A stretch of DNA of 64,000 nucleotides from NCBI GenBank assembly GCA_964005815.1, contig CAXFSR010000017.1:173401-237400 (forward strand), read 5' to 3'. Under the pieces are notes generated by a model. The model had not been told where the DNA came from. It did not search any database and worked only from the letters and a program-made list of their open reading frames with translations. The translations under genes and the position numbers were made by a program. This document shows positions 1 through 64,000 of the stretch, in pieces; positions within the stretch are counted from its first letter, which is position 1, and each line of letters starts with the position of its first letter. This DNA comes from an uncultured Nitrospinaceae bacterium (lineage in GTDB: Bacteria > UBA8248).

Positions 1-264
1 GGGGATACTTTGCTTGGATCTGTTTCACAGCGAACAGGACAGGAAATCTCATTTAAAGAAATATTTCGCACCTTCTCTTCTATATTTTTTCTTTTAGTGG
101 GATGCATGTCTACGCGCATATCTTGACCAGAAGGGAGCGTGACCTTAACCAAATCGAATGGAGTTCTCACACAGAAAATGACTTCATGGCTTGTAAAAAA
201 AGCCAACCTAGCACCAAAAACACAACCTATTGCACCAGCTCCAACTACTGCTATTTTAGACATT
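1..264 (-). CDS. ApbA/PanE-family (2-dehydropantoate 2-reductase-like) NAD(P)-binding protein, N-terminal fragment; gene continues past window start
   Basis: Reverse complement of 1-264 reads MSKIAVVGAGAIGCVFGARLAFFTSHEVIFCVRTPFDLVKV..., a GxGxxG Rossmann motif at the extreme N-terminus as in the ketopantoate reductase family. ATG at 262-264. Absent from the ORF track because truncated by the window edge. Confidence 0.5.
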
Positions 265-287
265 ATACCTCGTAAAACTGATATTGG

Positions 288-650
288 TTAAACACATCCA
301 GGTCCTCTCACTTCTTGATCTGATGCATTTTCTGGAACTAAACTCGCAAGAAACCTTTGAGGATCTTTTTCAAACTCTTCGCTCATAGATTGCAATTGGG
401 AAAGCAACAATTCTTTTTTCATCAAACCAATTTTATAAATTCCTATAGGATTTACAAGTTTCATGAAATAATGATTGGGAGCACCATATTCTACTGAACA
501 ATTCGAAGGTTTCTGAGCCACCAATAACTGATCCGAAAAAGTATTGACAAATGTAATAAAAATCGGTTCTTCTTTAAGATCATCAGGGATTTCGGGAAAT
601 CGAGATACAATTTCTTCAACCAACATGTTTATCTCCTTTCTTATACTCAA
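288..650 (-). CDS. hypothetical protein (120 aa)
   Basis: Clean ORF in series with the flanking minus-strand genes. No motif recognised. Confidence 0.4.
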   Translation of the reverse strand: MSIRKEINMLVEEIVSRFPEIPDDLKEEPIFITFVNTFSDQLLVAQKPSNCSVEYGAPNHYFMKLVNPIGIYKIGLMKKELLLSQLQSMSEEFEKDPQRFLASLVPENASDQEVRGPGCV

Positions 651-664
651 AAGATAAAATAATT

Positions 665-1042
665 TTAACTATTTTTTTCTTCATCAATTACCTCTTTTAA
701 TGCCTCGCATCCAGCAATAAGTACCATCATACCACAAGGAGCAAGAATAGATTCAAATGCTTCCAAACATTCCTGATATGTTGCTCCTAATTTAATCGCT
801 CTTTGCAAATGAAGTTTGATTTGACTGTGAGCAGAAGGATTACGAACTGCAATTGCTATAGATATAAATAGTTCACGGAGTTTCTCAGGCATCTCATTCT
901 CTTTGCCCATGATATAATCCTTGAGATTTTCATACCGCTCAATAAGTTCAGGATCCATATCGCAAAGAAGTTCAAATGAAGGAAACACAAATCCTCTTTT
1001 CGAGAGCATTTCTTCATATTTTTTTCTTCCAATTTTATCCAT
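665..1042 (-). CDS. carboxymuconolactone decarboxylase (CMD/AhpD-fold) family protein
   Basis: 125 aa. C-terminal HLQRAIKLGATYQECLEAFESILAPCG resembles the gamma-CMD family signature (H..A...GaT..Ei.E....a.y.G.P). Confidence 0.6.
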   Translation of the reverse strand: MDKIGRKKYEEMLSKRGFVFPSFELLCDMDPELIERYENLKDYIMGKENEMPEKLRELFISIAIAVRNPSAHSQIKLHLQRAIKLGATYQECLEAFESILAPCGMMVLIAGCEALKEVIDEEKNS

Positions 1043-1063
1043 GAAATCACTCTACCTCATTAT

Positions 1064-1810
1064 TTAATCTGTATAATAGCCACCATTAACATCAAATGCT
1101 TCTCCTGTAATATGTGCTGTTTCTTCACTTGCTAAAAAAAGAGTGGCAGAAACAATTTCCTTAGGCATTGCAAATCTTCCCATTGGATGTTTAGCCAAAG
1201 AAGCTTTCAAAGTATTTGCATCAAATTGGCTCATCATATGTCCATCTATAGGACCTGGAACTAAACAATTCACTGTAACTTTGGTTTTCGCAAATTCTCT
1301 AGCTAGATTAAATGTCATAGCTAAAATTCCACCCTTGCACGCACCATAAGTCAGGTTCGTGCCTATTCCTCCATGTTTTCCTGCACCTGAACCAAATAAA
1401 ATAATTCTACCTGAAGCAGACTCACATAAAAAAGGAAAAGACTCTTGTATGAAAAAATAGGGCGCAAGTAAATTAATATTTAAAGCATATTTCCAGTCAC
1501 TTTCACTGAGAGACAAAGGATCATTTACTTGCATATATGCTGCTGTGTGAATAAAGATATCACATCCTCCTAACCAATTCAGACTCTGTTGCGCAATATC
1601 CTTAATTTGTTCTGTTTGATTAAAATCAATAGAAACATATTTCGCAGTTCCTTTTATATCTTCCATAGCGTTGACTTTCTCGGGACTTCTTCCCACACCA
1701 AAAAGCTTCGCTCCAGACTTCAAAAAAGAATTCGCAAGAACACTTCCAACATCACCTGTCACTCCAGTGAGAAGAACTTTTTTCCCTTTAAAATCAAAAT
1801 CAAGTGACAA
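1064..1810 (-). CDS. short-chain dehydrogenase/reductase (SDR) family oxidoreductase
   Basis: N-terminal KVLLTGVTGDVGSVLANSF matches the TGxxxGxG NAD(P)-binding motif. 248 aa, typical SDR length. YxxxK region present. Confidence 0.75.
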   Translation of the reverse strand: MSLDFDFKGKKVLLTGVTGDVGSVLANSFLKSGAKLFGVGRSPEKVNAMEDIKGTAKYVSIDFNQTEQIKDIAQQSLNWLGGCDIFIHTAAYMQVNDPLSLSESDWKYALNINLLAPYFFIQESFPFLCESASGRIILFGSGAGKHGGIGTNLTYGACKGGILAMTFNLAREFAKTKVTVNCLVPGPIDGHMMSQFDANTLKASLAKHPMGRFAMPKEIVSATLFLASEETAHITGEAFDVNGGYYTD

Positions 1811-1923
1811 AGAACTTTCCCCTTATAAAAAAAACGTGTAAAAAGAATAAAGGATCGTCGCTATTGTTTTATAAAACAAAAACCGTTACTCAGTATACCT
1901 TAAAATTCACTTCAGGAGTTTTC

Positions 1924-3189
1924 ATGAATATAGTAGAAGATCTTGAAAAAAGAGGACTACTACACGATTACACAGACAATCCAGAAATGATCGATGCACT
2001 TTCCAAGAAATCTGTAAGTGTATACTGTGGTTTTGATCCTACAGCAACTAGCCTCCATATTGGAAGTCTCATGCCGATTATCTCCCTCGCAAGATTCCAG
2101 AAATATGGACATACTCCAATCTTACTTATTGGGGGCGGTACAGGAATGATCGGAGATCCTTCTGGCAAGTCTGAAGAGAGGAATCTTCTTGATGGAGAAA
2201 TTTTAGAAAAAAATATAGCGGGTATTACATCTCAGTTACAAAACTTAATTGATTTTGATTGTGGAACAAACTCCGCAAAGATTTTAAATAATAATAGTTG
2301 GCTTAGCAAAATGAACATGATTGAATTCTTAAGAGATATTGGAAAGAATTTTTCAATAGGATACATGATGTCAAAAGAATCTGTGAAGAACCGAATAAAC
2401 GAACGTGGTATTTCCTACACAGAATTTACATACATGATTCTTCAAGCCTACGATTTTCTTCACTTATTCGATACCGAAAAATGTCAATTGCAAATAGGTG
2501 GATCAGACCAATGGGGAAACATAACTGCGGGAATTGAATTGATTCGTAGAATGAGAGCACAAAACTTATGGGGCATTACATTTCCTTTAATCACAACTTC
2601 AAGCGGAAGAAAGTTTGGAAAAACTGAAAAAGGAAATATTTGGCTAGACCCTAAACTAACCAGTCCATATCGTTTTTATCAATACTGGATACAAACAAAC
2701 GACGACGATGTTATTAAATTCCTATCTTTCTTTACTTTCCTCACAGAAAAGGAAATTAAAGAAATTGGAACCTCACAAAAAGAAAACCCGGAAAAAAGAG
2801 AAGCACAACTTGAACTTGCAAGGCTAGTCACTTCTTTTGTACATGGAAACTCTGCAACAGAAAGCGCATTGAGAGTTTCCGATTTACTTTTCACAGGTAA
2901 TATAGATGGGATAAGTGAGGAAGATTTAGTTTCTGTCACTAATGAAATGCCTCATACTGTGTACGAAAACGATTGTCCAATTTTGCTAATAGATATCTTA
3001 ACCGAAACAGGTATGTCTAAATCGAAGAGTATGTCTCGAAAGGATATTGCAGGAGGAGGAATTTATCTCAACAACGAAAGAATCACAGAAGAAAAAACAG
3101 AAATTTTGGACAAACAACTTCTTTTTGGAAAATACTTCCTGCTTAGAAAAGGAAAGAAAAATTATCACTTAGTTGAAATAAAAAATTAG
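1924..3189 (+). CDS. tyrS: tyrosine--tRNA ligase
   Basis: Class I aaRS motifs HIGS(L) and KFGKT (KMSKS-type) present, with a C-terminal S4-like region. The ORF-track frame opens at 1804, but the first Met with an upstream AGGAG is at 1924 (MNIVEDLEKRGLL...). Confidence 0.9.
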   Translation: MNIVEDLEKRGLLHDYTDNPEMIDALSKKSVSVYCGFDPTATSLHIGSLMPIISLARFQKYGHTPILLIGGGTGMIGDPSGKSEERNLLDGEILEKNIAGITSQLQNLIDFDCGTNSAKILNNNSWLSKMNMIEFLRDIGKNFSIGYMMSKESVKNRINERGISYTEFTYMILQAYDFLHLFDTEKCQLQIGGSDQWGNITAGIELIRRMRAQNLWGITFPLITTSSGRKFGKTEKGNIWLDPKLTSPYRFYQYWIQTNDDDVIKFLSFFTFLTEKEIKEIGTSQKENPEKREAQLELARLVTSFVHGNSATESALRVSDLLFTGNIDGISEEDLVSVTNEMPHTVYENDCPILLIDILTETGMSKSKSMSRKDIAGGGIYLNNERITEEKTEILDKQLLFGKYFLLRKGKKNYHLVEIKN

Positions 3190-3201
3190 TGTTTTGAAAA
3201 A

Positions 3202-4566
3202 TTACTTAGATAGTTCTTCTAAAATTGCAATCTTCATATCTTCTTCATCACCATCGAAATTTTCAAATATATAATTGGAGACCATAATCTTTACTTTCTG
3301 AATATGCTGTTGAAAATCCTCCAAATACCTCGACACCCCAAACCGAAGATTTTTCTCTTGGTCTTGAACGAAAATGTCCAAGCGTATATCTCTTTGTATC
3401 AATAAATTCATTGCACACAGGAGTTCTTTTTTTTCATTAAGATCAAAAATAATTTTCCTTTCAATTTCACCTCCAAAAACTAGTCGAAGAATAAATTTCG
3501 AATCTGATAAAAAATCAGGAGCCAGAAACCGAACATTTGTGAATTCAACTCTTGAATTTGCGTGTATTCCCACAATAAGATACGTATCCATTCCAACAAA
3601 GAATCTGAATAATTCACTTACTTCATTTTGTTTGATTTCATTTTCAAAGAGTTCTGTAATCCAATCGGGCAATCTTTCTCGACCGGGATAGGCAATTGGA
3701 GTTTCGCCTTCATCAAGTAATCTAAGACGGCTTGCCCAAGTTAGGATTGAATCAAAAATCGGAGGGGAAAACGTAACTAGTGCTTTTTCCCATGGCAAAA
3801 TTCCGTCAAGGAATCCTTTCATACTTCTGGTAATCTCATGACAGAAATTTAACACATGAGTAGTTTTTGTTTTATCTTTAATAGAATACAAGTTACTTTT
3901 TACGTATTCTAGAATTTTTACTCTGCTAACTAATTCATTAAAATCAACGTGGTCACATATATCTGTATATCCAGAATAATCATGCTGAATATACTCTGGA
4001 AAAAAAATGGTGATTTGTTCATAAAAATCACTTGATAGAGTTTCTAGACCACGATTGATACTCTGAAGGCGTTTTGAAAAATTTTTCGCTTTTTCAATCG
4101 TAAAACGAACGGCATCTGCGTCTTCTATTTTCCAAAATTCTCTCAATTCATCTTTCATTTGCTCTTCATTTAGATTTTCCTTTGCTAGTCTAACAGTCAA
4201 AAGACTAAAGAAAGCATCCCTAGCTAATGCAAGTGATGACAACTTGCCAGGAGTGGAACTCAAAGAAGTAAGTAAAAGATAAAGTGTCCCAGGTTGAATC
4301 TCAGGACCATTTTTATAAAAAAGGTCTTTTAGATTATTTAAGTCTTTAAAAACTACATCAAAAGTTAATCCACTTAAAAGTCTTAGGCTTGCGAATGAGA
4401 GGGGGAGAACTTCTTCATATATTGCAATTTCTCCTGTATCTTTAAAGAAAGAAACGTGAATCATTTCTCTTATTTCTGATTCAACCGGACCAAAACTTTT
4501 TTCTAAATAAAAAATTGACCTTTTACTGATCCAATTCAACAAATCGTCGTTCTTAATTATTTGCAT
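3202..4566 (-). CDS. hypothetical protein (454 aa), no recognisable domain
   Basis: Long uninterrupted ORF, 19 nt downstream of the small membrane ORF, in series with coaD-aspC on the minus strand. No TM segments and no catalytic motif found by eye. Confidence 0.6.
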   Translation of the reverse strand: MQIIKNDDLLNWISKRSIFYLEKSFGPVESEIREMIHVSFFKDTGEIAIYEEVLPLSFASLRLLSGLTFDVVFKDLNNLKDLFYKNGPEIQPGTLYLLLTSLSSTPGKLSSLALARDAFFSLLTVRLAKENLNEEQMKDELREFWKIEDADAVRFTIEKAKNFSKRLQSINRGLETLSSDFYEQITIFFPEYIQHDYSGYTDICDHVDFNELVSRVKILEYVKSNLYSIKDKTKTTHVLNFCHEITRSMKGFLDGILPWEKALVTFSPPIFDSILTWASRLRLLDEGETPIAYPGRERLPDWITELFENEIKQNEVSELFRFFVGMDTYLIVGIHANSRVEFTNVRFLAPDFLSDSKFILRLVFGGEIERKIIFDLNEKKELLCAMNLLIQRDIRLDIFVQDQEKNLRFGVSRYLEDFQQHIQKVKIMVSNYIFENFDGDEEDMKIAILEELSK

Positions 4567-4584
4567 AGGAGTGACCCTATTTCT

Positions 4585-4788
4585 TCACTTTTTTTGATTA
4601 GTAGAGATTGCAGAAGATTCAGGCAAAAAACGATTCTGTATAATTCTTCCAGAATAGAAAAGAAGTATCGCTGTAGCCAGAAAAATTAACTGAATTCCAT
4701 AAGATGCGGGATTATACATCCCCCATATAAGAGCTACACAGCAGTCAATCATAGCAATAAATTGGAGAATTCGTGAGAAAATATACAT
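4585..4788 (-). CDS. small hydrophobic membrane protein (67 aa)
   Basis: Two predicted TM stretches (IAMIDCCVALIWGM, IQLIFLATAILLFY). Its ATG overlaps the aspC-like stop as TAATG at 4786-4790, suggesting translational coupling. Confidence 0.35.
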   Translation of the reverse strand: MYIFSRILQFIAMIDCCVALIWGMYNPASYGIQLIFLATAILLFYSGRIIQNRFLPESSAISTNQKK

Positions 4789-5999
4789 TATTTAAGCATA
4801 CTAACAGCAGTTCTAATCCTATCAATTCCCTCTAAGATATTCTCTGTTGAGGTGGCATATGAGAAACGTATAAAATTGTCATCTCCAAACCCAGCACCAG
4901 GAACGGCAGCACATCTGGCATGTTCTAAGAAGAAAAGACCAACATCTACAGAATTTTGAAGAATTCCCTCCGGCCCTTCCAACCCAAAAAGACCGTTAAT
5001 TCTTGGAAAAACATAAAATGCGCCCTTGGGCATGACAACATCAATCCCATCTATACTACGAAGTCCTTCAACAATTTTCTTTCTTCTTTCATCATACTTA
5101 CTTATCCAGTCATTAAGAAAGTCATGAGACCCTTGTAGTGCAGCAATTCCACCATACTGAGCAAACGTAGTGACATTACTTGTACTTTGTCCTTGCAAAG
5201 TATCCATAGCTTTAATTATTTCAGGTGGACCCAGAGTATATCCCATTCTCCAACCAGTCATCGCGTAAGTTTTTGAGAATCCATCCAAAATTAATGATTT
5301 ATTCTTCATCTCTTCAGAGATACTGGCGATAGAAACATGTTCCTCTCCATCATATAAAATCTTCCCGTAAATCTCATCAGAAAGAATCATTGCATTAGAG
5401 TCTAAGATAACTCTAGAAAGTTCTTCTAACTCAGTTTTTGTATAAACACACCCTGTAGGATTACAGGGACTATTGATAACAACTAATTTTGTCTTTGGAG
5501 TAATAGCCTTTTTAAAATCTTCTGCTGTTGCTTTAAAAGCATTCTCTTCTTTCGCTTCCACTAGGACAACTTTTGCTCCAGTAAGATTCGCAACTGGTTC
5601 ATAAGCAACCCAAATAGGTGATGGAATAACAACCTCATCGCCTTCCTCAAGAAGACAATGAAGTGCATTAAAAACAGATTGTTTCCCTCCAACTGTTACA
5701 ACTACCTCTTTCTCAGAATCATAAGAAATGCCCTTATTATCAAGAACCCAATTACATATCTCCTCTCTCAGTGAGGGAATACCCTTTACAGCAGTATATT
5801 TAGTCTGCCCATCAAAAAGAGCTTTAGATGCAGCTTCTTTGATATGAACTGGAGTATCGAAATCCGGCTCTCCAGCTGCAAATGAAATAACGTCTACACC
5901 TTTTGCTCTCAATTCTCCAGCCTTCGTATTCATTGCAAGCGTTGGAATCGGAGGTAATTTTTCCATCCTTGATGATAATTTCATTTCAAAAAACTCCAA
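4788..5999 (-). CDS. class I/II pyridoxal-phosphate aminotransferase (aspartate aminotransferase-like)
   Basis: 403 aa with typical AAT-fold motifs (NSPCNPTG, SDEIYGKILYDG, SKTYAMTGWRMGY with the PLP lysine). The start could also be the internal Met (MKLSS). Confidence 0.85.
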   Translation of the reverse strand: MEFFEMKLSSRMEKLPPIPTLAMNTKAGELRAKGVDVISFAAGEPDFDTPVHIKEAASKALFDGQTKYTAVKGIPSLREEICNWVLDNKGISYDSEKEVVVTVGGKQSVFNALHCLLEEGDEVVIPSPIWVAYEPVANLTGAKVVLVEAKEENAFKATAEDFKKAITPKTKLVVINSPCNPTGCVYTKTELEELSRVILDSNAMILSDEIYGKILYDGEEHVSIASISEEMKNKSLILDGFSKTYAMTGWRMGYTLGPPEIIKAMDTLQGQSTSNVTTFAQYGGIAALQGSHDFLNDWISKYDERRKKIVEGLRSIDGIDVVMPKGAFYVFPRINGLFGLEGPEGILQNSVDVGLFFLEHARCAAVPGAGFGDDNFIRFSYATSTENILEGIDRIRTAVSMLK

Positions 6000-6003
6000 A
6001 TTT

Positions 6004-6489
6004 TTATATATTGAATTGATCTTTCAAAGAACTGAAAACTGAAGAAGGAACCATAGAACTCACATCTCCTCCCAAAGATGCAACTTCCTTCACTATACTC
6101 GAACTAAGAAAACTATATTGTTGACTTGGCATTAAAAAAATCGTCTCAACACTCTCATCTAAATTCCGATTCATTAATGTCATTTGCAGTTCATAATCAA
6201 AATCACTTACAGCCCTTAACCCTCTGATAATTACTTGGGCACCTACCTTTTTTGAAAAACCAACAAGAAGTTCTTTATCAAAACTAACAAAACTCAATCT
6301 TTCTTCATTTTCGAATTCATCCATAAAAAACTGTTTTCTTTGATCAAAGCTAAACATAGGAGTTTTAGCTGGATTGACAGAAATTGCTACTATCACTTTC
6401 TCAAACATGCGGAGACTTCTCCTAACTAAATCTATATGACCGTTAGTAGGAGGGTCAAAAGTCCCAGGATATATTGCGACATTATCCAT
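6004..6489 (-). CDS. coaD: phosphopantetheine adenylyltransferase
   Basis: N-terminus VAIYPGTFDPPTNGHIDLVRRS carries the nucleotidyltransferase T/HxGH motif. 161 aa. Confidence 0.9.
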   Translation of the reverse strand: MDNVAIYPGTFDPPTNGHIDLVRRSLRMFEKVIVAISVNPAKTPMFSFDQRKQFFMDEFENEERLSFVSFDKELLVGFSKKVGAQVIIRGLRAVSDFDYELQMTLMNRNLDESVETIFLMPSQQYSFLSSSIVKEVASLGGDVSSMVPSSVFSSLKDQFNI

Positions 6490-6599
6490 TGTGAAAGAAA
6501 CCTCTAGTAAAAAAATAAGTTTTTGAGTGCGTTAGACCTTCAAAAATCCATACAAACATATCATCCATTCTTAAAAGATAAAAGGTTTCTAGTAAACTT

Positions 6600-7148
6600 C
6601 TATCTTAAAACTTCCCTTACCATATGACTAATTTCAGGAATTATGATTTTATCTAATGCAGTTCTACAAGCATTACCTGAACCAGGCAAAGTCATTATTA
6701 TTGTGTCATTATAGACTCCAGCAGTTGCGCGTGTGAGGATCGCAGGAGTCCCAATTTCCTGAAAACTAATATTACGAAATAATTCTCCAAATCCCGGCAT
6801 TTCTTTATCTAAAATCGAAACTACAACATCATAGGTAGTATCTCTTTTTGTAATACCAGTCCCACCATTTGTGAGTATTACTTGCACAGAAGCATTTTTC
6901 GAAAATTCCTCAATCGAAGACCGGATTTGATCTGGTTCATCTTTTACTATCTTATAAAAATCTGCTTTATGACCATTTTCGACTAATGAATTAATTATTA
7001 ATCTTCCGCTAGTATCATTTTCTTCATTTCTAGTATCACTGACAGTAATGATTGCGCAATTGACTCCCTGTGGACCTTCTGCTTTATGTTCATTGTACGT
7101 TTTTTTATTTACGGCATTTTCTATCTCAGAACGAGATGGATTTTTCAT
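6600..7148 (-). CDS. moaB: molybdenum cofactor biosynthesis protein MoaB/MogA family
   Basis: Contains the GGTG motif (ILTNGGTGITKRDTTYD) and overall MogA/MoaB fold signature. 182 aa. Confidence 0.8.
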   Translation of the reverse strand: MKNPSRSEIENAVNKKTYNEHKAEGPQGVNCAIITVSDTRNEENDTSGRLIINSLVENGHKADFYKIVKDEPDQIRSSIEEFSKNASVQVILTNGGTGITKRDTTYDVVVSILDKEMPGFGELFRNISFQEIGTPAILTRATAGVYNDTIIMTLPGSGNACRTALDKIIIPEISHMVREVLR

Positions 7149-7309
7149 AAAGGGATTCCTTATATTAAGAATTCTGTTTTTTTCATCAAAAACTAAACAA
7201 TGATTAAGATAAATTAACTTTTAATGACAAGCAAATACATTTACTGAGGATTTAGTGGTAAAATAGAGAAAATTTAGTTTAAATTTCTACATTTTGGGAG
7301 ATAAAGTCT

Positions 7310-8113
7310 TTGGATACATCTGAGTTAAAAGGTCACTGGGCACTTATACTTGGTGCGAGCAGTGGATTTGGAGAAGCAGTTTCTTTGAGACTAGCAAAAG
7401 AAGGAATGAATATTTTTGGAGTTCATCTGGATAGGAAAGCTACCCTTCCTAACGTTGAAAGAATAAGAACAGAAATTGAAAAATCTGGTTCAGAAACAGT
7501 TTTTTTTAATATCAATGCAGCAGGTCATGAAGAACGTGCAAATGTAGTTGAAGAAATAGATGAAAAGTTAAGTAACTCTGCGATCAAGATTCGAATTATG
7601 CTTCACAGTCTCGCCTTTGGAACACTCAAACCTTTTATTGCTGATGATCAAAAAGATTCTATTAACCCTAAGCAAATGGACATGACTCTCGACGTCATGG
7701 CTCATAGTCTCGTTTATTGGACTCAAGACTTAGTATCAAAAAATCTTTTTTCTGAAAACGGAAGAATCTTTGCAATGACCAGTGCAGGAGGTCATAGAAT
7801 TTGGCCCACATACGGCGCTGTATCTGCTGCAAAAGCTGCATTAGAAAGTCATATCAGACAATTGTCAGTAGAACTTGCAAAGAAAAAGATTACTGCAAAT
7901 AGTATCCAAGCTGGAGTAACCGATACTCCTGCATTGAGAAAAATTCCAGGAAATTCAGAAATGATAGACAATACAAAAAGGGTAAATCCCTACGGAGAAC
8001 TGACAACACCAGAAAAAGTTGCGAATGCGATAGCAACGTTTTGTCTTTCAAGTACTGAGTGGATGACAGGAAATGTAATAAGAATAGACGGCGGAGAAGA
8101 TATTGCCGGATAA
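7310..8113 (+). CDS. SDR-family oxidoreductase (enoyl-ACP reductase-like)
   Basis: Glycine-rich NAD-binding motif LILGASSGFGEAV, Y/K catalytic region (YGAVSAAKAA), 267 aa. Confidence 0.7.
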   Translation: MDTSELKGHWALILGASSGFGEAVSLRLAKEGMNIFGVHLDRKATLPNVERIRTEIEKSGSETVFFNINAAGHEERANVVEEIDEKLSNSAIKIRIMLHSLAFGTLKPFIADDQKDSINPKQMDMTLDVMAHSLVYWTQDLVSKNLFSENGRIFAMTSAGGHRIWPTYGAVSAAKAALESHIRQLSVELAKKKITANSIQAGVTDTPALRKIPGNSEMIDNTKRVNPYGELTTPEKVANAIATFCLSSTEWMTGNVIRIDGGEDIAG

Positions 8114-8122
8114 CAACAGACA

Positions 8123-8173
8123 GACTAATCTATGGCCATAAAATCTAAAAGTATGGCCATAAATTAGTCTTTT
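8123..8173. terminator. long hairpin between convergent genes (candidate bidirectional terminator)
   Basis: 18-bp stem with one mismatch (GACTAATCTATGGCCATA / TATGGCCATAAATTAGTC), 11-nt loop, followed by TTTT. Each arm carries the palindrome ATGGCCAT. Confidence 0.45.
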
Positions 8174-8190
8174 AAAAAAAGATTTTTCAA

Positions 8191-9375
8191 CTACTTTTTC
8201 TTTTTCTTATTCTTCATAATTTTTCTTGTTTTGTCTCCTTCAGAAGTTTTTCCTTTGGGAGGTTTATTTTCACCTGGGAAATTTAGTTTGTTTCTACTTG
8301 CATTTATTCCAGCGAGTTTCGCTAGCGTTCCCCCTAAGAAATTCTTTTTCAAGTCTTTAGGAAGTGCTGGATATCCCCATTTTTCCTGTAATTCCTCAGG
8401 AATATCTAGTTTAAGGATTGCTTCTACAGATTGATAAGGATCCGATGCAGGCCAATCTGAACCCCAAACAAACCTATTTTCACCGGCAATTTGTAAAGTC
8501 GTTCCGACCATGTGGGCAAAACGATGAGGAGCGCGCATCAACCAAGTCAATAAAATAGAATAACTAACATAGATATGAGGATGTTTCCACATCAGAGTAA
8601 CTAATTCCTCCCAATAGGGAAAACCCCCATGATATGCAACTATCTTAAGATCAGGAAAATCTGAAGCAACTTCATCTAATAAAACTGGAAGAGTATAGCG
8701 AGTAGGTCCCATCCTTATAGTTATTCCAGTGTGAAAAAATGCAACAATGCCCCTATCCTGACACATTTCATACACAGGCCATAACCTTCTGTCATTTATA
8801 GGACAATCTTCCGGTTGATAAAATTTAGTAAACTTAAAATTATAGTTATCATGCAAATATTCCAATTCCCAAAGAATATCTTTCAATTTTCTTTTTGAAA
8901 ATGGACCTACATTTGACACTCCAATTACTCGATCTGGGTATTTCTCTATTGCATCTATTACATGTTGATTTGTGGAAAAAGGAGCACTATCTCCCGCAGT
9001 ATCTATAAATGACTCTCTCATCAAAGCAATTTGATCGACACCTGAACGATCCATATCGGCGATGATCTTATCAATATGCCAGTCCATTCCTGGATGAATA
9101 GCTGCTTGTTTTCCTGTTCTATGATCTTTCCAAAACCAGTGGTTGCACATCTCATGAGCAAATTCAAATGTTTTGGTACCTTCAAAATACTGTATAAAAC
9201 GGCGATAGTCCTCAGGCATAACGTGTGTTTCACAATCTAGAATATAAAAATCATTAGCCGTCTCTCCCGTTTCTGGATTAGAAGGGAGAGGCATAATTGT
9301 ATCCCAAGTTGCTGGTTTATTTGATTTTTTAGATACATTTTCGTTACTGGAATTGGCCTTAGCACGTTTAACCAT
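8191..9375 (-). CDS. amidohydrolase-2 (TIM-barrel metal-dependent hydrolase) family protein with lysine-rich termini
   Basis: 394 aa. Amidohydrolase_2-like core (…IVAFFHTGI…, …HGGFPYWEEL…). N-terminal about 35 residues and the C-terminal tail (IMKNKKKKK) are low-complexity and Lys-rich. Confidence 0.7.
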   Translation of the reverse strand: MVKRAKANSSNENVSKKSNKPATWDTIMPLPSNPETGETANDFYILDCETHVMPEDYRRFIQYFEGTKTFEFAHEMCNHWFWKDHRTGKQAAIHPGMDWHIDKIIADMDRSGVDQIALMRESFIDTAGDSAPFSTNQHVIDAIEKYPDRVIGVSNVGPFSKRKLKDILWELEYLHDNYNFKFTKFYQPEDCPINDRRLWPVYEMCQDRGIVAFFHTGITIRMGPTRYTLPVLLDEVASDFPDLKIVAYHGGFPYWEELVTLMWKHPHIYVSYSILLTWLMRAPHRFAHMVGTTLQIAGENRFVWGSDWPASDPYQSVEAILKLDIPEELQEKWGYPALPKDLKKNFLGGTLAKLAGINASRNKLNFPGENKPPKGKTSEGDKTRKIMKNKKKKK

Positions 9376-9497
9376 TTGTGCCCTCCATCAGTATAGTTAG
9401 AAATGAAAATATGAAAAATATATACAAAGTATGTTAGGATGGTTACCCATCGCTGTAAAGTGTTAATTCACCTACTAAAGAGCTAAAAGGTTTTCAA

Positions 9498-11780
9498 ATG
9501 AATGAGTTAAAAAGAACAACATTTACAACTTGTTCCCCCCATTGCGGAAATAATCCCTGTAGTTTTGAGGTTGAAACCAAAGGGGAGGAAATTTCATCAT
9601 TTCGTGCAAATCCAAGAATGGATATTAAGCCCTGTATCAAAGGATTTCAGATACCTGATAGATATAATCACCCGGATAGAATTTTATACCCGATGAAAAG
9701 GATTGGGAAAAAAGGAAGTGGCAAAAACGGATATAATACTTTTGAGAGAATTTCATGGGATGAAGCTATAACATCTATCGCGGATGGCTTAAACGCTGCA
9801 AAGGTTAAGAGTGGAAATGACAGTATTTTATTATACAACTATTCATCTCAACATACTCTTCCCGGCGGGAGAGATGGAGCACCTGCAACTATTATGAGAC
9901 TTTTAAATCTATGGGGTGGAGCAATAGAAGCCTTCAATAGAGGAAGTCTTTGCTGGAGCGCTTTCTTAGGTGGGAGTGATGACGTTCTTGGACAGTGGCA
10001 AATAAAAAATAAAAAAAGCGACAATTGTGATTGGATTATTCTTTGGGGGAACAATCCTGTTGAAACTGGATACAGAGGATTGACACAATCTCTTCAAGAA
10101 GCGAAACGCAAGGGAACAAAATTCATAGTAATAGACCCAATGAAAACTAAAACAGTTCAACGGTTCGCCGATATTCATATTCCCATTGAACCTTCTACCG
10201 ATACTGCGCTAGCACTTGGGGTCCTAAAAATTGTACTCGAAGAACAATATTTAGATAAAGACTTTCTTGCGAAAAGGACAAATGCCCCTTTCCTAGTCAA
10301 AAAATCTACTGGCAAATTTATAACCGATAGAAATGGAGACCCTTTAGTTTGGGACGAAAAGTTAGACGCATTAGTTTCTTACAAAGTTTCTCAAAAACCT
10401 ATGATTGATACAGAAAAAAATATAAATGGAGAAAAATGCACAACTTCATTTAAGCTACTACAAAATGCTTCCCAAAAATGGACCGAAGAAGCTGTAGAAA
10501 AAGAATGTGGGATACCTTCATCTAGTGTACATCAAATTGCTTATGCACTTAAAAATGGAAAAATAATAGTTTATTACGGTGCCTACCAAAGAACGTTAAA
10601 AGGGGAAAATGCGGTCAGGGCTTTACATATTTTAAATCTGATAAGCGGAGCAATTGATGGAGTTATAAATCATGGCTCAACATATACAGACACTCATTTT
10701 GATAGAGCAACAGAATCAGGATTATCAAAGATAATGGCAGAAAATTGGTCAGTACCAAATCCAGTTAAAAGAACTATACCAGTAGGCAAAATTGCAGAAG
10801 CAATCCTAAATCCTGATTCTTACGGGGGAGCCATCCACGCTGGTTTATTTATGTGGGGCAATCCTATAGGACAAGGAGGAAATTCTAATAAAACAAAAAA
10901 AGCATTACTTTCTCTCGATTTTTGCGCTGTGTCAGAAATTTTTCTCACTCCAACCGCCAAATGTGCAGATATAATAATTCCTGCTTCAACTTGGCTAGAA
11001 CGTTCCACTATCACTGAAGGTATGAGTGTGGGCGCAACGTTTTATCACCTCATTGAAGAAAGAAAACCAAAACACCAGATTTTTTATTCTCCTGGCGTAC
11101 TTAAACCATTAGGAGAATCAAAAGATGATTTTGATTTTGTATGTTTACTTGCTGAAAAAATGGGATTCAGAAAAGAATTCCCATGGGCTGATTCTAAACA
11201 ATGGATTGAAAATTTAGTTGATCTTGCTAGAAAAGATTCTCGATTTCCTTGGTTTGAGAAAATTACCACAGAAAAACTAGAAAAGAATGGAGTCCTCACC
11301 TTAGATATTCCTAGAGCAAATTCTTCATGGGACCTTAAAACAAAACACGGCCGCGCCCAGATTTATTTTGAAAATAAGACCCATTCTGTTCCGGAATATT
11401 TTTCGTCAGAAGAATTACTTGAATCTAAACAAATGAAATATCCGCTTAAACTGATAACCCCAAAAACTTATTTCCGTGCTAGTTCAACATTTAACAATGC
11501 AAACAAACTTCTCAGACATGACTTTAACGTTGCTACAATTAATAAAGAAGATGCAAAGAAACGTGACATAAAAAACGGAGATTACATACGCTTATTTAAT
11601 GACTTTGGTGAGACTAAATTTGTTGCTAAGACTACTGACGTTATTCGAAAGGGAGTTGTTCATATCCCTGCTGGCGGAAATGAAGAATTAGGAATGGCAA
11701 ACGAATTAACCGGCGATATGCTTTCTGAATACGAAAACGCTACCTTTAACAGTTACAGAATAGAACTCGAAAGAATTTAA
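9498..11780 (+). CDS. molybdopterin (bis-MGD) oxidoreductase, DmsA-like type II, stand-alone, no Tat signal
   Basis: 760 aa. N-terminal Cys cluster TCSPHCGNNPC (Cx3Cx4C) plus a distal Cys, and the DmsA-like block DRYNHPDRILYPMKRIGKKGSGKN...FERISWDEA. No RRxF twin-arginine leader and no adjacent FeS or membrane subunit. Confidence 0.85.
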   Translation: MNELKRTTFTTCSPHCGNNPCSFEVETKGEEISSFRANPRMDIKPCIKGFQIPDRYNHPDRILYPMKRIGKKGSGKNGYNTFERISWDEAITSIADGLNAAKVKSGNDSILLYNYSSQHTLPGGRDGAPATIMRLLNLWGGAIEAFNRGSLCWSAFLGGSDDVLGQWQIKNKKSDNCDWIILWGNNPVETGYRGLTQSLQEAKRKGTKFIVIDPMKTKTVQRFADIHIPIEPSTDTALALGVLKIVLEEQYLDKDFLAKRTNAPFLVKKSTGKFITDRNGDPLVWDEKLDALVSYKVSQKPMIDTEKNINGEKCTTSFKLLQNASQKWTEEAVEKECGIPSSSVHQIAYALKNGKIIVYYGAYQRTLKGENAVRALHILNLISGAIDGVINHGSTYTDTHFDRATESGLSKIMAENWSVPNPVKRTIPVGKIAEAILNPDSYGGAIHAGLFMWGNPIGQGGNSNKTKKALLSLDFCAVSEIFLTPTAKCADIIIPASTWLERSTITEGMSVGATFYHLIEERKPKHQIFYSPGVLKPLGESKDDFDFVCLLAEKMGFRKEFPWADSKQWIENLVDLARKDSRFPWFEKITTEKLEKNGVLTLDIPRANSSWDLKTKHGRAQIYFENKTHSVPEYFSSEELLESKQMKYPLKLITPKTYFRASSTFNNANKLLRHDFNVATINKEDAKKRDIKNGDYIRLFNDFGETKFVAKTTDVIRKGVVHIPAGGNEELGMANELTGDMLSEYENATFNSYRIELERI

Positions 11781-11802
11781 TGAAAAGTATAGTTCTCATT
11801 AC

Positions 11803-12693
11803 TTATTTACTTGGGATCCCCGCTAATCTTCTAAAGATTTCTATGATAGACCCTGTATCTGATTCACCTAAACCGCTTTGCTCCGCTGCCTGAAGAACTT
11901 GCAGATGTATTTGACTTAACAAAGTCGGCGAAGCAAGTTTTTGTCCTTGTTCGAGAATAAGTCTGACATCTTTATGATGTTGTTTAATCCTAGAAATGGG
12001 AGGATCATATGCAGCATTTATCATTATTTCTCCTCTAGTATCCATAGCTTTACTATAAGCTGCGCTATCTTTCAAAACCTTTAATAATGTCTCTGTATCC
12101 ATTTCTGCTTTCATTCCCATTACTAAACCTTCTGCAAGAACTAACCTATTTAATCCTAGAACTTGATTTACTATTAATTTTGTTCTTGCACCCGCTCCGT
12201 TTGAGCCAAGATGGTAAATAGACCTACTAAACACTTCCAAAACCTCTTTTGCTTTAGAAAATGCATCCTTATCGCCTCCTACCATCGCAACCATATTTCT
12301 TTTGAGTACATCTGGACTTCCACCACTTAGACTAGCATCTAAGAATTGAAATCCATTTTTTTGCATATCTGAACCAGTTTCTATTGAATCTTCTGGTCTG
12401 GATGTAGAAGTATCAATGACTATTAATCCCTTATTATTAGATTCGCAAATTCCGTCTTTCCCAAGACAAACTTCTCGCACTACTTCACTATAAAGCAAGG
12501 ATGTAATAACAAAATCAGCTCCAGTTGCAGCCTCTTTAGGTGAAGAAACACTTTTTCCTCCTTCCGAAACCAATTCATCCACCCTATTTTGGTCAATATC
12601 ATAACCTTGAATGTTAAATTTAGCTTCGATTAATTTTTTACTCATCGCCAAACCCATGAGACCAAGACCGATTACGCCTACTGCTTTAGACAT
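11803..12693 (-). CDS. NAD-binding 3-hydroxyisobutyrate/6-phosphogluconate dehydrogenase-like (HIBADH family)
   Basis: N-terminal VGVIGLGLMGLAMSKKL Rossmann motif. 296 aa, typical beta-hydroxyacid dehydrogenase architecture. Confidence 0.8.
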   Translation of the reverse strand: MSKAVGVIGLGLMGLAMSKKLIEAKFNIQGYDIDQNRVDELVSEGGKSVSSPKEAATGADFVITSLLYSEVVREVCLGKDGICESNNKGLIVIDTSTSRPEDSIETGSDMQKNGFQFLDASLSGGSPDVLKRNMVAMVGGDKDAFSKAKEVLEVFSRSIYHLGSNGAGARTKLIVNQVLGLNRLVLAEGLVMGMKAEMDTETLLKVLKDSAAYSKAMDTRGEIMINAAYDPPISRIKQHHKDVRLILEQGQKLASPTLLSQIHLQVLQAAEQSGLGESDTGSIIEIFRRLAGIPSK

Positions 12694-12717
12694 TGTTATC
12701 TCCTCATATTAAAAATC

Positions 12718-13851
12718 TTAGAATTTAGGCCTTCCATACTTAGCATAACCCGTCATTTCAACAAAACCTACTCCATTCACAGATACCCCTTGACTAAAAC
12801 CTTCTACATTTATTCCACCTTCCCAATAAATAATTTGAGTACTCTTTGTAGTATCTAGTTCCTGTTTTTCATGCAAAGCTTTTATTTTTAGATTAATATT
12901 ATATTTAGGCACTTCTATCACCCATTCAACTGGGTATAAAGCTTTGCTTTTTTTACTTTTCCAAAAATTTTTATTCTTAATTGTAAAATCATATAGAGAA
13001 AGATGTATCACACTACCATCACCTAAAATTAGTGATCCACTACTTGTAAGATCATAACTTCCACTTTTGTTTCGCATAAGATAAAGCATTAATTCAGTAT
13101 TGTTTGAGAGTTGAATACTAAACCAATCCCAACCGATCTGTTCTTTTCCAAGTTGATTAGAACCAAATTCATGATCCATCCAAGCCGAACCATTAACAGA
13201 AATTCTTTCACCTTCTATAGAAAGAGAACCATTAACTTTTAATCTTGTATACGAATAATAATGTGAAGCTTGGCCAACTCCAGCAGATTTCTGACTAATT
13301 CCATTTGTCCCATGAATTACAGGATTTTTTTGTGGTTCTAATTTAAAATCAAGATATAATTTATCTTGTTTTGCAAAAATTAATATTTTATTCGTTTGTT
13401 CTTGATCCTCAATTTCTGCCTTCCAATCATCTATCCATACTTTAAATTTTTCTGTGGATGCACCTGCTTGACCAAGTGCCCCTCTGCTAAATTTTTCTGA
13501 AAAATAATGTTTGTTTTTTTTTGCACTGTAAACGGAAAAATGAGAGAAGTACAAATTATTAAGTGCCCATCTACTCCTATTCACTTCAGATTTTTTTTCT
13601 AAACGTAATCCCCTTCTAAAAAAAGTTAACATAAAAGAATACTTATTTCCGCTTTCATCTTTTACATTGCCAGAAAAATACCACCATTCAATTTTAAAAT
13701 TCGGATGAGATCGGTGTTCGTTTGGAAAATCATACTTATATCCAGGAAGAGCTAATTTCCATTTATTTGCAAACACAACAGGTGCAGGAATTAATATCAA
13801 AAACGTTAAAAAATAAATTAAACATCGAATTAGTAAAAAATGTGTCATCAT
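12718..13851 (-). CDS. AttH-like secreted lipoprotein (CrtC/hydroxyneurosporene-synthase-like, lipocalin-like domain), ABC-transporter associated
   Basis: N-terminal hydrophobic signal/anchor (LLIRCLIYFLTFLILIPAPVVFA). The WWYFSG motif is characteristic of the COG5621/AttH family. 4-nt ATGA overlap with the upstream FtsX permease. Confidence 0.65.
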   Translation of the reverse strand: MMTHFLLIRCLIYFLTFLILIPAPVVFANKWKLALPGYKYDFPNEHRSHPNFKIEWWYFSGNVKDESGNKYSFMLTFFRRGLRLEKKSEVNRSRWALNNLYFSHFSVYSAKKNKHYFSEKFSRGALGQAGASTEKFKVWIDDWKAEIEDQEQTNKILIFAKQDKLYLDFKLEPQKNPVIHGTNGISQKSAGVGQASHYYSYTRLKVNGSLSIEGERISVNGSAWMDHEFGSNQLGKEQIGWDWFSIQLSNNTELMLYLMRNKSGSYDLTSSGSLILGDGSVIHLSLYDFTIKNKNFWKSKKSKALYPVEWVIEVPKYNINLKIKALHEKQELDTTKSTQIIYWEGGINVEGFSQGVSVNGVGFVEMTGYAKYGRPKF

Positions 13852-16427
13852 TCTGCTCTCAGTGCATTTTTAATTTCTGTCTTCGCAGCTATTCTAGAAG
13901 GAATAGTTCCCGCTAAAAGTGAAGATAAATATACAAAGAAAAGATAAATAAAAACGCTATAAAAAGAAAAATCAAAATAAATTGTCCAACCAAAACTCTG
14001 CTTATTGATAACAAAAATCAAAATTCCTGCTAAGAAATAACCAGAAATCGTTCCCAGAAAACAGGCAAAAAAACCGAGAAATCCAGATTCAAAAATTACG
14101 GAAAAAATTGTTCCAACTCTATTCATACCTATTGCACGAAGAGTTCCTATTTCTCTTCTTCTATCTAAAATATTAGAACTTAGATTTGTAGCAACCCCCA
14201 AAATTGCTACTAAGATTGCGATAGCTTCTAAAACATACGTAATCGAAAAAGTCTGATCGAAAACATCAAAAACTCTTTTCTTAAGACCAGAATTATTCAG
14301 AAGTATAAAGTTAGATGGTAGAGTTTTTCTTATCTTATCAAATAATTTATCCTTACTAGTTCCATTCTTTAAATAAATAGCAATAGAATTCAGGGTATAA
14401 TCGTTCCAAAGTTCTTGATAAAAATCTTGATCAATGATTACCCTCCCTCCTTCCGTGGTGTAATCGTAAAAAACACCCTTTATTTCTATTTGAATTTTTC
14501 CCCGAGGAGTAGGCAACACGATGGTGTCCCCTTTCTTGATTTTAAATCGATTTGAGAAGGTCTCAGTTATGATTGCTCCTCTGTGTTTTTTAGCTCGTCT
14601 TAAAATTTCTTTTGAATTACCATCTAAAAATAAAAGATTGCCAAAATCTGCAACGATATTAAAATTTCCTGAACCGACTTCAATGTTACTTTCTTTCCAA
14701 AAAACTTTAATACTTCTATAACCATCTACTGCTGTAATCTCCTCTAAATTCTTTAATTCAATAATTTCTTTTTTCATAAAACCAGCTTGCGAACCTTTTA
14801 TAAAATTCGATGCGGGTGCAGAATAAAAATCTGCTCTTAGAGTTTGCTCAGTCCATATAGAAACCGTTTCTCGAAAACTATTAATCATTACCACTAAACT
14901 AACGAGCATAGCTACAGCTACGGACAAAGATGCAACAGTAACAACATTTCTCGAGAGATGTCTTCGTATATTGTGTGATGCAAGAGATATTAATTTAAAC
15001 TTATAAAAAATAGATTTAAAAATTAAAGAGGTATAAAAAACAACTATAAAACTAATCGAAGAAATAGATGCAATAAGAAATAAAGCAGAAAGATATCCAA
15101 AAATTGGAACACCATTCCAAGGTGCAAATCGAGATGTAATATAAGAAAGAAATATCATGATTATTGTAAAAATAATGAACCGATACATATAAAAATCAGG
15201 AAGAACAATAGATGGAAATCTAACTCTAATGCCCCGTGAAGGATCAATTTTTCCAGCCTTAATCGCTGGCCATAAAGACGAAAAGAAGGACCCTACTACC
15301 CCTATACACATGGCGATTATAAGTTCAAATATAGAAGGACTGACATCTGTTACGTACAAAAAAGTATAGAGATTCTGGATTGTCTTTGTAACAATAAATA
15401 GAACACCCCTAGAAAAAATAAAAGCTAAAACAACTCCCAAGCAAGAACCAGCTAAACCAATACAAATTGCCTCCATGCAAATTAAAATAGTTCCCTGCAA
15501 AGAAGTTAAACCAAGAGATCTCAAGGTTGCAATCTCCTTCGTACGTCTAATAACTGATGCAGACATAGAATTAAAGATTAGGAAAAAACCTACTAGAACA
15601 GAAATAAAACTTAGAACTTTTAGATTTAATTGAAACGAACCTAACATTTTCTGTACATCAGACCCACGTCTTTCAGGTCTATCTACTATCAATCCACTCG
15701 GAATTTTTAATTGTATCAAACGTTTCATGTGGTCTGTTTTTTTATTGTCTTTTAGAACTATATCTATACGATCTAAATATCCTAATCTATTAAAAGATGC
15801 TTGAGCGTCACCTATATCCATAACTACGAGCATTCCGCCCATTGAGTTTGATAATTTATTCTTTTTTAAAATTCCTCTAACCTCAAATTCTTGATAGTTT
15901 GCAGACTCTATTTTCACAAAAGACCCTATTCCAACACCAAGAACATTTGCTAATTCCTTACCTATAAACAAACCGTTACGATTTTCTAAACTAGACAATA
16001 CATCTTCGGTTGAAATAATTTTTTCTACTTCATAAAGACGAAAATTCTCTCTTGCGAGAATATCGACTCCTAGAAGCAAAGCTGGTTTTTGGGAAGATTT
16101 AACAGAATTTTCTTTGTCTAGAGCGTTTTTTATTAATACCGTCTGTTGAATAACAGGAGATAAATTTTCAATTTGTGTTAATTTCAAAAGTTTAATAAAT
16201 GTTTCCTCAGGCACACCTAATCCACTACCTAAAACTTGAAGATTAGTTTTTCCGGAAATTGCATCTAAACTATTTTGAAAAGCTCTAAGAGAAGCATTAT
16301 TTGCAAGTTGAATCGATAAATAAACAGATACTCCTAAAGCTACTCCTAGAACAGTGAGAATAAACCTATATCGTTCTATTCTTAAGTAACGTAAAAATAA
16401 AGTTTTAAAGATTTTAATTAAGAACAA
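13848..16427 (-). CDS. ABC transporter permease with two FtsX domains (MacB/LolE-like, AttF/G-type)
   Basis: 859 aa with two 4-TM FtsX-like blocks separated by large extracytoplasmic domains. Apparent TTG start immediately abutting the ATPase TGA (TGATTG). Confidence 0.8.
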   Translation of the reverse strand: MFLIKIFKTLFLRYLRIERYRFILTVLGVALGVSVYLSIQLANNASLRAFQNSLDAISGKTNLQVLGSGLGVPEETFIKLLKLTQIENLSPVIQQTVLIKNALDKENSVKSSQKPALLLGVDILARENFRLYEVEKIISTEDVLSSLENRNGLFIGKELANVLGVGIGSFVKIESANYQEFEVRGILKKNKLSNSMGGMLVVMDIGDAQASFNRLGYLDRIDIVLKDNKKTDHMKRLIQLKIPSGLIVDRPERRGSDVQKMLGSFQLNLKVLSFISVLVGFFLIFNSMSASVIRRTKEIATLRSLGLTSLQGTILICMEAICIGLAGSCLGVVLAFIFSRGVLFIVTKTIQNLYTFLYVTDVSPSIFELIIAMCIGVVGSFFSSLWPAIKAGKIDPSRGIRVRFPSIVLPDFYMYRFIIFTIIMIFLSYITSRFAPWNGVPIFGYLSALFLIASISSISFIVVFYTSLIFKSIFYKFKLISLASHNIRRHLSRNVVTVASLSVAVAMLVSLVVMINSFRETVSIWTEQTLRADFYSAPASNFIKGSQAGFMKKEIIELKNLEEITAVDGYRSIKVFWKESNIEVGSGNFNIVADFGNLLFLDGNSKEILRRAKKHRGAIITETFSNRFKIKKGDTIVLPTPRGKIQIEIKGVFYDYTTEGGRVIIDQDFYQELWNDYTLNSIAIYLKNGTSKDKLFDKIRKTLPSNFILLNNSGLKKRVFDVFDQTFSITYVLEAIAILVAILGVATNLSSNILDRRREIGTLRAIGMNRVGTIFSVIFESGFLGFFACFLGTISGYFLAGILIFVINKQSFGWTIYFDFSFYSVFIYLFFVYLSSLLAGTIPSRIAAKTEIKNALRAE

Positions 16428-17135
16428 TCAAGAAACCTCTTCCCCTAACCTTCCATCTCTAATTTCAACTCTTCGTGATGCAGAAAACAAAGCCATAGGA
16501 TCATGACTTACCATCAAAACCGTCACATGACCTTCTTTAGATAAATTAGAGATTAATTCTAAAATTTCCTTTCCTCGATTTGAGTCTAGATTCCCTGTCG
16601 GTTCATCTGCAAGCAACAGAGAAGGGGAATTTATAAACGCTCTTGCTATAGCAACTCGCTGCATCTCTCCACCTGAAAGTTGTTGAGGCAAAAAATTCAT
16701 CCTATTCTCAAGACCGACTTTGATTAACAGATCACCAGACTTTTTCTCTATTTCTTTTTTGTTTTTTCCTGCTAAAACTAAAGGTAAAGATACATTTTCA
16801 ATCGCACTCATTGTAGGCATTAGATTAAAGAACTGATGAACAAAACCAATTTCTTCACGCCTCATCTTACTCAGTTCTCTATCATGAAAATTTACAACAT
16901 TTTTTCCGTTTATAATTATTTCTCCTGATGTTGGAGAATCAATACAACCAATTAAATTTAAAAGAGTACTCTTTCCCGAACCACTAGGGCCAGAAATAGA
17001 AAGAAATTCCCCCTTTTCAACTTTTAAATCAATATTTTCTACTGCATTAAAACGAAATGTTCCTTGAATATATTCTTTGGTAATTTTTTTTAGACTAACT
17101 ATCAAAAAGAACTCCATTTTTATAGTAAAATACAC
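16428..17135 (-). CDS. ABC transporter ATP-binding protein (LolD/MacB-ATPase type)
   Basis: Walker A GPSGSGKST, ABC signature LSGGEMQRVAIARA, Walker B LLLADEPTGNLD. The true start may be the internal Met (MEFFLIV) at 17115-17117. Confidence 0.85.
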   Translation of the reverse strand: MYFTIKMEFFLIVSLKKITKEYIQGTFRFNAVENIDLKVEKGEFLSISGPSGSGKSTLLNLIGCIDSPTSGEIIINGKNVVNFHDRELSKMRREEIGFVHQFFNLMPTMSAIENVSLPLVLAGKNKKEIEKKSGDLLIKVGLENRMNFLPQQLSGGEMQRVAIARAFINSPSLLLADEPTGNLDSNRGKEILELISNLSKEGHVTVLMVSHDPMALFSASRRVEIRDGRLGEEVS

Positions 17136-17179
17136 GTAGATTTATATATGAGAAAAATAATTTTAAAAAGGACATTCTA

Positions 17180-17593
17180 ATGTTTAAATCTATTTCAAAT
17201 ATCTTTTTGATTTGTAAAGACTTAGAAAAATCAAGAAAGTTTTACTCAGATATTTTAGAACTAAAAGAGAAAAAAAGAGAAAGAGATTTTATAAAATATG
17301 AAATTGGTGAAAATTGTCTTGTAATCCATGCTCCAATAAAAGATGAAACAATGGAAGAATGGAATCTAAAACCAGTCAATAAGGACAGGGGTTCAGGAGT
17401 GATTCTCACTTTAGTCCCTGAAAATTTAGAAAATACATATCAAAAGATATTAAAAAACAAAGGGAAGATTCTTTTTCCGCCAAAAGATGTTTCATGGGGA
17501 TATAGAATTTTTATGATAGAAGACCCTAACGGATTTGTGATAGAAATAGGCGAAAAGTCTCATCAAGAAGAACTTACAAACCCTCGAAAATAG
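17180..17593 (+). CDS. VOC (glyoxalase/bleomycin-resistance/dioxygenase) family protein
   Basis: 137 aa, paired beta-alpha-beta-beta-beta module pattern typical of the VOC fold. Low-information call. Confidence 0.65.
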   Translation: MFKSISNIFLICKDLEKSRKFYSDILELKEKKRERDFIKYEIGENCLVIHAPIKDETMEEWNLKPVNKDRGSGVILTLVPENLENTYQKILKNKGKILFPPKDVSWGYRIFMIEDPNGFVIEIGEKSHQEELTNPRK

Positions 17594-18455
17594 AAGTTTC
17601 TTCACCTTTTAATGGTTTTTTACTTTTTACGCAAACAAAAGTTTCTTCGCCATACAACCATCTACCCGTCAAGCGTACAAACCACCAAAAGAAGTTTCCT
17701 GTTATTTGACTCTTATGTTGAACTAGTGCTTTCCATTTTTTCCCTAAAAAAGATCTTATATCTATGTATGTAGTAATTTCATGATCGGGAACACCATATT
17801 TGTCTTCTCTAAAATCTGGATCGTCCAAAGGAGTTTTTGCACCAAAAAATTTCATCCACTTCCATGTTTTAATCATTTTTGATCTTGCCCAGGCAGTATA
17901 ATAAATTTTTTCAACTTTCCAGCAATTTAATTCTTCAGTGATAAATGTAGAATCCTCAGATAGCCTTATCGCTTCGCTAGTGACCTTGTGAGTCATAATA
18001 TGATCTGGATGTCCATAGCCACCTCTTTCGTTATAAGTAATAACGACATGAGGCCTATGTTTTCTAATAAGGAAAGCTACCTTTTGTGAGACCACCGATA
18101 AATCTGCATTCATAAAAGCCTCACTATTATCATTACTATCCCAACCATCCATTCCCGAATCTTTATATCCAAGGGTATATAATCTTTGCACACCCAATAT
18201 TTTTGTAGCTTTTTTTAATTCCGAAATACGAATTTCTCCTAATCGTTCTTGTGGTGATGACGCACTTTTGATGTCTTTCTCAAGACTCCTATCTTTGATT
18301 TCTCCCATTTCTCCATTAGTACATGTAACAAGTATAACTTCATGTCCATCTTTTACAGATTTGATAATTAATCCACCTGTAGAACTACATTCATCGTCTG
18401 GATGAGCGTGTACTATTAGTAACGAATACGAAGATTTTTGTTGGTTAGATTTCAA
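17574..18455 (-). CDS. PIG-L/LmbE-family N-acetylglucosaminyl deacetylase (MshB/BshB-like)
   Basis: N-terminal LLIVHAHPDDECSSTGG carries the HPDDE zinc-binding signature of the LmbE family. 293 aa. Confidence 0.75.
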   Translation of the reverse strand: MKSNQQKSSYSLLIVHAHPDDECSSTGGLIIKSVKDGHEVILVTCTNGEMGEIKDRSLEKDIKSASSPQERLGEIRISELKKATKILGVQRLYTLGYKDSGMDGWDSNDNSEAFMNADLSVVSQKVAFLIRKHRPHVVITYNERGGYGHPDHIMTHKVTSEAIRLSEDSTFITEELNCWKVEKIYYTAWARSKMIKTWKWMKFFGAKTPLDDPDFREDKYGVPDHEITTYIDIRSFLGKKWKALVQHKSQITGNFFWWFVRLTGRWLYGEETFVCVKSKKPLKGEETSIFEGL

Positions 18456-18471
18456 AATAGAAGAAAAAAAT

Positions 18472-19488
18472 CTATTGATGTTCCCAAATATCGCCTGTTC
18501 TTAAAAGACTATCTAAATCAGGATCTTTCTTAGATTGCGCATCTTTTACTTGACTTTCTACACCTTGTTCAAAGACCGGTCTATTAATTTGCCTTAGTAT
18601 TCCAAGTGGTACAGGACCCCCTTCAGTTTCCATTCTACTCAACATATAAGCGTATGCGCCTGTTTCCTCTTTTTGGTCATGAACTATTACCTGACCAGAA
18701 TCTGCAGAAACTGTTGTGCAATTATATCCATCAAAGGCTATACCCTTTCTATCTTCTTTCGGACCATAAAGAAGAGGTTGTCCATCTTCTAAATAAACGA
18801 CGTTTTCTTCCTTAACACCTTTTTCCGTATATTGACTCCAGGCACCATCATTAAAAACAATACAATTTTGTAAAATTTCTACAAATGCGGTTCCTTCATG
18901 CTCAGCGGCCGCTTTTAAAATAGAACCCATATGCTTTTGATCTCTATCTACAGTCCTTGCGATAAAAGTACATTCTGCACCAAGTGCTAATGTAAGTGGA
19001 TGTAGAGGAGCATCGATGGAACCAACCGGCGTTGATTTTGTTTTAGAACCAATTAAAGAAGTAGGAGAATATTGCCCTTTGGTTAGACCATAAATACGAT
19101 TATTAAACAGTAGAATCTTCACTCCAACATTTCTACGCATTGTATGTATTAAATGATTCCCTCCAATACTTAGAGCATCACCATCTCCAGAGATAACCCA
19201 TACAGAAAGATCTGGCTGAGTAACCTTCATGCCAGTAGCAAATGAAGGAGCTCGACCATGTATAGTATGAAAACCATATGTATTCATATAATAAGGAAAC
19301 CTTGCTGCACAGCCTATTCCACCTACAAATACAAAATTTTCTCTGGGAATTTCTAATTCCGGCAAAACCTTCTGCATCTGAGCTAAAATCGCATAATCAC
19401 CACAACCAGGACACCATCTAACTACTTGATTAGATTGAAAATCTTTTCGTGTTAATCCTAATCCTTCTACCTCAACTTTTGCTTCCAA
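18472..19488 (-). CDS. korB: 2-oxoacid:ferredoxin oxidoreductase beta subunit (TPP-binding)
   Basis: CPGCGDY and GDGD...G.N (TPP-binding) motifs. 338 aa. Confidence 0.85.
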   Translation of the reverse strand: MEAKVEVEGLGLTRKDFQSNQVVRWCPGCGDYAILAQMQKVLPELEIPRENFVFVGGIGCAARFPYYMNTYGFHTIHGRAPSFATGMKVTQPDLSVWVISGDGDALSIGGNHLIHTMRRNVGVKILLFNNRIYGLTKGQYSPTSLIGSKTKSTPVGSIDAPLHPLTLALGAECTFIARTVDRDQKHMGSILKAAAEHEGTAFVEILQNCIVFNDGAWSQYTEKGVKEENVVYLEDGQPLLYGPKEDRKGIAFDGYNCTTVSADSGQVIVHDQKEETGAYAYMLSRMETEGGPVPLGILRQINRPVFEQGVESQVKDAQSKKDPDLDSLLRTGDIWEHQ

Positions 19489-19489
19489 T

Positions 19490-21349
19490 CTAGAGTATCT
19501 CCTCTATCTTTGAGATCAATTCCGAAATTTTAAATGGTTTTCCTCTAACAAGATTTAGTCCTATAGTTTCTACGAGGAATTCATAACGAATCATTTTTGA
19601 TAACTGTCCCAAATTAATCTCAGGAACAAGAACTTTTTTGAAATTCTTTAAGATTTCTCCAAGATTTTTTGGGAAAGGATTTAAGTGTGTGAGATGAACA
19701 TGGGAAACAGAAGCTCCTCTTGCCTGTAAGATCTCAACTGCAGCTAAAATAGACCCGTATGTTCCTCCCCATCCTAGTACTAGAACATCACCACTATCCT
19801 TACCAAATACGTCTGCATCAGGAATATCATTAGCGATACCAGCAACTTTTTTTGCTCGTATTCTACACATCATGTCATGGTTATCAGGATCGTAACTAAT
19901 ATTTCCAGTGCCGTCTTGTTTTTCTATACCACCAATACGGTGTTCATAACCAGGTTTACCGGGCACAGCCCACGGTCTACTTAATAATTCTGGATCCCTG
20001 TCATATGACATAAACGATTCAGTTGGTCCTAATTCTCTAACAATATTCATTTCTGGAATTTCTTCAGATTTTGGGAGAAGCCAAGGTTCAGAACCATTGC
20101 CTAAATAACCATCACTTAAAAGAACTACCGGTGTCATATATTTTACAGCAATTCTAGATGCTTCAACTGCAGCCCAGAAACAATCCGAAGGAGTTTTTGC
20201 TGCTACTATAGGAATGGGACTCTCACTATTTCTACCAAACATACATTGCAATAGATCTGCCTGCTCAGTTTTTGTAGGCAAACCAGTACTAGGACCACCT
20301 CTTTGAATATTTACTATAACTAAAGGTAATTCTGTCATTACAGCAAGACCCATCGCTTCACCTTTCAAAGCAATTCCTGGGCCACTTGAGCAGGTCACTC
20401 CCAGAGAACCAGCAAAAGATGCACCTATCGCTGCAGAAACGGCAGCGATTTCATCTTCAGCCTGAAATGTATAGACCCCAAAATTTTTATGTCTAGAAAG
20501 CTCATGCAAAACATCACTTGCTGGAGTGATAGGATAAGCACCCCAAAATAATTTTAATCCAATTTTCTGAGTTGCAGCAATAAACCCATATGCCAAAGCA
20601 ACATTTCCTGAGATATTTCTATAAGTACCAGGAGGATAAGTTGCTTCACGTACAATGTAATTTGCTGCAAAAATTTCAGCATTTTCTCCAAAATAATAGC
20701 CTGCCTCTAGAGCCCTTGTATTTGCAGTAACAAACTCTTCGTTCTTAGAAAACTTTTCTTTAATCCATTCCTTTGTTGGTTCTAAGGGACGAGAATACAT
20801 CCAGTACATAAGACCAAGTGCAAAGAAATTCTTACATCTATCAGAAAGATTAGACTGGATTTCTACATCTTCTAAGGCTTTACGAGTCATTGATGTGATT
20901 TTAACTTCGTGAAGTTGGTATGCAGATTTTAAAGCATCATCTTCAAGTGGATTGGAATCATATTCTGCTTTCTCTAAATCTTTTTCATTAAAATTATCAA
21001 CATTAGCAATTATAACGCCGCCCTTTTTCAAATCATGTAGATTTGCTTTTAAAGCAGCTGGATTCATAGCAACAAGAACATCAACCGAATCTCCAGGGGT
21101 ATGAACTTCTTTACTACTAAAATTAACTTGGAATCCACTGACACCTGCCAAGGTACCAGCAGGAGCTCTAATTTCTGCGGGAAAATCAGGGAATGTACTT
21201 AAATCATTTCCAGCAATTGCGGCGGCGTTTGTGAATCGATCTCCAGTCAACTGCATACCGTCTCCAGAATCACCTGCAAAACGGATAGCAACAGTTTCTA
21301 GCTCAACTAACTCCTTGTTAGCACGACTCTCTGGAGATGAATCAGACAT
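19490..21349 (-). CDS. korA: 2-oxoacid:ferredoxin oxidoreductase alpha subunit (fused alpha/gamma type)
   Basis: 619 aa with pyruvate/2-oxoglutarate ferredoxin oxidoreductase domain order. 1-nt gap to korB. Confidence 0.85.
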   Translation of the reverse strand: MSDSSPESRANKELVELETVAIRFAGDSGDGMQLTGDRFTNAAAIAGNDLSTFPDFPAEIRAPAGTLAGVSGFQVNFSSKEVHTPGDSVDVLVAMNPAALKANLHDLKKGGVIIANVDNFNEKDLEKAEYDSNPLEDDALKSAYQLHEVKITSMTRKALEDVEIQSNLSDRCKNFFALGLMYWMYSRPLEPTKEWIKEKFSKNEEFVTANTRALEAGYYFGENAEIFAANYIVREATYPPGTYRNISGNVALAYGFIAATQKIGLKLFWGAYPITPASDVLHELSRHKNFGVYTFQAEDEIAAVSAAIGASFAGSLGVTCSSGPGIALKGEAMGLAVMTELPLVIVNIQRGGPSTGLPTKTEQADLLQCMFGRNSESPIPIVAAKTPSDCFWAAVEASRIAVKYMTPVVLLSDGYLGNGSEPWLLPKSEEIPEMNIVRELGPTESFMSYDRDPELLSRPWAVPGKPGYEHRIGGIEKQDGTGNISYDPDNHDMMCRIRAKKVAGIANDIPDADVFGKDSGDVLVLGWGGTYGSILAAVEILQARGASVSHVHLTHLNPFPKNLGEILKNFKKVLVPEINLGQLSKMIRYEFLVETIGLNLVRGKPFKISELISKIEEIL

Positions 21350-21375
21350 CTAAAATTGACCCTTAATAAAAAACA

Positions 21376-21475
21376 TTTAAATAATTAAAAATCAAATAAA
21401 AAGAATAGCAACTCGCAAATTATTACGAAATAGAACTTACTCGTCAAATAAATTTTTAAATTTAAATAATTAAAA
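21376..21475. repeat. two exact 15-bp direct repeats TTTAAATAATTAAAA in the korA / M24 divergent intergenic region
   Basis: Copies at 21376-21390 and 21461-21475, 85 bp apart, within a 270-nt about 15% GC spacer between divergently transcribed genes. Confidence 0.4.
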
Positions 21476-21619
21476 TACATTTCCTGTTTTTAAGAGGATA
21501 TTATTTTAAAAGAAAAATATATAATGAAAGAAATCTGTTGTGTAAAACTCAACGAATATGATATTAATCGAATCTCATTTAAATAAAAATTTACAAATCA
21601 AACTCACGGAGATTTAAGC

Positions 21620-22849
21620 ATGCTTTATAATAAAAGTAGAGCGCTATCATTAATGCAAGAAAACAATCTCGAAGCAATTATTGCAACTACACATGAAAAT
21701 GTTACATATCTAACTGGTCACGTTGGCTGGGCTCAAAGAGTTTATAGACAAAGAAAAAGTTGTGCGTTGCTTACGAACAATCCTGATGCAGGAACTGACC
21801 TAATTATGAATAGAGCAGACAACACATACTATGCAGCTTATGGTGGTTACGCAGAAAATGTTTATAGTTACGGTGGGCAAGCCTATCACATAGGTCAGGA
21901 TAATTACGAAACTGAAAATATTGAATTTGAAAAATACTTACAACTACACAATAGCGGTGGAGAAAACCCTACTCTTCTTGAAGCACTGGTAAAAGCACTA
22001 AAAAATAGAGACATAACGTCAGGGAACATCGCTTTGGATGAAGAAGGATGCTCTGAAAGTTTATTTTCCGCATTAGAGAATGAATTTCCAAATTGCAATT
22101 TTTTTCCTGCATCAGGATTATTTCTAATGATTCGACTAGTAAAAACAAATGAAGAACTTGAAATTTTAAGAGATGCTGCTTCTATTAATGAAAATGCCAT
22201 ACAGCAGGTTTTTAATTTTGTAAAAGAAGGAGTCTCGGAAAATGAAGTAGCAGAAATTTGGAGACAAGCAGTCGCAAAACCTGGTGGAATGTGGCATTGG
22301 TTCCATTTTAACAGTGGCCATAGGAGTGTTTTTATCTTTCCACCAACTGAAAAGAAATTACAAAAAGGCGATTTGTTTATGTTTGATGCAGGATTATTTT
22401 ACAAAAACTATAATGCAGATACGGGCAGTTGTGGTTGTATTGGAGAACCAACAGATCGAATCAAAAAAGAATGGTCTGCTATTCAAGATGGGTTCCTTCA
22501 ATCATTGGAAGTCGTAAAAGCAGGATGCACTGGAGGACAAATATATAAAGCATTAATTTCGGGTATTAAATCAAAATTTCCTGAATTTGATGCTCCATTT
22601 GCAGGACATACGATTGGATTAGAAGCACGAGAGTTTCCCTTTATTTTAGGTGAGGAAACAAAACATAATCAAAAATTTCTTCCAAGTACTTCAGAAATTC
22701 CTTTGCCTGTAAATTCCGTAATTAACATTGAGGCTCCGATAGGAACTTTTGGATTTGGAGGATACCAAATAGAGTATTCAGTTATAGTTAAAGAAAATGG
22801 TTGGGAACCTCTCATAGAACAAAAAAGAGAACTTAAAATAATAGAATAA
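21620..22849 (+). CDS. M24-family metallopeptidase/hydrolase (Xaa-Pro aminopeptidase/creatinase-like)
   Basis: 409 aa. N-terminal creatinase/prolidase-type domain plus pita-bread domain with D..D (FMFDAG...NADTG), H (AGHTIG), E (NIEAP) metal-ligand-like positions. Confidence 0.7.
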   Translation: MLYNKSRALSLMQENNLEAIIATTHENVTYLTGHVGWAQRVYRQRKSCALLTNNPDAGTDLIMNRADNTYYAAYGGYAENVYSYGGQAYHIGQDNYETENIEFEKYLQLHNSGGENPTLLEALVKALKNRDITSGNIALDEEGCSESLFSALENEFPNCNFFPASGLFLMIRLVKTNEELEILRDAASINENAIQQVFNFVKEGVSENEVAEIWRQAVAKPGGMWHWFHFNSGHRSVFIFPPTEKKLQKGDLFMFDAGLFYKNYNADTGSCGCIGEPTDRIKKEWSAIQDGFLQSLEVVKAGCTGGQIYKALISGIKSKFPEFDAPFAGHTIGLEAREFPFILGEETKHNQKFLPSTSEIPLPVNSVINIEAPIGTFGFGGYQIEYSVIVKENGWEPLIEQKRELKIIE

Positions 22850-22987
22850 AAAAACACTCTTTTTTAAACAGAAAACTATTTACACTTTATACAGTTTTTT
22901 TGAGTTCTTCTTTATGTTATAAATATTTCCGTTGTAGAGGAAAAAAGTTTTATTTAAAGTAGCGAAAAATAATTCTAAGAGGTCCAG

Positions 22988-24508
22988 ATGTCTAAATATG
23001 CAATGGCAATTGATTTAAGAGCATGTATTGGCTGTCATGCCTGTACTATAGCCTGTAAATCAGAACACGACATTCCAATAGGTACTTGGCGTTGTTGGGT
23101 GAAAGAGGTAGAGAAAGGCACATTCCCAAATACGAGACGAGAGTTTCTTCCTGTTCTCTGCAATCAATGCGATGACGCCCCTTGTCAAAATATTTGTCCA
23201 ACAAAAGCACTCTTCAGAAGGAATGATGGAATTGTAGATTTGGATCCAGAATGGTGCATAGGATGTAAATCATGTATAGCAGCATGTCCTTATGATCAAA
23301 TATTCATAGACCCAAATACAAGTACTGCCGAAAAATGTAATTTTTGTTCCAACCGACTGGAAGCAGATTTGGAACCTGCGTGTGTTGTTGTTTGTCCAAC
23401 AGAGTGTAGAGTCTTTGGTGATTTAGAAGACCCAGATGCTAAAATCAATAAATTATTAACACATGAACCACATAATGTAAGAAAACCTGAATACAACACT
23501 TCTCCAAATATTTATTATGTAAATGGAAGTCAACAACTTCTAGATCCAACAAAACCAATGCAATCTGGAATTTACAAACAAGGAGAAATGAGCGAAGAAT
23601 TGAAACAATCTGTTCCCGAATTTAAGAATGATCCTCAAGAAAGTCGAACAGTTTATGACACTTTCCATAATATTCCTTGGGACAAGAATATTATTACATA
23701 TTTAATGACTAAGGGTGCTAGTACAGGCTTACTAATTTTAAGTCTCTTTCTTTGGTGGGTTGGTTTCAAGAGTAGTTTATTCTCTTTCTGGATGCCTATA
23801 CTTAGTGGAGTTCTCCTAACTATCACAGGTTATGTACTTATTACGGATTTAAAAAAACCAGAACGTTTTTATTATATTTTACTTCGTTCAAATTGGAATA
23901 GTTGGATGGCATGGGGAACTTGGTTCATTACGTTAAAAGGAATATTTATTTTACTATGGTTACTAGGAGCAATGGCTGGAAATGATGGATTTTTGGACTT
24001 CATTCTTTGGCCTACTATCTTACTTTCTTTTCTTTCTTCTATTTATACTGGATTCTTCTTCGCCCAAGCTAGCGCTAGAGACCTCTGGAAAGGAAGTGAA
24101 AATACGATAGATATCGGAGTTTTATCGATTCTTAAAGGAGCATCAATTTTAGCTTTTTTCGTAATAATTTTTCCAGTCGCGGACAAAACTAACATACTGA
24201 ACACACTTGGAAACGTAATAACAGTATGTACCCTTCTTCATTTTTCAATTTTAATGTTCTCAATACTTTTACATAGATTCGGCTCTGTTGCACATGAGAG
24301 ATCCATCGAGTTAATACTTAAAGGACCTTTCAAAAAGGAATTTTGGAATGGGGCAATTATTGCCGGGTGTGCGGTTCCTATGTTTATTTTCTGGTGGATT
24401 GGATATAACTATTTTACTTTCTTAGTTGCTAGTACGCTTATAGTACTAGGTTCCTACTACTGGGATAAAATATGGGTACAAGCTGGGCAGAAAGTACCAT
24501 TGTCTTAA
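22988..24508 (+). CDS. fused four-cluster [4Fe-4S] ferredoxin (PsrB/NrfC-like) + 8-TM NrfD/PsrC-like quinone-interacting membrane subunit
   Basis: N-terminal 4 Cys motifs (CIGCHACTIAC, CNQCDDAPCQNICP, CIGCKSCIAACP, CNFCS...CVVVCP), then about 8 predicted TM helices in residues about 235-500. No signal or Tat motif. Confidence 0.8.
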   Translation: MSKYAMAIDLRACIGCHACTIACKSEHDIPIGTWRCWVKEVEKGTFPNTRREFLPVLCNQCDDAPCQNICPTKALFRRNDGIVDLDPEWCIGCKSCIAACPYDQIFIDPNTSTAEKCNFCSNRLEADLEPACVVVCPTECRVFGDLEDPDAKINKLLTHEPHNVRKPEYNTSPNIYYVNGSQQLLDPTKPMQSGIYKQGEMSEELKQSVPEFKNDPQESRTVYDTFHNIPWDKNIITYLMTKGASTGLLILSLFLWWVGFKSSLFSFWMPILSGVLLTITGYVLITDLKKPERFYYILLRSNWNSWMAWGTWFITLKGIFILLWLLGAMAGNDGFLDFILWPTILLSFLSSIYTGFFFAQASARDLWKGSENTIDIGVLSILKGASILAFFVIIFPVADKTNILNTLGNVITVCTLLHFSILMFSILLHRFGSVAHERSIELILKGPFKKEFWNGAIIAGCAVPMFIFWWIGYNYFTFLVASTLIVLGSYYWDKIWVQAGQKVPLS

Positions 24509-24524
24509 TTTTCAAGGAGAAGAA

Positions 24525-27398
24525 ATGGTTTCAAAACATTTACAATCTGGAGTTGGGGCACATAATATTTCTTCGTTGGGATATCCTGAACTTTTAGAAA
24601 CTTCGAAAACAACCTCAGATTCAGATAAAACACATACTGTAAAAAAGAATGGGAAATTAAGATCCTACCCACCACCTGAAGAATGGGACAACTGGACTGA
24701 GTTTGAAAGTGGAACTTGGCCCGAAAAAACACAAAGAAATTATTCTCTTATTCCTACTCTTTGCTTCAACTGTGAAGCAGGTTGTGGTCTTCTGGCTTAT
24801 GTTGATAAAGACGATATGAAAATCAGGAAAATAGAGGGAAACCCTCTTCATCCTGGTTCTAGAGGAAGAAACTGTGCAAAAGGATGGGTAACACTGAATC
24901 AAGTAAATGACCCAGATAGAATCCTTTATCCACTCAAGAGAGTCGGCAAAAGAGGAGAAGGAGAATGGGAAAGAGTAAGTTGGGACGAAGTACTAGATGA
25001 TCTTTCAGCAAGAATCAGAAAATCTATTGAAGAAGAAAGACGTAACGAAATTATATATCATGTGGGAAGACCTGGTGAAGATGGTTTTATGTTTAGAACT
25101 CTCGCAAGTTGGGGTGTCGATGGGCATAATAGTCATACAAATGTTTGTAGTTCCTCTGCAAGAATTGGCCAGTACCTTTGGAATGGTTCAGATCGTCCAT
25201 CACCAGATTTTTCCAACGCAGAAGCAATTCTTTTAATAAGCAGTCATTTAGATACAGGCCACTACTTTAACCCTTCAGCTCAGCGCATTATTGAAGCTCA
25301 ATTAAACGGTGCTAAAATCATTGTAATAGACCCGAGACTTTCAAATACTGCGGCTAAAGCAGACTACTGGCTTCCTGCGTATAGCGGAACAGAACCTGCA
25401 ATCTTACTTGCTATTGTTCGCTACTTGTTAGAAACCGGACAATTTGACGAAAAATTTGTTGAAGAATGGTTTAACTGGGCCGAATATTTGAGTTCTGTTC
25501 ATCCTCAAGATGAAATTACTTTTGACAATTTCATTGTTAGGCTAAAAGAAGAATATGCTGAATTCACTTTTGAATATGCATCTGAGGAAACAGGTGTTTC
25601 AATAGAACAAATAGCAGAAGTTGCTCAGGTGATTGCTAGAGCAGGTAGTCGACTATGTGTTCACGTATGGAGAGCAGCAGCTACAGGCAATTTGAATGGA
25701 TGGCAAGTTGCAAGATGCCTACATTTTATTCCATCTTTGACTGGCGCAATAGGTACTGTCGGAGGAACACATTTAGCAAGTTGGCATAAATTCGTTCCTT
25801 CTCATCCAAATCCTGCACCCGGCCCCAAAGACTGGAACGAATTACTTTACCCTACAGAATATCCACTAGCTCATTTTGAAATGAGTTTCTTAATGCCACA
25901 CCTGATGAAAGACAAAGGACATAAAATAGACACATATTTTACCCGTGTTTATAACCCTGTATGGACGAATCCAGACGGTTTTATGTGGGTAGATATGCTA
26001 AGAGATGAAAATAAAATCGGTTGTCACGTCGCACTTACTCCCACTTGGAGTGAGACTGCGTGGTTTGCTGATTACATCTTACCGATGGGAGTTGCTACAG
26101 AAAGACATGACAATCAGAGTCAAGAAACTCATCCAGCGAAATGGTTTGGATTCAGGCAACCTGTTCTCCGTGTCGCTAGAGAAAAACTAGGTGAAACTGT
26201 TGAAACGACTAGAGAAACAAACCCGGGTGAAGTGTGGGAAGAAAATGAATTTTTAATAGAACTTTCTTGGAGAATTGACCCTGATGGTTCATTAGGAATC
26301 AGAAAATATTTCGAAAGTCCATATAGAAATGGAGAGAAAATTACAGTTAACGAGTATTATCAATGGATGTTCGAAAATGGAGTACCTGGACTTCCAGAAG
26401 CGTCCGAAAAAGAGGGCCTTTCTCCATTAGAATATATGAGAAAATATGGAACTTTCACCGTGGAAGATAATGTCTATGAAGTACACATGAAAGAACTTCC
26501 CGAGGATGACCTTAACAGTGCAGATATTACTGAACTAGATGGAACTATTAATGATAATGGAAAAACTATTGGGAATATGAGTAAAGGAAAAGCTCGAATT
26601 GGCTTCAATACTCCATCAAAAAAATTAGAATTTTACAGCGCGACTATGACTGATTGGAACTGGCCAGAACATGCAATTCCTTCCTACAAAAAAACACATG
26701 TTTACTGGAGAGACATGGATAAGAGTGAAAATGAATTTGATTTACTACCTAATTATAGACTACCAACTTTGATACATACTAGATCTGCAGTGAAATGGTT
26801 ATACGAAATTACTCACAATAATCCTCTCTGGATACATACCGAAGATGCAAATCGTATGGGCATCAAAACAGACGACTTAGTCAAGGTAGAAACTGAAATA
26901 GGTTATTTCGTAACACGTTGCTGGGTAACAGAAGGTTTGAAGCCAGGAATAGTTGCAATGGCTCACCACCTAGGACGTTGGAGATTAAATGAAAATATCG
27001 GGGCACCTAAAATTGCTTCTGCTTTAGTTGAAATAGAAGAACAGGACAGTGAATTTACTATGAATCAAATTCACGGGGTTCAACCATTTAAAAGTGATGA
27101 CCCAGATACCGAAAGAATATGGTGGAAAGAAATAGGAGTAAATCAAAACTTAACTTTTCCTGTAAATCCTGATCCTATTAGTGGTATGCACTGTTGGCAT
27201 CAAAAAGTAAAATTAACCAAAGCGACTTCTTCAGAAAGTTATGGAGATATTAAAGTAGATACAGAAAAAAGTTTTGCACACTACAAAAAATGGCTAGAAA
27301 TGGCTAGACCTGCTCCAGGACCAGATGGTCTAAGAAGACCTCTCTGGTTTTTAAGACCAAATAAACCACAAGCAGATGCTTATTTGCTAGAGGAGTAA
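24525..27398 (+). CDS. molybdopterin oxidoreductase catalytic subunit, Psr/Phs/Ttr/Soe-like, no Tat signal
   Basis: 957 aa. CFNCEAGCG (Cx2Cx3C) FS0 motif, ILYPLKRVGKRGEGEWERVSWDEV block, MGD-binding regions. N-terminus MVSKHLQSGVGAHN lacks a twin-arginine. AAGGAGA RBS 8 nt upstream. Confidence 0.85.
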   Translation: MVSKHLQSGVGAHNISSLGYPELLETSKTTSDSDKTHTVKKNGKLRSYPPPEEWDNWTEFESGTWPEKTQRNYSLIPTLCFNCEAGCGLLAYVDKDDMKIRKIEGNPLHPGSRGRNCAKGWVTLNQVNDPDRILYPLKRVGKRGEGEWERVSWDEVLDDLSARIRKSIEEERRNEIIYHVGRPGEDGFMFRTLASWGVDGHNSHTNVCSSSARIGQYLWNGSDRPSPDFSNAEAILLISSHLDTGHYFNPSAQRIIEAQLNGAKIIVIDPRLSNTAAKADYWLPAYSGTEPAILLAIVRYLLETGQFDEKFVEEWFNWAEYLSSVHPQDEITFDNFIVRLKEEYAEFTFEYASEETGVSIEQIAEVAQVIARAGSRLCVHVWRAAATGNLNGWQVARCLHFIPSLTGAIGTVGGTHLASWHKFVPSHPNPAPGPKDWNELLYPTEYPLAHFEMSFLMPHLMKDKGHKIDTYFTRVYNPVWTNPDGFMWVDMLRDENKIGCHVALTPTWSETAWFADYILPMGVATERHDNQSQETHPAKWFGFRQPVLRVAREKLGETVETTRETNPGEVWEENEFLIELSWRIDPDGSLGIRKYFESPYRNGEKITVNEYYQWMFENGVPGLPEASEKEGLSPLEYMRKYGTFTVEDNVYEVHMKELPEDDLNSADITELDGTINDNGKTIGNMSKGKARIGFNTPSKKLEFYSATMTDWNWPEHAIPSYKKTHVYWRDMDKSENEFDLLPNYRLPTLIHTRSAVKWLYEITHNNPLWIHTEDANRMGIKTDDLVKVETEIGYFVTRCWVTEGLKPGIVAMAHHLGRWRLNENIGAPKIASALVEIEEQDSEFTMNQIHGVQPFKSDDPDTERIWWKEIGVNQNLTFPVNPDPISGMHCWHQKVKLTKATSSESYGDIKVDTEKSFAHYKKWLEMARPAPGPDGLRRPLWFLRPNKPQADAYLLEE

Positions 27399-27477
27399 GA
27401 AAATTTGGCCTAGACGTTCTAAAAACCTAGAGGAACTAAATCAGCAGTCTAAATTAAGAGAAGAATTATATAGAGTC

Positions 27478-28044
27478 ATGTCTATAACTTTTCTAGATCC
27501 TCCGGAAAAAAAGTTATTACACTTCTTGAATGAAAATTATCCATTCCTTTTTGAAGAAAATGGAAATCCTTTAGGTGACTTAGTTAAAGATCTAAGAGTA
27601 GATTTCACGAATCTATTTGTCTTGTCCTCTCCACCATATGAATCTGTTTTATTGGATGAAAGTGGTTTTTTGAATTCAAAAGTGACTGACAACGTGAATG
27701 ATTTTTTTAGACATTCTGGATTTAACCCTAGTTCAAAAAATATAGGACAGAAATTTCATAGTATACTATCAATGGACCATATTAGCGTAGAATTAGAATT
27801 TATGTCTCACCTCGCAAAAAATCAACATAAAGACCTCATCAATAAAAATGAACAAGAATATTACAAATCATTAGATTTATCGTCAAAATTTCTAGATAAT
27901 CACTTATTAAGATGGGTCCCTATTTATTTAACAGCTATAGAAAGGGATTCTAAAACTTTTTTTTACAAAGAATTGTGCAAGTGGGCTCAAAACTACATTT
28001 TAGATGACAGAAAATATATCGAAGAAATAACTAAAAGAAATTAA
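27478..28044 (+). CDS. TorD/DmsD-family molybdoenzyme maturation chaperone
   Basis: 188 aa. DHISVELEFMSHLA matches the TorD-family DHxxxELEF core signature. Positioned immediately after the catalytic subunit. Confidence 0.7.
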   Translation: MSITFLDPPEKKLLHFLNENYPFLFEENGNPLGDLVKDLRVDFTNLFVLSSPPYESVLLDESGFLNSKVTDNVNDFFRHSGFNPSSKNIGQKFHSILSMDHISVELEFMSHLAKNQHKDLINKNEQEYYKSLDLSSKFLDNHLLRWVPIYLTAIERDSKTFFYKELCKWAQNYILDDRKYIEEITKRN

Positions 28045-28069
28045 GATCTATACCCCTATATATAATTTT

Positions 28070-28522
28070 TTATTGTTCCTGAGACCACTTCTGTGACTTA
28101 GTAAGATAACTTCTCAACTCATGCAGATCTTTAGTCCATTTTTCCCAACTTCCTTTTGAAACCTTACAATTTTTAGAGAAAAAACCGTATTTTTCTAACC
28201 AGAATTTTGCGTCTGAATCTAGAATTTTCAATAATTCGAAAATTTTATTTTCTGAACCAGCCTCTCTAAAAAGATTTTCAAGCATTCTTTTTCGTGTCTG
28301 AATTCCCGTTCTTAAGCCCATCTCTAAACCAATCTCTCTAATCCTATTTCTTGTCAAGAAAAAACCACATCTAGTTGGCGCTATCAACAATTCAACAAGG
28401 TCATGCAGATTTCCTTTAGTAAAAGTTTCTGAGATATCTGACAAAAAACTCCCTTTCAGAAGATGAAAAGATTTTTCCAAATAGACAAACAAATAAGAAA
28501 ATACCATAGAAACTAAAAGCAA
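28070..28522 (-). CDS. hypothetical protein (150 aa)
   Basis: ORF divergent from the trmJ-like gene. N-terminal hydrophobic stretch. No motif recognised. Confidence 0.4.
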   Translation of the reverse strand: MLLVSMVFSYLFVYLEKSFHLLKGSFLSDISETFTKGNLHDLVELLIAPTRCGFFLTRNRIREIGLEMGLRTGIQTRKRMLENLFREAGSENKIFELLKILDSDAKFWLEKYGFFSKNCKVSKGSWEKWTKDLHELRSYLTKSQKWSQEQ

Positions 28523-28589
28523 AAAAATCTATTTTCATAAAAAAGAATTTATGGTTGGTTATTCGCATAACACATGTTATTTTTTGTCA

Positions 28590-29348
28590 ATGATAAAAAA
28601 AGAACAAAACCTTGTAATAGTACTTGTAAGACCTAAGGGAGCATCTAACGTTGGGTCAATTGCTCGAGCAATGACACACTTTGGTTTAACAGAGTTACGA
28701 GTAGTCTCTCCAATATGCGATGTTAAAGATATAAAAGCCCATTCTATGGCAATGGCAGGACAAGAGATTCTAAAAAGATCATCTCACTACGCTACCCTCA
28801 AAGATGCAATAATGGATTGTAATCTTACGATAGCAACTTCAAGAAGAATTGGAAGAAAAAGATTGCCTTCCCTCTCACTAAGGGATGATGCACAAAAAAT
28901 ATATAGATCTATTCTACTTAAAAAAGTGGCAATTGTTTTTGGGCAAGAAGACAAAGGTCTTTTTAAAGAAGAAATGGAGTTATGCCAAGAACATTTAGTA
29001 ATACCTGCAAGACCTCAGTCAGAATCTTACAACTTATCACAAGCGGTACTCTTAATACTCTGGGAAATTTTTATGTCTAATCCGAAGGATTTTGAAAAAC
29101 CAGAAAATATAGATAATCAGAGAGAGGTTGAAACCGTTGCTTCAAGAAAAGAGATTGAGGATTTACTAGAACAAATACTTGAAGTATCTATAAAAATTGG
29201 GTTTGTCCCCTATTACGAACCAAAACGAGTAACTAATACATTCAGAAAAATGATTAACCGTGTTGAACCTACAAGTAGAGAAGTGAGAACTATGAGAGGT
29301 ATGATAAAGCAGGTAAATTCTAAATTTTTAGATAAAGAAACTGAATAA
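28590..29348 (+). CDS. SpoU/TrmH-class tRNA/rRNA 2'-O-methyltransferase (TrmJ-like)
   Basis: NLVIVLVRPKGASNVGSIARAMTHFG (SPOUT motif 1), FGQEDKGL (motif 2) and a C-terminal extension as in TrmJ. Start chosen at the Met of MIKKEQ. An in-frame alternative start exists at 28551. Confidence 0.75.
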   Translation: MIKKEQNLVIVLVRPKGASNVGSIARAMTHFGLTELRVVSPICDVKDIKAHSMAMAGQEILKRSSHYATLKDAIMDCNLTIATSRRIGRKRLPSLSLRDDAQKIYRSILLKKVAIVFGQEDKGLFKEEMELCQEHLVIPARPQSESYNLSQAVLLILWEIFMSNPKDFEKPENIDNQREVETVASRKEIEDLLEQILEVSIKIGFVPYYEPKRVTNTFRKMINRVEPTSREVRTMRGMIKQVNSKFLDKETE

Positions 29349-29367
29349 TGCAAAGAAAAAATCGAAA

Positions 29368-30396
29368 ATGACATTAAACTTAGATAATCTTGACTACAAA
29401 TTACCCGAAAAAAAAATTGCAAAGTACCCGTTAGAAAATAGGGAAGATGCCAAACTCCTTTGTATTAACAAAAAGAATTCAGAAATTATACACACTAAAA
29501 TAAAAAACTTGCCCGATATATTGAATCAAAATGATCTGATTATTTTCAATAATACAAAAGTTAATAACTGGAGATTTTATGGGAATCTTACGACAGGCGC
29601 AAAAGTAGAAGTTCTACTTTATGAGAGAAAAACAGAAACAACTTTCCTTGCACTCCTATCTGCGAATAGAAAAATAAAAGAAAATGAGAAAATTAAATTT
29701 AAAAAAGGAATTTCGGCAACTGTAGAGTTTAGAGGGAAAGAAAGGCTTCTGGAATTTACCAAAATTAAGAACTTTGAAAATTGGCTATCAAAAGAAGGTG
29801 ATGTGCCAATACCCCCCTATCTTCGCAGAAAATCAGAATCGATTGACTACGAAAGATACCAGACAATCTTTTCTAAAAACCCTGGTTCGATTGCAGCTCC
29901 CACAGCAGGATTCCATTTTTCTGAAAAACTTATGGAAAACATTACCAAAAAGAAAATAGAAATTGCAGAGATTACTTTAGATATTGGTATTGGTACTTTC
30001 TCCCCAATAAGGGAAAAGAACTTCAAACAGCACAAAATGCATGAAGAAAAATATGAAATACCACAAGACGTTGTAAACAAAATAGAACAAACAAATTCAA
30101 GATGTGGCCGAGTAATTGCAATTGGTACTACTGTTACAAGAGCATTGGAATCCTCTTATTTAAAAAACAAAAACATTATAAATTCAGGAAAAGGAACTAG
30201 TGATTTATTTATTACCCCAGGATATAAATTTCAAGTAATTAATGGATTATTAACCAATTTTCATTTGCCAAAATCTACTTTGTTATCATTAGTAATTGCT
30301 TTTGGAGGCAAGAATGCAATAGAAAAAGCTTACACTAGTGCGCTTAGTGATGATTACAGGTTTTATAGTTATGGGGATGCAATGCTAATTACTTAA
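29368..30396 (+). CDS. queA: S-adenosylmethionine:tRNA ribosyltransferase-isomerase
   Basis: 342 aa. LDYKLPEKKIAKYPLENREDAKLL N-terminus and ...AAPTAGFHF... core typical of QueA. Confidence 0.9.
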   Translation: MTLNLDNLDYKLPEKKIAKYPLENREDAKLLCINKKNSEIIHTKIKNLPDILNQNDLIIFNNTKVNNWRFYGNLTTGAKVEVLLYERKTETTFLALLSANRKIKENEKIKFKKGISATVEFRGKERLLEFTKIKNFENWLSKEGDVPIPPYLRRKSESIDYERYQTIFSKNPGSIAAPTAGFHFSEKLMENITKKKIEIAEITLDIGIGTFSPIREKNFKQHKMHEEKYEIPQDVVNKIEQTNSRCGRVIAIGTTVTRALESSYLKNKNIINSGKGTSDLFITPGYKFQVINGLLTNFHLPKSTLLSLVIAFGGKNAIEKAYTSALSDDYRFYSYGDAMLIT

Positions 30397-30398
30397 GA

Positions 30399-30707
30399 TC
30401 AATAAAAACGTGAAGAGGATTTAATTTTTGATTTATCATTCAGTACTAATTTAAAATATTTTCCTGGTTTAAATCTCACTACCTTTCTCGCACTTATCTC
30501 CGCCTCCTCTCCAGTTTTAGGATTTCTTCCTATTCGTGCACTTTTCTTTTTTACATCGAAAGAACCAAATCTTCTTAGAACTACAGGATCTCCTTTGGAC
30601 AAACTACTTTTGATAGCATTAAAAATGGTCTCTACTGCTTCTTCAGATTTAACTTTGCTCAATCCCGTATCACCAGCGACAAGATTAACGATATCCACTT
30701 TAGTCAA
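30399..30707 (-). CDS. HU/IHF-family nucleoid-associated DNA-binding protein
   Basis: RFGSFDVKKKSARIGRNPKTGEEAEISARKVVRFKPGK matches the HU/IHF beta-arm signature. 102 aa. Confidence 0.85.
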   Translation of the reverse strand: MTKVDIVNLVAGDTGLSKVKSEEAVETIFNAIKSSLSKGDPVVLRRFGSFDVKKKSARIGRNPKTGEEAEISARKVVRFKPGKYFKLVLNDKSKIKSSSRFY

Positions 30708-30828
30708 AGTCAGGCCCTAAAAATAAAAAGAAATAAATATTAATTAAGTAAAATTTATATTAACATTGTGTTATTCAAGGGGCAAGAAAAACAAGCATCT
30801 TTAAATATTAGAATGAAAGATTGTAAAT

Positions 30829-31956
30829 ATGTTCTCCTCTAAAATTGAAGAAATTCAACCGTTCTTAGTTATGGATATTTTAAGAAAAGCGAACGATCTT
30901 GAGAGAGACGGAAAAAAAATTGTACACTTAGAACTAGGAGAACCCGATTTTCCCACGCCTAAAGTAATAGTCGAATCCGCAAAAAAAGCTCTTAAAGATG
31001 GAAATACTCATTACACAAACTCTTTAGGGATTCTAGAATTAAGAAAATCAATTTCAGATTATTACAACGAAACATATAATTTAAATATTTCATCTAATAG
31101 AGTGATTGTCACAAACGGCACTAGTCCAGCGATGTTGATTCTGTTCAAATTACTACTTGAAATTGATGACGAAGTAATAATTTCTGACCCCCACTACGCA
31201 TGCTATCCTTCCTTTATAACTTGTACGGGTGCTAAACCTGTATTAGTACCATTCAAAAACTTTTCTTCAGAAGTCACAAACTATATCACTGACAAAACAA
31301 AAATCATTTTAATCAACTCTCCTTCCAATCCCACTGGCACGAGACTTAGAAAGGAGGAAATAGAAAAATTATCAGCCTTACATCCAGTAATCGTTTCAGA
31401 TGAGATTTATCATGGAATTAGCACGGGAATTAGAGACCATTCTGCATTAGAATTCTCAGATAATTCAGTTGTGATAAACGGCTTTTCAAAATTTTTTGCT
31501 ATGACTGGATGGAGATTAGGATACATGATTGTACCAGAATGTTTCGTGAGAAAATTAGAGATACTACAACAGAATTTCTTTATTTCAGCTAATCCATTTG
31601 TCCAAATAGCAGGAATTACCGCACTCAAAGAAGCAATACCGGAAGCGAAACTCATGAATCAAATCTACACCAAAAGGAGAAAGTTAGCTTTAGAAGGTTT
31701 AGAATCAATTAATCTGGAAACAAGACCGCATCCTGATGGTGCTTTTTATGCACTATTTAACGTAAGTAATTTTGAAAAAGATAGTATGAAACTTGCAAGC
31801 GAAATACTGACCTCTGCTGGAGTAGCGCTAGCCCCAGGAAAGGATTTTGGACCAAGAGGGGAAGGACACCTCAGGCTCTCGTATTGTAATTCAGAAGAAA
31901 ATATAGAAAAAGGAATCAATCTAATAGGGAAATTTTTAAAAGAAAAATATCTCTAA
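30829..31956 (+). CDS. class I/II PLP-dependent aminotransferase
   Basis: 375 aa. NSPSNPTG, SDEIY, SKFFAMTGWRLGY (PLP-Lys) motifs. Confidence 0.8.
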   Translation: MFSSKIEEIQPFLVMDILRKANDLERDGKKIVHLELGEPDFPTPKVIVESAKKALKDGNTHYTNSLGILELRKSISDYYNETYNLNISSNRVIVTNGTSPAMLILFKLLLEIDDEVIISDPHYACYPSFITCTGAKPVLVPFKNFSSEVTNYITDKTKIILINSPSNPTGTRLRKEEIEKLSALHPVIVSDEIYHGISTGIRDHSALEFSDNSVVINGFSKFFAMTGWRLGYMIVPECFVRKLEILQQNFFISANPFVQIAGITALKEAIPEAKLMNQIYTKRRKLALEGLESINLETRPHPDGAFYALFNVSNFEKDSMKLASEILTSAGVALAPGKDFGPRGEGHLRLSYCNSEENIEKGINLIGKFLKEKYL

Positions 31957-32234
31957 TCTTCTGTATTTAACTCTATAGAATTTTCATCTAAAAGTACTTC
32001 TTCAGAATCATTTCTAGTGTCAGTCCACTCAAGTTTTCCTTCAATAATTTCTCGAAAAACTACTTCTTCCTTAGTATCAGTTTTCTTAGTTTCTACTAGA
32101 GGTTCTGCTCCATTCCTTAATTGATTAACTCTCTTTGCGAGTAAAATAGACATCAAGAATCTATTCTGTACTTGGTCGGTTGCAAGTTCGAAAAGCTCAT
32201 CATAACTAGCTTGCTCTAACATAAATGCCTCCAA
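31953..32234 (-). CDS. rpoZ: DNA-directed RNA polymerase subunit omega
   Basis: ATDQVQNRFLMSILLAKRVNQLRNGAEPLVETKKTDTKEEVVFREIIEGKL aligns along its length with E. coli RpoZ [51 protein letters not shown]. Confidence 0.85.
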   Translation of the reverse strand: MEAFMLEQASYDELFELATDQVQNRFLMSILLAKRVNQLRNGAEPLVETKKTDTKEEVVFREIIEGKLEWTDTRNDSEEVLLDENSIELNTED

Positions 32235-32263
32235 AACACTAAATATAAAATTTTAAAATTTAC

Positions 32264-32788
32264 TTATCCGATACCAACATGCTGCACATAGGCAACTTGC
32301 ATATTTGATCGTACTTGCTTAAGTATATCAGCTTCTTCTTCAGTCAAATTTCCTTTCATTTTCTCTTCTAACATACCAAAGAGATCAACAAATAATTTAG
32401 CAGCTCTAGGATCAGCCGACCCTACCTTTTCACCTGTTTGAGGATGAAGTCCCATTGCACCCAAAGCATTCGCTTGAAGAATAGCGATCATCATTTCGAA
32501 ATGTTTTTCATCTTCCTCTTCTTCCTTTTCTTCCTTAGATTCTTCCGATTGAATATCTGAGGATTCATCCGGAGACTGCTTAACTTCTTCTGGAATTTCT
32601 TGATTTAACTCGGATACATTTTCTGTTTGCCCTGAGGGTTCCGAATTATCAGAAGAAATAATAGGATTACTATCTGATTTTTCTTCAACTTCTTCAGCAT
32701 CATAACCAGTTACAGAATAGCGTCTATCTGAAACCTTGAAACTTTGAGGTTCTTCATTCTCTGAGATGTTTTTTTCTTCTTCAGACAT
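32264..32788 (-). CDS. hypothetical acidic protein (174 aa; Glu/Ser-rich N-terminal half, conserved-looking C-terminal about 80 aa)
   Basis: ORF between dnaJ and rpoZ on the minus strand. The N-terminal half is low-complexity and acidic (EEEKEEEEDEK). C-terminal MIAILQANALGAMGLHPQTGEKVGSADPRAAKLFVDLFGMLEEK... not recognised. Confidence 0.5.
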   Translation of the reverse strand: MSEEEKNISENEEPQSFKVSDRRYSVTGYDAEEVEEKSDSNPIISSDNSEPSGQTENVSELNQEIPEEVKQSPDESSDIQSEESKEEKEEEEDEKHFEMMIAILQANALGAMGLHPQTGEKVGSADPRAAKLFVDLFGMLEEKMKGNLTEEEADILKQVRSNMQVAYVQHVGIG

Positions 32789-32830
32789 TTTTCCCTCTTT
32801 TGTAAAATAAAAAATACAAGAAGAACATAT

Positions 32831-33982
32831 TTATCTATAGAAAGGCAACCTTGGAAACTCAAAAAACTTTTTTATCTTATCAAATATGTGAATGCAGTTC
32901 AGAAAAGATTTAGTCGTCGGAGTTCCTTGCTTTTCAAATTTGGCTAATTCTTGGAATAGCTTCTTTTCTTTAGAACTTAACTTCCTTGGAGTAAGTATAG
33001 AAAAGACGACTATATGATCACCCTTAGAATTGCTTGTCAAAGATGGAAATCCTTGTTTTTTAATAACCGCGCTTTCTCCTGACTGAACTCCCTGTGGTAC
33101 TGTAATTTCACTTTCCCCATACAAAGTTTGTACAAGAATCTTTCCACCAAGCGCAGCCTGAGAAAAAGTCACATCTTCTCTGCTAAAAACATTATTTCCT
33201 TCTCTTTCTAATCTATCATGTTTTAATAGATTGACTATTACATGCAAATCTCCAGAAGGCCCTCCATTAATTCCACCTTCTCCCTTTTCACGTAATCTCA
33301 AACGTGATTCATGGTCAGCTCCTGGTGGAATTTTAACTTTCACAGAACATTCTTCTTGACGTTTTCCAGAACCCCTACATTCATCACAATGCTCTATAAT
33401 CTTATTTCCAGAACCGTCACATTCGGAACACTGAGAGCTAAAAGTTACGAACCCCTGCCTATATGCTACTTGACCACTTCCACCACAGGTTTCACAATTT
33501 AAAATAGATTCTGAATTTTTAGCTCCTGTACCACCGCAATATACACACTCTATTTCTCTTTCAAATTCGACATCATGTTCTGAACCCATAGCAGCTTCTT
33601 CGAATGTAAGATCTAACTGATATGCAAGATCTCTTCCTTTTACTCTTCCATCTCCTCTAGAACTTCGTCCAAATGCTCCGCCAAAAATGTCAGAAAAAAC
33701 ATCTCCAAAAGATGAGAAAATATCATCTACACTTGAGAAACCAGAAGAAAATCCACCAGAAAGTCCATCATGACCATATTGATCATAAATACCTCTTTTT
33801 TGAGTATCACTTAAAACTTGATAGGCTTCGGAAGCTTCTTTAAAAAGTTCTTCAGCTTTTGAATCTCCTGGATTTCTGTCTGGATGATACTGCATTGCTG
33901 TTGAGCGGTAAGCTTTTTTTATTTCCGACTCTGTTGCATTCCTGCTAATATTTAAAATTTCGTAATAATCCCTTTTTGACAC
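32831..33982 (-). CDS. dnaJ: chaperone DnaJ (type I, with CxxCxGxG zinc-finger repeats)
   Basis: J-domain with HPD (YHPDRNPG), G/F-rich linker, four CxxCxGxG repeats (CVYCGGTG, CETCGGSG, CSECDGSG, CDECRGSG), C-terminal domains. Confidence 0.9.
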   Translation of the reverse strand: MSKRDYYEILNISRNATESEIKKAYRSTAMQYHPDRNPGDSKAEELFKEASEAYQVLSDTQKRGIYDQYGHDGLSGGFSSGFSSVDDIFSSFGDVFSDIFGGAFGRSSRGDGRVKGRDLAYQLDLTFEEAAMGSEHDVEFEREIECVYCGGTGAKNSESILNCETCGGSGQVAYRQGFVTFSSQCSECDGSGNKIIEHCDECRGSGKRQEECSVKVKIPPGADHESRLRLREKGEGGINGGPSGDLHVIVNLLKHDRLEREGNNVFSREDVTFSQAALGGKILVQTLYGESEITVPQGVQSGESAVIKKQGFPSLTSNSKGDHIVVFSILTPRKLSSKEKKLFQELAKFEKQGTPTTKSFLNCIHIFDKIKKFFEFPRLPFYR

Positions 33983-34012
33983 TTTATATGTTCTCCCGAG
34001 TCAACCATACGT

Positions 34013-34759
34013 TTAAGTAGGTTGCTCATCTTTTTTTGATTCGATATATCTTCCGACTGCAACACGACTAGGACGGAGAATCTCATCGTTTAAAAAATAC
34101 CCTACTGAAAGTTCTTCTAAAATTTTTCCATCTAATTCTTTATCTGTTACATCGTCAGAACGTATCGCTTCATGTCTAACAGGATCGAAAATTTCCCCAA
34201 CAGATTGAATTGGTTTTACCCCTTGTGAGGATAATTCTTGAAAGAATCTACTCTCCACCATTCGAAATCCTTCAATAAGGGATTGTATACCTTCAACTTT
34301 TGTGTTGGGTTCATTTTTCCAACCATCCTGTACTGCATGATTAGCCCTAGATAAATCATCTCCAACACTCAACAAACTAGTAAACAGTTCTTTTTTTACT
34401 TGTTGAATTCTTCTTTCTAAATCCTTTTCTTGACGTTTTCTAAACTCCTTAGACTCTTTATTAACTCTTGCAATATGTTCTTGAAGTTTTTCTTCTGCTA
34501 TCAAAACTTTTTTCTCTAAAAGTTCAACATAACTTGGCACCAAAGATGGTGACTCATCTTTATTTTTTTCTTCTGTTGAATCTTCTTCTGTAGGATCTTC
34601 TTCTGATTTAAAACGTCTACGATCATTTACACGGGCTTTTTCCTCTTCGTTCTCAATTTCTTTTGAATTCTCATCCTCTTTGGTATCAGAAGAAAAAATA
34701 TTTTCTCCTAATGAGGATTTCTCATCATCGTTAGAATCAACCTTCTCTACCTGCATCAA
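34013..34759 (-). CDS. grpE: nucleotide exchange factor GrpE
   Basis: 248 aa. Acidic N-terminus, long coiled-coil (…RVNKESKEFRKRQEKDLERRIQQVKKELF…) and a C-terminal beta-domain typical of GrpE. Confidence 0.85.
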   Translation of the reverse strand: MMQVEKVDSNDDEKSSLGENIFSSDTKEDENSKEIENEEEKARVNDRRRFKSEEDPTEEDSTEEKNKDESPSLVPSYVELLEKKVLIAEEKLQEHIARVNKESKEFRKRQEKDLERRIQQVKKELFTSLLSVGDDLSRANHAVQDGWKNEPNTKVEGIQSLIEGFRMVESRFFQELSSQGVKPIQSVGEIFDPVRHEAIRSDDVTDKELDGKILEELSVGYFLNDEILRPSRVAVGRYIESKKDEQPT

Positions 34760-34847
34760 AAAACCTCCAAAAGTTAAAAACTTTACAACCTAAAAAACCT
34801 TTACGAATTTCACTGACTTAAAACAAAAGAACAATACTATGTTCTAA

Positions 34848-35252
34848 TTATTTCTCTCTTTTGAGTTTCATAAGCTTCGCTCCTATAGATGGTATAAGAG
34901 CATTCATGTCAGGAGTTGCATTTTCAATTTTTTGACGAAATTCCTCAAATGCATCACTACTTAAAACCTCTTCCATCTGCTCAAGTCTTTCTATTGCCAA
35001 ATGTAGTTTTTGACGTAATTCTATAATTACTTCAACTCCAGCCAAATTAATTCCCATATCTCTAGTAAGTGTTAGAATAATTTCTAACTTTTCTAAATCT
35101 TTCTCTTCATAAAGACGAGTTCTACCCTCACTTCGCATAGGTTCAATTAATCCCTCTCTTTCATACATTCTCAAGGTCTGGGGATGTATTTCGAACATTT
35201 CAGCAACAGTACTTATAGTATATTTTACTTGTTTCCTGCTCCTACGTACCAA
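34848..35252 (-). CDS. hspR: MerR-family heat-shock repressor HspR-like
   Basis: N-terminal MerR HTH (YTISTVAEMFEIHPQTLRMYEREGLIEP...R.Y) followed by a coiled-coil. Embedded between J-protein and grpE genes. Confidence 0.8.
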   Translation of the reverse strand: MVRRSRKQVKYTISTVAEMFEIHPQTLRMYEREGLIEPMRSEGRTRLYEEKDLEKLEIILTLTRDMGINLAGVEVIIELRQKLHLAIERLEQMEEVLSSDAFEEFRQKIENATPDMNALIPSIGAKLMKLKREK

Positions 35253-35265
35253 GACCTTATCCTCA

Positions 35266-36213
35266 TTAAGTTCGTGAAATATTCATGCCTTCTCTAGGAT
35301 CAATTGGATTCAATCTTTCAAATTCTCGAATTAAATCTTTACTTTTTTCGTCAATTCTTTCAGGAAGTTTTAAACTTACAGCTACAAAAAGATCTCCCTT
35401 ACCAGTTCCCTTCATTTGAGGTGCGCCTTTTCCATTTAGTCGCAACCTTTGTCCATTTTGAGTCCCAGGAGGAATTGTAACTTTCGTTACTCCTTCGAAA
35501 GTTTCTAATTCTACACGAGTACCTAAAGAAAGCTCACCTAGAGTCAGGGGAAGATCAATATATAAATTATCTCCTTTTCTTTCAATGTAAGGATGAGTAC
35601 TTACCTTTGTTAAAATATACAGGTCACCATTTTTCCCTCCTGTCTGAGAAGTTTCCCCTTTACCTGTTAACCTAATTCGAGAACCATTTGAAACACCAGC
35701 AGGTATTTTCACTTTAATTCTTTCTGTTGCCCTTCTGAGGACACCATTGTTAATAATATTTTTAGGAACTGTCACAACAGTTTCCAGACCACGTAAGGCA
35801 TCATCAAAACCAATCTCTATAGAATAATTTACATCTTCTCCCTTTGTGTTTACTGGAGAACCCCAGTTTGAGGAACGATAGGAAGTTCTTCCACGTTGTC
35901 CTCCAAAAAAACTACCAAAGATATCTCCTATACCTATGTCTTTTAAGATATCTTCCATATTTATTCCGCCTTCCCATGGATTACCTCCTGAAAATGCAGC
36001 GTGGCCCATCGTGTCATATTTACGTCTTTTTTCAACATCAGAGAGGACTGCGTAAGCTTCACTTATTTCCTTGAAACGCTCTTCTGCAGATTTGTTCCCG
36101 GGATTTACATCAGGATGATATTTTCTGGCAAGTTTTTTAAATGCTCTCTTCAATTGTTCAGAAGAAACATCTCTATTTACTCCTAACAGCTCATAATAAT
36201 CCCGTTTCGACAT
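35266..36213 (-). CDS. cbpA: J-domain co-chaperone without zinc finger (CbpA/DnaJ type II-like)
   Basis: J-domain with HPD (YHPDVNPG), G/F region, C-terminal substrate-binding domains. No CxxCxGxG repeats. 315 aa. Confidence 0.8.
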   Translation of the reverse strand: MSKRDYYELLGVNRDVSSEQLKRAFKKLARKYHPDVNPGNKSAEERFKEISEAYAVLSDVEKRRKYDTMGHAAFSGGNPWEGGINMEDILKDIGIGDIFGSFFGGQRGRTSYRSSNWGSPVNTKGEDVNYSIEIGFDDALRGLETVVTVPKNIINNGVLRRATERIKVKIPAGVSNGSRIRLTGKGETSQTGGKNGDLYILTKVSTHPYIERKGDNLYIDLPLTLGELSLGTRVELETFEGVTKVTIPPGTQNGQRLRLNGKGAPQMKGTGKGDLFVAVSLKLPERIDEKSKDLIREFERLNPIDPREGMNISRT

Positions 36214-36248
36214 ACGAATTCCCTGAAAGATAAAAAATTAGAATAAAA

Positions 36249-38174
36249 TTATTTGTCCTTTTTAACTTCTTCAAATTCTGCATCTACTACATCACCATCA
36301 TCACCACCTGTTTCATTTCCATTTTCTGTATTAGCAGATGGATTTTCAGAATCTGTATTTGCCTGTTTGCTAGCTTCTTCGTACATCGCCTGAGACAATT
36401 TATGTGATACAGTTTCTAAATTCGTTTTAGCAGAATCAATTTCTTCAATAGTTGCATCTTGATTTTCAAGAACTTTACGGACCTCTGCAATAGCATCTTC
36501 TATAGCTTTTTTATCTTCCTCTGAAACTTTATCATTGTTTTCACCCAACATCTTTTCTGTACTGTATGCGAGAGATTCTGCATTGTTTCTAGATTCCACG
36601 AGTTCTCTACGTTTTTTATCCTCACCAGCATTTTCTTCAGCATCTTTCACCATATTATTTATCTCTTCTTCAGAAATACCACTTGAACTCGTAATCGTAA
36701 TAGCTTGTTCCTTACCTGTACCTAAATCTTTTGCAGAAACATTAACAATCCCATTAGCATCAATGTCAAAGGTGACTTCTATTTGTGGCACTCCACGCGG
36801 AGCAGACGGAATATCTACAAGATGAAATTTTCCAAGACTACGATTATCAGCAGCCATTTCTCTCTCTCCTTGTAGAACATGCACCTCCACAGAAGTTTGA
36901 TTATCCGCAGCAGTAGAAAATGTTTCACTTTTTTTAACAGGAATTGTGGTGTTACGCTCAATAAGTTTCGTACAAACATTTCCTAAAGTCTCTATCCCTA
37001 GTGATAATGGAGTAACATCCAACAATAAAACATCCTTAACATCCCCTGCTAGAACACCACCTTGTACTGCCGCACCGACTGCTACAACTTCATCAGGATT
37101 CACACCTTTATGTGGTTCTTTAGTAAAGAATTTCTTTACTGTTTCCTGAACAAGAGGCATACGCGTAGAACCTCCAACTAAAACCACCTCATCTATATCT
37201 CCAGGTTGAAGATTTGCATCATTTAAAGATTGACGACAAGGAACAAGTGTTCTTTCTACTAATTCACCAGCAAGTTGTTCTAACTTAGAACGAGAAATTT
37301 TGATATTTAAATGTTTGGGTCCTGAGGAATCAGCTGTAATAAATGGAAGGTTAATATCAGTTTCCATTGAACTAGAAAGTTCAATCTTTGCTTTCTCAGA
37401 CTCTTCACGTAACCTCTGTAAAGCCATTGGATCAGTAGACAAATCAATACCCTGATCTTTTTTAAACTCCTCAACTAGCCAATCTATAATTTGTTGGTCA
37501 ATATTGTCACCACCTAGATGGGTATCTCCATTTGTCGCCTTAACTTCAACAACGTTATCTCCAACTTCGAGGATAGAAACATCGAAAGTTCCACCACCAA
37601 AATCATAAACAGCTATAGTTTGATCCTGCTTTTTGTCCAGACCATAGGCCAAAGCTGCCGCAGTAGGTTCATTAATTATACGCAGAACATTTAATCCAGC
37701 GATCTTTCCAGCATCTGTAGTAGCTTGTCTTTGACTATCATTAAAATATGCAGGAACTGTCACTACAGCATCACTAACTTCCTCTCCAAGATAGTCACTA
37801 GCTGCTTGTTTTAATTTTTGTAGAACACTAGAAGAAATTTCAGGTGGTGCGTAAACTTTACCATTTATCTTAAGCCTAGCATCACCATTCTCAGCTTTTA
37901 TAACTTCATAAGGCACCATCTTAACTTCTTCTGGAACCTCATCGAATCTTCTACCCATAAATCTCTTTACTGAATAAATAGTATTTGTAGGGTTGGTTAC
38001 TGCTTGCCTTTTAGCAACAACTCCAACAAGTTTCTCACCTTCTGGAGTAAAACCAACTATACTAGGTGTAGTACGATTCCCTTCCTGATTTGGTATGACC
38101 GTAGGTTCACCGGCTTCCATAATAGAAACTACAGAGTTTGTGGTTCCTAAATCAATACCAATAACTTTTCCCAT
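36249..38174 (-). CDS. dnaK: molecular chaperone DnaK (Hsp70)
   Basis: [28 protein letters not shown] Hsp70 signatures. 641 aa. AGGAGG RBS 7 nt upstream. Confidence 0.95.
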
Positions 38175-38246
38175 TTTTGCCTCCTAAAACAAAAAAATAA
38201 AATTAAAATCAACAATAAAAAAATAAAAAAACAAAATTGGATGTTA

Positions 38247-38301
38247 AATTTATAATATGAGTCTTTTATTGTCAATTTATATAAGTATAATTAACTCATA
38301 T
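38247..38301 (-). promoter_or_regulatory. candidate dnaK-operon sigma70-type promoter overlapped by an inverted repeat ATATGAGT/ACTCATAT (candidate HspR operator)
   Basis: Minus-strand TTGACA at 38270-38275. TATAAA-like -10 about 15-17 nt downstream (38247-38254). 8-bp inverted repeat arms at 38255-38262 and 38294-38301 bracket the -35. TGAGT/ACTCA are the half-sites of the HAIR consensus CTTGAGT-N7-ACTCAAG, but the spacing here is 31 nt. Confidence 0.4.
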
Positions 38302-38362
38302 ATAAATTGAATTAATTTTTTTATAAAATATCTGATTTGGAAATTAATTATTGATTAATTAA

Positions 38363-38392
38363 TTGATAGATTTGACAAAATTAAAATATAAA
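38363..38392 (+). promoter_or_regulatory. candidate promoter for the divergent iscA/erpA-like gene
   Basis: TTGATA (38363-38368), 18-nt spacer, TATAAA (38387-38392). A TTGACA is also present at 38372-38377. Very AT-rich context, so weak evidence. Confidence 0.25.
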
Positions 38393-38458
38393 GATAGCCT
38401 AACAAAAGAAATTGTTTATAAAGATATTAGTTAAAAATATTTAAAAAAGGGAACGTGA

Positions 38459-38827
38459 ATGGTAACTTTATTTGATGAAACCAAGTCACCTACAAAAAGC
38501 TCCGGGATTACCGTAACAGAAAATGCATCTAAAAAAGTGAGTGAACTTCTTAAAGCAGAAGGAAAAGAAAATCACGGACTTCGTTTATCAGTGACCGCAG
38601 GGGGCTGTTCAGGCTATAACTACGGATTATTTTTTGACGAAAAAGCAAACCCTGATGACAAAGTTTACGAATCAAACGGCATCAATATATTCATAGACAC
38701 TCAGAGCGATTCTCTTCTATCTGGCACAGAAATAGATTTCGTTGACAGCCTAGAAGGCTCAGGATTTAAAATCAACAATCCTAATGCAACGGGCACTTGC
38801 GGCTGCGGAAAATCTTTCACAGCCTAA
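38459..38827 (+). CDS. iron-sulfur cluster insertion protein, HesB/IscA/ErpA family
   Basis: 122 aa. Conserved Cys triad in GGCSGYNY ... GTCGCGKSF (C-x(n)-C-G-C). Confidence 0.8.
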   Translation: MVTLFDETKSPTKSSGITVTENASKKVSELLKAEGKENHGLRLSVTAGGCSGYNYGLFFDEKANPDDKVYESNGINIFIDTQSDSLLSGTEIDFVDSLEGSGFKINNPNATGTCGCGKSFTA

Positions 38828-38865
38828 ACAAAAAATCAACTAGCTAATTACCATCTAATTGAAGA

Positions 38866-38899
38866 AAACGGATTTTAATAAAATACAATCCGTTTTTTT
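38866..38899 (+). terminator. rho-independent terminator after the iscA-like gene
   Basis: Perfect 9-bp stem AAACGGATT / AATCCGTTT with a 12-nt loop followed by a T7 run (38893-38899). Confidence 0.6.
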
Positions 38900-38982
38900 G
38901 CCAATCTATATAAAATCGTTAAAAGAATGGTAAAATAATAAAATACACCCTTTTATTTAGCCTACTTAAAGAGGAATTTTTA

Positions 38983-39774
38983 ATGCAACGTTTTAAAAAT
39001 AAAGTTTGCATCATAAGTGGTGGAGCTAGTGGAATTGGCGCTAAAACCGCTGAAATGTTTGCAGAAGAAGGTGGAAAGGTTTTAATAGGAGATGTTGATG
39101 AAAAAAATGGAAAGAATCAAACAGAAAAAATTACCGAAAAATACGGTAATGGAACTGCTATTTTTTTCTATCTAGATGTTTCCAATCCTAACGATTGCGA
39201 AAAAGCTGTAAAGAAAGCTGTTCATGAATTTGGTTGCGTAAACTACCTACTAAATAGCGCAATTAAAATGGCTCCAGGAATGCTAAAAGAACTTTCTCTC
39301 GAAAATTGGAATACAATGATCACAATTGGATTAACTGGGACATTTCTCATGACTCAAGCAACTGGAAGGTGGATGATTGACAACAACATCCCTGGGTCTA
39401 TAGTCACAATGTCGTCTATTGGTGGACAACAACCATACGGAATGTCAGGTGCTTACTCAACTGTAAAAGCCGCTGTCATCATGCTTGCAGAACACTTTGG
39501 GATAGAATGGGCCAGCCACAAAATCAGGGTTAATGCCATATGCCCTGGTCACACAGAAACACCTTTAACATCTTACTTAAAAGACTCGGACATAAAAAAA
39601 CAGAGAAGTGAAATCACACCACTGCTGAGGGTCGCACAGCCAATAGATATTGCCAACGGTATTTTATTCTTATTCTCAGAAGAAGCAGATTACATAACTG
39701 CTACAACCCTAGAAATTGACGGCGGACTTAGCAAAACTGTAATGAATCATCTACCTGGTCGAAAGTGGAAATAA
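38983..39774 (+). CDS. SDR-family oxidoreductase
   Basis: KVCIISGGASGIGAKTA (TGxxxGIG) NAD-binding motif, S..Y...K catalytic triad region (SGAYSTVKAA). 263 aa. Confidence 0.75.
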   Translation: MQRFKNKVCIISGGASGIGAKTAEMFAEEGGKVLIGDVDEKNGKNQTEKITEKYGNGTAIFFYLDVSNPNDCEKAVKKAVHEFGCVNYLLNSAIKMAPGMLKELSLENWNTMITIGLTGTFLMTQATGRWMIDNNIPGSIVTMSSIGGQQPYGMSGAYSTVKAAVIMLAEHFGIEWASHKIRVNAICPGHTETPLTSYLKDSDIKKQRSEITPLLRVAQPIDIANGILFLFSEEADYITATTLEIDGGLSKTVMNHLPGRKWK

Positions 39775-39806
39775 AAGCTTTGAAAAAAATCAAAGAGAAC
39801 AAAAAA

Positions 39807-41186
39807 ATGAAAATACTATTAATTTCATGTTATGAACTAGGGAATCAACCTATACCAACAGCTAGCTTACATGCTTTCTTAAAGAGTTACTCCTACAACC
39901 CCCAAGTTTTAGATTTATCTACACAAAAGATCAATCATGAAGATATTCAAAATTGCGATTTTATTGCTCTTAGCACTCCTATGCATACTGCCCTATCAAT
40001 TGCAGTAGAAGCGACAAAAATAATTCGCAAGTTCAACAAAGAGTGTCATATTTGCTACTATGGAGATTATGCAGATCTTAACTCTAATTACCTTCTGAAA
40101 AATATAGCTGATAGTTGCTTAAGCGGCGAAACACAAAAATCAATACTCGAAATAATAAAATCTATTCAGTCTTCCTCTAACACAATTACATACAAACAAA
40201 ACAGAGAAAAAAAGAAAATTCGACTTATAGAAAAACCAGATTTCAAAATACCAGAAAGATCCCTACTTCCTGATCTATCCAATTACAATAAATTAATTAA
40301 TGATCAAAACCATGTTACAACAGCTGCAGTCGAAACTAGCAGAGGCTGCAAACATCAATGTTTACATTGCCCTATCACACCTATTTTCAAAGGTCGTTTT
40401 TTTGTTGTGCCAAAAGAAATAGTTTTATCCGACATAAAAAACTTGTATTTACAAGGCGCTAGACATATCACATTTACCGACCCTGATTTTCTAAACGGAC
40501 CCAAACATTCGCTTAAAATTCTTAGAGAAATGAACAATTTATTCCCTGAAATGACTTTTGACTTTACAGCAAAAATTGAGCATCTAATCCAACAAAAAGA
40601 CATTTTTACCGAACTTCAAGAATTAGGTTGCCTATTTATCGTTACAGCTTTGGAATCTTTAAATAACAAAATCTTAAAAAAATTAATTAAAGGACATTCG
40701 AAAAAAGATTTCTTGGAAGTTTTAAAAATCGCAAGAGCGAACGGGATTTCTATTCGACCTTCATTAATTGCATTTACTCCTTGGACAACTCCCAAAGATT
40801 ACATAGAATTACTTGATTTTATTGAGAAAAATGAATTGATTGATGAAATAGATCCAATTCAGATGTCAATAAGATTACTCATACCACCTGAGTCGAGTCT
40901 GCTTCAATTACAAGACCTAAAGAAATACATAGTGCGCTTCGAACCAGACAAATTTTCTTATATATGGAAGCATCCAAATCCAAAAATGGAACTTTTAAAT
41001 TTGAAAATTTCGAGGATTGTAGAAAATCATGCAAATCTTAACAAAGAAGCTTTAGAAACATTTTTCGCTCTTAAGAAAGAATTTTCGAAAATCTTTCCTG
41101 AAATCATAAAAGAGGAAAACGTTACTATCAGAACAAAAAAAATTACCGCGAAACCTCCAAAACTTACCGAATCATGGTTCTGTTGA
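39807..41186 (+). CDS. B12-binding domain radical SAM protein
   Basis: N-terminal MKILLISCY...IALSTPMH B12-binding-like Rossmann region, then SRGCKHQCLHC (Cx3Cx2C) radical-SAM cluster motif. The ORF frame is open from 39765, which would overlap the SDR gene by 10 nt. Start at 39807 (MKILLI) chosen by analogy with the family. Confidence 0.7.
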   Translation: MKILLISCYELGNQPIPTASLHAFLKSYSYNPQVLDLSTQKINHEDIQNCDFIALSTPMHTALSIAVEATKIIRKFNKECHICYYGDYADLNSNYLLKNIADSCLSGETQKSILEIIKSIQSSSNTITYKQNREKKKIRLIEKPDFKIPERSLLPDLSNYNKLINDQNHVTTAAVETSRGCKHQCLHCPITPIFKGRFFVVPKEIVLSDIKNLYLQGARHITFTDPDFLNGPKHSLKILREMNNLFPEMTFDFTAKIEHLIQQKDIFTELQELGCLFIVTALESLNNKILKKLIKGHSKKDFLEVLKIARANGISIRPSLIAFTPWTTPKDYIELLDFIEKNELIDEIDPIQMSIRLLIPPESSLLQLQDLKKYIVRFEPDKFSYIWKHPNPKMELLNLKISRIVENHANLNKEALETFFALKKEFSKIFPEIIKEENVTIRTKKITAKPPKLTESWFC

Positions 41187-41218
41187 GCAGAGCCAACTGA
41201 GAGTCAGTTGACTCTAAA

Positions 41219-41932
41219 TTAAAGATTCAATACCGCAACTGCTCGTATTGGAGAACCAGAACCTCCACGAATTTTTAGAGGAAGACCAATATAAAGAAAT
41301 TCCTTACCTGCCACATCTTCAATATTACAAAGATTTTCTGTGTTATGACATTGCAATTCTCTACATAACACATGACAAGGGAAAGTCATTTCTCCTGTAT
41401 TAATTCCAGCATCGATACTAGGGGCATCCTGACCAATATTTACGATCCCGCATTCTCTATATAGAAAATTGCCAGCATCGTATGAAAGACCAGGATAATC
41501 AGTATTATAGCTATCCTCGGGATAAGTTCGTCTAAAATGTCCACCAGTAAAAAGAAAGGTACCCGCATTGGGTGGTGTCAAATCTTGGCTACTAAGCTCA
41601 TCTTCAAGAAGCTTTAAAGAAATCTCCTCTTTAGGTTCCACTTTACCAGTAAAGTCGATAGCAATACCTCTTGTAATAAATTTTTTAAGGTTAGATTGAT
41701 CTATAGTGGGGGCAGTTTCTCTTTCGTCAATATGGCTAACTGCATCAACATGGGTTGGACCATGATCACACATATGCAACATCATTGCTGCGTAAGTAAT
41801 ATCTTTAGGTCTAATAGGAGCATTCCTTGCGTCTTCATGTGTAGCAATAAACTCTATTTCCGTGGGAGGATGCCCAGGAAACCTTGGAGCACCCGTATAT
41901 ATATCCTGACTAAGATTAACAATATCATACAT
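41219..41932 (-). CDS. putative cyclase family protein (kynurenine formamidase-like, PF04199-type)
   Basis: HMCDHGPTHVDAVSHID matches the cyclase-family HxGTHxDxPxH zinc motif. 237 aa. Confidence 0.75.
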   Translation of the reverse strand: MYDIVNLSQDIYTGAPRFPGHPPTEIEFIATHEDARNAPIRPKDITYAAMMLHMCDHGPTHVDAVSHIDERETAPTIDQSNLKKFITRGIAIDFTGKVEPKEEISLKLLEDELSSQDLTPPNAGTFLFTGGHFRRTYPEDSYNTDYPGLSYDAGNFLYRECGIVNIGQDAPSIDAGINTGEMTFPCHVLCRELQCHNTENLCNIEDVAGKEFLYIGLPLKIRGGSGSPIRAVAVLNL

Positions 41933-41982
41933 AATAACACCCCTCTAAAAATTCAAGAAAAAACTATTCCGAGTCAGTAAAC

Positions 41983-43227
41983 TTAGCCAATTCCACCTAC
42001 TGTGACACCATTTGGCTCGGGCGCTTCAAGTGCTGGCAATACATGAGTCATAAATGCATCTAACTCAGATATTACTTCTTTAGATGGAATCTGTGCATAG
42101 TGCCAGATCAAAGTGATATATTCAGCGGGAACTTTATCATAAGAATGGAGGAATTGCTCCTTCAACTGTTCTACGGTACCACCGAGAAAAATACCACTAT
42201 CTTTCATGTTCTCTACCCAATCTATATTTGATGTGTCATCTGGGAACTGGGGAAAGAAAGGAACATAAAAATTTTCATAGATATCTTGATCATACTCTTT
42301 AAGCTTACGATCGTAATCGGCTTCATTTTCAGCTACATGAATCCACCTGCAAACACATTGCCTTTCTCCATGCGCAAAGTTATGTCCATGCTTTTGTGCT
42401 TCTTCTACATAAACATATGACATTTCTTCCATTTTTTCCAATTTAGTGAAATACACAGGCCGAAAACCATGCTTAGCTGCAAATTTGATAGAATCATTAC
42501 TAGCACTAACTGCCTGAAAAACTGGAGGATGTGGAGACTGGTATGGTTTAGGAACAACACTGACTTTATGTACTCTTCCATCTTCACCTACTTCTCCGTG
42601 CGTTCCTGCATCTCGTGCACTTTTCCAAGCTGGATACTCTATACCGTCTTTATAGGGGTAAGGAATTTTATAATAGTTGCCATCTATCTGTGAAGATTCT
42701 TCAGTCCAAAATTTCAAAAGCATCTCTGCACGCTCTTCGAAAATTTCTCGATTTTTCACATCATCATCTCCGCCAAGATCAGAACTAACGGTTGCAACCG
42801 AATCTGTGAATTGGCCCAAAACATTTGCCCATCTGGACTGATACCCTCGTGCCATACCAACAAACATTTTCCCTTTAGTTATATGATCCAGAATTGCGGT
42901 TTCTTCTGCAACCCTAACTGGATCCTGTGTAGCCATAACATAGCCTAGAGCACCAACACGCGCATTTTTTACGTGACTAGCCCACCAAGCATTTAAAACA
43001 CCTGGATTAGGTCCTACCTCATACCCTTCTGAATGAAAATGATGTTCTATAGTACTAACCCCCCAAACACCCATTTCATCTGCAGCCTTGACTATATCAA
43101 GCCATTCGTGGAGAACATGATGGTAAAGATCTGTGTCACAAGCAAGAGGCCTTTTTTCTTCACGCTCAGCACGATCCTTTGATGGAAGCATAGGGTATAA
43201 CTGAACTATGACTTTAGGTTTTGCCAT
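41983..43227 (-). CDS. LLM-class (luciferase-like) flavin-dependent monooxygenase/oxidoreductase
   Basis: 414 aa TIM-barrel LLM pattern (…WGVSTIEHHF…, …ALGYVMATQDP…, …FVGMARGY…). Confidence 0.8.
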   Translation of the reverse strand: MAKPKVIVQLYPMLPSKDRAEREEKRPLACDTDLYHHVLHEWLDIVKAADEMGVWGVSTIEHHFHSEGYEVGPNPGVLNAWWASHVKNARVGALGYVMATQDPVRVAEETAILDHITKGKMFVGMARGYQSRWANVLGQFTDSVATVSSDLGGDDDVKNREIFEERAEMLLKFWTEESSQIDGNYYKIPYPYKDGIEYPAWKSARDAGTHGEVGEDGRVHKVSVVPKPYQSPHPPVFQAVSASNDSIKFAAKHGFRPVYFTKLEKMEEMSYVYVEEAQKHGHNFAHGERQCVCRWIHVAENEADYDRKLKEYDQDIYENFYVPFFPQFPDDTSNIDWVENMKDSGIFLGGTVEQLKEQFLHSYDKVPAEYITLIWHYAQIPSKEVISELDAFMTHVLPALEAPEPNGVTVGGIG

Positions 43228-43270
43228 TTTCTACTCCTTTATTAAAAAATGAATACTTCCATTAAGAAAA

Positions 43271-43792
43271 TTATGCCACATTCTTATTTCCTTTAGATCT
43301 CCAGTTACTTATTCCGAGATCTAATTTTGACAAAAATTTGGATACAACAAGCTTTTCTTCATCTGTAACATCTGACATGAGATTCGCTATAGATAAAAAA
43401 TAATCAGGGAAAATATTTTCCAGAAGGTCCTCCCCTTTCTTAGTAATCTTTACATTTGTCCTTCTTTTATCTTCATCCAAATGTTCTCTCTTAACAAATC
43501 CATCACGCTCGAGACCATCAACTAGGCCGGTCATGGTTGCTCTAGTAACTCCAGCACTCTCGGCCAAATCTGAAGGTGCGAATCCTTTATCTTTCCTTCT
43601 TAGGATTAATAGAACTACAAATCTCCCTTGAGATATTCCATAAGAGATTAAATAATCATTGAAGATATTTAAAAGATCACTGCCGGATCTTAAAAATTGA
43701 TAGAAAAGAAGCATAGATGATGGTTCTAAACTAGAATATACTTCTAGTGGCCTAAAATCCTCTCTTGTTGGAAGGTCTTTCATACAAAACAT
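43271..43792 (-). CDS. MarR-family transcriptional regulator
   Basis: Winged-helix region APSDLAESAGVTRATMTGLVDGLERDGFVKR. 173 aa (the start may be the internal Met MKDLPT). Confidence 0.75.
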   Translation of the reverse strand: MFCMKDLPTREDFRPLEVYSSLEPSSMLLFYQFLRSGSDLLNIFNDYLISYGISQGRFVVLLILRRKDKGFAPSDLAESAGVTRATMTGLVDGLERDGFVKREHLDEDKRRTNVKITKKGEDLLENIFPDYFLSIANLMSDVTDEEKLVVSKFLSKLDLGISNWRSKGNKNVA

Positions 43793-43929
43793 GGAAATCC
43801 CCTTAAATAATTAGCCTCCTAACCATATAACTTTACAATGAAATTTTCAATAATAAAATTGGCAAACTTTATTTTTTTAAATTATAATTATGGTGATTTA
43901 AGTTTTTAAAATTTTCATAGGAGAAAAAA

Positions 43930-44640
43930 ATGCGTTCGGGCAATGCAACACAACTAAATCGGCAAGATTCTATATCACTTCAGGCAGCAGCGTTCATGCA
44001 ACGTGTTTATGGATGGATGACACTTGGGCTAATTGTAACTGGGTTTAGTGCTTTCTATATAGCTTCAAGTCAAAGCGCAATTAATTTTATTTTTGGTAGC
44101 TCTATGTCTATATTACTAATTTTTGCCGTACAACTCGGCATAGTTTTTGCTATCAAACCTGCTATGAGAAGCGGTGGCTGGCAAATTGGACTACTTCTAT
44201 TTGTTGTTTTCAGCGCCTCCTTGGGAGTAACTGTTTCTAGTCTTTTACTGCGGTATACATTTACATCGGTTTCACAAGCTTTCTTTGTTACTGCAGGTGC
44301 TTTTGGAGCTATGACAATTTTTGCTTTTGTCACAAAAAAAGACTTATCTGGATGGCAAAATTTTCTTTACGTAGGTCTTTTTGGAATTATTATAGCGATG
44401 ATTGTTAATATCTTTTTGCAAAGCAGTGCTCTTCATTTCGCCATAAGTGTAATAGGAGTTTTAGTTTTTGCAGGTCTTACTGCATATGATACTCAAAAGA
44501 TGAAAGAATACGCATACTCACAAGATACAAACAATGAAACCGGCAGAAGAGCGTCAGTAATGGCAGCTCTAGAACTTTATCTTGATTTCATAAATATGTT
44601 TATTTTTCTTACACATCTTTTAGGAAGTTCTAGAGATTAG
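43930..44640 (+). CDS. Bax-inhibitor-1/YccA family inner-membrane protein
   Basis: 236 aa, seven predicted TM helices, characteristic BI-1 C-terminal region. Confidence 0.8.
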   Translation: MRSGNATQLNRQDSISLQAAAFMQRVYGWMTLGLIVTGFSAFYIASSQSAINFIFGSSMSILLIFAVQLGIVFAIKPAMRSGGWQIGLLLFVVFSASLGVTVSSLLLRYTFTSVSQAFFVTAGAFGAMTIFAFVTKKDLSGWQNFLYVGLFGIIIAMIVNIFLQSSALHFAISVIGVLVFAGLTAYDTQKMKEYAYSQDTNNETGRRASVMAALELYLDFINMFIFLTHLLGSSRD

Positions 44641-44649
44641 ATAACTTTT

Positions 44650-44675
44650 CATCCCCTGGATTTATCCAGGGGATG
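44650..44675. terminator. perfect 12-bp inverted repeat between convergent stops (candidate bidirectional terminator)
   Basis: CATCCCCTGGAT-TT-ATCCAGGGGATG, lying exactly between the yccA-like stop (44640) and the M16 peptidase stop (44679). Flanking U-tracts are weak. Confidence 0.5.
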
Positions 44676-44678
44676 TTA

Positions 44679-45947
44679 CTAAATCTCGGAATTTTCTTCT
44701 ATTTCCTTACGTAATGACTTTTCACTTATAACCGCAATGGTCATCTTTTCTTTTCTAAAAATATCCTTAGCAACACTAACTATTTCTTCTTTCGTAACTG
44801 ATTCTACTTCTTCAATTTCTTGTTTCATAGGATAAAGCATATTTCGTAACATTAAACTTGAACCATTTCTTCCTGCAAAATAACTTGAACTTTCGTGTAT
44901 TTGTAGATTCCCTCTTATGTAACTTTTAGCTTCTGACAATTCTTCATCTGTAACTTCTTCATCCTTAAACTTAGAAGATTCCTCTAAAATTACTTTTGTC
45001 GCCTCAGAAGCTTTTTCTAATGCAACTCCTGCTTTCATTTCAACGTATCCTGCGTCTGTAAAACAATTCGCACTTGCACCTACACTGTATGCAAGACCTC
45101 TTTTCTCCCTAACTTCAGTGAAAAGACGACTACTCATTTTCCCGCCTAAAATATTACACATTACCCTAAGAGGCTGAAGATTCTCATGATCCAAACCATA
45201 ACCGCGAAATCCAATAGAAAGATTAACTTGATCAGTTTGTCTTACTTGTTCCACGAATGACTTTTTACTTTCCTTTGGCAAGGAAACATTATCTGGCCTC
45301 TCTGAACTTCCAGAACGAGACCCAAAAAACTTTTCAGAGAGTTCAACAACATATTCATGCTTAACTCCACCTGCAACGGAAATGACGGTATTTCCGGGCT
45401 GATACCATATATCAATCAATTCACGCATATTTTCTGGTTCAATCCTATTAATTGTTTCTTTGCTTCCAATTACACCTACCTGGAGGTTAAACATAGTCGT
45501 TTCAAGCAGATCAGAAACCCAAATTCTTGGCATATCTTCGTACATTTTCAACTCTTCTAATATGACATGCCTTTCTCTACTCCACTCTTCTTTATCTAGC
45601 AGGCAGTTATTTACCGCATCTGCATAAACATTTAAAACTTTTTCAAAAACTTGCACTGGAGAGGTAAAATGGTAACAAGTCCTTTCCGCTGCTGTATTCG
45701 CATTGATTGAAGCACCATTTCCTTCCATTTCTCTTGCAATATCTAAAGTCGATCTAGTTGGAGTCCCTTTAAAAACCATATGCTCTAGAGCATGTGACAC
45801 ACCAACAACTTCATTTCCTTCATGACGACCACCACAACCAAAGTATATATGAAACGCGACTGCAGCAGACTCCTCTCGTTCTGTAGTTACTACTTGAATG
45901 CCATTTGACAAAATACTTTTCTTAACTTCCATTTGACCTCCAATCAA
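44679..45947 (-). CDS. M16-family (insulinase/pitrilysin-like) zinc metallopeptidase
   Basis: Inverted zinc motif HALEHMVFKGT (HxxEH) near the N-terminus. 422 aa with two M16 domains. Confidence 0.8.
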   Translation of the reverse strand: MIGGQMEVKKSILSNGIQVVTTEREESAAVAFHIYFGCGGRHEGNEVVGVSHALEHMVFKGTPTRSTLDIAREMEGNGASINANTAAERTCYHFTSPVQVFEKVLNVYADAVNNCLLDKEEWSRERHVILEELKMYEDMPRIWVSDLLETTMFNLQVGVIGSKETINRIEPENMRELIDIWYQPGNTVISVAGGVKHEYVVELSEKFFGSRSGSSERPDNVSLPKESKKSFVEQVRQTDQVNLSIGFRGYGLDHENLQPLRVMCNILGGKMSSRLFTEVREKRGLAYSVGASANCFTDAGYVEMKAGVALEKASEATKVILEESSKFKDEEVTDEELSEAKSYIRGNLQIHESSSYFAGRNGSSLMLRNMLYPMKQEIEEVESVTKEEIVSVAKDIFRKEKMTIAVISEKSLRKEIEENSEI

Positions 45948-45974
45948 AGTTTCCTAAGAAAAAATTCTTCTTTT

Positions 45975-46910
45975 TTATTTTTCAAGTATGGCACGAGCTT
46001 TTTCAACATCTAAAGAAATTTGTTGAACTAGTTTTTCAACACTAGAAAATTTAAATTCATCTCTAATTCTTTCAACAAACTCCAACCGAATCTCCTTTCC
46101 GTAGATATTCCCACCTTCCCAGTTAAGTATATGAGCTTCTATAGTAACGCTTTGACCGTCAAAAGTTGGCCTTTTCCCAATATTCAAAACTGTTGGGAAA
46201 AAATCAGATGAAAAAGATTTGACTTTTGACCAACATGCATAAACACCATTTGAAGGAATCAATGTTGAAGGAGGTGCAACATTTGCAGTAGGAAATCCAA
46301 TTCCAGCCCCTCTCCCATCTCCTTTCTCAATTAGACCTTCAAGGCAATGTCTTGTTCCAAGCAATACATTCGCCTCTGCAACAGACCCAGATGAAAGCAT
46401 CTTTCGGATTTCAGTACTACTTACAATTTTATCCTGAAAAGCAAAAGGTTCAAGAACTTCTACCAAAAAATCAAAATTTTTTCCGAGTGTCTTAAGAAAT
46501 TCTATATTCCCTCCTCTATTCTTTCCAAAATGAAAGTTATACCCAACTAAAACTTCCTTCGCTTTTATTCCATTAGTAATATAAGTAGAAACAAACTGTT
46601 CAGGGCTAAAATCAGAGAGGTCTTTTGTAAATGGTTCAACTACCATTATATCAATTCCTTCATCTTCTAATCTTTTTGTCTTTTCAGATAATGTAGTCAT
46701 TAAAGAGGGACACCTTTCTGGTGCAACTATCGATAATGGATGCGGATCAAAAGTAAGTATTACCGACCTAAGTTTTCCACTTTTTGATTTTTCTCTAAGT
46801 TTTGCACATATATTTTTATGTGCCAGATGAACTCCATCAAAATTGCCAATTGATAAGACTGCACCATCCCAATCCGAATCTAAATTATCAATCCCTTTTA
46901 TGATTTCCAT
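45975..46910 (-). CDS. ribF: bifunctional riboflavin kinase / FMN adenylyltransferase
   Basis: N-terminal GNFDGVHLAH (nucleotidyltransferase HxGH). C-terminal riboflavin kinase domain (GFPTAN...E.H). Confidence 0.85.
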   Translation of the reverse strand: MEIIKGIDNLDSDWDGAVLSIGNFDGVHLAHKNICAKLREKSKSGKLRSVILTFDPHPLSIVAPERCPSLMTTLSEKTKRLEDEGIDIMVVEPFTKDLSDFSPEQFVSTYITNGIKAKEVLVGYNFHFGKNRGGNIEFLKTLGKNFDFLVEVLEPFAFQDKIVSSTEIRKMLSSGSVAEANVLLGTRHCLEGLIEKGDGRGAGIGFPTANVAPPSTLIPSNGVYACWSKVKSFSSDFFPTVLNIGKRPTFDGQSVTIEAHILNWEGGNIYGKEIRLEFVERIRDEFKFSSVEKLVQQISLDVEKARAILEK

Positions 46911-47122
46911 TAAACGATCCTATAAATAATAAAAATTACGTAAACACTCAGTGAAATCAGTACCTTGAAAACTAAACATTTTCAACCATTCAAGAATAAA
47001 AAAATAAACACATAAAATTGCATTACATGATAGATTGCAATCAATCATATAATAAGCTTTAATCGTTGATGTCTTATAACTAGGCATTTTTTTCAACTGA
47101 TTTTACTTTCAAAAGGTCTTAA

Positions 47123-48697
47123 ATGATTTTTCCAACAAAAATGTTATTAATTTTAATGGTTTTATTCTCTTTTCTATGGATAGACAAAAATTCCTTTGCA
47201 AAAAATTCTACCAGAAATAATTACATTAAAAAAAATCGTCCTAAAAGTCCGACACCAACTCCTAAAATTAATTCCCTTAAATTAGAATTATCTTTAAAAG
47301 AAGCAATAAGTCTAGCTTTGGCGAGGAATTTTGATATAAGCATCGAAAGATTAAAAGGAGAAATCAAAAAAGAAGAGATTATTGAGAAAAAATCAAAGTT
47401 TGATACAACCTTCATTGCTAGTGGAGAATCGGAGAAATCTAAAAATGAGACTGTTAGCACTACTTCTACTGGAAGCACTAAAAAAGTAAATAGCACTCAA
47501 AACATTCAGGCTGGATTCAAAAGGAAAATCTTAAGTGGCGCGGAATTATCTATGTTGTTTGATTGGGACCGAGAAGGGACTAATTCAAAGAACAACCTTT
47601 TCGACCCAAATTTCAGTACAGGACTCACGCTTTCTGTCACACAACCGCTTTTAAGAAATTACGGAGTAGATCTCAATTCTGCAGATATAAGAATTGCTAC
47701 TGAAAATCTTCGTCAATCAAGAAACGAATACAATAAAAAGATTACAAATATTGTTACCGATGTAGAATTGTCCTACTGGGATTTGATTCTTGCTATTAGA
47801 AATTTAAAATTAAAAAAGAAATCTCTGGAATTAGCCAAGGATTTACTCCGCCGAAATAAAATACAGGTAAAAATAGGCACTCTGACTAGAATCGAAATTC
47901 TAGATGCAAAAACAAGTGTAGCCATGAGAGAAGATGAACTAATTGTCGCTAAAAGAGAAGTTCTTGAGAGAGAAGATACATTAAAATTACTCCTCAATAT
48001 TTCCATTCGTTCAAGACCATCAAGAATTGCTCTCAAACCAACGAGTAAACTCGACTTCAAGCAAATTCGGATTAACGAATTTGATTTATTCGAAAAAGCT
48101 CTCTCACGAAGAACAGATCTCATTAAAGATAAGATAGAAATTCAAAAGAGAAAAATTACGATCAATAAAAAAAGAAATCTGTTACTACCTAAACTGAATT
48201 TTACTAGCAGTTTAAAAAATAGTTCGAAGCAAGATTCAACTCAAAAAGCGCTAAAAAGACAATTCTCTAACAAGGGCTATGAAATATCGGGAAAATTAGC
48301 ATTTGAATTTCCTTTAGGAAATCGTGAAGCAAAATCAAATTACAGAAAATCCAAAAGCGAATATTACGAAGCAAAAGAAATATTCAAGAAAAATAAACAA
48401 ATAATCTTAGAAGAAGTCCAAAAGATTTCTCGCAAAACAAAAACGAGTATGAAAAGAATTAAAACTACTCTACTCGCAAAAAAGCTTGCTGCTCAACGTT
48501 TAGAAGTACAAGAACAAAAGTTCGCCCTAGGTCTCACAACAAGTCGTCAGATTTTAGAAGATCAAGAATCTTTAGAGAATGCCTCGTTGAACCATATCCG
48601 AGCCTTGATAAACTACAAGAAGAACTTAGCAATGTTAAGAAAGACTACTCAAACTACTTTGTCATTTTTTAAGATTTCTCTCTCAAAAACTAAATAG
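47123..48697 (+). CDS. TolC-like outer-membrane efflux protein (OEP family)
   Basis: Signal peptide (MLLILMVLFSFLW), two repeated coiled-coil/beta OEP modules, 524 aa. No adjacent pump genes. Confidence 0.7.
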   Translation: MIFPTKMLLILMVLFSFLWIDKNSFAKNSTRNNYIKKNRPKSPTPTPKINSLKLELSLKEAISLALARNFDISIERLKGEIKKEEIIEKKSKFDTTFIASGESEKSKNETVSTTSTGSTKKVNSTQNIQAGFKRKILSGAELSMLFDWDREGTNSKNNLFDPNFSTGLTLSVTQPLLRNYGVDLNSADIRIATENLRQSRNEYNKKITNIVTDVELSYWDLILAIRNLKLKKKSLELAKDLLRRNKIQVKIGTLTRIEILDAKTSVAMREDELIVAKREVLEREDTLKLLLNISIRSRPSRIALKPTSKLDFKQIRINEFDLFEKALSRRTDLIKDKIEIQKRKITINKKRNLLLPKLNFTSSLKNSSKQDSTQKALKRQFSNKGYEISGKLAFEFPLGNREAKSNYRKSKSEYYEAKEIFKKNKQIILEEVQKISRKTKTSMKRIKTTLLAKKLAAQRLEVQEQKFALGLTTSRQILEDQESLENASLNHIRALINYKKNLAMLRKTTQTTLSFFKISLSKTK

Positions 48698-48709
48698 AAG
48701 TCATATGAA

Positions 48710-49141
48710 TTGGACAAAACAATTAAACGTATTTTAGGAATAGACTATGGAAGCAAAAGAGTAGGAATTGCAATAAGCGATGAACTGCAATTGACTGCAC
48801 AACCTCTCACGCTTTTAAAAAGATTGAATGATAACGACATAATCTCTGAAATAAAAAAAATAATGAGTCTATATAATATAGAAAAGATTATAGTTGGTTT
48901 CCCAGTTTTACTAGATGGGAGTCATTCTAAACAAACAAAAACAACAAAGAATTTTATTTCACGTGTGAGAAAATCTATAGATTTGCCTGTCAAAAAATGG
49001 GAAGAACGTTTATCTACTATTGAGGCTGGAAAAATATTAAGTTCCGTTTCAAAAAACAAAAAGAAAGAAAATATCGATATAGTTTCAGCCCAAATTATAC
49101 TTCAGAGTTTCCTTGACAAAATCAGAAAAAATCAAAAATGA
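48710..49141 (+). CDS. ruvX: Holliday-junction-resolvase-like putative pre-16S rRNA nuclease YqgF/RuvX
   Basis: ILGIDYGSKRVGIAISD N-terminal RNase-H-fold motif. 143 aa. Confidence 0.85.
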   Translation: MDKTIKRILGIDYGSKRVGIAISDELQLTAQPLTLLKRLNDNDIISEIKKIMSLYNIEKIIVGFPVLLDGSHSKQTKTTKNFISRVRKSIDLPVKKWEERLSTIEAGKILSSVSKNKKKENIDIVSAQIILQSFLDKIRKNQK

Positions 49142-50184
49142 ATTACAACAAGACCTTACTTTTCTTTGGTACAGTTGCAATAGTTTTCTTCTTAGTAATT
49201 ATATATGCAAATAATATTTTCTATTCTCCATCGAATGTCACAAACAAAGAATTAGTTTTAATTGAAATAAAAAAAGGAATGGGATTATCCGACATTTCTT
49301 TACTCCTATCAAAAAAAGGAATTATTAATCATCCCTACCTATTTAACACTCAAATTATATTAAGAGGCAGTTCTTCGCATCTAAAAGTTGGGATATACGA
49401 ACTAAGCCCATCAATGACACAAAATAGAGTTTACCGAACACTCTTAGCAGGAAATGTAGCTACAAGGACTATCACTATTCCTGAAGGGTTTACAGTAAAA
49501 ATGATTGGAGAAAAACTTGAAAAGAATGGAATAACTAACAAAAAAGACATCATTAGACTAAGCGGCGAAAAGGAGTTCATCTTATCCCTAGGTCTTAAAA
49601 CACATTCATTAGAAGGATATCTTTTTCCTGATACCTATATTTTAAGAGTGAAAATGCATCCTGAACTTGTCTTAAAAAAAATGATACAAAATTTCAGAAA
49701 AAAAATGACATCAGAAATAAGGTTGAAGATACAAAAACAAAAAAAGACTTTACATGAAGTACTCACACTTGCTTCTATTGTCGAGAAAGAAACTTCAGTT
49801 CCCAAAGAAAGATTCCTAATAGCTTCAGTTTTTTTAAATAGATTAAAAAAAAACATGCGACTTCAAAGCGACCCGACTGTGATTTACTCTCTACCTTTTT
49901 TAAAAAGAAAACTATCAAAAAAAGACCTAAGCTATAACTCTCCCTACAACACTTATATACGTAGGGGACTACCGCCAGGACCAATTGCAAACCCTGGGAT
50001 AGAATCTATACTTGCTGTCTTAAATCCCTCGAAAAAAACTTTTCTTTATTTTGTTGCAAAAGGAGATAGTAGTCATTTTTTTTCAAAAACCTACAAAGAA
50101 CATAGAAGAAACATTCGTTTTATCAAAAAACAACGGCTCAGAAAGGTTGACCTGAATTATGGCACAGTGTCATCATCTAAATAA
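49138..50184 (+). CDS. mltG: endolytic murein transglycosylase MltG (YceG family)
   Basis: N-terminal TM anchor, YceG-like domain with LQSDPTVIY catalytic-region signature. ATGA overlap with ruvX. Confidence 0.85.
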   Translation: MNYNKTLLFFGTVAIVFFLVIIYANNIFYSPSNVTNKELVLIEIKKGMGLSDISLLLSKKGIINHPYLFNTQIILRGSSSHLKVGIYELSPSMTQNRVYRTLLAGNVATRTITIPEGFTVKMIGEKLEKNGITNKKDIIRLSGEKEFILSLGLKTHSLEGYLFPDTYILRVKMHPELVLKKMIQNFRKKMTSEIRLKIQKQKKTLHEVLTLASIVEKETSVPKERFLIASVFLNRLKKNMRLQSDPTVIYSLPFLKRKLSKKDLSYNSPYNTYIRRGLPPGPIANPGIESILAVLNPSKKTFLYFVAKGDSSHFFSKTYKEHRRNIRFIKKQRLRKVDLNYGTVSSSK

Positions 50185-50234
50185 TTTTGACTTAGTTTTA
50201 CTTATTTCTTTTTTTTAAATCGCAAATAATTTTT

Positions 50235-52874
50235 TTGCAAATGGAGAGAGTTTTGTTGGAAACAAGATACAATCCAAAAGAAACAGAAGCAAAATGGTAT
50301 GAGTATTGGCAAAAAAATGGATGCTTCAAGGGAAAACCTGATAATCAAAAGAAGATGTTTTCTCTAGTGATTCCACCACCAAATGTAACCGGTTCTCTTC
50401 ATATGGGACATGCACTTAATAATACACTGCAGGACATTTTAGCAAGATGGCATAGAATGAAAGATTATTCTGTATGCTGGATGCCAGGTACTGACCATGC
50501 AGGAATTGCAACTCAAAATGTTGTCGAGAGAATGCTATCTTCAGAAAATAAGTCGAGAGAAGAATTAGGAAGGAAAAAATTTATAGAAGAAGTCTGGAAA
50601 TGGAAAGAAGAAAGTGGTGGAACAATCATCAATCAGTTACACAGACTTGGCGCTTCTTGCGATTGGGACAGAGAACGTTTCACAATGGACGAAGGACTAT
50701 CTCTTGCCGTTAGAGAAGCATTTGTTCGTTTATACGAAGACGACCTTATCTACAGAGGAGACTATTTAGTTAATTGGTGCCCGCGCTGTGGTACTGCTGT
50801 ATCAGACCTAGAAGTTGAGTTTGAAGAACAAAAAGGAAACCTATGGGATATCTTTTATCCTTTTGATAATCACGAATCAGGATTAATAGTTTCAACAACA
50901 AGACCAGAAACTATGTTGGGTGATACAGCACTAGCAGTTCATCCTGAAGATGAAAGATATAGGAAGTTCATAGGCAGGAAACTACGACTCCCCTTAGTAG
51001 GAAGAAAAATCCCTCTTATAGCCGATAATTTTGTAGACCCTGATTTTGGTTCTGGTGTAGTAAAAATCACACCTGCTCATGATCCTAATGATTACGAAGC
51101 AGGTAAAAGAAATCAATTACCCCAAATAAATATTCTCACAGAAGATGGAAAAATCAACGAAAATGGAGGGAAATATTATGGCCTTGATCGATTTGAAGCA
51201 AGAGAAAGAATTATTTCAGATTTAAAAGGCTTATCTTTTTTAAAACAAGTAAGAGAACACGAACACAATGTCGGAGTTTGTTATCGTTGTTCTACGATAA
51301 TAGAACCTTTTTTATCAAAACAGTGGTTTGTAAGAACCAAGCCCTTAGCAGAAGAAGCTATAAAAGCTGTCGAAAATAGTAAAATACGTATAATTCCTAA
51401 ACAATGGGAAAATACATACTTTGAATGGATGTATAATATAAAGGATTGGTGTATAAGCAGACAAATTTGGTGGGGTCATCAAATTCCGGCATGGTACCAC
51501 ATTGAAACTGGAGAAGTCATAGTTTCAAGAGAAGATATTCAGGATAAAAATTATCGTCGTGAAACAGACGTTCTTGACACCTGGTTTAGTTCAGCACTAT
51601 GGCCGTTCTCCACATTTGGATGGCCACAAAAGAACTCAGACTTAGATTATTTTTATCCAACCTCCACTCTTGTTACTGGATTTGATATTATATTTTTTTG
51701 GGTTGCAAGAATGATTATGGCAGGCCTGAAATTTATGGATGATATCCCTTTTCAGGACGTGTATATACACGCTCTTGTTAGAGACGAACACGGTCAAAAG
51801 ATGAGTAAAACAAGGGGCAATGTAATTGACCCCATAGAGATTATTGACGAATCTGGTGCAGATTCACTAAGGTTTACTTTAACTGCTATGGCTGCACAAG
51901 GTAGAGATGTACGTCTTTCAGAAGAAAGAATTGCAGGCTACAGGAATTTCTGCAATAAAATTTGGAATGCAGCACGTTTCATTCTTTTAAACGTAAACAA
52001 AGATGTCAAGAATATTTCGGAAACATCTACCCTTACACTAGGTGATAAATGGATTCTGAGCAGAATCAATACCGTTTCAAGAGAAGTCGAAAAATCTCTT
52101 AAAGAATATAGATTTAATGATTATGCGTCTACACTCTACCAATTCACCTGGCATGAATTTTGTGATTGGTATATCGAAGTAGTGAAGCCAAATATAATAA
52201 ACGACAAAAAACATTCAAAAAGCAAAGATGTACTTGTAATCGTCTTAAGTAAAATCCTCAGATTATTACATCCAATTATGCCATTTATCACCGAAGAGAT
52301 ATGGGAAAAACTTCCTATTAAGGGCAAACATAATTCAATAATGAATGCAGAATGGCCTAGTTTTAACTCTGATTATGAAAACTTAGATTCTGAAGAAGAG
52401 TTTTCAATAATTATAGATATTGTGAGTACCATTAGGAACTTACGAGGGGAACTTAATATATCTCCTGGAAAAGATATACCATGCATCTTAAAACTTTCAA
52501 ACAAAGAACATGAATCGCTGATTCTGAGAGAGCAAGAAACAATCAAGAGATTGGCAAAAATAGGTCCAGAATGGTCAATTGGACCCGATGTTCAATACCC
52601 CAAACTTTCTTCTTCAGCTGTAATCAGAAATATACAAATTTTCATTCCATTGGAAGGATTAATTGATTTAGAAAGTGAAACAAACCGCTTAAAAAAACAA
52701 CTCACAGATACAGATAAAACTATATCTTCTTTAAAGAAGAAACTTTCTAATAACGAATTTATAAGAAAAGCACCCGAAGAAGTAATTAAAAAGAACGAAG
52801 AAAAGCTTAAAGAAGAACAAAACAAATACGAAAAACTTTCTACTAATCTAAAGAAACTCTCTACTCCTTCCTAA
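50235..52874 (+). CDS. valS: valine--tRNA ligase
   Basis: PPPNVTGSLHMGHA (HIGH), KMSKTRGN (KMSKS), editing domain, C-terminal coiled-coil. 879 aa. Confidence 0.95.
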   Translation: MQMERVLLETRYNPKETEAKWYEYWQKNGCFKGKPDNQKKMFSLVIPPPNVTGSLHMGHALNNTLQDILARWHRMKDYSVCWMPGTDHAGIATQNVVERMLSSENKSREELGRKKFIEEVWKWKEESGGTIINQLHRLGASCDWDRERFTMDEGLSLAVREAFVRLYEDDLIYRGDYLVNWCPRCGTAVSDLEVEFEEQKGNLWDIFYPFDNHESGLIVSTTRPETMLGDTALAVHPEDERYRKFIGRKLRLPLVGRKIPLIADNFVDPDFGSGVVKITPAHDPNDYEAGKRNQLPQINILTEDGKINENGGKYYGLDRFEARERIISDLKGLSFLKQVREHEHNVGVCYRCSTIIEPFLSKQWFVRTKPLAEEAIKAVENSKIRIIPKQWENTYFEWMYNIKDWCISRQIWWGHQIPAWYHIETGEVIVSREDIQDKNYRRETDVLDTWFSSALWPFSTFGWPQKNSDLDYFYPTSTLVTGFDIIFFWVARMIMAGLKFMDDIPFQDVYIHALVRDEHGQKMSKTRGNVIDPIEIIDESGADSLRFTLTAMAAQGRDVRLSEERIAGYRNFCNKIWNAARFILLNVNKDVKNISETSTLTLGDKWILSRINTVSREVEKSLKEYRFNDYASTLYQFTWHEFCDWYIEVVKPNIINDKKHSKSKDVLVIVLSKILRLLHPIMPFITEEIWEKLPIKGKHNSIMNAEWPSFNSDYENLDSEEEFSIIIDIVSTIRNLRGELNISPGKDIPCILKLSNKEHESLILREQETIKRLAKIGPEWSIGPDVQYPKLSSSAVIRNIQIFIPLEGLIDLESETNRLKKQLTDTDKTISSLKKKLSNNEFIRKAPEEVIKKNEEKLKEEQNKYEKLSTNLKKLSTPS

Positions 52875-52880
52875 GTCAAA

Positions 52881-53642
52881 ATGAAGACACCTAAAAAAGA
52901 ACTTGTTTGGAATATTCAAGAATTTGATGAAGTAGATTCTACGAATGATCTTCTTCTTGATAGTTCACGAAAAGGGGCAAAACAGGGAATGGTTATTTAT
53001 GCTAATTCTCAAAAAAAAGGGAGAGGAAGATTTGGAAGAACATGGTATTCACCAAAAGGAGATGGTCTTTATTTTTCATATCTTTTAAAACCAAAACTTA
53101 CAAAAGAAAAACTTCATCTTCTAAGTTTAGTTTTCGGTTTGGGTGTCGCAGAAGGGCTAAATGAATTTTCGAATATGAGAAACAAAACTCTTGCACTGGG
53201 TTTAAAATGGCCAAACGATATTCGTATTTTCAAGAAGAAAGTAGGTGGAATTCTCTGTGAAATTGAAATTGACAAAGAAAACAATCCTTCTGTAATAGTA
53301 GGAATTGGGATAAATACAAATATGATTGTTAACAGGGGCCCCGAGAATCTTCAAAATATTACAACTTCATTAAAAAATGAAGGACTAGGAATGATAGAAA
53401 ATAAAAAATTACTATACGTACTACTTGAAAAACAGAAAGAACTATACAATGAATTTATAAATTTTGGATTTGAAAACATTCTGGTCAGATGGATGTCATT
53501 TTGTGATTCATTAGGAGAAGAAGTTTTTGTGAAAGATCGAAAAATAAAAGGAAAAATCATAAAAATCAATTCAAAGGGACACTTAATAGTCAAAAGTGAT
53601 GGTGGTGAAATGTTAGAAATCTTTTCGAGTGAGATCATATAA
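52881..53642 (+). CDS. birA: biotin--[acetyl-CoA-carboxylase] ligase (no N-terminal HTH domain)
   Basis: GRGRFGRTWYSPKG matches the BirA GRGRxGRxW signature. 253 aa, catalytic plus C-terminal SH3-like domain only. Confidence 0.8.
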   Translation: MKTPKKELVWNIQEFDEVDSTNDLLLDSSRKGAKQGMVIYANSQKKGRGRFGRTWYSPKGDGLYFSYLLKPKLTKEKLHLLSLVFGLGVAEGLNEFSNMRNKTLALGLKWPNDIRIFKKKVGGILCEIEIDKENNPSVIVGIGINTNMIVNRGPENLQNITTSLKNEGLGMIENKKLLYVLLEKQKELYNEFINFGFENILVRWMSFCDSLGEEVFVKDRKIKGKIIKINSKGHLIVKSDGGEMLEIFSSEII

Positions 53643-53644
53643 AG

Positions 53645-54421
53645 ATGACGAGTTCAAATTTACTTATGGCAATAGATGTTGGTAATACCCAGACACAAAT
53701 AGGTCTTTTCGATGAAGAAGTTTTATTAGAAAACTGGGCAATCAGTTCTTCTGTATACAGAACTACTGACGAACTTGGAATTCTAATTCAAGAATTGTTT
53801 CAAAGTAAAAAAATAGATATTAAAATTGTCAATAAAATTATTATTTCTAGTGTCGTTCCTCAATTAGTATCAATTCTAGAAGATATGACTCAAAAATATT
53901 TTAAAACTAAGCCACTATTCGTTAGACCAGGTATTAAAACTGGGATCACGATTAAATACGACAATCCAGCCGAAGTTGGAGCAGACAGAATAGTAAATGC
54001 AGTTGCAGGATTCCATCTTTATAAGGGTCCTTTAATTATTATAGATTATGGGACCGCTACAACTTTTGATGCAATTTCAGATAAAGGCGAGTATTTAGGA
54101 GGAGCAATCGCTCCAGGTTTTGGTATAACTTTGGAAGCGCTTACAGAAAGAACAGCAAAACTCCCGAGGGTAGAACCAAAAATGCCACAAAATGTAATTG
54201 GCAAAAATACAACAAACAGTATTCAAGCAGGGATGTTTTTTGGCTACCGTGGTTTAGTGAAAGAGATTTTGGAAAAAATGAAAAAGGAACTTGGACCTCA
54301 AACAAAGATAGTTGCTACAGGTGGATTTAGTTCGATTTTTTCTGAGGAAGAAAATTTTTACGATGAAAAGAACACAAATCTAACTCTTATTGGCCTTAGA
54401 CTTATCGCAGATTTAAACTAA
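53645..54421 (+). CDS. coaX: type III pantothenate kinase
   Basis: LMAIDVGNTQTQIGLF (ASKHA-fold phosphate 1), …IIIDYGTATTFD…, …GGAIAPG… motifs. 258 aa. Confidence 0.85.
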   Translation: MTSSNLLMAIDVGNTQTQIGLFDEEVLLENWAISSSVYRTTDELGILIQELFQSKKIDIKIVNKIIISSVVPQLVSILEDMTQKYFKTKPLFVRPGIKTGITIKYDNPAEVGADRIVNAVAGFHLYKGPLIIIDYGTATTFDAISDKGEYLGGAIAPGFGITLEALTERTAKLPRVEPKMPQNVIGKNTTNSIQAGMFFGYRGLVKEILEKMKKELGPQTKIVATGGFSSIFSEEENFYDEKNTNLTLIGLRLIADLN

Positions 54422-54435
54422 TCCAATTAGATTCT

Positions 54436-55020
54436 TCAATTAACTCCGTTAAATGTGCGTCTATGTATTTTAGTTGCTCCTAGGTTCCGGATACATTCAA
54501 GATGTTCTTTAGTAGGATAGCCTTTATGCTTTTCAAAACCATATCCAGGATAATGTGAATTCATCCTAACCATAATTCTATCTCTACAAACTTTGGCTAC
54601 TATACTCGCAGCAGCAATACTTGCGCAGAGTGAGTCACCTTTTACTATAGTTTCTTGAGGAATTATGGAATCTATCATTCTGTTTCCGTCAATCAAAAGA
54701 AAATCAGGTTGAAGCATTAAACGAGAAACAGAAACTCTCATTGCCTCTAATGAAGCATTTAGAATATTTATACGTTCAATTTGCCGCGGTCCTATGGATG
54801 CAACTGAAACAGAAACAGATTTATTTAGTATCTCATACACAAGTTCATCTCTTTTTTTTGGTGTTATTTTCTTGCTATCTTGAATACCGTCAATAGGGCG
54901 CAAAGGATCTAAAATGACAGCTGCAGCTACAACAGGACCTGCCAGCGGACCTCTGCCAACTTCATCTATTCCAGCTATAAGGTTGAATTCTTTACCTAAT
55001 TTTTTCTCGTAAGAATACAT
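54436..55020 (-). CDS. rnhB: ribonuclease HII
   Basis: LIAGIDEVGRGPLAGPVVAAAVIL (DEVGRG catalytic motif). Start set at MYSYEK (ATG 55018-55020, GGAG upstream) by analogy with the family. The ORF frame is open to 55044. Confidence 0.85.
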   Translation of the reverse strand: MYSYEKKLGKEFNLIAGIDEVGRGPLAGPVVAAAVILDPLRPIDGIQDSKKITPKKRDELVYEILNKSVSVSVASIGPRQIERINILNASLEAMRVSVSRLMLQPDFLLIDGNRMIDSIIPQETIVKGDSLCASIAAASIVAKVCRDRIMVRMNSHYPGYGFEKHKGYPTKEHLECIRNLGATKIHRRTFNGVN

Positions 55021-55148
55021 AAAACTCCATGTATAAGTTCTCATACAATACTAACAAATTTCTCATATAAATCAGATCGTAAACTTGAAAACGTAAACAA
55101 TACAATCTATGGTTTATTCACGAAAATAACTAAAACAAAAGGTGAAAG

Positions 55149-56138
55149 ATGATGCCCAAAAAAATTGAGGTTATAGAACACTTTGTCCCATCAAACGATC
55201 CCGATATTTTTCTTCATCTACGAGAAAAAAAGCCCAAGGGAATGAAAAAAAAAGATTCTGACACAACTCTTCTGATGGTCCATGGACAAAGTGTTCCCGG
55301 TCCGATTGCTTTTGATTTTTCACTCCCAGGTTATTCTTGGATGGATTTTGCTGCAAACAGAGGAATGAATGTTTTCTCTTTATCTGTTAGAGGTTACGGA
55401 TTATCAACGAGAATTCCTGAATTAAAGGAATCACCAAATAATAAGTCACCTATAGTCAGGGGTATGACTGCAGTAAAGGATATAGATGCTGCTGTGAATT
55501 ATATATGCAAAAAAAACAAAATTAAAAAATTGCTACTCTTAGGATACTCATGGGGAACAACAACAACTGCCGCATATACTTCTCTTAATCCAAAAAAAAT
55601 AAAACGTCTGGCACTTTATGCACCCTTTTATGCATATGATGACCCAAAAAGAGCTGCAGAAAGTGAAGACCCTAAAAAACCAGGCAGATGGAATCCAAAA
55701 ATTGGTTCTTGGAGGTGGGTAACAGAATCTGAACAACGAGAACGTTGGGATGGTAGTATTCCGATAGGAAAACATAAAAAATGGAGATCGGAAAAAGCAA
55801 TTAAACAATTTTGGCTACAACAGCTAAAATTTGATAATGAAGGACAAAAAAGAACCACTCCAGGTGTTAGAATTCCGAACGGACCTATGGCAGATCGTTA
55901 TGACAGAGCAAGGAATATTCCTTTATATGACGCTCAAAAGATCAAGTGTCCTGTTCTTTTAATAAAAGGTGACCATGATAGAAGTTCTCTTGATCCTGAG
56001 TTTTTTGGTTTATATAAGGCACTGAGAAATAGTGAAGGAAAAAGAATGATAATTTTTGGTGATGCAACACATTTTGCTCAATATGAGTGGTGCAGAAAGG
56101 AATTTATGGGTGAGGTACAAAGCTTCCTTGAAGGATAA
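55149..56138 (+). CDS. alpha/beta-hydrolase fold protein
   Basis: GYSWG nucleophile elbow (GxSxG), HG oxyanion-like motif (LLMVHGQS), C-terminal His (DATHF). 329 aa. Confidence 0.65.
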   Translation: MMPKKIEVIEHFVPSNDPDIFLHLREKKPKGMKKKDSDTTLLMVHGQSVPGPIAFDFSLPGYSWMDFAANRGMNVFSLSVRGYGLSTRIPELKESPNNKSPIVRGMTAVKDIDAAVNYICKKNKIKKLLLLGYSWGTTTTAAYTSLNPKKIKRLALYAPFYAYDDPKRAAESEDPKKPGRWNPKIGSWRWVTESEQRERWDGSIPIGKHKKWRSEKAIKQFWLQQLKFDNEGQKRTTPGVRIPNGPMADRYDRARNIPLYDAQKIKCPVLLIKGDHDRSSLDPEFFGLYKALRNSEGKRMIIFGDATHFAQYEWCRKEFMGEVQSFLEG

Positions 56139-56140
56139 AA

Positions 56141-56488
56141 TTACACTCTTCTTTTTTCTCTTATTTGAGCAGCCTTCCCTTTTCTATCTCTCAAATAATA
56201 TAGTTTAGCGCGTCTTACTCTACCTTTCTTCACTATTTCAATCTGATCTAACCTTGGAGAATGCAAGGGAAATATTCTTTCTACTCCTACTCCATAAGAA
56301 ACCTTACGAACACGGAATGTTTCTCGAAGACCACCGCCACTTAGGCCAATAACAATTCCCTCGAAAACCTGTATTCTTTCCTTGTCACCTTCTACAATTT
56401 TGACATGAACACGTACTGTGTCTCCAGACTGAACTCTGGGAACATCTTTACGCATACCCTGTTTTTCTAAAGCATCTATAAGATTCAA
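56141..56488 (-). CDS. rplS: 50S ribosomal protein L19
   Basis: …[26 protein letters not shown]… L19 signature. 115 aa. Conserved position after trmD. Confidence 0.9.
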
Positions 56489-56535
56489 GTAAAATCTCCA
56501 AAAAAAGACTCTTATACATAGATTTGAATACTAAA

Positions 56536-57063
56536 TCAATTCCTACCTAAAACTTTATCTAAAATTATTCCAGAAGCAGAGCGTACTGAAAGATGATTAT
56601 ATTTCAAATCTTTTGCACTCCTTAGTGGTAACAGGACAAAATCAGAGTTGTCAACAATTTCTTTAGACAAACCCCAACTAGTTCCAAAAAGCAACAAAAA
56701 TGGACCCGGTTCCTTTGTAACTTTGTCTCGTAAAAATTCGTAACTTATTTGAGTCGGATCATCTTTTGCCGTGGTTGCGACTACAAACGGCTTCTTACTT
56801 TCTATCTCAGCAATTCTTTTTATAACTACTTCTAAAGATTTAAAAACTTCTACCAACTGGAGAGTCTCTGCTCTATCAGGATTGAACTTTTTTCCTTCTC
56901 CTATAACAAAATGGTTTACAACCCTCTCAACAAATTTCCTTTGTATTTCCGAAGGATGAACGATAAAATATTTAGAAACTCCATAAGTTCGAGCAGAACG
57001 AGAAATATCATGAATATCTAAGCTAGTAATTGAAGATGTAGCTTCATTCCCTAGATTATCCAA
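56536..57063 (-). CDS. SPOUT-like (TrmH/SpoU-pattern) putative RNA methyltransferase, inserted between trmD and rplS
   Basis: 175 aa. Motif-like blocks IHDISRSARTYGV (N..AR..G), LLLFGTSWGLS (l.lG.E.GL-like), LPLRSAKDLKYNHLSVRSASGIILD (…SLN.S.A.gI.L…). Assignment by pattern only. Confidence 0.45.
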   Translation of the reverse strand: MDNLGNEATSSITSLDIHDISRSARTYGVSKYFIVHPSEIQRKFVERVVNHFVIGEGKKFNPDRAETLQLVEVFKSLEVVIKRIAEIESKKPFVVATTAKDDPTQISYEFLRDKVTKEPGPFLLLFGTSWGLSKEIVDNSDFVLLPLRSAKDLKYNHLSVRSASGIILDKVLGRN

Positions 57064-57128
57064 AACAGGATAATGAACTAATGCAATATATAAATTACCC
57101 AGTTTTTTAACCTTTATAAATAAAAGAT

Positions 57129-57851
57129 CTATTTTGTCTCTATATCTTTATCTGATAGCTTATTTTCGTCAAACAAATCTTTTCTGCGAATTTTTGTTCT
57201 TACTAATGATTCATTCTTTCTCCACATCTGAATTTCATCATGATTACCTGACAAAAGAACATCAGGAACTTTCATCCCATTGTATTCTGCAGGACGTGTA
57301 TAATGAGGATAATCTAACAAACCATCTGAAAAACTTTCATCTTCTAAAGAATTTTTGTTTGACAAAACCCCTGAAACCAAACGAGATAAGACATCAATAA
57401 AAATCATCGAAGGAATTTCCCCACCAGATAGAACATAATCACCAACGGAAATCTCATCGTCAACACAAAACTCCCGAACACGCTCATCCACTCCTTCATA
57501 TCTTCCACAAATCAGTAAAAATCGTTCTTTTTTTATTAAATTTCTCGCAATTTTTTGATTCAAAGTTCTACCCTGGGGCGTCATTAAAACTTTCCACAAT
57601 TTTCCCTTAGAGTTTGTACTTGAAATTTTTTCGATAGCCTTAAAAATTGGCTCAATTTTCAAAACCATACCTGCTCCACCCCCAAAGGGTTCATCATCAA
57701 CTTTCTTATATGTCCCCTCAGAAAAATCTCTCAAATTCCAAACATTTAATTTAATCAATCCTTTTTCTATAGCTCTTCCAACTACACCTTGTTGAAAAAC
57801 TTTATCAAATGAATTTGGGAAAATAGTTAAAACATCGAAATGAATAGACAT
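57129..57851 (-). CDS. trmD: tRNA (guanine37-N1)-methyltransferase
   Basis: MSIHFDVLTIFP N-terminus and …LICGRYEGVDERV…, …SVGDYVLSGGE… TrmD motifs. Start chosen at MSIHF (ATG 57849-57851). The frame is open to 57902, which would overlap rimM by 28 nt. Confidence 0.85.
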   Translation of the reverse strand: MSIHFDVLTIFPNSFDKVFQQGVVGRAIEKGLIKLNVWNLRDFSEGTYKKVDDEPFGGGAGMVLKIEPIFKAIEKISSTNSKGKLWKVLMTPQGRTLNQKIARNLIKKERFLLICGRYEGVDERVREFCVDDEISVGDYVLSGGEIPSMIFIDVLSRLVSGVLSNKNSLEDESFSDGLLDYPHYTRPAEYNGMKVPDVLLSGNHDEIQMWRKNESLVRTKIRRKDLFDENKLSDKDIETK

Positions 57852-57874
57852 ATGATTTTCACAGCCATAGAAAT

Positions 57875-58378
57875 TTAAGTAAGAGGTATTTTGATAATCC
57901 ACTTATTATCTTTAAAACCGAGGACAAATTGTTTTACTGCAGGAATTAAAATTTCTTCACCATCAAGATTTTTTAGTACTAGAACGTCATTGCCTCCACT
58001 ACCGATTAAATCTGTAAAATATCCTACTTCATTTCCTTCATCATCAAAAACTTTATAACCTTCAAAGTCTTCCCAATAAAAGACACCTTCATCCTTACCT
58101 TTAAGACATTTTCTCTCTACTGAGACTATCTTTCCAGAAACAAACTCAGCTCTTTCTAAGGAATCAATTCCGTCCAATTTCCAAATTTGAAATTTCTTCC
58201 CATGAGGCACAACCGAAAGAACCTTAAAAAACGAATCATCTAAATCCTTAAGGGAAACTTCTTCCACAAGAGAATAATCCTCAAAATAATCCAACCACGG
58301 CTTAAATTTGATCAAACCCTTGTAGCCATGAGGCTTTACTATAACCCCAACTTCTATTTTATCTTTCTTTTCGGTCAT
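57875..58378 (-). CDS. rimM: ribosome maturation factor RimM
   Basis: …VGVIVKPHGYKGLIKFKP… N-terminal RimM beta-barrel and PRC-barrel C-terminal domain. 167 aa. Conserved rpsP-rimM-trmD order. Confidence 0.85.
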   Translation of the reverse strand: MTEKKDKIEVGVIVKPHGYKGLIKFKPWLDYFEDYSLVEEVSLKDLDDSFFKVLSVVPHGKKFQIWKLDGIDSLERAEFVSGKIVSVERKCLKGKDEGVFYWEDFEGYKVFDDEGNEVGYFTDLIGSGGNDVLVLKNLDGEEILIPAVKQFVLGFKDNKWIIKIPLT

Positions 58379-58385
58379 TTAAGGC

Positions 58386-58631
58386 CTAAGAGTCAATACC
58401 TTTTTTCTTGAGTATACTTCTTACCGTCACTGTAGGTTTTGCACCTTTCCCTAACCAGTGCTTGGCTTTCTCTTCATCGATGTCTATCAATGGGGGATCT
58501 TGCATTGGATCGTAACGACCAATCCACTCTAGAAATCGACCATCCCTTGGCATACGTTCATCCTGAACAACTACTCTGTAGCGGGGATCCTTTTTTTTTC
58601 CGCGTCTTGCTAGTCTAATTTTAACAACCAA
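58386..58631 (-). CDS. rpsP: 30S ribosomal protein S16
   Basis: MVVKIRLARRGKKKDPRYRVVV is the S16 N-terminal signature. 81 aa. Confidence 0.9.
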   Translation of the reverse strand: MVVKIRLARRGKKKDPRYRVVVQDERMPRDGRFLEWIGRYDPMQDPPLIDIDEEKAKHWLGKGAKPTVTVRSILKKKGIDS

Positions 58632-58642
58632 ATGAAATCTCC

Positions 58643-59983
58643 TTAAGATTTAAACATCTTCTTAACAAACCCAAGTTTATCTTTATTCTTAGTTTTAGAA
58701 AACTTACCCATTATCTTTCTAGTCTGCATAAACTGTTTTAACAGGCGATTGACGTCTTGCACAAGTACTCCACTCCCATTTGCAATTCTTTTTCTTCTAC
58801 TACCCTTAATAATTTCAGGAAAAATTCTTTCTTTATGTGTCATAGAATCAATTATAGCAATATTCCTATAAATTTGTTTTTCGTCAAAATCTACATCCTT
58901 TATCTTTGAAGGAACACCCGGCAATGAAGAAAGCATATCATTTATGGATCCAACTTTTTTCATTTGTTTTAATTGTTCCTTCATAGTTTCTAGATTAAAA
59001 ACATCATCAGAAATCATCTCCATTTCTTCAATGGGTACTGATGCCTCTGCTTTTTCAATTAAGGAAAAAATATCTCCCATTCCTAAAATACGAGAAGCCA
59101 TTTTTTCTGGATCAAATTCCTCTATATCAGCAATTTTTTCTCCAACACCAACAAACCTTACAGGCAAATTTGTGACAGAGCGTATAGAAAGAACTGCTCC
59201 TCCTCTAGAATCTCCATCAAATTTCGTGAAAATCACTCCTGTTAGATCAATTCTATTAGAAAATGACTCTCCAAGTGAAACTGCATCCTGACCTGCCATA
59301 GAATCTACTACAAGGATAGATTCATCAGGCTTTGATATCTGATGTATTTCCTTTAATTCTGCCATTAAATCATCATCATCACTTAATCTTCCTGAACTAT
59401 CAATTATACAATAATCATAATGTCCCTTTTTTCCCTCTTCTAAAGCATTTTTCACAAGCGGAACAGGACTTTTAAAATCAATTGGATCAAAAAAATCAAC
59501 TTCTGCTTGTTGTGATAGAACCTTCAATTGTTTCACTGCAGCAGGTCTAGCAAGATCTGCAGGAACTAACAATACTCTCATGCCTTTATCTTTAAAACTT
59601 TTAGCAACCTTCCCAGCTGTAGTAGTCTTACCTGAACCTTGAAGTCCTACTAATAGTATAACAGTTGGCCCAAATTCAACTCTCTTAAATGGATTTGATT
59701 TCATCCCCATTAAATTTATCAATTCTTCTTTTACAGCCTTTATAACTTGCTGAGAGGGATCTAAATGAGCGGCTTTTTGAACACCGATTAATTTCTCTCT
59801 AACCTTCTCAATGAATTTTTTTGCTACATTAAAATTAACATCAGCTTCAAGAAAAGCCATACGGATTTCTCTCAAAACAACGTCAATGTTTTCCTCACTC
59901 AACAAACCCTTCTGTCGGAGATCTGAAAAAATACCTGTCAAACGACTAGTTAAAGACTCAAACACATAACCCCCCAAAATCAC
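58643..59983 (-). CDS. ffh: signal recognition particle protein Ffh
   Basis: N/G domains with GLQGSGKTTT (GTPase P-loop), DTAGR-type (VDSMAGQD variant region), and a Met-rich M-domain (…KQMKKVGSINDMLSSLPGV…). 446 aa. Confidence 0.95.
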   Translation of the reverse strand: MILGGYVFESLTSRLTGIFSDLRQKGLLSEENIDVVLREIRMAFLEADVNFNVAKKFIEKVREKLIGVQKAAHLDPSQQVIKAVKEELINLMGMKSNPFKRVEFGPTVILLVGLQGSGKTTTAGKVAKSFKDKGMRVLLVPADLARPAAVKQLKVLSQQAEVDFFDPIDFKSPVPLVKNALEEGKKGHYDYCIIDSSGRLSDDDDLMAELKEIHQISKPDESILVVDSMAGQDAVSLGESFSNRIDLTGVIFTKFDGDSRGGAVLSIRSVTNLPVRFVGVGEKIADIEEFDPEKMASRILGMGDIFSLIEKAEASVPIEEMEMISDDVFNLETMKEQLKQMKKVGSINDMLSSLPGVPSKIKDVDFDEKQIYRNIAIIDSMTHKERIFPEIIKGSRRKRIANGSGVLVQDVNRLLKQFMQTRKIMGKFSKTKNKDKLGFVKKMFKS

Positions 59984-60046
59984 AAAAAGTGTCTTATAGA
60001 GTAATAAGAAGTATTATGTCAATTACCAGAAAAGTAAAACCGTGAT

Positions 60047-60754
60047 TTATCCTCTAAGCAAACTGATGGTTTTTGCATAATCATTAGAACCAAAAATAGC
60101 TGTCCCTGCAACTAAAACATCAGCTCCAGATTTTCGAATTTCTTCAGCATTATAAATATTCACTCCTCCATCAACCTCTAAAAGAACATTTAGGTTTTCT
60201 TCTTCAATATAAGAATGAATCTGCTTTATTTTCTCTAACGAAGATGGAATAAAAGACTGACCACCAAAACCGGGATTTACACTCATTAAAAGGACTATAT
60301 CAACTTGATCCAAAATAGAATTTATTGCGCTAAATGGAGTTTCAGGATTTAAACTTATTCCTACTAAGACATCCTTAGATTTAATCATCTTAACCGTTTC
60401 TTGAAAATCTGAAATTGCTTCTATGTGAAAGGTAATAATATCGGCACCAGCATCAATGAACTCTTTAATCATCATTTCTGGATGAGAAATCATCAAATGA
60501 ACATCTAAAACTATATTTGGACAGCATTTTCTTGTAGTATGCACAAACTGAGGTCCAAATGAAATATTTGGCACAAAATGCCCATCCATAATATCCAAGT
60601 GTAACCAGTCAGCACCGGATTTCTCAACCAATAGAAGTTCATCTTTAAGATTTTCAAAATTGCTTGCTAGTACTGAAGGTGCAATTTTTATTTTACCACG
60701 CGTTAAATCTAGACTTGGCATTTTTCCCCTGTCAATGATCTTGTTCTTCAACAA
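60047..60754 (-). CDS. rpe: ribulose-phosphate 3-epimerase
   Basis: …IAPSVLASNF…, …HLDIMDGHFVPNISFGP…, …VDGGVN… motifs. 235 aa (the start may be the internal Met). Confidence 0.9.
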   Translation of the reverse strand: MLKNKIIDRGKMPSLDLTRGKIKIAPSVLASNFENLKDELLLVEKSGADWLHLDIMDGHFVPNISFGPQFVHTTRKCCPNIVLDVHLMISHPEMMIKEFIDAGADIITFHIEAISDFQETVKMIKSKDVLVGISLNPETPFSAINSILDQVDIVLLMSVNPGFGGQSFIPSSLEKIKQIHSYIEEENLNVLLEVDGGVNIYNAEEIRKSGADVLVAGTAIFGSNDYAKTISLLRG

Positions 60755-61697
60755 GTTCGTTATCTAAAAAGATTTTCACTCTATTATACCCCGTAGAGGG
60801 AATCAAGGTATGAATTTTCTCTCCCGCTCTTACTTTTTTTGAAAAAATTTCCTTTTCTTGACCTTTCTCTAATAGAACAATTCGAATTCTACGTTCAAAC
60901 GAACCTGATGGCACCGTATATCTTAAAACACTAAAATTACCTGCAATCTGGTCCAAACCTCTAGCTACTTTAACATGTACGCTATGACCTGCCAGAACTT
61001 TTTTCCCAGACAGAGGCACCTGAGAAATGATATAGCCTCTAGGAATACCTTGAGTATCTACATATTTCACTCTCCCAACTGTTAAACCTAACTTACGTAC
61101 GATATCTAATCCAGAATTTACTGAAGTCCCAACTATTCTTGGCATGGAGTAAGCTCTTTCTCTTGAACCTTGACTTACAATCAAAACAACACCCTCTCCT
61201 CTTCTTACCTTAGTCTTAGGACTTGGCCATATTCCCATAACCTGAGAAAAAGAGACATCAGAATTATAAACTCTTCCTAAATACTTAACTCGTAATCCGT
61301 TCAAACGAACTAAAGTTTCTGCCCTGTTAACATTTTCACCAACAACCTTTGGAACTTCAACATCACGAGAACCAAGACTGATAATTAGACCTACATTTCT
61401 GCCCTTTCTTATTCTCCTTCCACCAGTAGGTATTTGTTCAATGACATGATTCCTAGGAATAGAATCACTGAAGGAGTGTTTCTTTACTGTCACTGGAATA
61501 TCAAGACTACCATACTTCTCCAACACTCTACCTACATCCATACCAACTACATTTGGGAGATAAACCGAACCTCCAGTTCTAAAAAGATAAAGCCCAAAAA
61601 TACCTCCTACGACAATTGTAAACATTATCAAAACAAAACATATGAAATACTTTAAAACCGTCTTAATCTCAATTGTCATCATTTTCTTCTTTTCCAC
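60732..61697 (-). CDS. membrane-anchored PASTA-repeat protein without kinase domain
   Basis: N-terminal TM helix (FICFVLIMFTIVVGGIFGLYLF) followed by three about 65-aa PASTA-like repeats (LPNVVGMDVGRV…, VPKVVGENVNRA…, MPRIVGTSVNSG…) and an about 70-aa tail. Overlaps rsmB (19 nt) and rpe (23 nt). Confidence 0.75.
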   Translation of the reverse strand: MEKKKMMTIEIKTVLKYFICFVLIMFTIVVGGIFGLYLFRTGGSVYLPNVVGMDVGRVLEKYGSLDIPVTVKKHSFSDSIPRNHVIEQIPTGGRRIRKGRNVGLIISLGSRDVEVPKVVGENVNRAETLVRLNGLRVKYLGRVYNSDVSFSQVMGIWPSPKTKVRRGEGVVLIVSQGSRERAYSMPRIVGTSVNSGLDIVRKLGLTVGRVKYVDTQGIPRGYIISQVPLSGKKVLAGHSVHVKVARGLDQIAGNFSVLRYTVPSGSFERRIRIVLLEKGQEKEIFSKKVRAGEKIHTLIPSTGYNRVKIFLDNELVEEQDH

Positions 61698-63040
61698 CTC
61701 ATAGCATAAAAACCATCTATATTTCCATCCTCTGGTTTTATCTGCAAAGAACCATCTGTTTGAATAAATTGCATTGCACTATCAGGAAAATTTGATTTAT
61801 CTACATTTACAAAAAATTCTTTAGATGTAAATGCAGATGTTACTAAATCCGTTTCTTCTGGTTCGTTACTGCAAACAGAATACACTAAAACGCCACCTGG
61901 TCTAACAGATTTAGAAACTGCATCAAGAAGATGTTTTTGTCGTTTGGAAAAATCTTTTAATTTATTTCTTTCCAAACGCCATCTTGCATCAGGATGTCGT
62001 CTTAGCACGCCTAAAGAAGAACAAGGAGCATCTAATAAAACTAGATCAAAAACATCATTGAAAATTTCATCCAGCACATCTGCTATCAAAATATTGACTT
62101 TAGCATTCATTCTAAAGCAATTAATCTTTAATCTATCAATTCTACTAACAGAAAAATCAGAAGCCAAAACGTTCCCATTTTCTCCTAATGAAAGATAAAG
62201 ACCTACTGTCTTACCTCCAGGGGCAGCACAACTATCCCAAATGAGATTGCCAGATTTTGGATTTGCATAACGCGTAACCAAGCTTGAAGCCTCATCTAGT
62301 ATCCAAAAAGCTCCTTCCCTAAACAAATCGTTATCCGTTAGAGAGTTATTTCTTACATTTGGAGAAGTAGCTAAATGCAAACAATCAGGATCAAACAATC
62401 CTGGGGTAAGATTGTAACCCATGCTTACTAATCTATCCGACAAATCTTCTACGCTTCCCCATTTTAGATTCACTCTCAAAACAACATTAGGAATCTGATT
62501 ATTACTTTGGCAACGATTTTTAGCCAGTTCAGGACCTAATTCTTTTGTCCATTTTCTTGTTAACCATTTTGGATGTGATTCCCAAATTGATAAATCTTTA
62601 ATTATTTCTTCTGATGGAAAAGGTTTAGAGTTTGATATTTTTCTTAAAACAGCATTCACTAAACCTTTTGCCCAGATGTCTTTTGTATTTTTCAGTAAAT
62701 CTACTGAAGTATTTATTGCACTATAATTTGGAATTCTATCCAGAAAAATTAACTGATACACTCCTATTCGAAGAGCCTGTTTAATTTGATGGCTTAATCT
62801 ATCAATTGGTTTATTTAAAAAAATCTCATATGTCCAATCTAAACGATTTCTCCAACGTAAAACTCCATAAATAATCTCACGCAAAAGTGTTTTATCTCTA
62901 TTATCAAGATCATGTGGACAGAATTTTTTGAAAAGGTCAGTTGTATGTTGCGGATTGTTTTCAAAATAATTTAATGCTTTAAATGCTATTTCTCTAATAT
63001 CTACACTTTCCTTATTTTTTTTAATTTTAGACAAAATCAT
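61679..63040 (-). CDS. rsmB: 16S rRNA (cytosine967-C5)-methyltransferase RsmB/Sun
   Basis: N-terminal NusB-like domain, SAM-binding DSCAAPGGKT and DAPCSSLGV, catalytic VYSVCS motifs. 453 aa. Confidence 0.85.
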   Translation of the reverse strand: MILSKIKKNKESVDIREIAFKALNYFENNPQHTTDLFKKFCPHDLDNRDKTLLREIIYGVLRWRNRLDWTYEIFLNKPIDRLSHQIKQALRIGVYQLIFLDRIPNYSAINTSVDLLKNTKDIWAKGLVNAVLRKISNSKPFPSEEIIKDLSIWESHPKWLTRKWTKELGPELAKNRCQSNNQIPNVVLRVNLKWGSVEDLSDRLVSMGYNLTPGLFDPDCLHLATSPNVRNNSLTDNDLFREGAFWILDEASSLVTRYANPKSGNLIWDSCAAPGGKTVGLYLSLGENGNVLASDFSVSRIDRLKINCFRMNAKVNILIADVLDEIFNDVFDLVLLDAPCSSLGVLRRHPDARWRLERNKLKDFSKRQKHLLDAVSKSVRPGGVLVYSVCSNEPEETDLVTSAFTSKEFFVNVDKSNFPDSAMQFIQTDGSLQIKPEDGNIDGFYAMRWKRRK

Positions 63041-63059
63041 CTTCTTAATTTTAAAATAC

Positions 63060-64000
63060 CTAGATATTTACAAATATACTTCCATTTACTATTGGAAATC
63101 CTTTCAAAAAATCTTCCGCATCTAGAACCTTCTTTCCTGATAATTGTACTTTTAATAACAACAAATCACCTTTTCCTGTTCTTACTCTTAAACCAACTCC
63201 TAATTTACATTTCGCTAGGCCTAAAAATGTTCCGGGTCTCGCAAGAACTTTACTTTCAGATTCAATAACAAATGCATCCCAGATTCTTACTCTATACTTA
63301 CCTTCTGACAAATAACTTTCTGCTACTGGCCAAGATTTAAAAGCTCTAATTTTACGTTCAATATCTACAGCACTCTTTTGCCAATCTATCTTTGCTTCAT
63401 CTTTATGTATTTTTTCTGCAAAAGTTACTTTCGATTCATCTTGTTCTTTCTCTTTCAACTCAATACTAGATATCTTTTCTATAGTATCTTTTAACAGAAT
63501 AGCTCCAATAGTTGACATTCTCTCATATAAAGAATCAGCAGTTTCTCTTTCATGAATAGAAATTTTCTTTTCTGCTAAAATTGGACCTGCATCCATCTCT
63601 GGAATTAATCGTATAATAGATACACCCGTTTCTTTGTCCCCATGGAGAATAGCTCGTTGTATTGGTGCAGCTCCTCTCCAACGTGGCAACAATGATCCAT
63701 GGAGATTTATAGTTCCTTTTTTGGGGATCCCAAGGAACTTCTTACTCAATATCTGTCCATATGCTACTACTACACAAAGATCGGGCTCTAAATCTGATAT
63801 GTCCTTTGAAGTGATTCTTTCTGGTTGTTTTACTTCTAGTCCCAGACAATTGGATGTTTCCTTGACTGGAGAAATATGTAGTTTCCTACCTCTACCCGAT
63901 TTTCTGTCAGGTTGACAAAACACCCTTACTAGTTCTCCAGAAGATTTTTGCAATGCCTCCAATGATGGAACTGCAAAATCGGGAGTTCCAAGAAAAACTA
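63060..64000 (-). CDS. fmt: methionyl-tRNA formyltransferase (5' end beyond window)
   Basis: Reverse complement of the window end reads …LGTPDFAVPSLEALQKSSGELVRVFCQPDRKSGRGRKL…, then HGSLLPRWRGAAPIQRAI (formyltransferase SLLP motif) and a C-terminal domain. The N-terminus lies beyond coordinate 64000. Confidence 0.85.
   Translation of the reverse strand, partial: VFLGTPDFAVPSLEALQKSSGELVRVFCQPDRKSGRGRKLHISPVKETSNCLGLEVKQPERITSKDISDLEPDLCVVVAYGQILSKKFLGIPKKGTINLHGSLLPRWRGAAPIQRAILHGDKETGVSIIRLIPEMDAGPILAEKKISIHERETADSLYERMSTIGAILLKDTIEKISSIELKEKEQDESKVTFAEKIHKDEAKIDWQKSAVDIERKIRAFKSWPVAESYLSEGKYRVRIWDAFVIESESKVLARPGTFLGLAKCKLGVGLRVRTGKGDLLLLKVQLSGKKVLDAEDFLKGFPIVNGSIFVNI

What the first reader, a model, noticed from the sequence alone, without database searches (positions are those of the whole stretch)
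22988..28044. Tat-less Psr/Ttr/Soe-like molybdoenzyme with fused ferredoxin + NrfD membrane anchor and a dedicated TorD chaperone
Three co-directional genes with 17-80 nt gaps. The first is a single polypeptide joining a four-[4Fe-4S] PsrB/NrfC-like domain to an 8-TM NrfD/PsrC-like domain. The second is a 957-aa bis-MGD catalytic subunit with a Cx2Cx3C FS0 motif. The third is a TorD-family chaperone. Neither the FeS domain nor the catalytic subunit has a twin-arginine leader, and both start directly into their cofactor-binding motifs. Classical Psr/Phs/Ttr complexes export the A and B subunits via Tat. Because the FeS domain is covalently fused to the N-terminus of the membrane anchor and has no signal, the catalytic dimer most plausibly faces the cytoplasm, as in Nar or the SoeABC sulfite dehydrogenase. 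The B-C fusion and B/C-A-chaperone gene order are uncommon. The substrate cannot be inferred from sequence.
Basis: partly seen in the sequence, partly recalled or inferred. Interest (0 to 1): 0.65.

Follow-up and report, generated by a model that had tools for sequence, protein, structure and literature searches.

The report
Inward-facing sulfur-type molybdenum enzyme operon
This is an intact three-gene operon in a marine Nitrospinota genome for a membrane-bound molybdenum enzyme that faces the inside of the cell and most likely oxidises sulfite to sulfate; it belongs to a very widespread, already noticed but biochemically untested enzyme family.

Summary
Three co-directional genes encode a fused four-cluster ferredoxin + 8-helix NrfD anchor (22988-24508), a 957-aa Mo-bisPGD catalytic subunit (24525-27398) and a TorD-family chaperone (27478-28044). 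All three are under strong purifying selection.

- No Tat leader is present or possible on either subunit, here or in about 75-87 relatives.
- Lys+Arg bias puts the anchor N-terminus inside in 67/67 fusions.
- The nearest Tat-bearing relatives show the opposite anchor orientation.

Two points need correcting. The fusion is not rare: it is the rule in a highly conserved family found in more than 12 bacterial phyla and haloarchaea, and it is probably the two-gene "PSRLC3" of green sulfur bacteria. A substrate can also be proposed. In other lineages the gene pair sits beside TauE, rhodanese, TusA, DsrE2, persulfide-dioxygenase-like genes and, in Chlorobium, dsrN-dsrA. This points to cytoplasmic sulfite:quinone oxidoreduction, which is inferred and not shown.

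The family is not an ortholog of canonical SoeABC (24% identity, different anchor family). It looks like an independent inward-facing lineage derived from Tat-exported B-C-A-TorD enzymes. Verdict: new member of a known kind, moderate interest.

The parts
22977..22982 (+). Shine-Dalgarno AAGAGG, 5 nt before the ATG of the BC gene
   Evidence: read directly from the sequence
22988..23542 (+). BC gene, N-terminal PsrB-like ferredoxin domain (res 1-185): 16 Cys for four [4Fe-4S] clusters, first Cys at residue 13, no signal peptide
   Evidence: Pfam Fer4_11. Phmmer to T. thermophilus PsrB 2vpw_B, E 5e-55, res 1-181 to 1-181. Cys positions.
23543..23683 (+). BC gene, hydrophilic K/R-containing linker (about res 186-232) joining the ferredoxin domain to helix 1
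   Evidence: hydropathy and K+R counts
23684..24508 (+). BC gene, NrfD/PsrC-type anchor domain with 8 transmembrane helices, N-in/C-in topology, and the NrfD signature loop DLKKPERF after helix 2
   Evidence: Pfam NrfD E 3e-15. Eight helices; K+R 16 on the N-terminal side vs 2 on the other, or 12 vs 2 with the loop boundaries. Family-wide 9.9 vs 0.97, 67/67.
24525..24665 (+). A gene, N-terminal leader (res 1-47) with no RR and no hydrophobic core. It occupies the position of the Tat signal in related exported enzymes and may be a remnant leader or chaperone-binding tail.
   Evidence: alignment anchored on the conserved PPxExW motif; inference
24666..24695 (+). A gene, conserved motif YPPPEEWDNW (res 48-57). 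It is family-wide and also marks the mature N-terminus of Tat-bearing relatives.
24762..24875 (+). A gene, FS0 [4Fe-4S] site C80-x2-C83-x3-C87...C117
   Evidence: Pfam Molybdop_Fe4S4; Cys invariant in 88/88 family sequences
25146..25148 (+). A gene, codon of Cys208, the predicted molybdenum ligand
   Evidence: aligns with Cys173 of PsrA in 2vpw_A; conserved in 87/88
24525..27398 (+). A gene, whole 957-aa Mo-bisPGD catalytic subunit
   Evidence: Pfam; below every NCBIfam equivalog cutoff; dN/dS 0.022
27478..28044 (+). TorD/NarJ-family chaperone gene (188 aa)
   Evidence: Pfam PF02613 E 5e-19; conserved in the same position in L003, L004 and L014; dN/dS 0.064

Best explanation
The operon encodes a two-polypeptide, membrane-bound complex iron-sulfur molybdoenzyme whose catalytic side faces the cytoplasm. 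The BC protein inserts with its N-terminus inside, so its four-cluster ferredoxin domain sits on the cytoplasmic face of an 'inverted' NrfD anchor. The Tat-less catalytic subunit (Mo-bisPGD with a Cys ligand, plus FS0) docks onto that domain after cofactor insertion assisted by the TorD-like chaperone.

The most likely reaction is oxidation of cytoplasmic sulfite to sulfate. [quoted passage not shown] The quinol then feeds the respiratory chain. The enzyme would both detoxify sulfite and conserve energy.

Shown here: gene structure, cofactor motifs, absence of any export signal, N-in topology, orthology to the fused family including the green-sulfur-bacterial gene pair next to dsr, and non-orthology to SoeABC. 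Inferred: the substrate (from gene neighbourhoods in other lineages), the direction of electron flow, the quinone site, and the role of the A leader as chaperone-binding remnant of a Tat signal.
For: Architecture and cofactors.

No export signal:
- Every ORF starts at the first start codon after an in-frame stop.
- 0/75 BC proteins have a Tat motif, and the median room before the first Cys motif is 21 residues.
- No genuine Tat leader occurs in 87 A subunits.

Topology:
- K+R 9.9 vs 0.97, 67/67 fusions.
- Controls: Azoarcus NrfD 3 vs 10 and DmsC 5 vs 9 (classical orientation); putative SoeC 23 vs 0 (inverted).

Sulfite context:
- Chlorobium sp. N1 has BC-A-TauE-DsrE2-rhodanese-TusA-DsrN-DsrA, with DsrA and DsrE2 above NCBIfam cutoffs.
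- Rhodococcus jostii pRHL3 has MBL+rhodanese, DsrE, TusA, BC, A.
- Acidobacteria have rhodanese-TauE-DUF1634 next to BC-A.
- Halomicrococcus has rhodanese-TauE-BC-A-MobA.
- A Myxococcota contig has an MBL-rhodanese protein whose best NCBIfam match is the sulfurtransferase/dioxygenase Blh (below its cutoff), then Sulf_transp x2, BC, A.
- 30 of 64 loci carry at least one such gene within 5 kb.

Literature:
- PSRLC3 of green sulfur bacteria is encoded by '2 genes' (PMC5473276).
- It is described as 'an alternative sulfite-oxidizing system' (PMC6338057).
- Cytoplasmic orientation with an inverted anchor is the accepted model for SoeABC (PMC8076601).

Selection: dN/dS 0.02-0.06; 265 of 913 A positions are >=95% identical across phyla.
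Against: - No member of the fused family has been assayed, so substrate and direction rest on neighbourhood evidence only.
- In this window and its close Nitrospinota relatives no sulfur gene lies near the operon. The neighbours are housekeeping genes.
- 34 of 64 loci show no sulfur-linked neighbour.
- The closest characterised sequence relatives are reductases (PsrA, PhsA).
- By my recollection (not checked here), the Aquifex Soe/Sre enzyme works in both directions in vitro.
- The equation with 'PSRLC3' rests on two short literature statements plus my recollection of Frigaard & Dahl 2008 and Gregersen et al. 2011, which could not be read here.
- The SoeABC references used for the non-orthology statement were identified by architecture, not by experiment.
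Confidence: 0.55

Rival explanations
1. A cytoplasm-facing reductase of sulfur compounds. Quinol-derived electrons would reduce polysulfide, protein- or low-molecular-weight persulfides, thiosulfate or tetrathionate inside the cell, with TusA/DsrE/rhodanese delivering sulfane sulfur. This resembles the 'cytoplasmic Psr' proposed for Campylobacterota.
For: The best solved-structure and HMM matches are PsrA, PhsA and ArrA, with a Cys Mo ligand. Sulfurtransferases are frequent neighbours. Cytoplasmic polysulfide reductases have been proposed in Sulfurimonas and Sulfurovum (PMC10045233).
Against: Many hosts are aerobes. The commonest neighbours are O2-dependent persulfide-dioxygenase-like proteins and TauE-type sulfite exporters, which produce or handle sulfite. 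In Chlorobium the pair sits with the oxidative dsr/DsrE2/TusA set, whose product is sulfite. Quinol is a poor reductant for these couples in aerobic cells (established redox potentials).
Confidence: 0.2
2. A cytoplasm-facing quinone-linked molybdoenzyme for a substrate unrelated to sulfur in Nitrospinota (for example an N- or S-oxide, arsenite, selenate or chlorate, or an organic substrate). The sulfur context seen elsewhere would not apply to this lineage.
For: No sulfur genes occur near the operon in the window or in L003, L004 or L014. No NCBIfam equivalog cutoff is reached.
Against: A is 56-65% identical to orthologs from sulfur-context loci, with 265 of 913 positions >=95% identical. That degree of conservation argues for one conserved substrate across the family.
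Confidence: 0.12
3. The complex is in fact periplasmic. The A and B parts would be exported by an unrecognised route, or by hitch-hiking, and the anchor would have the classical orientation.
For: B subunits of classical Psr and Dms enzymes also lack their own signals and hitch-hike on A (established knowledge). A TorD-family chaperone, typical of Tat substrates, is present.
Against: A has no Tat motif or h-region in any of 87 family members. The positive-inside bias is strongly N-in in 67/67 and opposite to Tat-bearing relatives. A folded four-cluster domain N-terminal to eight Sec/YidC-inserted helices has no known export route. NarJ shows that TorD-family chaperones also serve cytoplasmic enzymes (established knowledge).
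Confidence: 0.03
4. A non-catalytic, cofactor-less module of the ActB/QrcB type that only relays electrons.
For: Weak NCBIfam similarity to QrcB (88 bits, cutoff 440).
Against: All four FS0 Cys are invariant (88/88) and the Mo-ligand Cys is conserved (87/88). Both MGD-binding Pfam domains are intact. A Mo-enzyme chaperone is encoded alongside, and MobA follows the pair in a haloarchaeon.
Confidence: 0.02

Closest known systems
PSRLC3 (polysulfide-reductase-like complex 3) of green sulfur bacteria
   Same: Two genes: a Psr-like catalytic subunit and, in the Chlorobium loci read here, a fused FeS + membrane subunit. No export signal. Proposed cytoplasmic sulfite oxidation. Chlorobium orthologs are 56-57% (A) and 37-38% (BC) identical to the window proteins and lie beside TauE-dsrE2-rhd-tusA-dsrN-dsrA (PMC5473276, PMC6338057).
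   Different: The Chlorobium loci have no adjacent TorD gene. The window operon has no sulfur genes nearby and sits in a Nitrospinota chromosome. PSRLC3 itself has never been characterised biochemically, to my knowledge. I could not read the papers that define its gene identifiers.
SoeABC sulfite:quinone oxidoreductase (Allochromatium vinosum, Aquifex aeolicus, Ruegeria pomeroyi)
   Same: Tat-less A and B subunits. Cytoplasm-facing, with an anchor whose N-terminus is inside (putative SoeC K+R 23:0; PMC8076601). Cys-ligated Mo (PMC10100899). Same proposed reaction.
   Different: Soe has three separate subunits in A-B-C order. Its anchor matches Pfam DmsC, not NrfD. Putative SoeA from Paraburkholderia and Azospirillum is only about 24% identical (150 bits) to the window A, no closer than PhsA at 165 bits. 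Soe is therefore an analogue and a distant homologue, not an ortholog.
Thermus thermophilus PsrABC (PDB 2VPW-2VPZ)
   Same: Closest solved structure. PsrB matches the ferredoxin domain end to end (E 5e-55). PsrA matches the N-terminal half of A (E 3e-37) with the Mo-ligand Cys aligned. Eight-helix cofactor-less quinone-binding anchor.
   Different: Psr is Tat-exported and periplasm-facing, with three separate subunits. The window anchor domain gives no sequence hit to any PDB chain. A is about 190 residues longer.
Tat-dependent B-C-A-TorD Psr-like operons (Azoarcus sp. KH32C pAZKH; Sulfurovum mangrovi plasmid; metagenomic P0145)
   Same: Nearest sequence relatives outside the family (29-46% identity to A). 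Same B, C, A gene order, with an adjacent TorD in Azoarcus and Sulfurovum but not on the P0145 contig. NrfD-type anchor. Sulfurovum and P0145 share the PPxExW motif at the mature N-terminus.
   Different: B and C are separate genes. A carries a classical twin-arginine leader. The anchor has the classical orientation (K+R 3:10 in Azoarcus).
NarGHI with NarJ
   Same: A cytoplasm-facing complex iron-sulfur molybdoenzyme matured by a TorD/NarJ-family chaperone that binds a non-exported N-terminal tail regarded as a remnant Tat signal (established knowledge).
   Different: Nar has an Asp Mo ligand and a dihaem NarI anchor, and belongs to the type II DMSOR clade. NarG and NarH score weakly (29 and 74 bits).

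Membership tests
Complex iron-sulfur molybdoenzyme (Mo/W-bisPGD, DMSOR/MopB superfamily), Psr/Phs-like branch | Catalytic subunit with an N-terminal FS0 Cys motif and both MGD-binding domains | tested here: met
   Pfam PF04879, PF00384, PF01568; C80/83/87/117 invariant in 88/88
Complex iron-sulfur molybdoenzyme (Mo/W-bisPGD, DMSOR/MopB superfamily), Psr/Phs-like branch | Cys (or Sec, Ser, Asp) ligand to Mo at the conserved position | tested here: met
   Cys208 aligns with PsrA Cys173; conserved in 87/88
Complex iron-sulfur molybdoenzyme (Mo/W-bisPGD, DMSOR/MopB superfamily), Psr/Phs-like branch | Four-cluster ferredoxin subunit with 16 Cys | tested here: met
   four Cys motifs; PsrB match E 5e-55
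Complex iron-sulfur molybdoenzyme (Mo/W-bisPGD, DMSOR/MopB superfamily), Psr/Phs-like branch | Cofactor-less NrfD/PsrC anchor with 8 helices | tested here: met
   Pfam NrfD E 3e-15; eight hydrophobic segments
Classical periplasmic Psr/Phs/Ttr/Arr reductases | Twin-arginine leader on the catalytic subunit, and periplasmic A and B | tested here: not met
   no RR motif or h-region and no room for an upstream extension; N-in topology
Classical periplasmic Psr/Phs/Ttr/Arr reductases | Score above a curated equivalog cutoff (PhsA, TtrA, ArrA, DmsA) | tested here: not met
   PhsA 190 vs 694; TtrA 111 vs 1750; ArrA 108 vs 1600; dmsA_ynfE 178 vs 778
SoeABC sulfite dehydrogenase (quinone) | No export signals; cytoplasm-facing with an inverted anchor | tested here: met
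   model for Soe in PMC8076601
SoeABC sulfite dehydrogenase (quinone) | Sequence orthology of A to SoeA | tested here: not met
   24% identity and 150 bits to putative SoeA of Paraburkholderia and Azospirillum, similar to PhsA. IMG gives the family only a generic COG name, not soeA. Caveat: the references were identified by architecture.
SoeABC sulfite dehydrogenase (quinone) | Three separate subunits in soeA-soeB-soeC order, with a DmsC-type anchor | tested here: not met
   here the order is BC fusion then A, and the anchor is Pfam NrfD, whereas putative SoeC is Pfam DmsC
SoeABC sulfite dehydrogenase (quinone) | Sulfite-dependent quinone reduction | not testable with these tools
   needs an enzyme assay
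PSRLC3 of green sulfur bacteria | Two-gene Psr-like complex (A plus fused BC) without signal peptides | tested here: met
   Chlorobium loci L085, L087 and L093 have a 517-535 aa BC directly upstream of A; '2 genes encoding PSRLC3' (PMC5473276)
PSRLC3 of green sulfur bacteria | Orthology of the window proteins to the green-sulfur-bacterial pair | tested here: met
   A 56-57% identical over 95% of its length; BC 37-38% over its full length
PSRLC3 of green sulfur bacteria | Association with the oxidative dsr system | tested here: met
   L085: TauE, DsrE2, rhodanese, TusA, DsrN-like, DsrA downstream. This holds for Chlorobium, not for the window itself.
PSRLC3 of green sulfur bacteria | Identity of these genes with the locus tags originally named PSRLC3 | not testable with these tools
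   Frigaard & Dahl 2008 and Gregersen et al. 2011 are not held
ACIII ActB / QrcB cofactor-less modules | Loss of the Mo ligand and cofactor-binding residues | tested here: not met
   ligand and FS0 Cys conserved; QrcB 88 bits vs cutoff 440
TorD/DmsD/NarJ chaperone family (gene 3) | PF02613 domain, encoded next to its molybdoenzyme | tested here: met
   E 5e-19, 69 bits vs cutoff 22; below all NCBIfam equivalog cutoffs

The most novel reading that the evidence does not exclude
The fused, Tat-less family would be a second origin of inward-facing sulfur-oxyanion:quinone oxidoreductases, independent of Soe. It would have arisen from Tat-exported B-C-A-TorD enzymes by loss of the twin-arginine leader, inversion of the NrfD anchor and B-C fusion. 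The Nitrospinota operon would preserve the intermediate marks: a TorD chaperone and a 47-residue remnant leader. The enzyme would be the main route of cytoplasmic sulfite oxidation in many aerobic heterotrophs, haloarchaea and marine Nitrospinota, giving relatives of nitrite oxidisers an unrecognised sulfur-derived electron donor.
Probability: 0.4. Interest if true: 0.6.

Novelty: new member of a known kind. Interest (0 to 1): 0.4.

Why it matters
Cytoplasmic sulfite arises from dissimilatory sulfur oxidation, persulfide dioxygenases and organosulfonate breakdown, and it is toxic. Only SoeABC has been established experimentally as an inward-facing quinone-linked sulfite oxidase.

The family found here is far more widespread than the distribution reported for SoeC (PMC8076601). 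It occurs in Acidobacteriota, Chloroflexota, Bacteroidota, Planctomycetota, Actinomycetota, Gemmatimonadota, Chlorobi, Nitrospinota and haloarchaea. It is extremely conserved, and annotation pipelines name it only generically, so sulfur-cycle surveys based on soeA would miss it.

Its presence in marine Nitrospinota suggests a sulfite-handling capacity not listed in the genome surveys of the phylum that I could read. The covalent B-C fusion also gives direct topological support to the 'inverted NrfD' idea so far only postulated for SoeC. Together with its Tat-bearing sister enzymes, the family offers a natural example of a respiratory module flipping across the membrane. Cultured carriers make the hypothesis testable: Rhodococcus jostii RHA1, Thermomicrobium roseum, Flavilitoribacter nigricans, Chlorobium sp. 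N1 and Natrinema.

Tried and rejected
**Finding a bona fide SoeA sequence**
- Cluster look-ups of ten distant representatives gave no informative names.
- The supplement of the MopB phylogeny paper holds no sequences.
- Several partial plasmid hits were unrelated soluble molybdoenzymes (Ralstonia, Thioclava, Caballeronia, Agrobacterium).
- Putative SoeABC operons were finally recognised by architecture in Paraburkholderia and Azospirillum.

**Literature**
- Searches for a fused SoeBC or a fused NrfD found no description.
- Gregersen et al. 2011 could not be retrieved.
- No paper in the library links Nitrospina to this enzyme.

**Computations that gave nothing useful**
- A phmmer search of the anchor domain alone against the PDB found nothing.
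- The promoter/terminator scan gave counts no higher than in shuffled sequence, so operon boundaries rest on gene spacing only.

**A reading I first made and then corrected**
- I first took the Sulfurovum relative to be Tat-less. Its Tat signal lies in another frame of a frameshifted gene.

**Rejected interpretations**
- Non-catalytic ActB/QrcB type: cofactor ligands are conserved.
- Nar type: wrong ligand and wrong anchor.
- Mobile or horizontally acquired island in this genome: synteny with housekeeping genes is conserved at 79% protein identity.

**Not done**
- Structure prediction was not run. The allowed alignment would have needed another whole-database search and would not have changed the conclusion.
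Full report
**1. What is in the sequence**

The gaps are 16 and 79 nt.

Pfam confirms the stated domains.
- Gene 1 joins a four-cluster ferredoxin (Fer4_11, res 52-145) to an NrfD domain (res 224-488).
- Gene 2 has the Fe4S4, molybdopterin and MGD-binding domains.
- Gene 3 is a TorD/NarJ-family protein.

The ferredoxin part has 16 Cys in four cluster motifs, and the catalytic subunit has C80-x2-C83-x3-C87...C117. The ferredoxin domain matches T. thermophilus PsrB end to end (E 5e-55). The catalytic subunit matches PsrA best (E 3e-37), with Cys208 aligned to the Mo ligand Cys173. No NCBIfam equivalog cutoff is reached.

Every ORF starts at the first start codon after an in-frame stop. Genes 1 and 2 have strong ribosome-binding sites. 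Only the BC protein starts straight into its motif.

The genes are functional. Against the 95%-identical locus of a Nitrospinota MAG (L014), dN/dS is 0.035, 0.022 and 0.064.

The window is about 35% G+C. Its other genes are housekeeping genes: tRNA synthetases, DnaK/DnaJ/GrpE, Ffh, L19, TrmD and Fmt. There is also a 2-oxoacid:ferredoxin oxidoreductase. The gene order around the operon is conserved in a 79%-identical relative. The operon is therefore a stable chromosomal trait, not an island.

**2. Orientation**

(i) No leader is possible.
- In 75 BC fusions from other genomes, the longest open frame before the first Cys motif has a median of 21 residues and a minimum of 11. None contains a Tat-like motif.
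- In 87 catalytic subunits the N-terminus has no RR motif followed by a hydrophobic core. The three pattern matches lie in upstream non-coding translation.

(ii) The positive-inside rule holds. Loops on the same side as the anchor's N-terminus carry on average 9.9 Lys+Arg, against 0.97 on the other side. This is so in 67 of 67 fusions. The window protein gives 12 vs 2 with these loop boundaries, and 16 vs 2 by an independent helix finder.

(iii) Internal controls behave as expected.
- The separate NrfD subunit of the Tat-bearing Azoarcus relative gives 3 vs 10, the opposite bias.
- Vibrio DmsC gives 5 vs 9, also the opposite bias.
- Putative SoeC proteins, postulated in the literature to be inverted (PMC8076601), give 23 vs 0 and 22 vs 0.

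The N-terminal ferredoxin domain carries four clusters and no signal, and it is covalently joined to helix 1. The fusion itself therefore fixes the redox chain on the cytoplasmic side.

**3. The family**

The catalytic subunit belongs to a very large and unusually conserved family.
- More than 8000 database proteins pass E 1e-10, which is the scoring cap. Among the 120 best, the Nitrospinota-clade members are 75-97% identical and all others 62-65%.
- At 50% clustering the family collapses to essentially one full-length representative.
The 80 best are all at least 56% identical.
- Those 80 come from Nitrospinota, Acidobacteriota, Chloroflexota, Bacteroidota, Planctomycetota, Gemmatimonadota, Binatia, Methylomirabilota, Acidimicrobiia, Calditrichota, Spirochaetia and Chlorobium.
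- Members also lie on replicons of cultured Thermomicrobium roseum, Rhodococcus jostii RHA1 and several haloarchaea.

In nearly every locus with upstream sequence, a 500-600 aa BC fusion lies directly before A. A few loci appear split or frameshifted. The fusion is thus the norm for this family, not a rarity. What is unusual in the window is the adjacent TorD gene, found within 5 kb in only 5 of 64 loci. In Rhodococcus and Natrinema an Mrp/NBP35 gene follows the pair instead, and in Halomicrococcus a MobA gene does.

Across 88 sequences the four FS0 Cys are invariant and Cys208 is present in 87. In A, 265 of 913 positions are at least 95% identical.

**4. Relation to known systems**

Green sulfur bacteria. 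In Chlorobium sp. N1 the order is BC, A, TauE, DsrE2, rhodanese, TusA, a CobB-like DsrN and DsrA. DsrE2 and DsrA score above their NCBIfam cutoffs. The literature held here says that green sulfur bacteria carry "2 genes encoding PSRLC3" alongside dsr (PMC5473276). [quoted passage not shown] I recall Gregersen et al. 2011 making the same proposal, but could not retrieve that paper. I therefore equate the family with PSRLC3, at roughly 75-80% confidence.

Canonical SoeABC. Operons with the expected architecture were found on Paraburkholderia and Azospirillum replicons: a Tat-less A of 977-998 aa, a B of 251 aa and a C of 314-319 aa, in A-B-C order.
- Their A subunits are only about 24% identical to the window A (150 bits). 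That is no closer than Salmonella PhsA at 165 bits.
- Their anchors match Pfam DmsC, not NrfD.
- IMG names the family only by a generic COG term.
The family is therefore a functional analogue of Soe, not its ortholog.

Nearest relatives outside the family. These are unfused operons in the same B, C, A order (TorD follows in Azoarcus and Sulfurovum): Azoarcus sp. KH32C (33%), Sulfurovum mangrovi (36-46%) and a metagenomic Tat-bearing protein, P0145 (29%). Their catalytic subunits carry classical twin-arginine leaders. Anchored on the shared PPxExW motif, the 25-48-residue N-terminal tails of family members occupy the position of the Tat signal in Sulfurovum and P0145. In Nitrospinota, Chlorobi and Bacteroidota the tails begin with K/H-rich stretches (such as SKHLQS or KHKPSFIEK) that loosely recall SRRxFLK.

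The simplest history is loss of export, inversion of the anchor and fusion of B to C. The TorD gene and the tail would be leftovers, as accepted for NarG and NarJ (established knowledge). This history is inference.

**5. Probable function**

The window itself gives no clue to the substrate. Other lineages do.
- Acidobacteria: rhodanese, a small ORF, TauE and DUF1634 next to the pair.
- Rhodococcus: two MBL-fold proteins (the one scanned carries two rhodanese domains), DsrE and TusA.
- A Myxococcota contig (41% identity): an MBL-rhodanese protein and two Sulf_transp genes. The MBL protein's best NCBIfam match is the sulfurtransferase/dioxygenase Blh, below its cutoff.
- A haloarchaeon: rhodanese and TauE.
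- T. roseum: a CsoR-family regulator.
- Chlorobium: the oxidative dsr set.

Iterated profile searches found at least one of TauE, rhodanese, TusA, DsrE or MBL-PDO within 5 kb in 30 of 64 loci with enough flanking DNA. My rough expectation by chance is under 10%; that figure is an estimate, not a computation.

These neighbours either generate sulfite in the cytoplasm (rDsr, persulfide dioxygenase, rhodanese) or export it (TauE). The best-supported function is therefore sulfite + H2O -> sulfate + 2H+ + 2e-. Electrons would pass through FS0 and four clusters to quinone at an N-side site.

The main rival is a cytoplasmic reductase of polysulfide, persulfide or thiosulfate. It fits the Psr/Phs similarity and proposals made for Campylobacterota (PMC10045233). 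It fits poorly with aerobic hosts and sulfite-centred neighbours. In Nitrospinota, sulfite could come from assimilatory metabolism or organosulfonates; this could not be examined.

**6. Verdict**

The system is a new (Nitrospinota) member of a known but uncharacterised kind, and it is not rare.

Value added here:
- explicit evidence for the inward orientation;
- evidence that the family is distinct from Soe;
- the family's Tat-bearing sister group and a possible remnant leader;
- its very wide distribution;
- a testable substrate hypothesis.

Interest is moderate.

Noticed in passing
window 9498-11780 (+): A second molybdopterin oxidoreductase (760 aa) with no Molybdop_Fe4S4 (FS0) domain hit in Pfam. 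Its best but sub-threshold NCBIfam matches are dmsA_ynfE, Fdh-alpha and bisC_fam. No adjacent FeS or anchor gene is apparent, so it is probably a soluble cytoplasmic enzyme.
   Followed up: partly
window 6600-7148 (-): A MogA/MoaB-like molybdopterin biosynthesis domain protein (MoCF_biosynth) lies about 16 kb upstream of the operon. A third Mo-related gene in one 64-kb window.
   Followed up: no
window 12718-17135 (-): A CrtC-like double-lipocalin protein followed by a MacB/FtsX permease (859 aa) and an ABC ATPase. An unusual pairing whose function was not examined.
   Followed up: no
window 28070-28522 (-): A 150-aa ORF convergent on the TorD gene has no Pfam or NCBIfam match. A 130-aa ORF, also without a Pfam hit, occupies the same position in the 79%-identical relatives L003 and L004.
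   Followed up: partly
L010 5830-7020 (Sulfurovum mangrovi plasmid NZ_CP087125.1): The catalytic gene of the related B-C-A-TorD operon is unannotated and split. The twin-arginine signal (…ESRRSFLKGTAYSVAG…) is in one frame, the mature N-terminus in another, and a further frameshift lies near 6960-7017. This is a pseudogene or an assembly error.
   Followed up: partly
L007 9802-10971 and L100 7897-9057; L101 8117-8797: In Rhodococcus jostii pRHL3 and Natrinema halophilum the gene after A is an Mrp/NBP35 FeS-cluster carrier. In Halomicrococcus it is MobA. Different lineages appear to attach different maturation factors where Nitrospinota has TorD.
   Followed up: no
P0123 / L099 5001-7877 (Myxococcota UBA796 contig): The most divergent fused-type member (41% identity) aligns an Asp rather than Cys at the Mo-ligand column, with a Cys a few residues downstream. 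This may be an alignment shift or a real ligand change.
   Followed up: no
L092 6392-7925; L067 6171-7094: In two otherwise typical family loci the B and C parts are in separate or overlapping frames. These are either genuine secondary splits of the fusion or frameshift errors in MAGs.
   Followed up: no
L009 9425-12558 and L010 9995-12243: Both Tat-bearing relatives carry, after TorD, a conserved set of small hypothetical genes and a 370-380 aa 4Fe-4S dicluster protein. This suggests extra electron-transfer partners that are absent from the fused family.
   Followed up: no

Follow-up and report, generated by a model that had tools for sequence, protein, structure and literature searches.

A probable HspR-autorepressed chaperone operon of low-GC marine Nitrospinota, a trimmed phylum-wide cluster with one predicted promoter

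Genes of the chaperone run

The window, a 64-kb stretch of DNA, comes from low-GC marine Nitrospinota. There are five genes arranged head to tail on its minus strand in the order dnaK, a zinc-finger-less J-protein gene, a MerR/HspR-type gene, grpE and dnaJ, and the intergenic distances from dnaK through dnaJ are 35, 13, 88 and 30 nt. A preliminary description of this locus had named the same five genes and minus-strand coordinates with gaps of 13-88 nt, and this picture holds: all ORFs are in place, the family model searches agree and the measured gaps match.

The dnaK gene (36249-38174) is preceded by AGGAGG (38185-38180) and encodes a 641 amino acid protein that scores 1025.9 bits in the family model search (cutoff 648). 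It is followed by a CbpA-like gene (35266-36213) whose 315 amino acid product carries the Pfam domains DnaJ and DnaJ_C and lacks DnaJ_CXXCXGXG; no CXXCXGXG motif occurs in its sequence. This domain content fits the architecture of CbpA, in which a J domain, a G/F-rich linker and two C-terminal domains occur with no zinc finger. Its score against the CbpA equivalog PRK10266 is 203.4 bits, below the cutoff of 403 and on par with the 205 bits obtained for PRK14299, a model of the Thermus/Deinococcus-type short DnaJ. An E. coli-type CbpA identity is not supported by this model, and the protein is best called a class B J-protein.

The third gene, hspR (34848-35252), has a TTG start codon and a ribosome-binding site, GAGGA, that overlaps the stop codon of the upstream J-protein gene. 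Residues 11-77 of its 134 amino acid product match the Pfam models MerR_1 (8.1e-17) and MerR (2.7e-12), as is characteristic of an N-terminal winged helix-turn-helix. The top NCBIfam matches are two HspR models at 103.4 and 101.5 bits, the second of which, the HspR equivalog NF047375, is missed by 3.5 bits relative to its curated cutoff of 105. The next-best MerR subfamily is ZntR at 44.8 bits, and the earlier reading of this ORF as HspR-like, and not as a member of another MerR subfamily, is supported. HspR models are also the best match for all 15 aligned orthologues, and the N-terminus M(V/A)RR...YTIS is kept among them. In addition, the gene is co-located with dnaK and J-protein genes, which is the operon context of HspR. 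No solved HspR structure was found.

The grpE gene (34013-34759) encodes a protein with a Pfam GrpE score of 104.5 bits, and translation probably begins at the ATG at 34756, for a product of 247 amino acids. The last of the five genes is a class A dnaJ with a zinc finger (32831-33982; GTG start), whose 383 amino acid product contains each of the three DnaJ domains and exceeds the TIGR02349 cutoff (394 versus 377). The same-strand run extends past the limits given in the preliminary description at similarly short gaps. A DUF1844 protein gene (32264-32788) begins 42 nt past dnaJ and might belong to the same transcription unit, and rpoZ, which encodes the omega subunit of RNA polymerase (31953-32234), lies 29-41 nt past DUF1844. 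As a housekeeping gene, rpoZ probably needs HspR-independent expression. The 3' end of rpoZ overlaps a convergent aminotransferase gene.

Promoter and HAIR-like sites upstream of dnaK

The published HAIR consensus is CTTGAGT-N7-ACTCAAG (PMC6102357), and no canonical HAIR is present near the operon when up to three mismatches are allowed. There are nevertheless two related inverted repeats on the minus strand upstream of dnaK. The candidate operator O2 (38256-38276) reads ATTGACA-N7-ACTCATA and agrees with the canonical HAIR at 9/14 positions. Its left arm, TTGACA (38275-38270), doubles as a -35 hexamer, its right arm contains ACTCA (38262-38258), and it is the sole exact occurrence of TTGACA-N7-ACTCA within the window. 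A -10 hexamer, TAAATT (38247-38252), lies 17 nt past the -35 in a register identical to that of TATATT/TATAAT in relatives. The resulting predicted dnaK promoter (38275-38247) is one of three 10/12 sigma-70-like matches in the region 31500-39000 and the only intergenic one, and a transcription start is predicted near 38240.

The upstream repeat O1 (38280-38300), found in a pattern search of the window as TGAGT-N7-ACTTA, reads TATGAGT-N7-ACTTATA, likewise matches the HAIR at 9/14 positions and is separated from O2 by 24 bp centre to centre. In an alignment of five low-GC Nitrospinota the O1 arms TATATGAG and CTTATATAA are invariant and the spacer is variable, and the same pattern is seen for O2 in this clade. 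O1 is absent from higher-GC Nitrospinota. A further conserved element, TCCAAT (38236-38241, minus strand), is located just past the -10 and could represent an additional half-site, similar to the ATTCAA/GCTCAA seen in Acidobacteriota; its pairing with the Shine-Dalgarno region was considered and is not supported.

The number of motif occurrences in this AT-rich window is not above chance; the case for HAIR-like sites rests on position and conservation. In 67 of 70 hspR loci from Nitrospinota and Acidobacteriota, TTGACA-N7-ACTCA precedes the first gene of the operon by no more than 300 nt, and only 8 further matches occur elsewhere on the same strand of those loci (all 98 loci together comprise 1.5 Mb). 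The cross-phylum consensus, cTTGACA-N7-ACTCA(a/g)g, agrees with approximately 12/14 HAIR positions in the correct N7 geometry. By sequence, the O2-type motif is HAIR-like and not a canonical HAIR.

A reverse scan of metagenomes with the extended form TTGACA-N7-ACTCA-NN-TATTATATT gave 120 matches. The gene that follows is dnaK in 91 cases, hsp20 in 13 (5 of them confirmed by Pfam), clpB in 1, a J-protein gene in 1 and unrelated in 4; the remaining 10 have too little downstream sequence to call. Where a dnaK-first match is followed by at least 3.8 kb, the order dnaK-J-hspR is present in 23/24. The motif is therefore found where a HAIR would be, at promoters of the hspR operon and of other heat-shock genes. 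The window promoter departs from the scan pattern in its -10-proximal part, and thus this regulon evidence covers the promoter family and not this copy directly.

Cluster conservation and control of the run

A longer version of the cluster, clpB-dnaK-J-hspR-M48 protease-grpE-dnaJ-DUF1844-rpoZ, is found in other Nitrospinota and in 'Tectomicrobia' MAGs, and was not found in the searched literature. These loci share with the window the flanks erpA and a radical-SAM gene on the upstream side, and an aminotransferase gene, HU and queA on the downstream side. DUF1844 occupies this position in all Nitrospinota loci examined and not in other phyla. In the window's clade, clpB, the M48 peptidase gene and a divergent Rrf2 gene are missing, and consequently the promoter abuts dnaK. 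The window locus is a reduced copy of a phylum-wide cluster and is not peculiar to this genome.

The hspR-grpE spacer (34760-34847, minus strand; 88 nt) is the site where other Nitrospinota carry the M48 (HtpX-like) peptidase gene. In these relatives hspR and the M48 gene overlap by 4 nt and 25-30 nt separate M48 from grpE, which is spacing typical of an operon. One possibility is that the window's run comprises two or more transcription units, with dnaK-J-hspR autoregulated by HspR and grpE-dnaJ(-DUF1844-rpoZ) expressed mainly from an internal promoter, so that GrpE and DnaJ would escape strict HspR control. The module dnaK-J-hspR does stand alone, without grpE inside 10 kb, in 77 Acidobacteriota loci and 22/24 metagenome contigs, the largest gap coincides exactly with the module boundary, downstream rpoZ is a housekeeping gene, and several promoter-like matches of 9 or 10 of 12 positions lie within coding regions. 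The gap also starts with a 6-bp hairpin, AGAACA-N6-TGTTCT, followed by the T-run TTTTGTTTT. However, this hairpin is weak, the fold of the spacer is no better than that of shuffled sequences (z = -0.48), and the hairpin is not conserved in loci L089 and L090; within the clade, conservation is limited to the ribosome-binding site and start, and the spacer measures 52 to 91 nt. None of the intergenic gaps has a fold that beats shuffled sequences, and the run contains no terminator-like site. The spacer contains no promoter match of 9/12, and the consensus scan gave 20 promoter-like matches in total, no more than the 23.7 expected from shuffling. Furthermore, the junctions in relatives are too tight to hold an intergenic promoter, and gene order is kept phylum-wide. 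We therefore regard separate units as rather unlikely. The run lies on one strand with short gaps and no strong internal terminator, as would be expected of an operon.

A different concern is whether TTGACA-N7-ACTCA is an operator at all. It might instead mark a strong promoter of stereotyped sequence or be bound by another factor, and HspR might act elsewhere, or in concert with HrcA/CIRCE or sigma-32 encoded in other parts of the genome. In line with this, the left arm is no more than a consensus sigma-70 -35 element, the window sites reach only 9/14, no site near the operon comes within three mismatches of the HAIR, and the analysis covered 64 kb of a genome that may carry hrcA, rpoH and groESL elsewhere. 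Within the window, as claimed earlier, hrcA and CIRCE are absent: a search for CIRCE (TTAGCACTC-N9-GAGTGCTAA) with up to three mismatches over the whole 64 kb was empty, as was a scan for the HrcA domain in 20 ORFs, including every otherwise unannotated ORF of 290-460 amino acids, and the chaperone genes there show no HrcA/CIRCE regulon. The ACTCA at a fixed N7 from the -35 is, moreover, not a sigma-70 element but corresponds to the HAIR right arm and spacing, and the motif is kept in two phyla specifically before HspR-encoding operons. It also precedes hsp20 and clpB; hsp20 is an HspR target in Deinococcus. For clpB, regulation by HspR is reported in Streptomyces albus (PMC6102357), and HspR operators that overlap -35/-10 elements are documented at the H. 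pylori cbpA promoter (PMC6032397). A non-operator origin of the motif is thus very improbable.

The presence of the motif before hspR operons (67/70) and before heat-shock genes in metagenomes makes HspR autorepression of one long transcript the best model, and we consider it probable. Transcription would most likely start from the single sigma-70-type promoter (-35 TTGACA, 38275-38270; -10 TAAATT, 38252-38247) and proceed through dnaK, the class B J-protein gene, hspR, grpE and dnaJ, possibly into DUF1844 and rpoZ. The operon-encoded MerR-type HspR, as one or more dimers, would occupy O2, over the promoter, and O1, thereby blocking RNA polymerase and silencing its own operon. Proteotoxic stress would lift this repression through chaperone feedback. 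DnaK is the HspR co-repressor in Streptomyces and Mycobacterium and, by analogy, might have this role here; perhaps the adjacent J-protein modulates HspR too, as CbpA does in Helicobacter pylori. The analysis itself establishes which genes are present, their order and spacing, that the cluster is conserved, that the operator-like motif is conserved in sequence and position, and that this motif accompanies heat-shock genes; that HspR binds and represses, how the feedback works and that the genes are co-transcribed is inferred. The earlier proposal that HspR controls the whole run is plausible because a conserved HAIR-like putative operator lies in the only convincing promoter, that of dnaK.

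Relation to known HspR systems

The unusualness claimed in the preliminary description is overstated. The locus represents a variant of a well-known circuit, and its genes form a shortened version of a cluster common to the whole phylum. The Nitrospinota/'Tectomicrobia' cluster has orthologous genes in the same order with the same flanks, HspR proteins that are 62-66 % identical and the same promoter/operator type; the window's clade differs in having gained or kept the second upstream HAIR-like site O1. A J-only gene right after dnaK had been considered unusual, yet dnaK-J-hspR is the standard arrangement in Acidobacteriota, where 77 loci carry it without grpE within 10 kb. These operons share the identical three-gene module and the cTTGACA-N7-ACTCA promoter/operator, which is located a median of 101 nt before the first gene across all 67 loci of the two phyla. 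They have neither grpE nor a second dnaJ within 10 kb, and their J-protein is longer than that of the window; in many loci the C-terminal portion of this protein gives the better alignment with the class A DnaJ of the window, across a stretch that includes the zinc-finger region.

The cbpA-hspR(-helicase) operons of Helicobacter pylori and Campylobacter jejuni also place a class B J-protein gene directly upstream of hspR. There, the HspR operator overlaps the -35/-10 of its own promoter and is centred on a HAIR-like repeat of degenerate sequence within AT-rich DNA (PMC6102357, PMC6032397), an arrangement that is putative in the window. In these species, however, grpE and dnaK are found apart from it in an hrcA-grpE-dnaK operon on which HrcA/CIRCE acts as a further repressor, whereas the window contains neither CIRCE nor hrcA, and its putative operon is headed by dnaK and carries grpE and dnaJ after hspR.

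The actinobacterial operon, known from Streptomyces coelicolor and Mycobacterium tuberculosis, has the gene order dnaK-grpE-dnaJ-hspR. Contrary to the view that all studied systems are split, DnaK, DnaJ and GrpE are thus already jointly subject to HspR autoregulation in this group. Both systems have DnaK, GrpE, DnaJ and a MerR-type HspR in one operon, with self-repression being putative here, and an inverted repeat of TTGA..-N7-..TCAA geometry at the promoter. Both also have several operator copies, three HAIRs in the S. coelicolor dnaK operon (PMC6102357) and the putative O1 and O2 in the window, and clpB is in the same regulon, in our case in the window's relatives. The window differs in that hspR is internal instead of last, dnaK is separated from hspR by a second, zinc-finger-less J-protein gene, the -35 hexamer TTGACA takes the place of TTGAGT as left arm of the putative operator, the sites match the HAIR at only 9/14 positions, and the DNA comes from another phylum, Nitrospinota. 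Thus, gene order and an extra J-protein distinguish this locus from the actinobacterial operon, whereas the proposed regulatory logic is the same.

Genes of the heat-shock cluster

The cluster comprises five consecutive ORFs on the minus strand, and their positions in a six-frame ORF list match exactly those of the preliminary description. They encode DnaK (38174-36249, 641 amino acids, ATG start), a J-protein (36213-35266, 315 amino acids, ATG start), the MerR-type regulator HspR (35252-34848, 134 amino acids, TTG start), GrpE (34759-34013, 248 amino acids, TTG start, with an ATG at 34756) and DnaJ (33982-32831, 383 amino acids, GTG start). The intergenic gaps are, in this order, 35, 13, 88 and 30 nucleotides. 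Pfam and NCBIfam models agree with the proposed identities of all five products: DnaK lies above its NCBIfam equivalog cutoff (1025.9 bits versus 648), GrpE reaches 104.5 bits (Pfam), and the 383-amino-acid protein carries all three DnaJ domains and passes TIGR02349. The 315-amino-acid protein had been described as J-only and CbpA-like. It does possess a J domain and DnaJ_C without the zinc-finger domain (Pfam and NCBIfam), but it fails the CbpA equivalog (203 bits versus a cutoff of 403), and it is best called a class B J-protein. The run extends past dnaJ, where a DUF1844 gene (32788-32264) follows after 42 nucleotides and rpoZ (31953-32234) comes 29-41 nucleotides after that gene.

The regulator belongs to MerR_1, and its two top NCBIfam matches are HspR models (103.4 and 101.5 bits), although it remains 3.5 bits short of the HspR equivalog cutoff (105). 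The next-best MerR subfamily is ZntR with only 44.8 bits, which bears out the assignment to HspR rather than to another MerR subfamily, and HspR models are the best match for all 15 aligned orthologues. A search of solved structures for HspR returned generic MerR, GlnR and CueR matches only. The TTG start of hspR is preceded by a GAGGA ribosome-binding site, the N-terminus M(V/A)RR..YTIS is kept in orthologues, and outside the low-GC clade the gene starts with ATG or, in one case, GTG. Public calls in several assemblies of the close relatives L090-L095 begin instead at an internal ATG, giving a protein of 116 amino acids that drops part of the helix-turn-helix. Judged from the features of the TTG start and from the orthologues, these calls are truncated and the conserved TTG start yields 134 amino acids.

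Conservation of the cluster

The HspR encoded in the window, which has a G+C content of ~35%, shares 96-99% identity with proteins of marine metagenomes and of MAGs named Nitrospinota. A protein with 100% identity to the DUF1844 product of the window occurs on 21 contigs, the longest of 299 kb. Nitrospinota loci were collected through exact-protein look-ups. The close relatives (L089-L095 and L222-L224) share the gene order of the window. More distant loci (L001-L003, L081-L088 and L096-L099), whose HspR is 57-66% identical, derive from Nitrospinota, from 'Tectomicrobia' and from further MAGs of 4 Mb, and have the order clpB-dnaK-J-hspR-M48 peptidase-grpE-dnaJ-DUF1844-rpoZ. There, hspR and the M48 gene overlap by 4 nucleotides and 25-30 nucleotides separate the latter from grpE. 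Rrf2, erpA and a radical-SAM gene lie upstream in divergent orientation, and the aminotransferase, HU and queA genes downstream are the identical set to that of the window. The window thus holds a reduced copy of a phylum-wide cluster, without clpB, the protease and Rrf2. The arrangement had been called unusual, which overstates the case: the order is conserved across the Nitrospinota and 'Tectomicrobia' loci, and the run is a predicted heat-shock operon of an ordinary, lineage-conserved type.

Window positions 38175-38458 and 34760-34847 were set against L081-L088 and L096-L099. The three genes that the low-GC marine clade lacks at this locus have fixed positions in other Nitrospinota, with clpB upstream of dnaK, the M48/HtpX-like peptidase gene between hspR and grpE, and Rrf2 divergent. 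That clpB and the HtpX-like protease have apparently been lost from the unit in this clade makes a small case of genome streamlining in a stress system. The 88-nucleotide spacer between hspR and grpE occupies the position of the protease gene; within the clade it ranges from 52 to 91 nucleotides, and conservation is confined to the ribosome-binding site and the start. A profile search of genome contigs with an HspR alignment gave listed matches that were mostly from Acidobacteriota, not Nitrospinota. In the 77 acidobacterial loci among these matches the module is limited to dnaK-J-hspR, and grpE does not occur within 10 kb.

In all Nitrospinota loci examined, the genes after dnaJ are DUF1844 and rpoZ. 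A role for DUF1844 as a general chaperone partner was rejected, since outside Nitrospinota the gene adjoins non-chaperone genes. In Elusimicrobia and another lineage it lies beside a class I aminoacyl-tRNA synthetase gene (Pfam tRNA-synt_1c) or a GHMP-kinase gene, and the link to chaperones is thus lineage-specific. We know of essentially no literature on this domain. Elsewhere in the window, a plus-strand gene cluster at 22988-28044 encodes a 4Fe-4S/NrfD fusion protein (506 amino acids), a molybdopterin oxidoreductase (957 amino acids) and a NarJ-like chaperone (188 amino acids), and there is a second molybdopterin oxidoreductase at 9498-11780. All these genes may bear on the energy metabolism of this Nitrospinota.

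Predicted promoter, operators and transcript

Within 3 mismatches there is neither a canonical HAIR (CTTGAGT-N7-ACTCAAG, as quoted in PMC6102357) near the operon nor a CIRCE in the 64-kb window; hrcA was likewise not found among the 20 ORFs of the window that were scanned, including all otherwise unannotated ones of 290-460 amino acids, in agreement with the preliminary description. The operator became visible only through comparison of promoters across loci. The regions upstream of dnaK and clpB share a stereotyped promoter, aaaAcTTGACA-N7-ACTCA-(g/a)-N4-TATATT, which by its sequence forms a HAIR-like repeat: the N7 spacing is the correct one, and the -35 hexamer makes up the left arm. When one mismatch at most is allowed, this motif occurs no more than 300 nucleotides ahead of the first operon gene in 67 of the 70 collected loci with enough upstream sequence. 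Only 8 matches lie elsewhere on that strand of those loci (all 98 loci sum to 1.5 Mb).

In the region 31500-39000 there are three sigma-70-like matches scoring 10/12, and the sole intergenic one lies upstream of dnaK on the minus strand (TTGACA 38275-38270, 17 nucleotides, TAAATT 38252-38247). Its -35 hexamer is the left arm of the putative operator O2 (38276-38256, minus strand, ATTGACA-ATAAAAG-ACTCATA), the only exact TTGACA-N7-ACTCA in the 64 kb. A second HAIR-like repeat, O1 (38300-38280, minus strand, TATGAGT-TAATTAT-ACTTATA), is located immediately upstream of O2 and is not present in higher-GC relatives. An alignment of five low-GC relatives reveals invariant arms and variable spacers at both sites, the footprint that would be expected of protein-binding sites. 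Each repeat matches HAIR at only 9/14 positions, and motif counts within the AT-rich window alone are not above shuffle expectation. The operator argument rests on position and conservation.

A conserved TCCAAT (38241-38236, minus strand) after the -10 element may be a further half-site. At its position, ~21 nucleotides after ACTCA and about 10 nucleotides past the -10 element, the Acidobacteriota loci L004-L080 carry a conserved (c/g)ATTCAA(c) or GGCTCAAG (ATTCAA or GCTCAA). This element resembles an extra HAIR right arm two helical turns off, which suggests tandem or cooperative HspR binding. The dnaK-erpA intergenic region of the window contains a second conserved block (38371-38400) with plus-strand TTGACA (38372-38377), 17 nucleotides and TAGCCT (38395-38400), from which the divergent erpA/iscA-type gene (38459-38827) is probably transcribed. 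In the distant locus L001, from a 4-Mb MAG, the clpB-dnaK spacer (locus ~6740-7040) holds palindromic repeats rich in G+C, among them GTCGCATATATGCGAC and GTCAGACATATATGTCTGAC, that may be REP-like elements.

Because the first loci had been selected via HspR, the reverse test was run by scanning metagenome contigs for the extended promoter TTGACA-N7-ACTCA-NN-TATTATATT, which gave at least 120 matches. Among the 120 listed, the downstream gene is dnaK in 91, hsp20 in 13 (five confirmed by Pfam), clpB in 1, a J-protein gene in 1 and an unrelated gene in 4, and there is too little downstream sequence in 10. The order dnaK-J-hspR is found in 23 of the 24 listed dnaK-first matches with at least 3.8 kb downstream. 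Together, these counts argue that the promoter type belongs specifically to heat-shock genes and goes with hspR. The window promoter is unlike the scanned pattern in its -10-proximal part, and thus the regulon evidence covers the promoter family, not the window copy directly. The hsp20 genes begin 30-65 nucleotides downstream of the extended promoter (contigs L103, L112, L117, L127, L136, L142, L145, L152, L156, L174, L177, L203 and L208) and are likely members of a regulon sharing the promoter type of dnaK.

An internal start is possible for grpE-dnaJ and especially for the housekeeping gene rpoZ. There is no promoter match of at least 9/12 in the hspR-grpE gap, and promoter-like matches overall are not in excess (20 versus 23.7 expected). 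Terminator-like sites were not found inside the run, and in no intergenic gap does the predicted fold beat that of shuffles; on this score, attenuators and intrinsic terminators within the gaps were rejected. The weak hairpin and T-run that come right after hspR are not kept in relatives. These results, taken with the tight junctions in the longer clusters, make a single transcript from the dnaK promoter most likely.

Within the clade, the dnaK 5' leader (38175-38246, minus strand) shows high conservation, and its sequence is very rich in U. Its consensus fold pairs the conserved UCCAAUUUUGUUU (38236-38241 region), which sits near the predicted transcript start, with the Shine-Dalgarno sequence and AUG (15 pairs, -5.2 kcal/mol). 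This candidate RNA thermometer was rejected: there are no compensatory changes or covariation, the relative L089 breaks 4 of the 15 pairs, and the fold of the window leader gains nothing over shuffled sequence (z = +0.85).

Proposed regulatory model and known HspR systems

DnaK is a co-repressor of HspR in Streptomyces and M. tuberculosis. In the favoured model for the window, HspR dimers would bind O2 and O1, over and beside the -35 and -10 elements. Bound HspR would occlude RNA polymerase, and stress would lift the repression by way of feedback from chaperones. Binding over the promoter recalls HspR of H. pylori at the cbpA promoter, its own, which it covers over 70-80 bp from a nucleating HAIR-like repeat at the centre (PMC6102357, PMC6032397); CbpA of H. 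pylori also binds to HspR and interferes with its attachment to DNA (PMC6032397). In Campylobacterota, Nitrospinota and Acidobacteriota hspR adjoins the gene of a class B J-protein, and this conserved adjacency makes a link between J-protein and HspR worth testing.

A broader and rather doubtful reading is that Nitrospinota, and Acidobacteriota for the core module, govern cytosolic protein repair (ClpB, DnaK, two J-proteins, GrpE, an HtpX-like protease and separate hsp20 genes) with a single repressor acting at a single stereotyped promoter, a HAIR variant in which the -35 hexamer serves as the left half-site, without HrcA/CIRCE or sigma-32. The streamlined marine clade of the window would then have dropped ClpB and the protease from the unit and added a second operator.

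The HspR/HAIR circuit has so far been studied in Actinobacteria, Campylobacterota and Deinococcus, and literature searches on HspR with Nitrospina/Nitrospinota or Acidobacteria/Acidobacteriota found no relevant paper. The present analysis extends this heat-shock circuit to both phyla, which are environmentally important and poorly cultured. The promoter-embedded operator model cTTGACA-N7-ACTCA could serve to predict heat-shock regulons from MAGs of these phyla, and could help in reading marine metatranscriptomes.

The earlier interpretation holds for the gene identities, the HspR type and the absence of hrcA and CIRCE from the window, and gives way on unusualness and on the claim that studied HspR modules are split. 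The latter is inaccurate for actinobacteria, where DnaK, DnaJ, GrpE and hspR are encoded in a single self-repressed operon. Its regulatory logic equals that proposed for the window and was already known, so current understanding is not overturned. Set against the actinobacterial operon, the differences are that hspR is internal, that an additional J-protein lacking the zinc finger is encoded, that the operator is a variant built into the -35 element, and that other phyla are involved.

Follow-up and report, generated by a model that had tools for sequence, protein, structure and literature searches.

The dnaK-cbpA-hspR-grpE-dnaJ operon in the stretch of DNA analyzed here (64,000 nucleotides; the window) is likely headed by a sigma-70-type promoter that carries two adjacent 21-bp HspR/HAIR operators, each with the canonical 7-nt spacer. 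This reading draws on sequence anatomy, conservation among relatives, and operon content, each of which we observed directly. The initial annotation had instead proposed a noncanonical HspR operator at this promoter, consisting of an inverted repeat with arms 31 nt apart wrapped around the -35 box. We recovered that repeat: the arms ATATGAGT (38255-38262) and ACTCATAT (38294-38301) on the plus strand are perfect complements (8/8) separated by exactly 31 nt, and the pair occurs at this spacing only once in the 64-kb window. Between the arms lies TGTCAA (38270-38275, plus strand), which reads TTGACA on the minus strand; however, the dyad falls at 38278, 3 nt upstream of the hexamer, rather than within it as had been claimed. 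Downstream of TTGACA on the minus strand, TATAAA follows at 15 nt and TAAATT at 17 nt, and a promoter scan returned TTGACA-17-TAAATT (10/12; 38275 to 38247), in agreement with the near-consensus dnaK promoter described earlier.

For close comparison we used L109, a metagenome-assembled genome of the window's clade (GCA_036231405.1; HspR 96% identical, 36.6% G+C). The -35 hexamer (38270-38275, minus strand), located by the promoter scan, is kept in L109 as TTGAC. For the -10 hexamer, TAAATT (38247-38252, minus strand; 17-nt spacer) was preferred over TATAAA (15 nt) by homology: relatives carry their -10 (TATAtT) at the same 17-nt spacing, and L109 has TACAGT there. Transcription of dnaK is predicted to start near 38240.

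In the dnaK sense, the region reads ...TTCAATTTATA TATGAGT taattat ACTTATA taa ATTGACA ataaaag ACTCATA ttaTAAATT..., that is, two 21-bp HAIR-like units with a 7-nt spacer each, a 3-nt gap between them, and centers 24 bp apart. Site B, ATTGACA-ataaaag-ACTCATA (38256-38276, minus strand), uses the -35 box as its left half and has its right half in the promoter spacer. Site A, TATGAGT-taattat-ACTTATA (38280-38300, minus strand), lies 3 nt upstream of site B and is 6/7 self-symmetric. The arms of the long repeat do contain HAIR half-sites, as originally noted, and these are the outer halves of the two units: ATATGAGT consists of the right half of site B (ACTCATA) and 1 further nt, and ACTCATAT of the left half of site A (TATGAGT) and 1 further nt. 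The 31-nt spacing is thus the sum 7 + 7 + 3 + 7 + 7, with the left half of site A paired with the right half of site B. Judged from the sequence, the long repeat is a by-product of the outer half-sites, which are free of constraint; the degeneracy of the inner pair is explained by the need for one of them to serve as the -35 box and by the position of the other against the A-rich tract upstream of that box. The earlier suggestion of "two half-operators" was correct in that there are two separate elements, but each is a full 21-bp operator with a degenerate inner half-site. One feature of this geometry counts against the two-site model: at a center spacing of 24 bp (∼2.3 helical turns), two dimers would not sit on the same face of the DNA.

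The first gene of the operon, dnaK (Hsp70; 641 amino acids; 36249-38174, minus strand; Pfam HSP70, 875 bits), is preceded by the Shine-Dalgarno sequence AGGAGG (38185 to 38180). It is followed on the same strand by a cbpA-like J-protein gene (35266-36213), whose product has a DnaJ J-domain and C-terminal domain but no zinc finger, and then by a gene for a 134-amino-acid MerR-family protein (34848-35252; Pfam MerR_1), which is placed between cbpA and grpE. Pfam matches identified grpE (34013-34759), dnaJ (32831-33982), and a DUF1844 gene (32264-32788), all on the minus strand; relatives share this downstream gene order (grpE, dnaJ, DUF1844). An erpA-like Fe-S gene starts at 38459, divergent from dnaK. 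The best NCBIfam family for the MerR protein was the HspR equivalog (101.5 bits, E = 1.9 × 10−29), 3.5 bits short of its cut-off of 105, so that the regulator encoded within the chaperone operon is HspR-like by a score below the HspR threshold. Homologues of this protein are named HspR by JGI, and sources label them Nitrospinota MerR/HspR. The helix-turn-helix residues are invariant in 32 homologues, and identical proteins occur on marine (Tara) metagenome contigs. A PDB sequence search returned generic MerR/GlnR relatives and no HspR structure, and a search of the literature gave no report on HspR in Nitrospinota. No hrcA was found among the annotated open reading frames (ORFs) of the window (G+C content, 32 to 39%), nor were clpB, lon, groES/EL, or hsp20 found in a Pfam scan of its 20 larger ORFs.

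We asked how much of the repeat structure is attributable to base composition. The 284-nt spacer upstream of dnaK is 84% A+T, and a repeat finder reported 43 inverted pairs in it, one of them a perfect 12-mer. A generic 8-bp repeat is uninformative here, because 87% of dinucleotide shuffles of the spacer contained at least one perfect 8-bp inverted repeat (loop of ≤40 nt; mean of 3.2). The G/C-bearing cores are rare by the same measure: TGAGT...ACTCA within 37 nt occurred in 0.2% of local shuffles, and a match of at least 9/10 to TGAGT-N7-ACTCA in 0.15%.

Conservation identified TTGACA-N7-ACTCA, the core of site B, as the unit shared most widely. A profile search of contigs with an HspR alignment, keeping one genome per species, yielded at least 80 loci, mostly from Acidobacteriota and with the gene order dnaK-cbpA-hspR. 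Among the matches listed, all 53 independent loci with a usable upstream region carried TTGA[CG][AT]-N7-[AG]CT[CA]A within 300 nt upstream of dnaK (shuffle expectation, 0.001 per locus), and 40 of these 53 carried the strict form TTGACA-N7-ACTCA. In Acidobacteriota-type loci, this motif stands before the -10. Aligned on the motif, the relatives read aaa[c/g]TTGACAa-N6-ACTCAgaTATTATAtT, with the -10 at 17-nt spacing. The invariance of the -35 in this alignment is not independent evidence, because the anchoring expression demanded the hexamer; conserved columns outside the search pattern are C12 (75%), T20 (93%), and A24/T25 of the -10 (98%). A profile hidden Markov model (HMM) built from 60 relatives' promoters, excluding the window, gave one good match in 64 kb, at 38275 to 38254 (E = 0.021; next match, 7.9). 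Site B is also the single occurrence of TTGACA-N7-ACTNA in the window.

Close relatives, which this profile search did not supply, were collected through exact protein matches. The same module was found upstream of clpB in five of five other Nitrospinota (L098, L101, L103, L105, and L107) and in the nearest G+C-rich relatives, L008 and L010; in all seven, the operon begins with clpB. In L007 to L010, the motif was not found upstream of dnaK because clpB stands in front of dnaK in these loci. From the relatives we derived the consensus cTTGACA-N7-ACTCAag, with TATTATAtT after it; this consensus agrees at 12 of 14 positions with the Streptomyces HAIR sequence, CTTGAGT-N7-ACTCAAG (PMC7464140). 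Sites A and B each agree with that 14-nt consensus at 9 positions, with the TGA../..TCA or TGAGT/ACT.A cores intact in both. We consider the two sites degenerate members of the HAIR family, because a scan of the window for the classical consensus with up to 3 mismatches missed both and returned two intragenic matches, no more than expected by chance. As degenerate members, both nonetheless have the 7-nt spacer of a HAIR inverted repeat, and together they cover or abut the core promoter, as assigned by consensus and by homology to the 60 relatives. Motif scans and the profile HMM found no second operator locus in the 64-kb window, and no HAIR-like site was found in the hspR-grpE gap (34760-34847).

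A weaker resemblance to the family was seen at 42044-42074 (plus strand), which reads TGAGT-N14-ACTCAGATATTA; its final 12 nt are identical to ACTCAgatATTA, the stretch of the family consensus that follows the -35. We rejected ACTCAGATATTA (42063-42074) as a second site: it falls within the 3′ end of an ORF (41983-43227, minus strand), lacks TTGACA, and has an E value of 7.9, consistent with chance.

Site A is probably a second operator; the support for it comes from L109 as the sole diverged relative, from a few strains, and from a statistic computed post hoc. It is the single match of at least 9/10 to TGAGT-N7-ACTCA in 64 kb and has 1 mismatch to TATGAGT-N7-ACTCATA (0.04 matches expected). 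In a gap-free alignment of the window with L109 anchored on the -35, TATATGAG, CTTATATAA, TTGAC, and ACTCATAT are common to both, and the 3-nt gap is kept. All four half-sites are retained in L109, while both N7 spacers have diverged and the flanks are 44 to 46% identical. Within site A, L109 shows a symmetric double change (T to C and A to G) that converts GAGT..ACTT to GAGC..GCTT. The strain variants L002 and L006 have TTTGAGT in site A, nearer to the HAIR consensus. Five Acidobacteriota-type loci, among those listed, carry an additional right half-site upstream (6/7 or better to ACTCAAG), at an offset equivalent to that of site A, about -12 from the -35 and ∼25 bp upstream of the core ACTCA; one locus (L074) has a full GTTGAGT-N7-ACTCAAC at the equivalent offset.

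These comparisons bear on whether site B could be the only functional operator, with site A, and hence the 31-nt repeat, a chance palindrome or an element of another kind (UP-like, or the target of a regulator that controls the divergent erpA-like gene). Site A was not found in five more distant Nitrospinota or in most Acidobacteriota-type loci, the spacer is crowded with 43 inverted pairs, and the site A statistic is post hoc. In addition, a neighbor that also looked striking, the perfect 12-nt repeat TCAATTTATATA-N15-TATATAAATTGA (38272-38283 and 38299-38310), is not kept in L109. Nevertheless, the core match of site A (0.15% of local shuffles) is unique in 64 kb, the site adjoins site B exactly, and its half-sites have been kept, with a symmetry-preserving double change, between flanks that are only 44 to 46% identical. 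Adjacent, weaker HAIR-like sites also have precedent in Campylobacter jejuni and Streptomyces coelicolor (PMC7464140). We therefore consider it unlikely that site B acts alone. The TCAATTTATATA-N15-TATATAAATTGA repeat, which is centered one base off the dyad of site A, was itself rejected as a real element, given the loss of its left arm in L109, and is probably incidental.

A single extended operator, in which the outer arms are the symmetry partners and are bound by one higher-order complex (for instance, a tetramer that spans 47 bp), appears improbable. The arms are 8/8 complementary, TGAGT...ACTCA at such a range is locally rare (0.2%), and both arms are retained in L109 (7/8 and 8/8). Helicobacter pylori HspR, moreover, protects ∼70 bp and may oligomerize, although nucleation of this footprint starts at a central N7 HAIR rather than at distant arms (PMC6102357). 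Here, each arm has a canonical N7 partner of its own, so the partners lie 7 nt apart rather than 31, and the conserved unit is TTGACA-N7-ACTCA without any upstream TGAGT, both in the 53 of 53 Acidobacteriota-type loci (among those listed) and in the other Nitrospinota. The double change in L109 points the same way: the N7 palindrome stays at 6/7, while complementarity between the long-range arms drops to 7/8, such that the inner base of the site A arm covaries with its N7 partner and not with the other arm. The noncanonical 31-nt spacing inferred at first is thus replaced by two canonical N7 units, the conserved one recurring across phyla.

Sigma-70 does not read mid-spacer sequence, and both the -35 and the -10 are ordinary sigma-70 hexamers. 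That there is no repressor site at all, and that the spacer ACTCA belongs to the promoter itself (read by an alternative sigma factor, for example, or acting like a discriminator) with the repeat incidental, would fit the always fixed position of the element relative to the -35 and -10 but is extremely improbable, given that the module co-occurs with hspR in every locus examined (the loci having been retrieved via hspR), that the relatives' consensus matches HAIR at 12/14 with the exact 7-nt spacing, and that experiments in three other phyla have shown HspR binding to require HAIR (PMC6102357 and PMC7464140).

An element acting at the RNA level was also rejected: the region has no Rfam match, and the leader folds no better than shuffled sequences (z = -0.39). 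Within the very U-rich dnaK leader (38175-38242, minus strand), a run, UUUUGUUUUUU, can pair with the Shine-Dalgarno region AGGAGGCAAAA in a manner resembling a fourU thermometer; this candidate was set aside on the same z score and lack of an Rfam match.

We propose the following mechanism for the two-site promoter, in which HspR binding, the transcription start, cooperativity, and heat induction are inferred by analogy with known systems. The HspR-like MerR protein is the presumed ligand of both sites. An HspR dimer on site B, covering the -35 and the -35/-10 spacer, would exclude RNA polymerase. Site A, at about -60 to -40, would probably hold a second dimer that stabilizes repression, either cooperatively or as a higher-affinity nucleation site. 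Upon heat shock, HspR would lose affinity for DNA, and the operon, including the presumably autoregulated hspR, would be derepressed. In Streptomyces, HspR is released through titration of its DnaK co-repressor.

The proposed arrangement resembles several characterized HspR systems. As in S. coelicolor and S. albus, the gene for a MerR-family HspR lies within the dnaK operon that HspR would repress, and a 7-nt-spacer inverted repeat is present in multiple copies over the dnaK promoter. The Streptomyces operon has the order dnaK-grpE-dnaJ-hspR, whereas the order in the window is dnaK-cbpA-hspR-grpE-dnaJ. HspR also controls clpB in S. coelicolor and S. albus. Relative to Streptomyces, the window, from the phylum Nitrospinota, has two copies, each 9/14, with outer positions that have drifted to A/T (TATGAGT), and the -35 TTGACA itself serves as a half-site; at the S. 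coelicolor dnaK promoter, HspR is bound at three HAIR copies (PMC6102357 and PMC7464140). In C. jejuni, the core promoters of Pcbp and PclpB are each covered by two HAIR-like sites that differ in affinity, the stronger assisting the weaker (PMC7464140). The likeness to the window extends to adjacent 21-bp sites of unequal quality that overlap the core promoter and to a cbpA-hspR pair (PMC7464140); in contrast, dnaK in C. jejuni is on a separate hrcA-grpE-dnaK promoter with HrcA/CIRCE. In H. pylori, cooperative spreading from a single central HAIR extends HspR over ∼70 bp (PMC6102357). The Pcbp operator there, like that in the window, overlaps its own promoter, with occupancy beyond one 21-bp site (∼70 bp; PMC6102357), but H. 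pylori has one recognizable HAIR with nonconserved flanks, whereas the flanking site in the window is itself a HAIR-like palindrome. The orthologous clpB operons of other Nitrospinota and the dnaK operons of Acidobacteriota share the identical module aaa[CG]TTGACA-N7-ACTCA..TATTATATT with the window at the head of the operon. The window's clade differs from these in having the extra upstream site A and in lacking an element that Acidobacteriota carry ∼24 bp downstream of ACTCA.

That downstream element was noticed in Acidobacteriota-type loci (e.g., L015 and L026) as a third conserved sequence, G(C/A)(T/C)TCAA(G/C), at +37 to +43 from the first T of TTGACA. Its distance downstream from the core ACTCA is exactly 24 bp, which places it close to where transcription is expected to begin; it may be a further HspR half-site. 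It matches ACTCAAG at 6/7 or better in 11 of 60 loci and is present in neither the window nor L109.

Comparison of the locus across Nitrospinota offers a possible history of the promoter. Other members of the phylum have the order clpB-dnaK-cbpA-hspR-M48-grpE-dnaJ-DUF1844-rpoZ in the same Fe-S/radical-SAM neighborhood. In the A+T-rich clade formed by the window and L109, clpB, the Rrf2 gene, and the M48 peptidase gene are missing at the locus (window positions 38175-38458 compared), and the gap between hspR and grpE in the window is just 88 nt (34760-34847). With clpB, Rrf2, and M48 lost from the locus, the old clpB promoter would therefore now drive dnaK directly, and the change looks like genome streamlining that shifted this promoter onto dnaK. 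Among the loci L097 to L107 (e.g., L098, 1370-5404), we also observed radical-SAM, erpA-like Fe-S, and Rrf2 genes divergent from the clpB cluster.

A broader scenario, which we regard as doubtful when taken as a whole, joins an ancient operator module embedded in the -35, a new upstream operator replacing the downstream element, and a functional 31-nt clamp. If it were true, the module with TTGACA as a half-site would be ancestral to Acidobacteriota, Nitrospinota, and related uncultured lineages; a streamlined marine clade deleting clpB, Rrf2, and M48 would have swapped the downstream auxiliary element for site A; and strong outer half-sites would clamp the -35 from both sides, making the 31-nt symmetry meaningful for a dimer of dimers.

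The HspR/HAIR circuit is already known, and the two-site, promoter-embedded operator described here is, as far as the sequence goes, a further example of it; the understanding of heat-shock repression is unchanged. What the two-site reading would add is an extension of the circuit, experimentally known in Actinobacteria and Campylobacterota, to Nitrospinota (marine relatives of nitrite oxidizers) and Acidobacteriota, together with a precise operator model of two 21-bp sites with the -35 box as a half-site. It also carries a practical lesson: scans with the Streptomyces HAIR miss sites in A+T-rich genomes that the family-specific TTGACA-N7-ACTCA detects, and comparative footprinting can show that an odd long-range palindrome consists of ordinary tandem operators.

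Several minor observations were made in neighboring sequences. In the window, TTGACA at 38373-38378 is followed 17 nt on by TAGCCT (38373-38401, plus strand), a possible promoter for the erpA-like gene (38459-38827); its -10 is weak, and it is absent from the consensus-scan output. In the predicted clpB 5′ leaders of L101 (∼2760-2790) and L105, G+C-rich hairpin-like sequences, GGGTCCTTGTAGGGCCTGCC and GGGTCCTCGGAGGACCTGC, could form a leader structure, for which the window has no counterpart. Finally, the clpB-dnaK interval of L007 (2720-3038) contains several short, perfect palindromes built around ATATAT (GTCAGACATATATGTCTGAC and GGGTCGCATATATGCGACCC) that resemble REP-type intergenic repeats.
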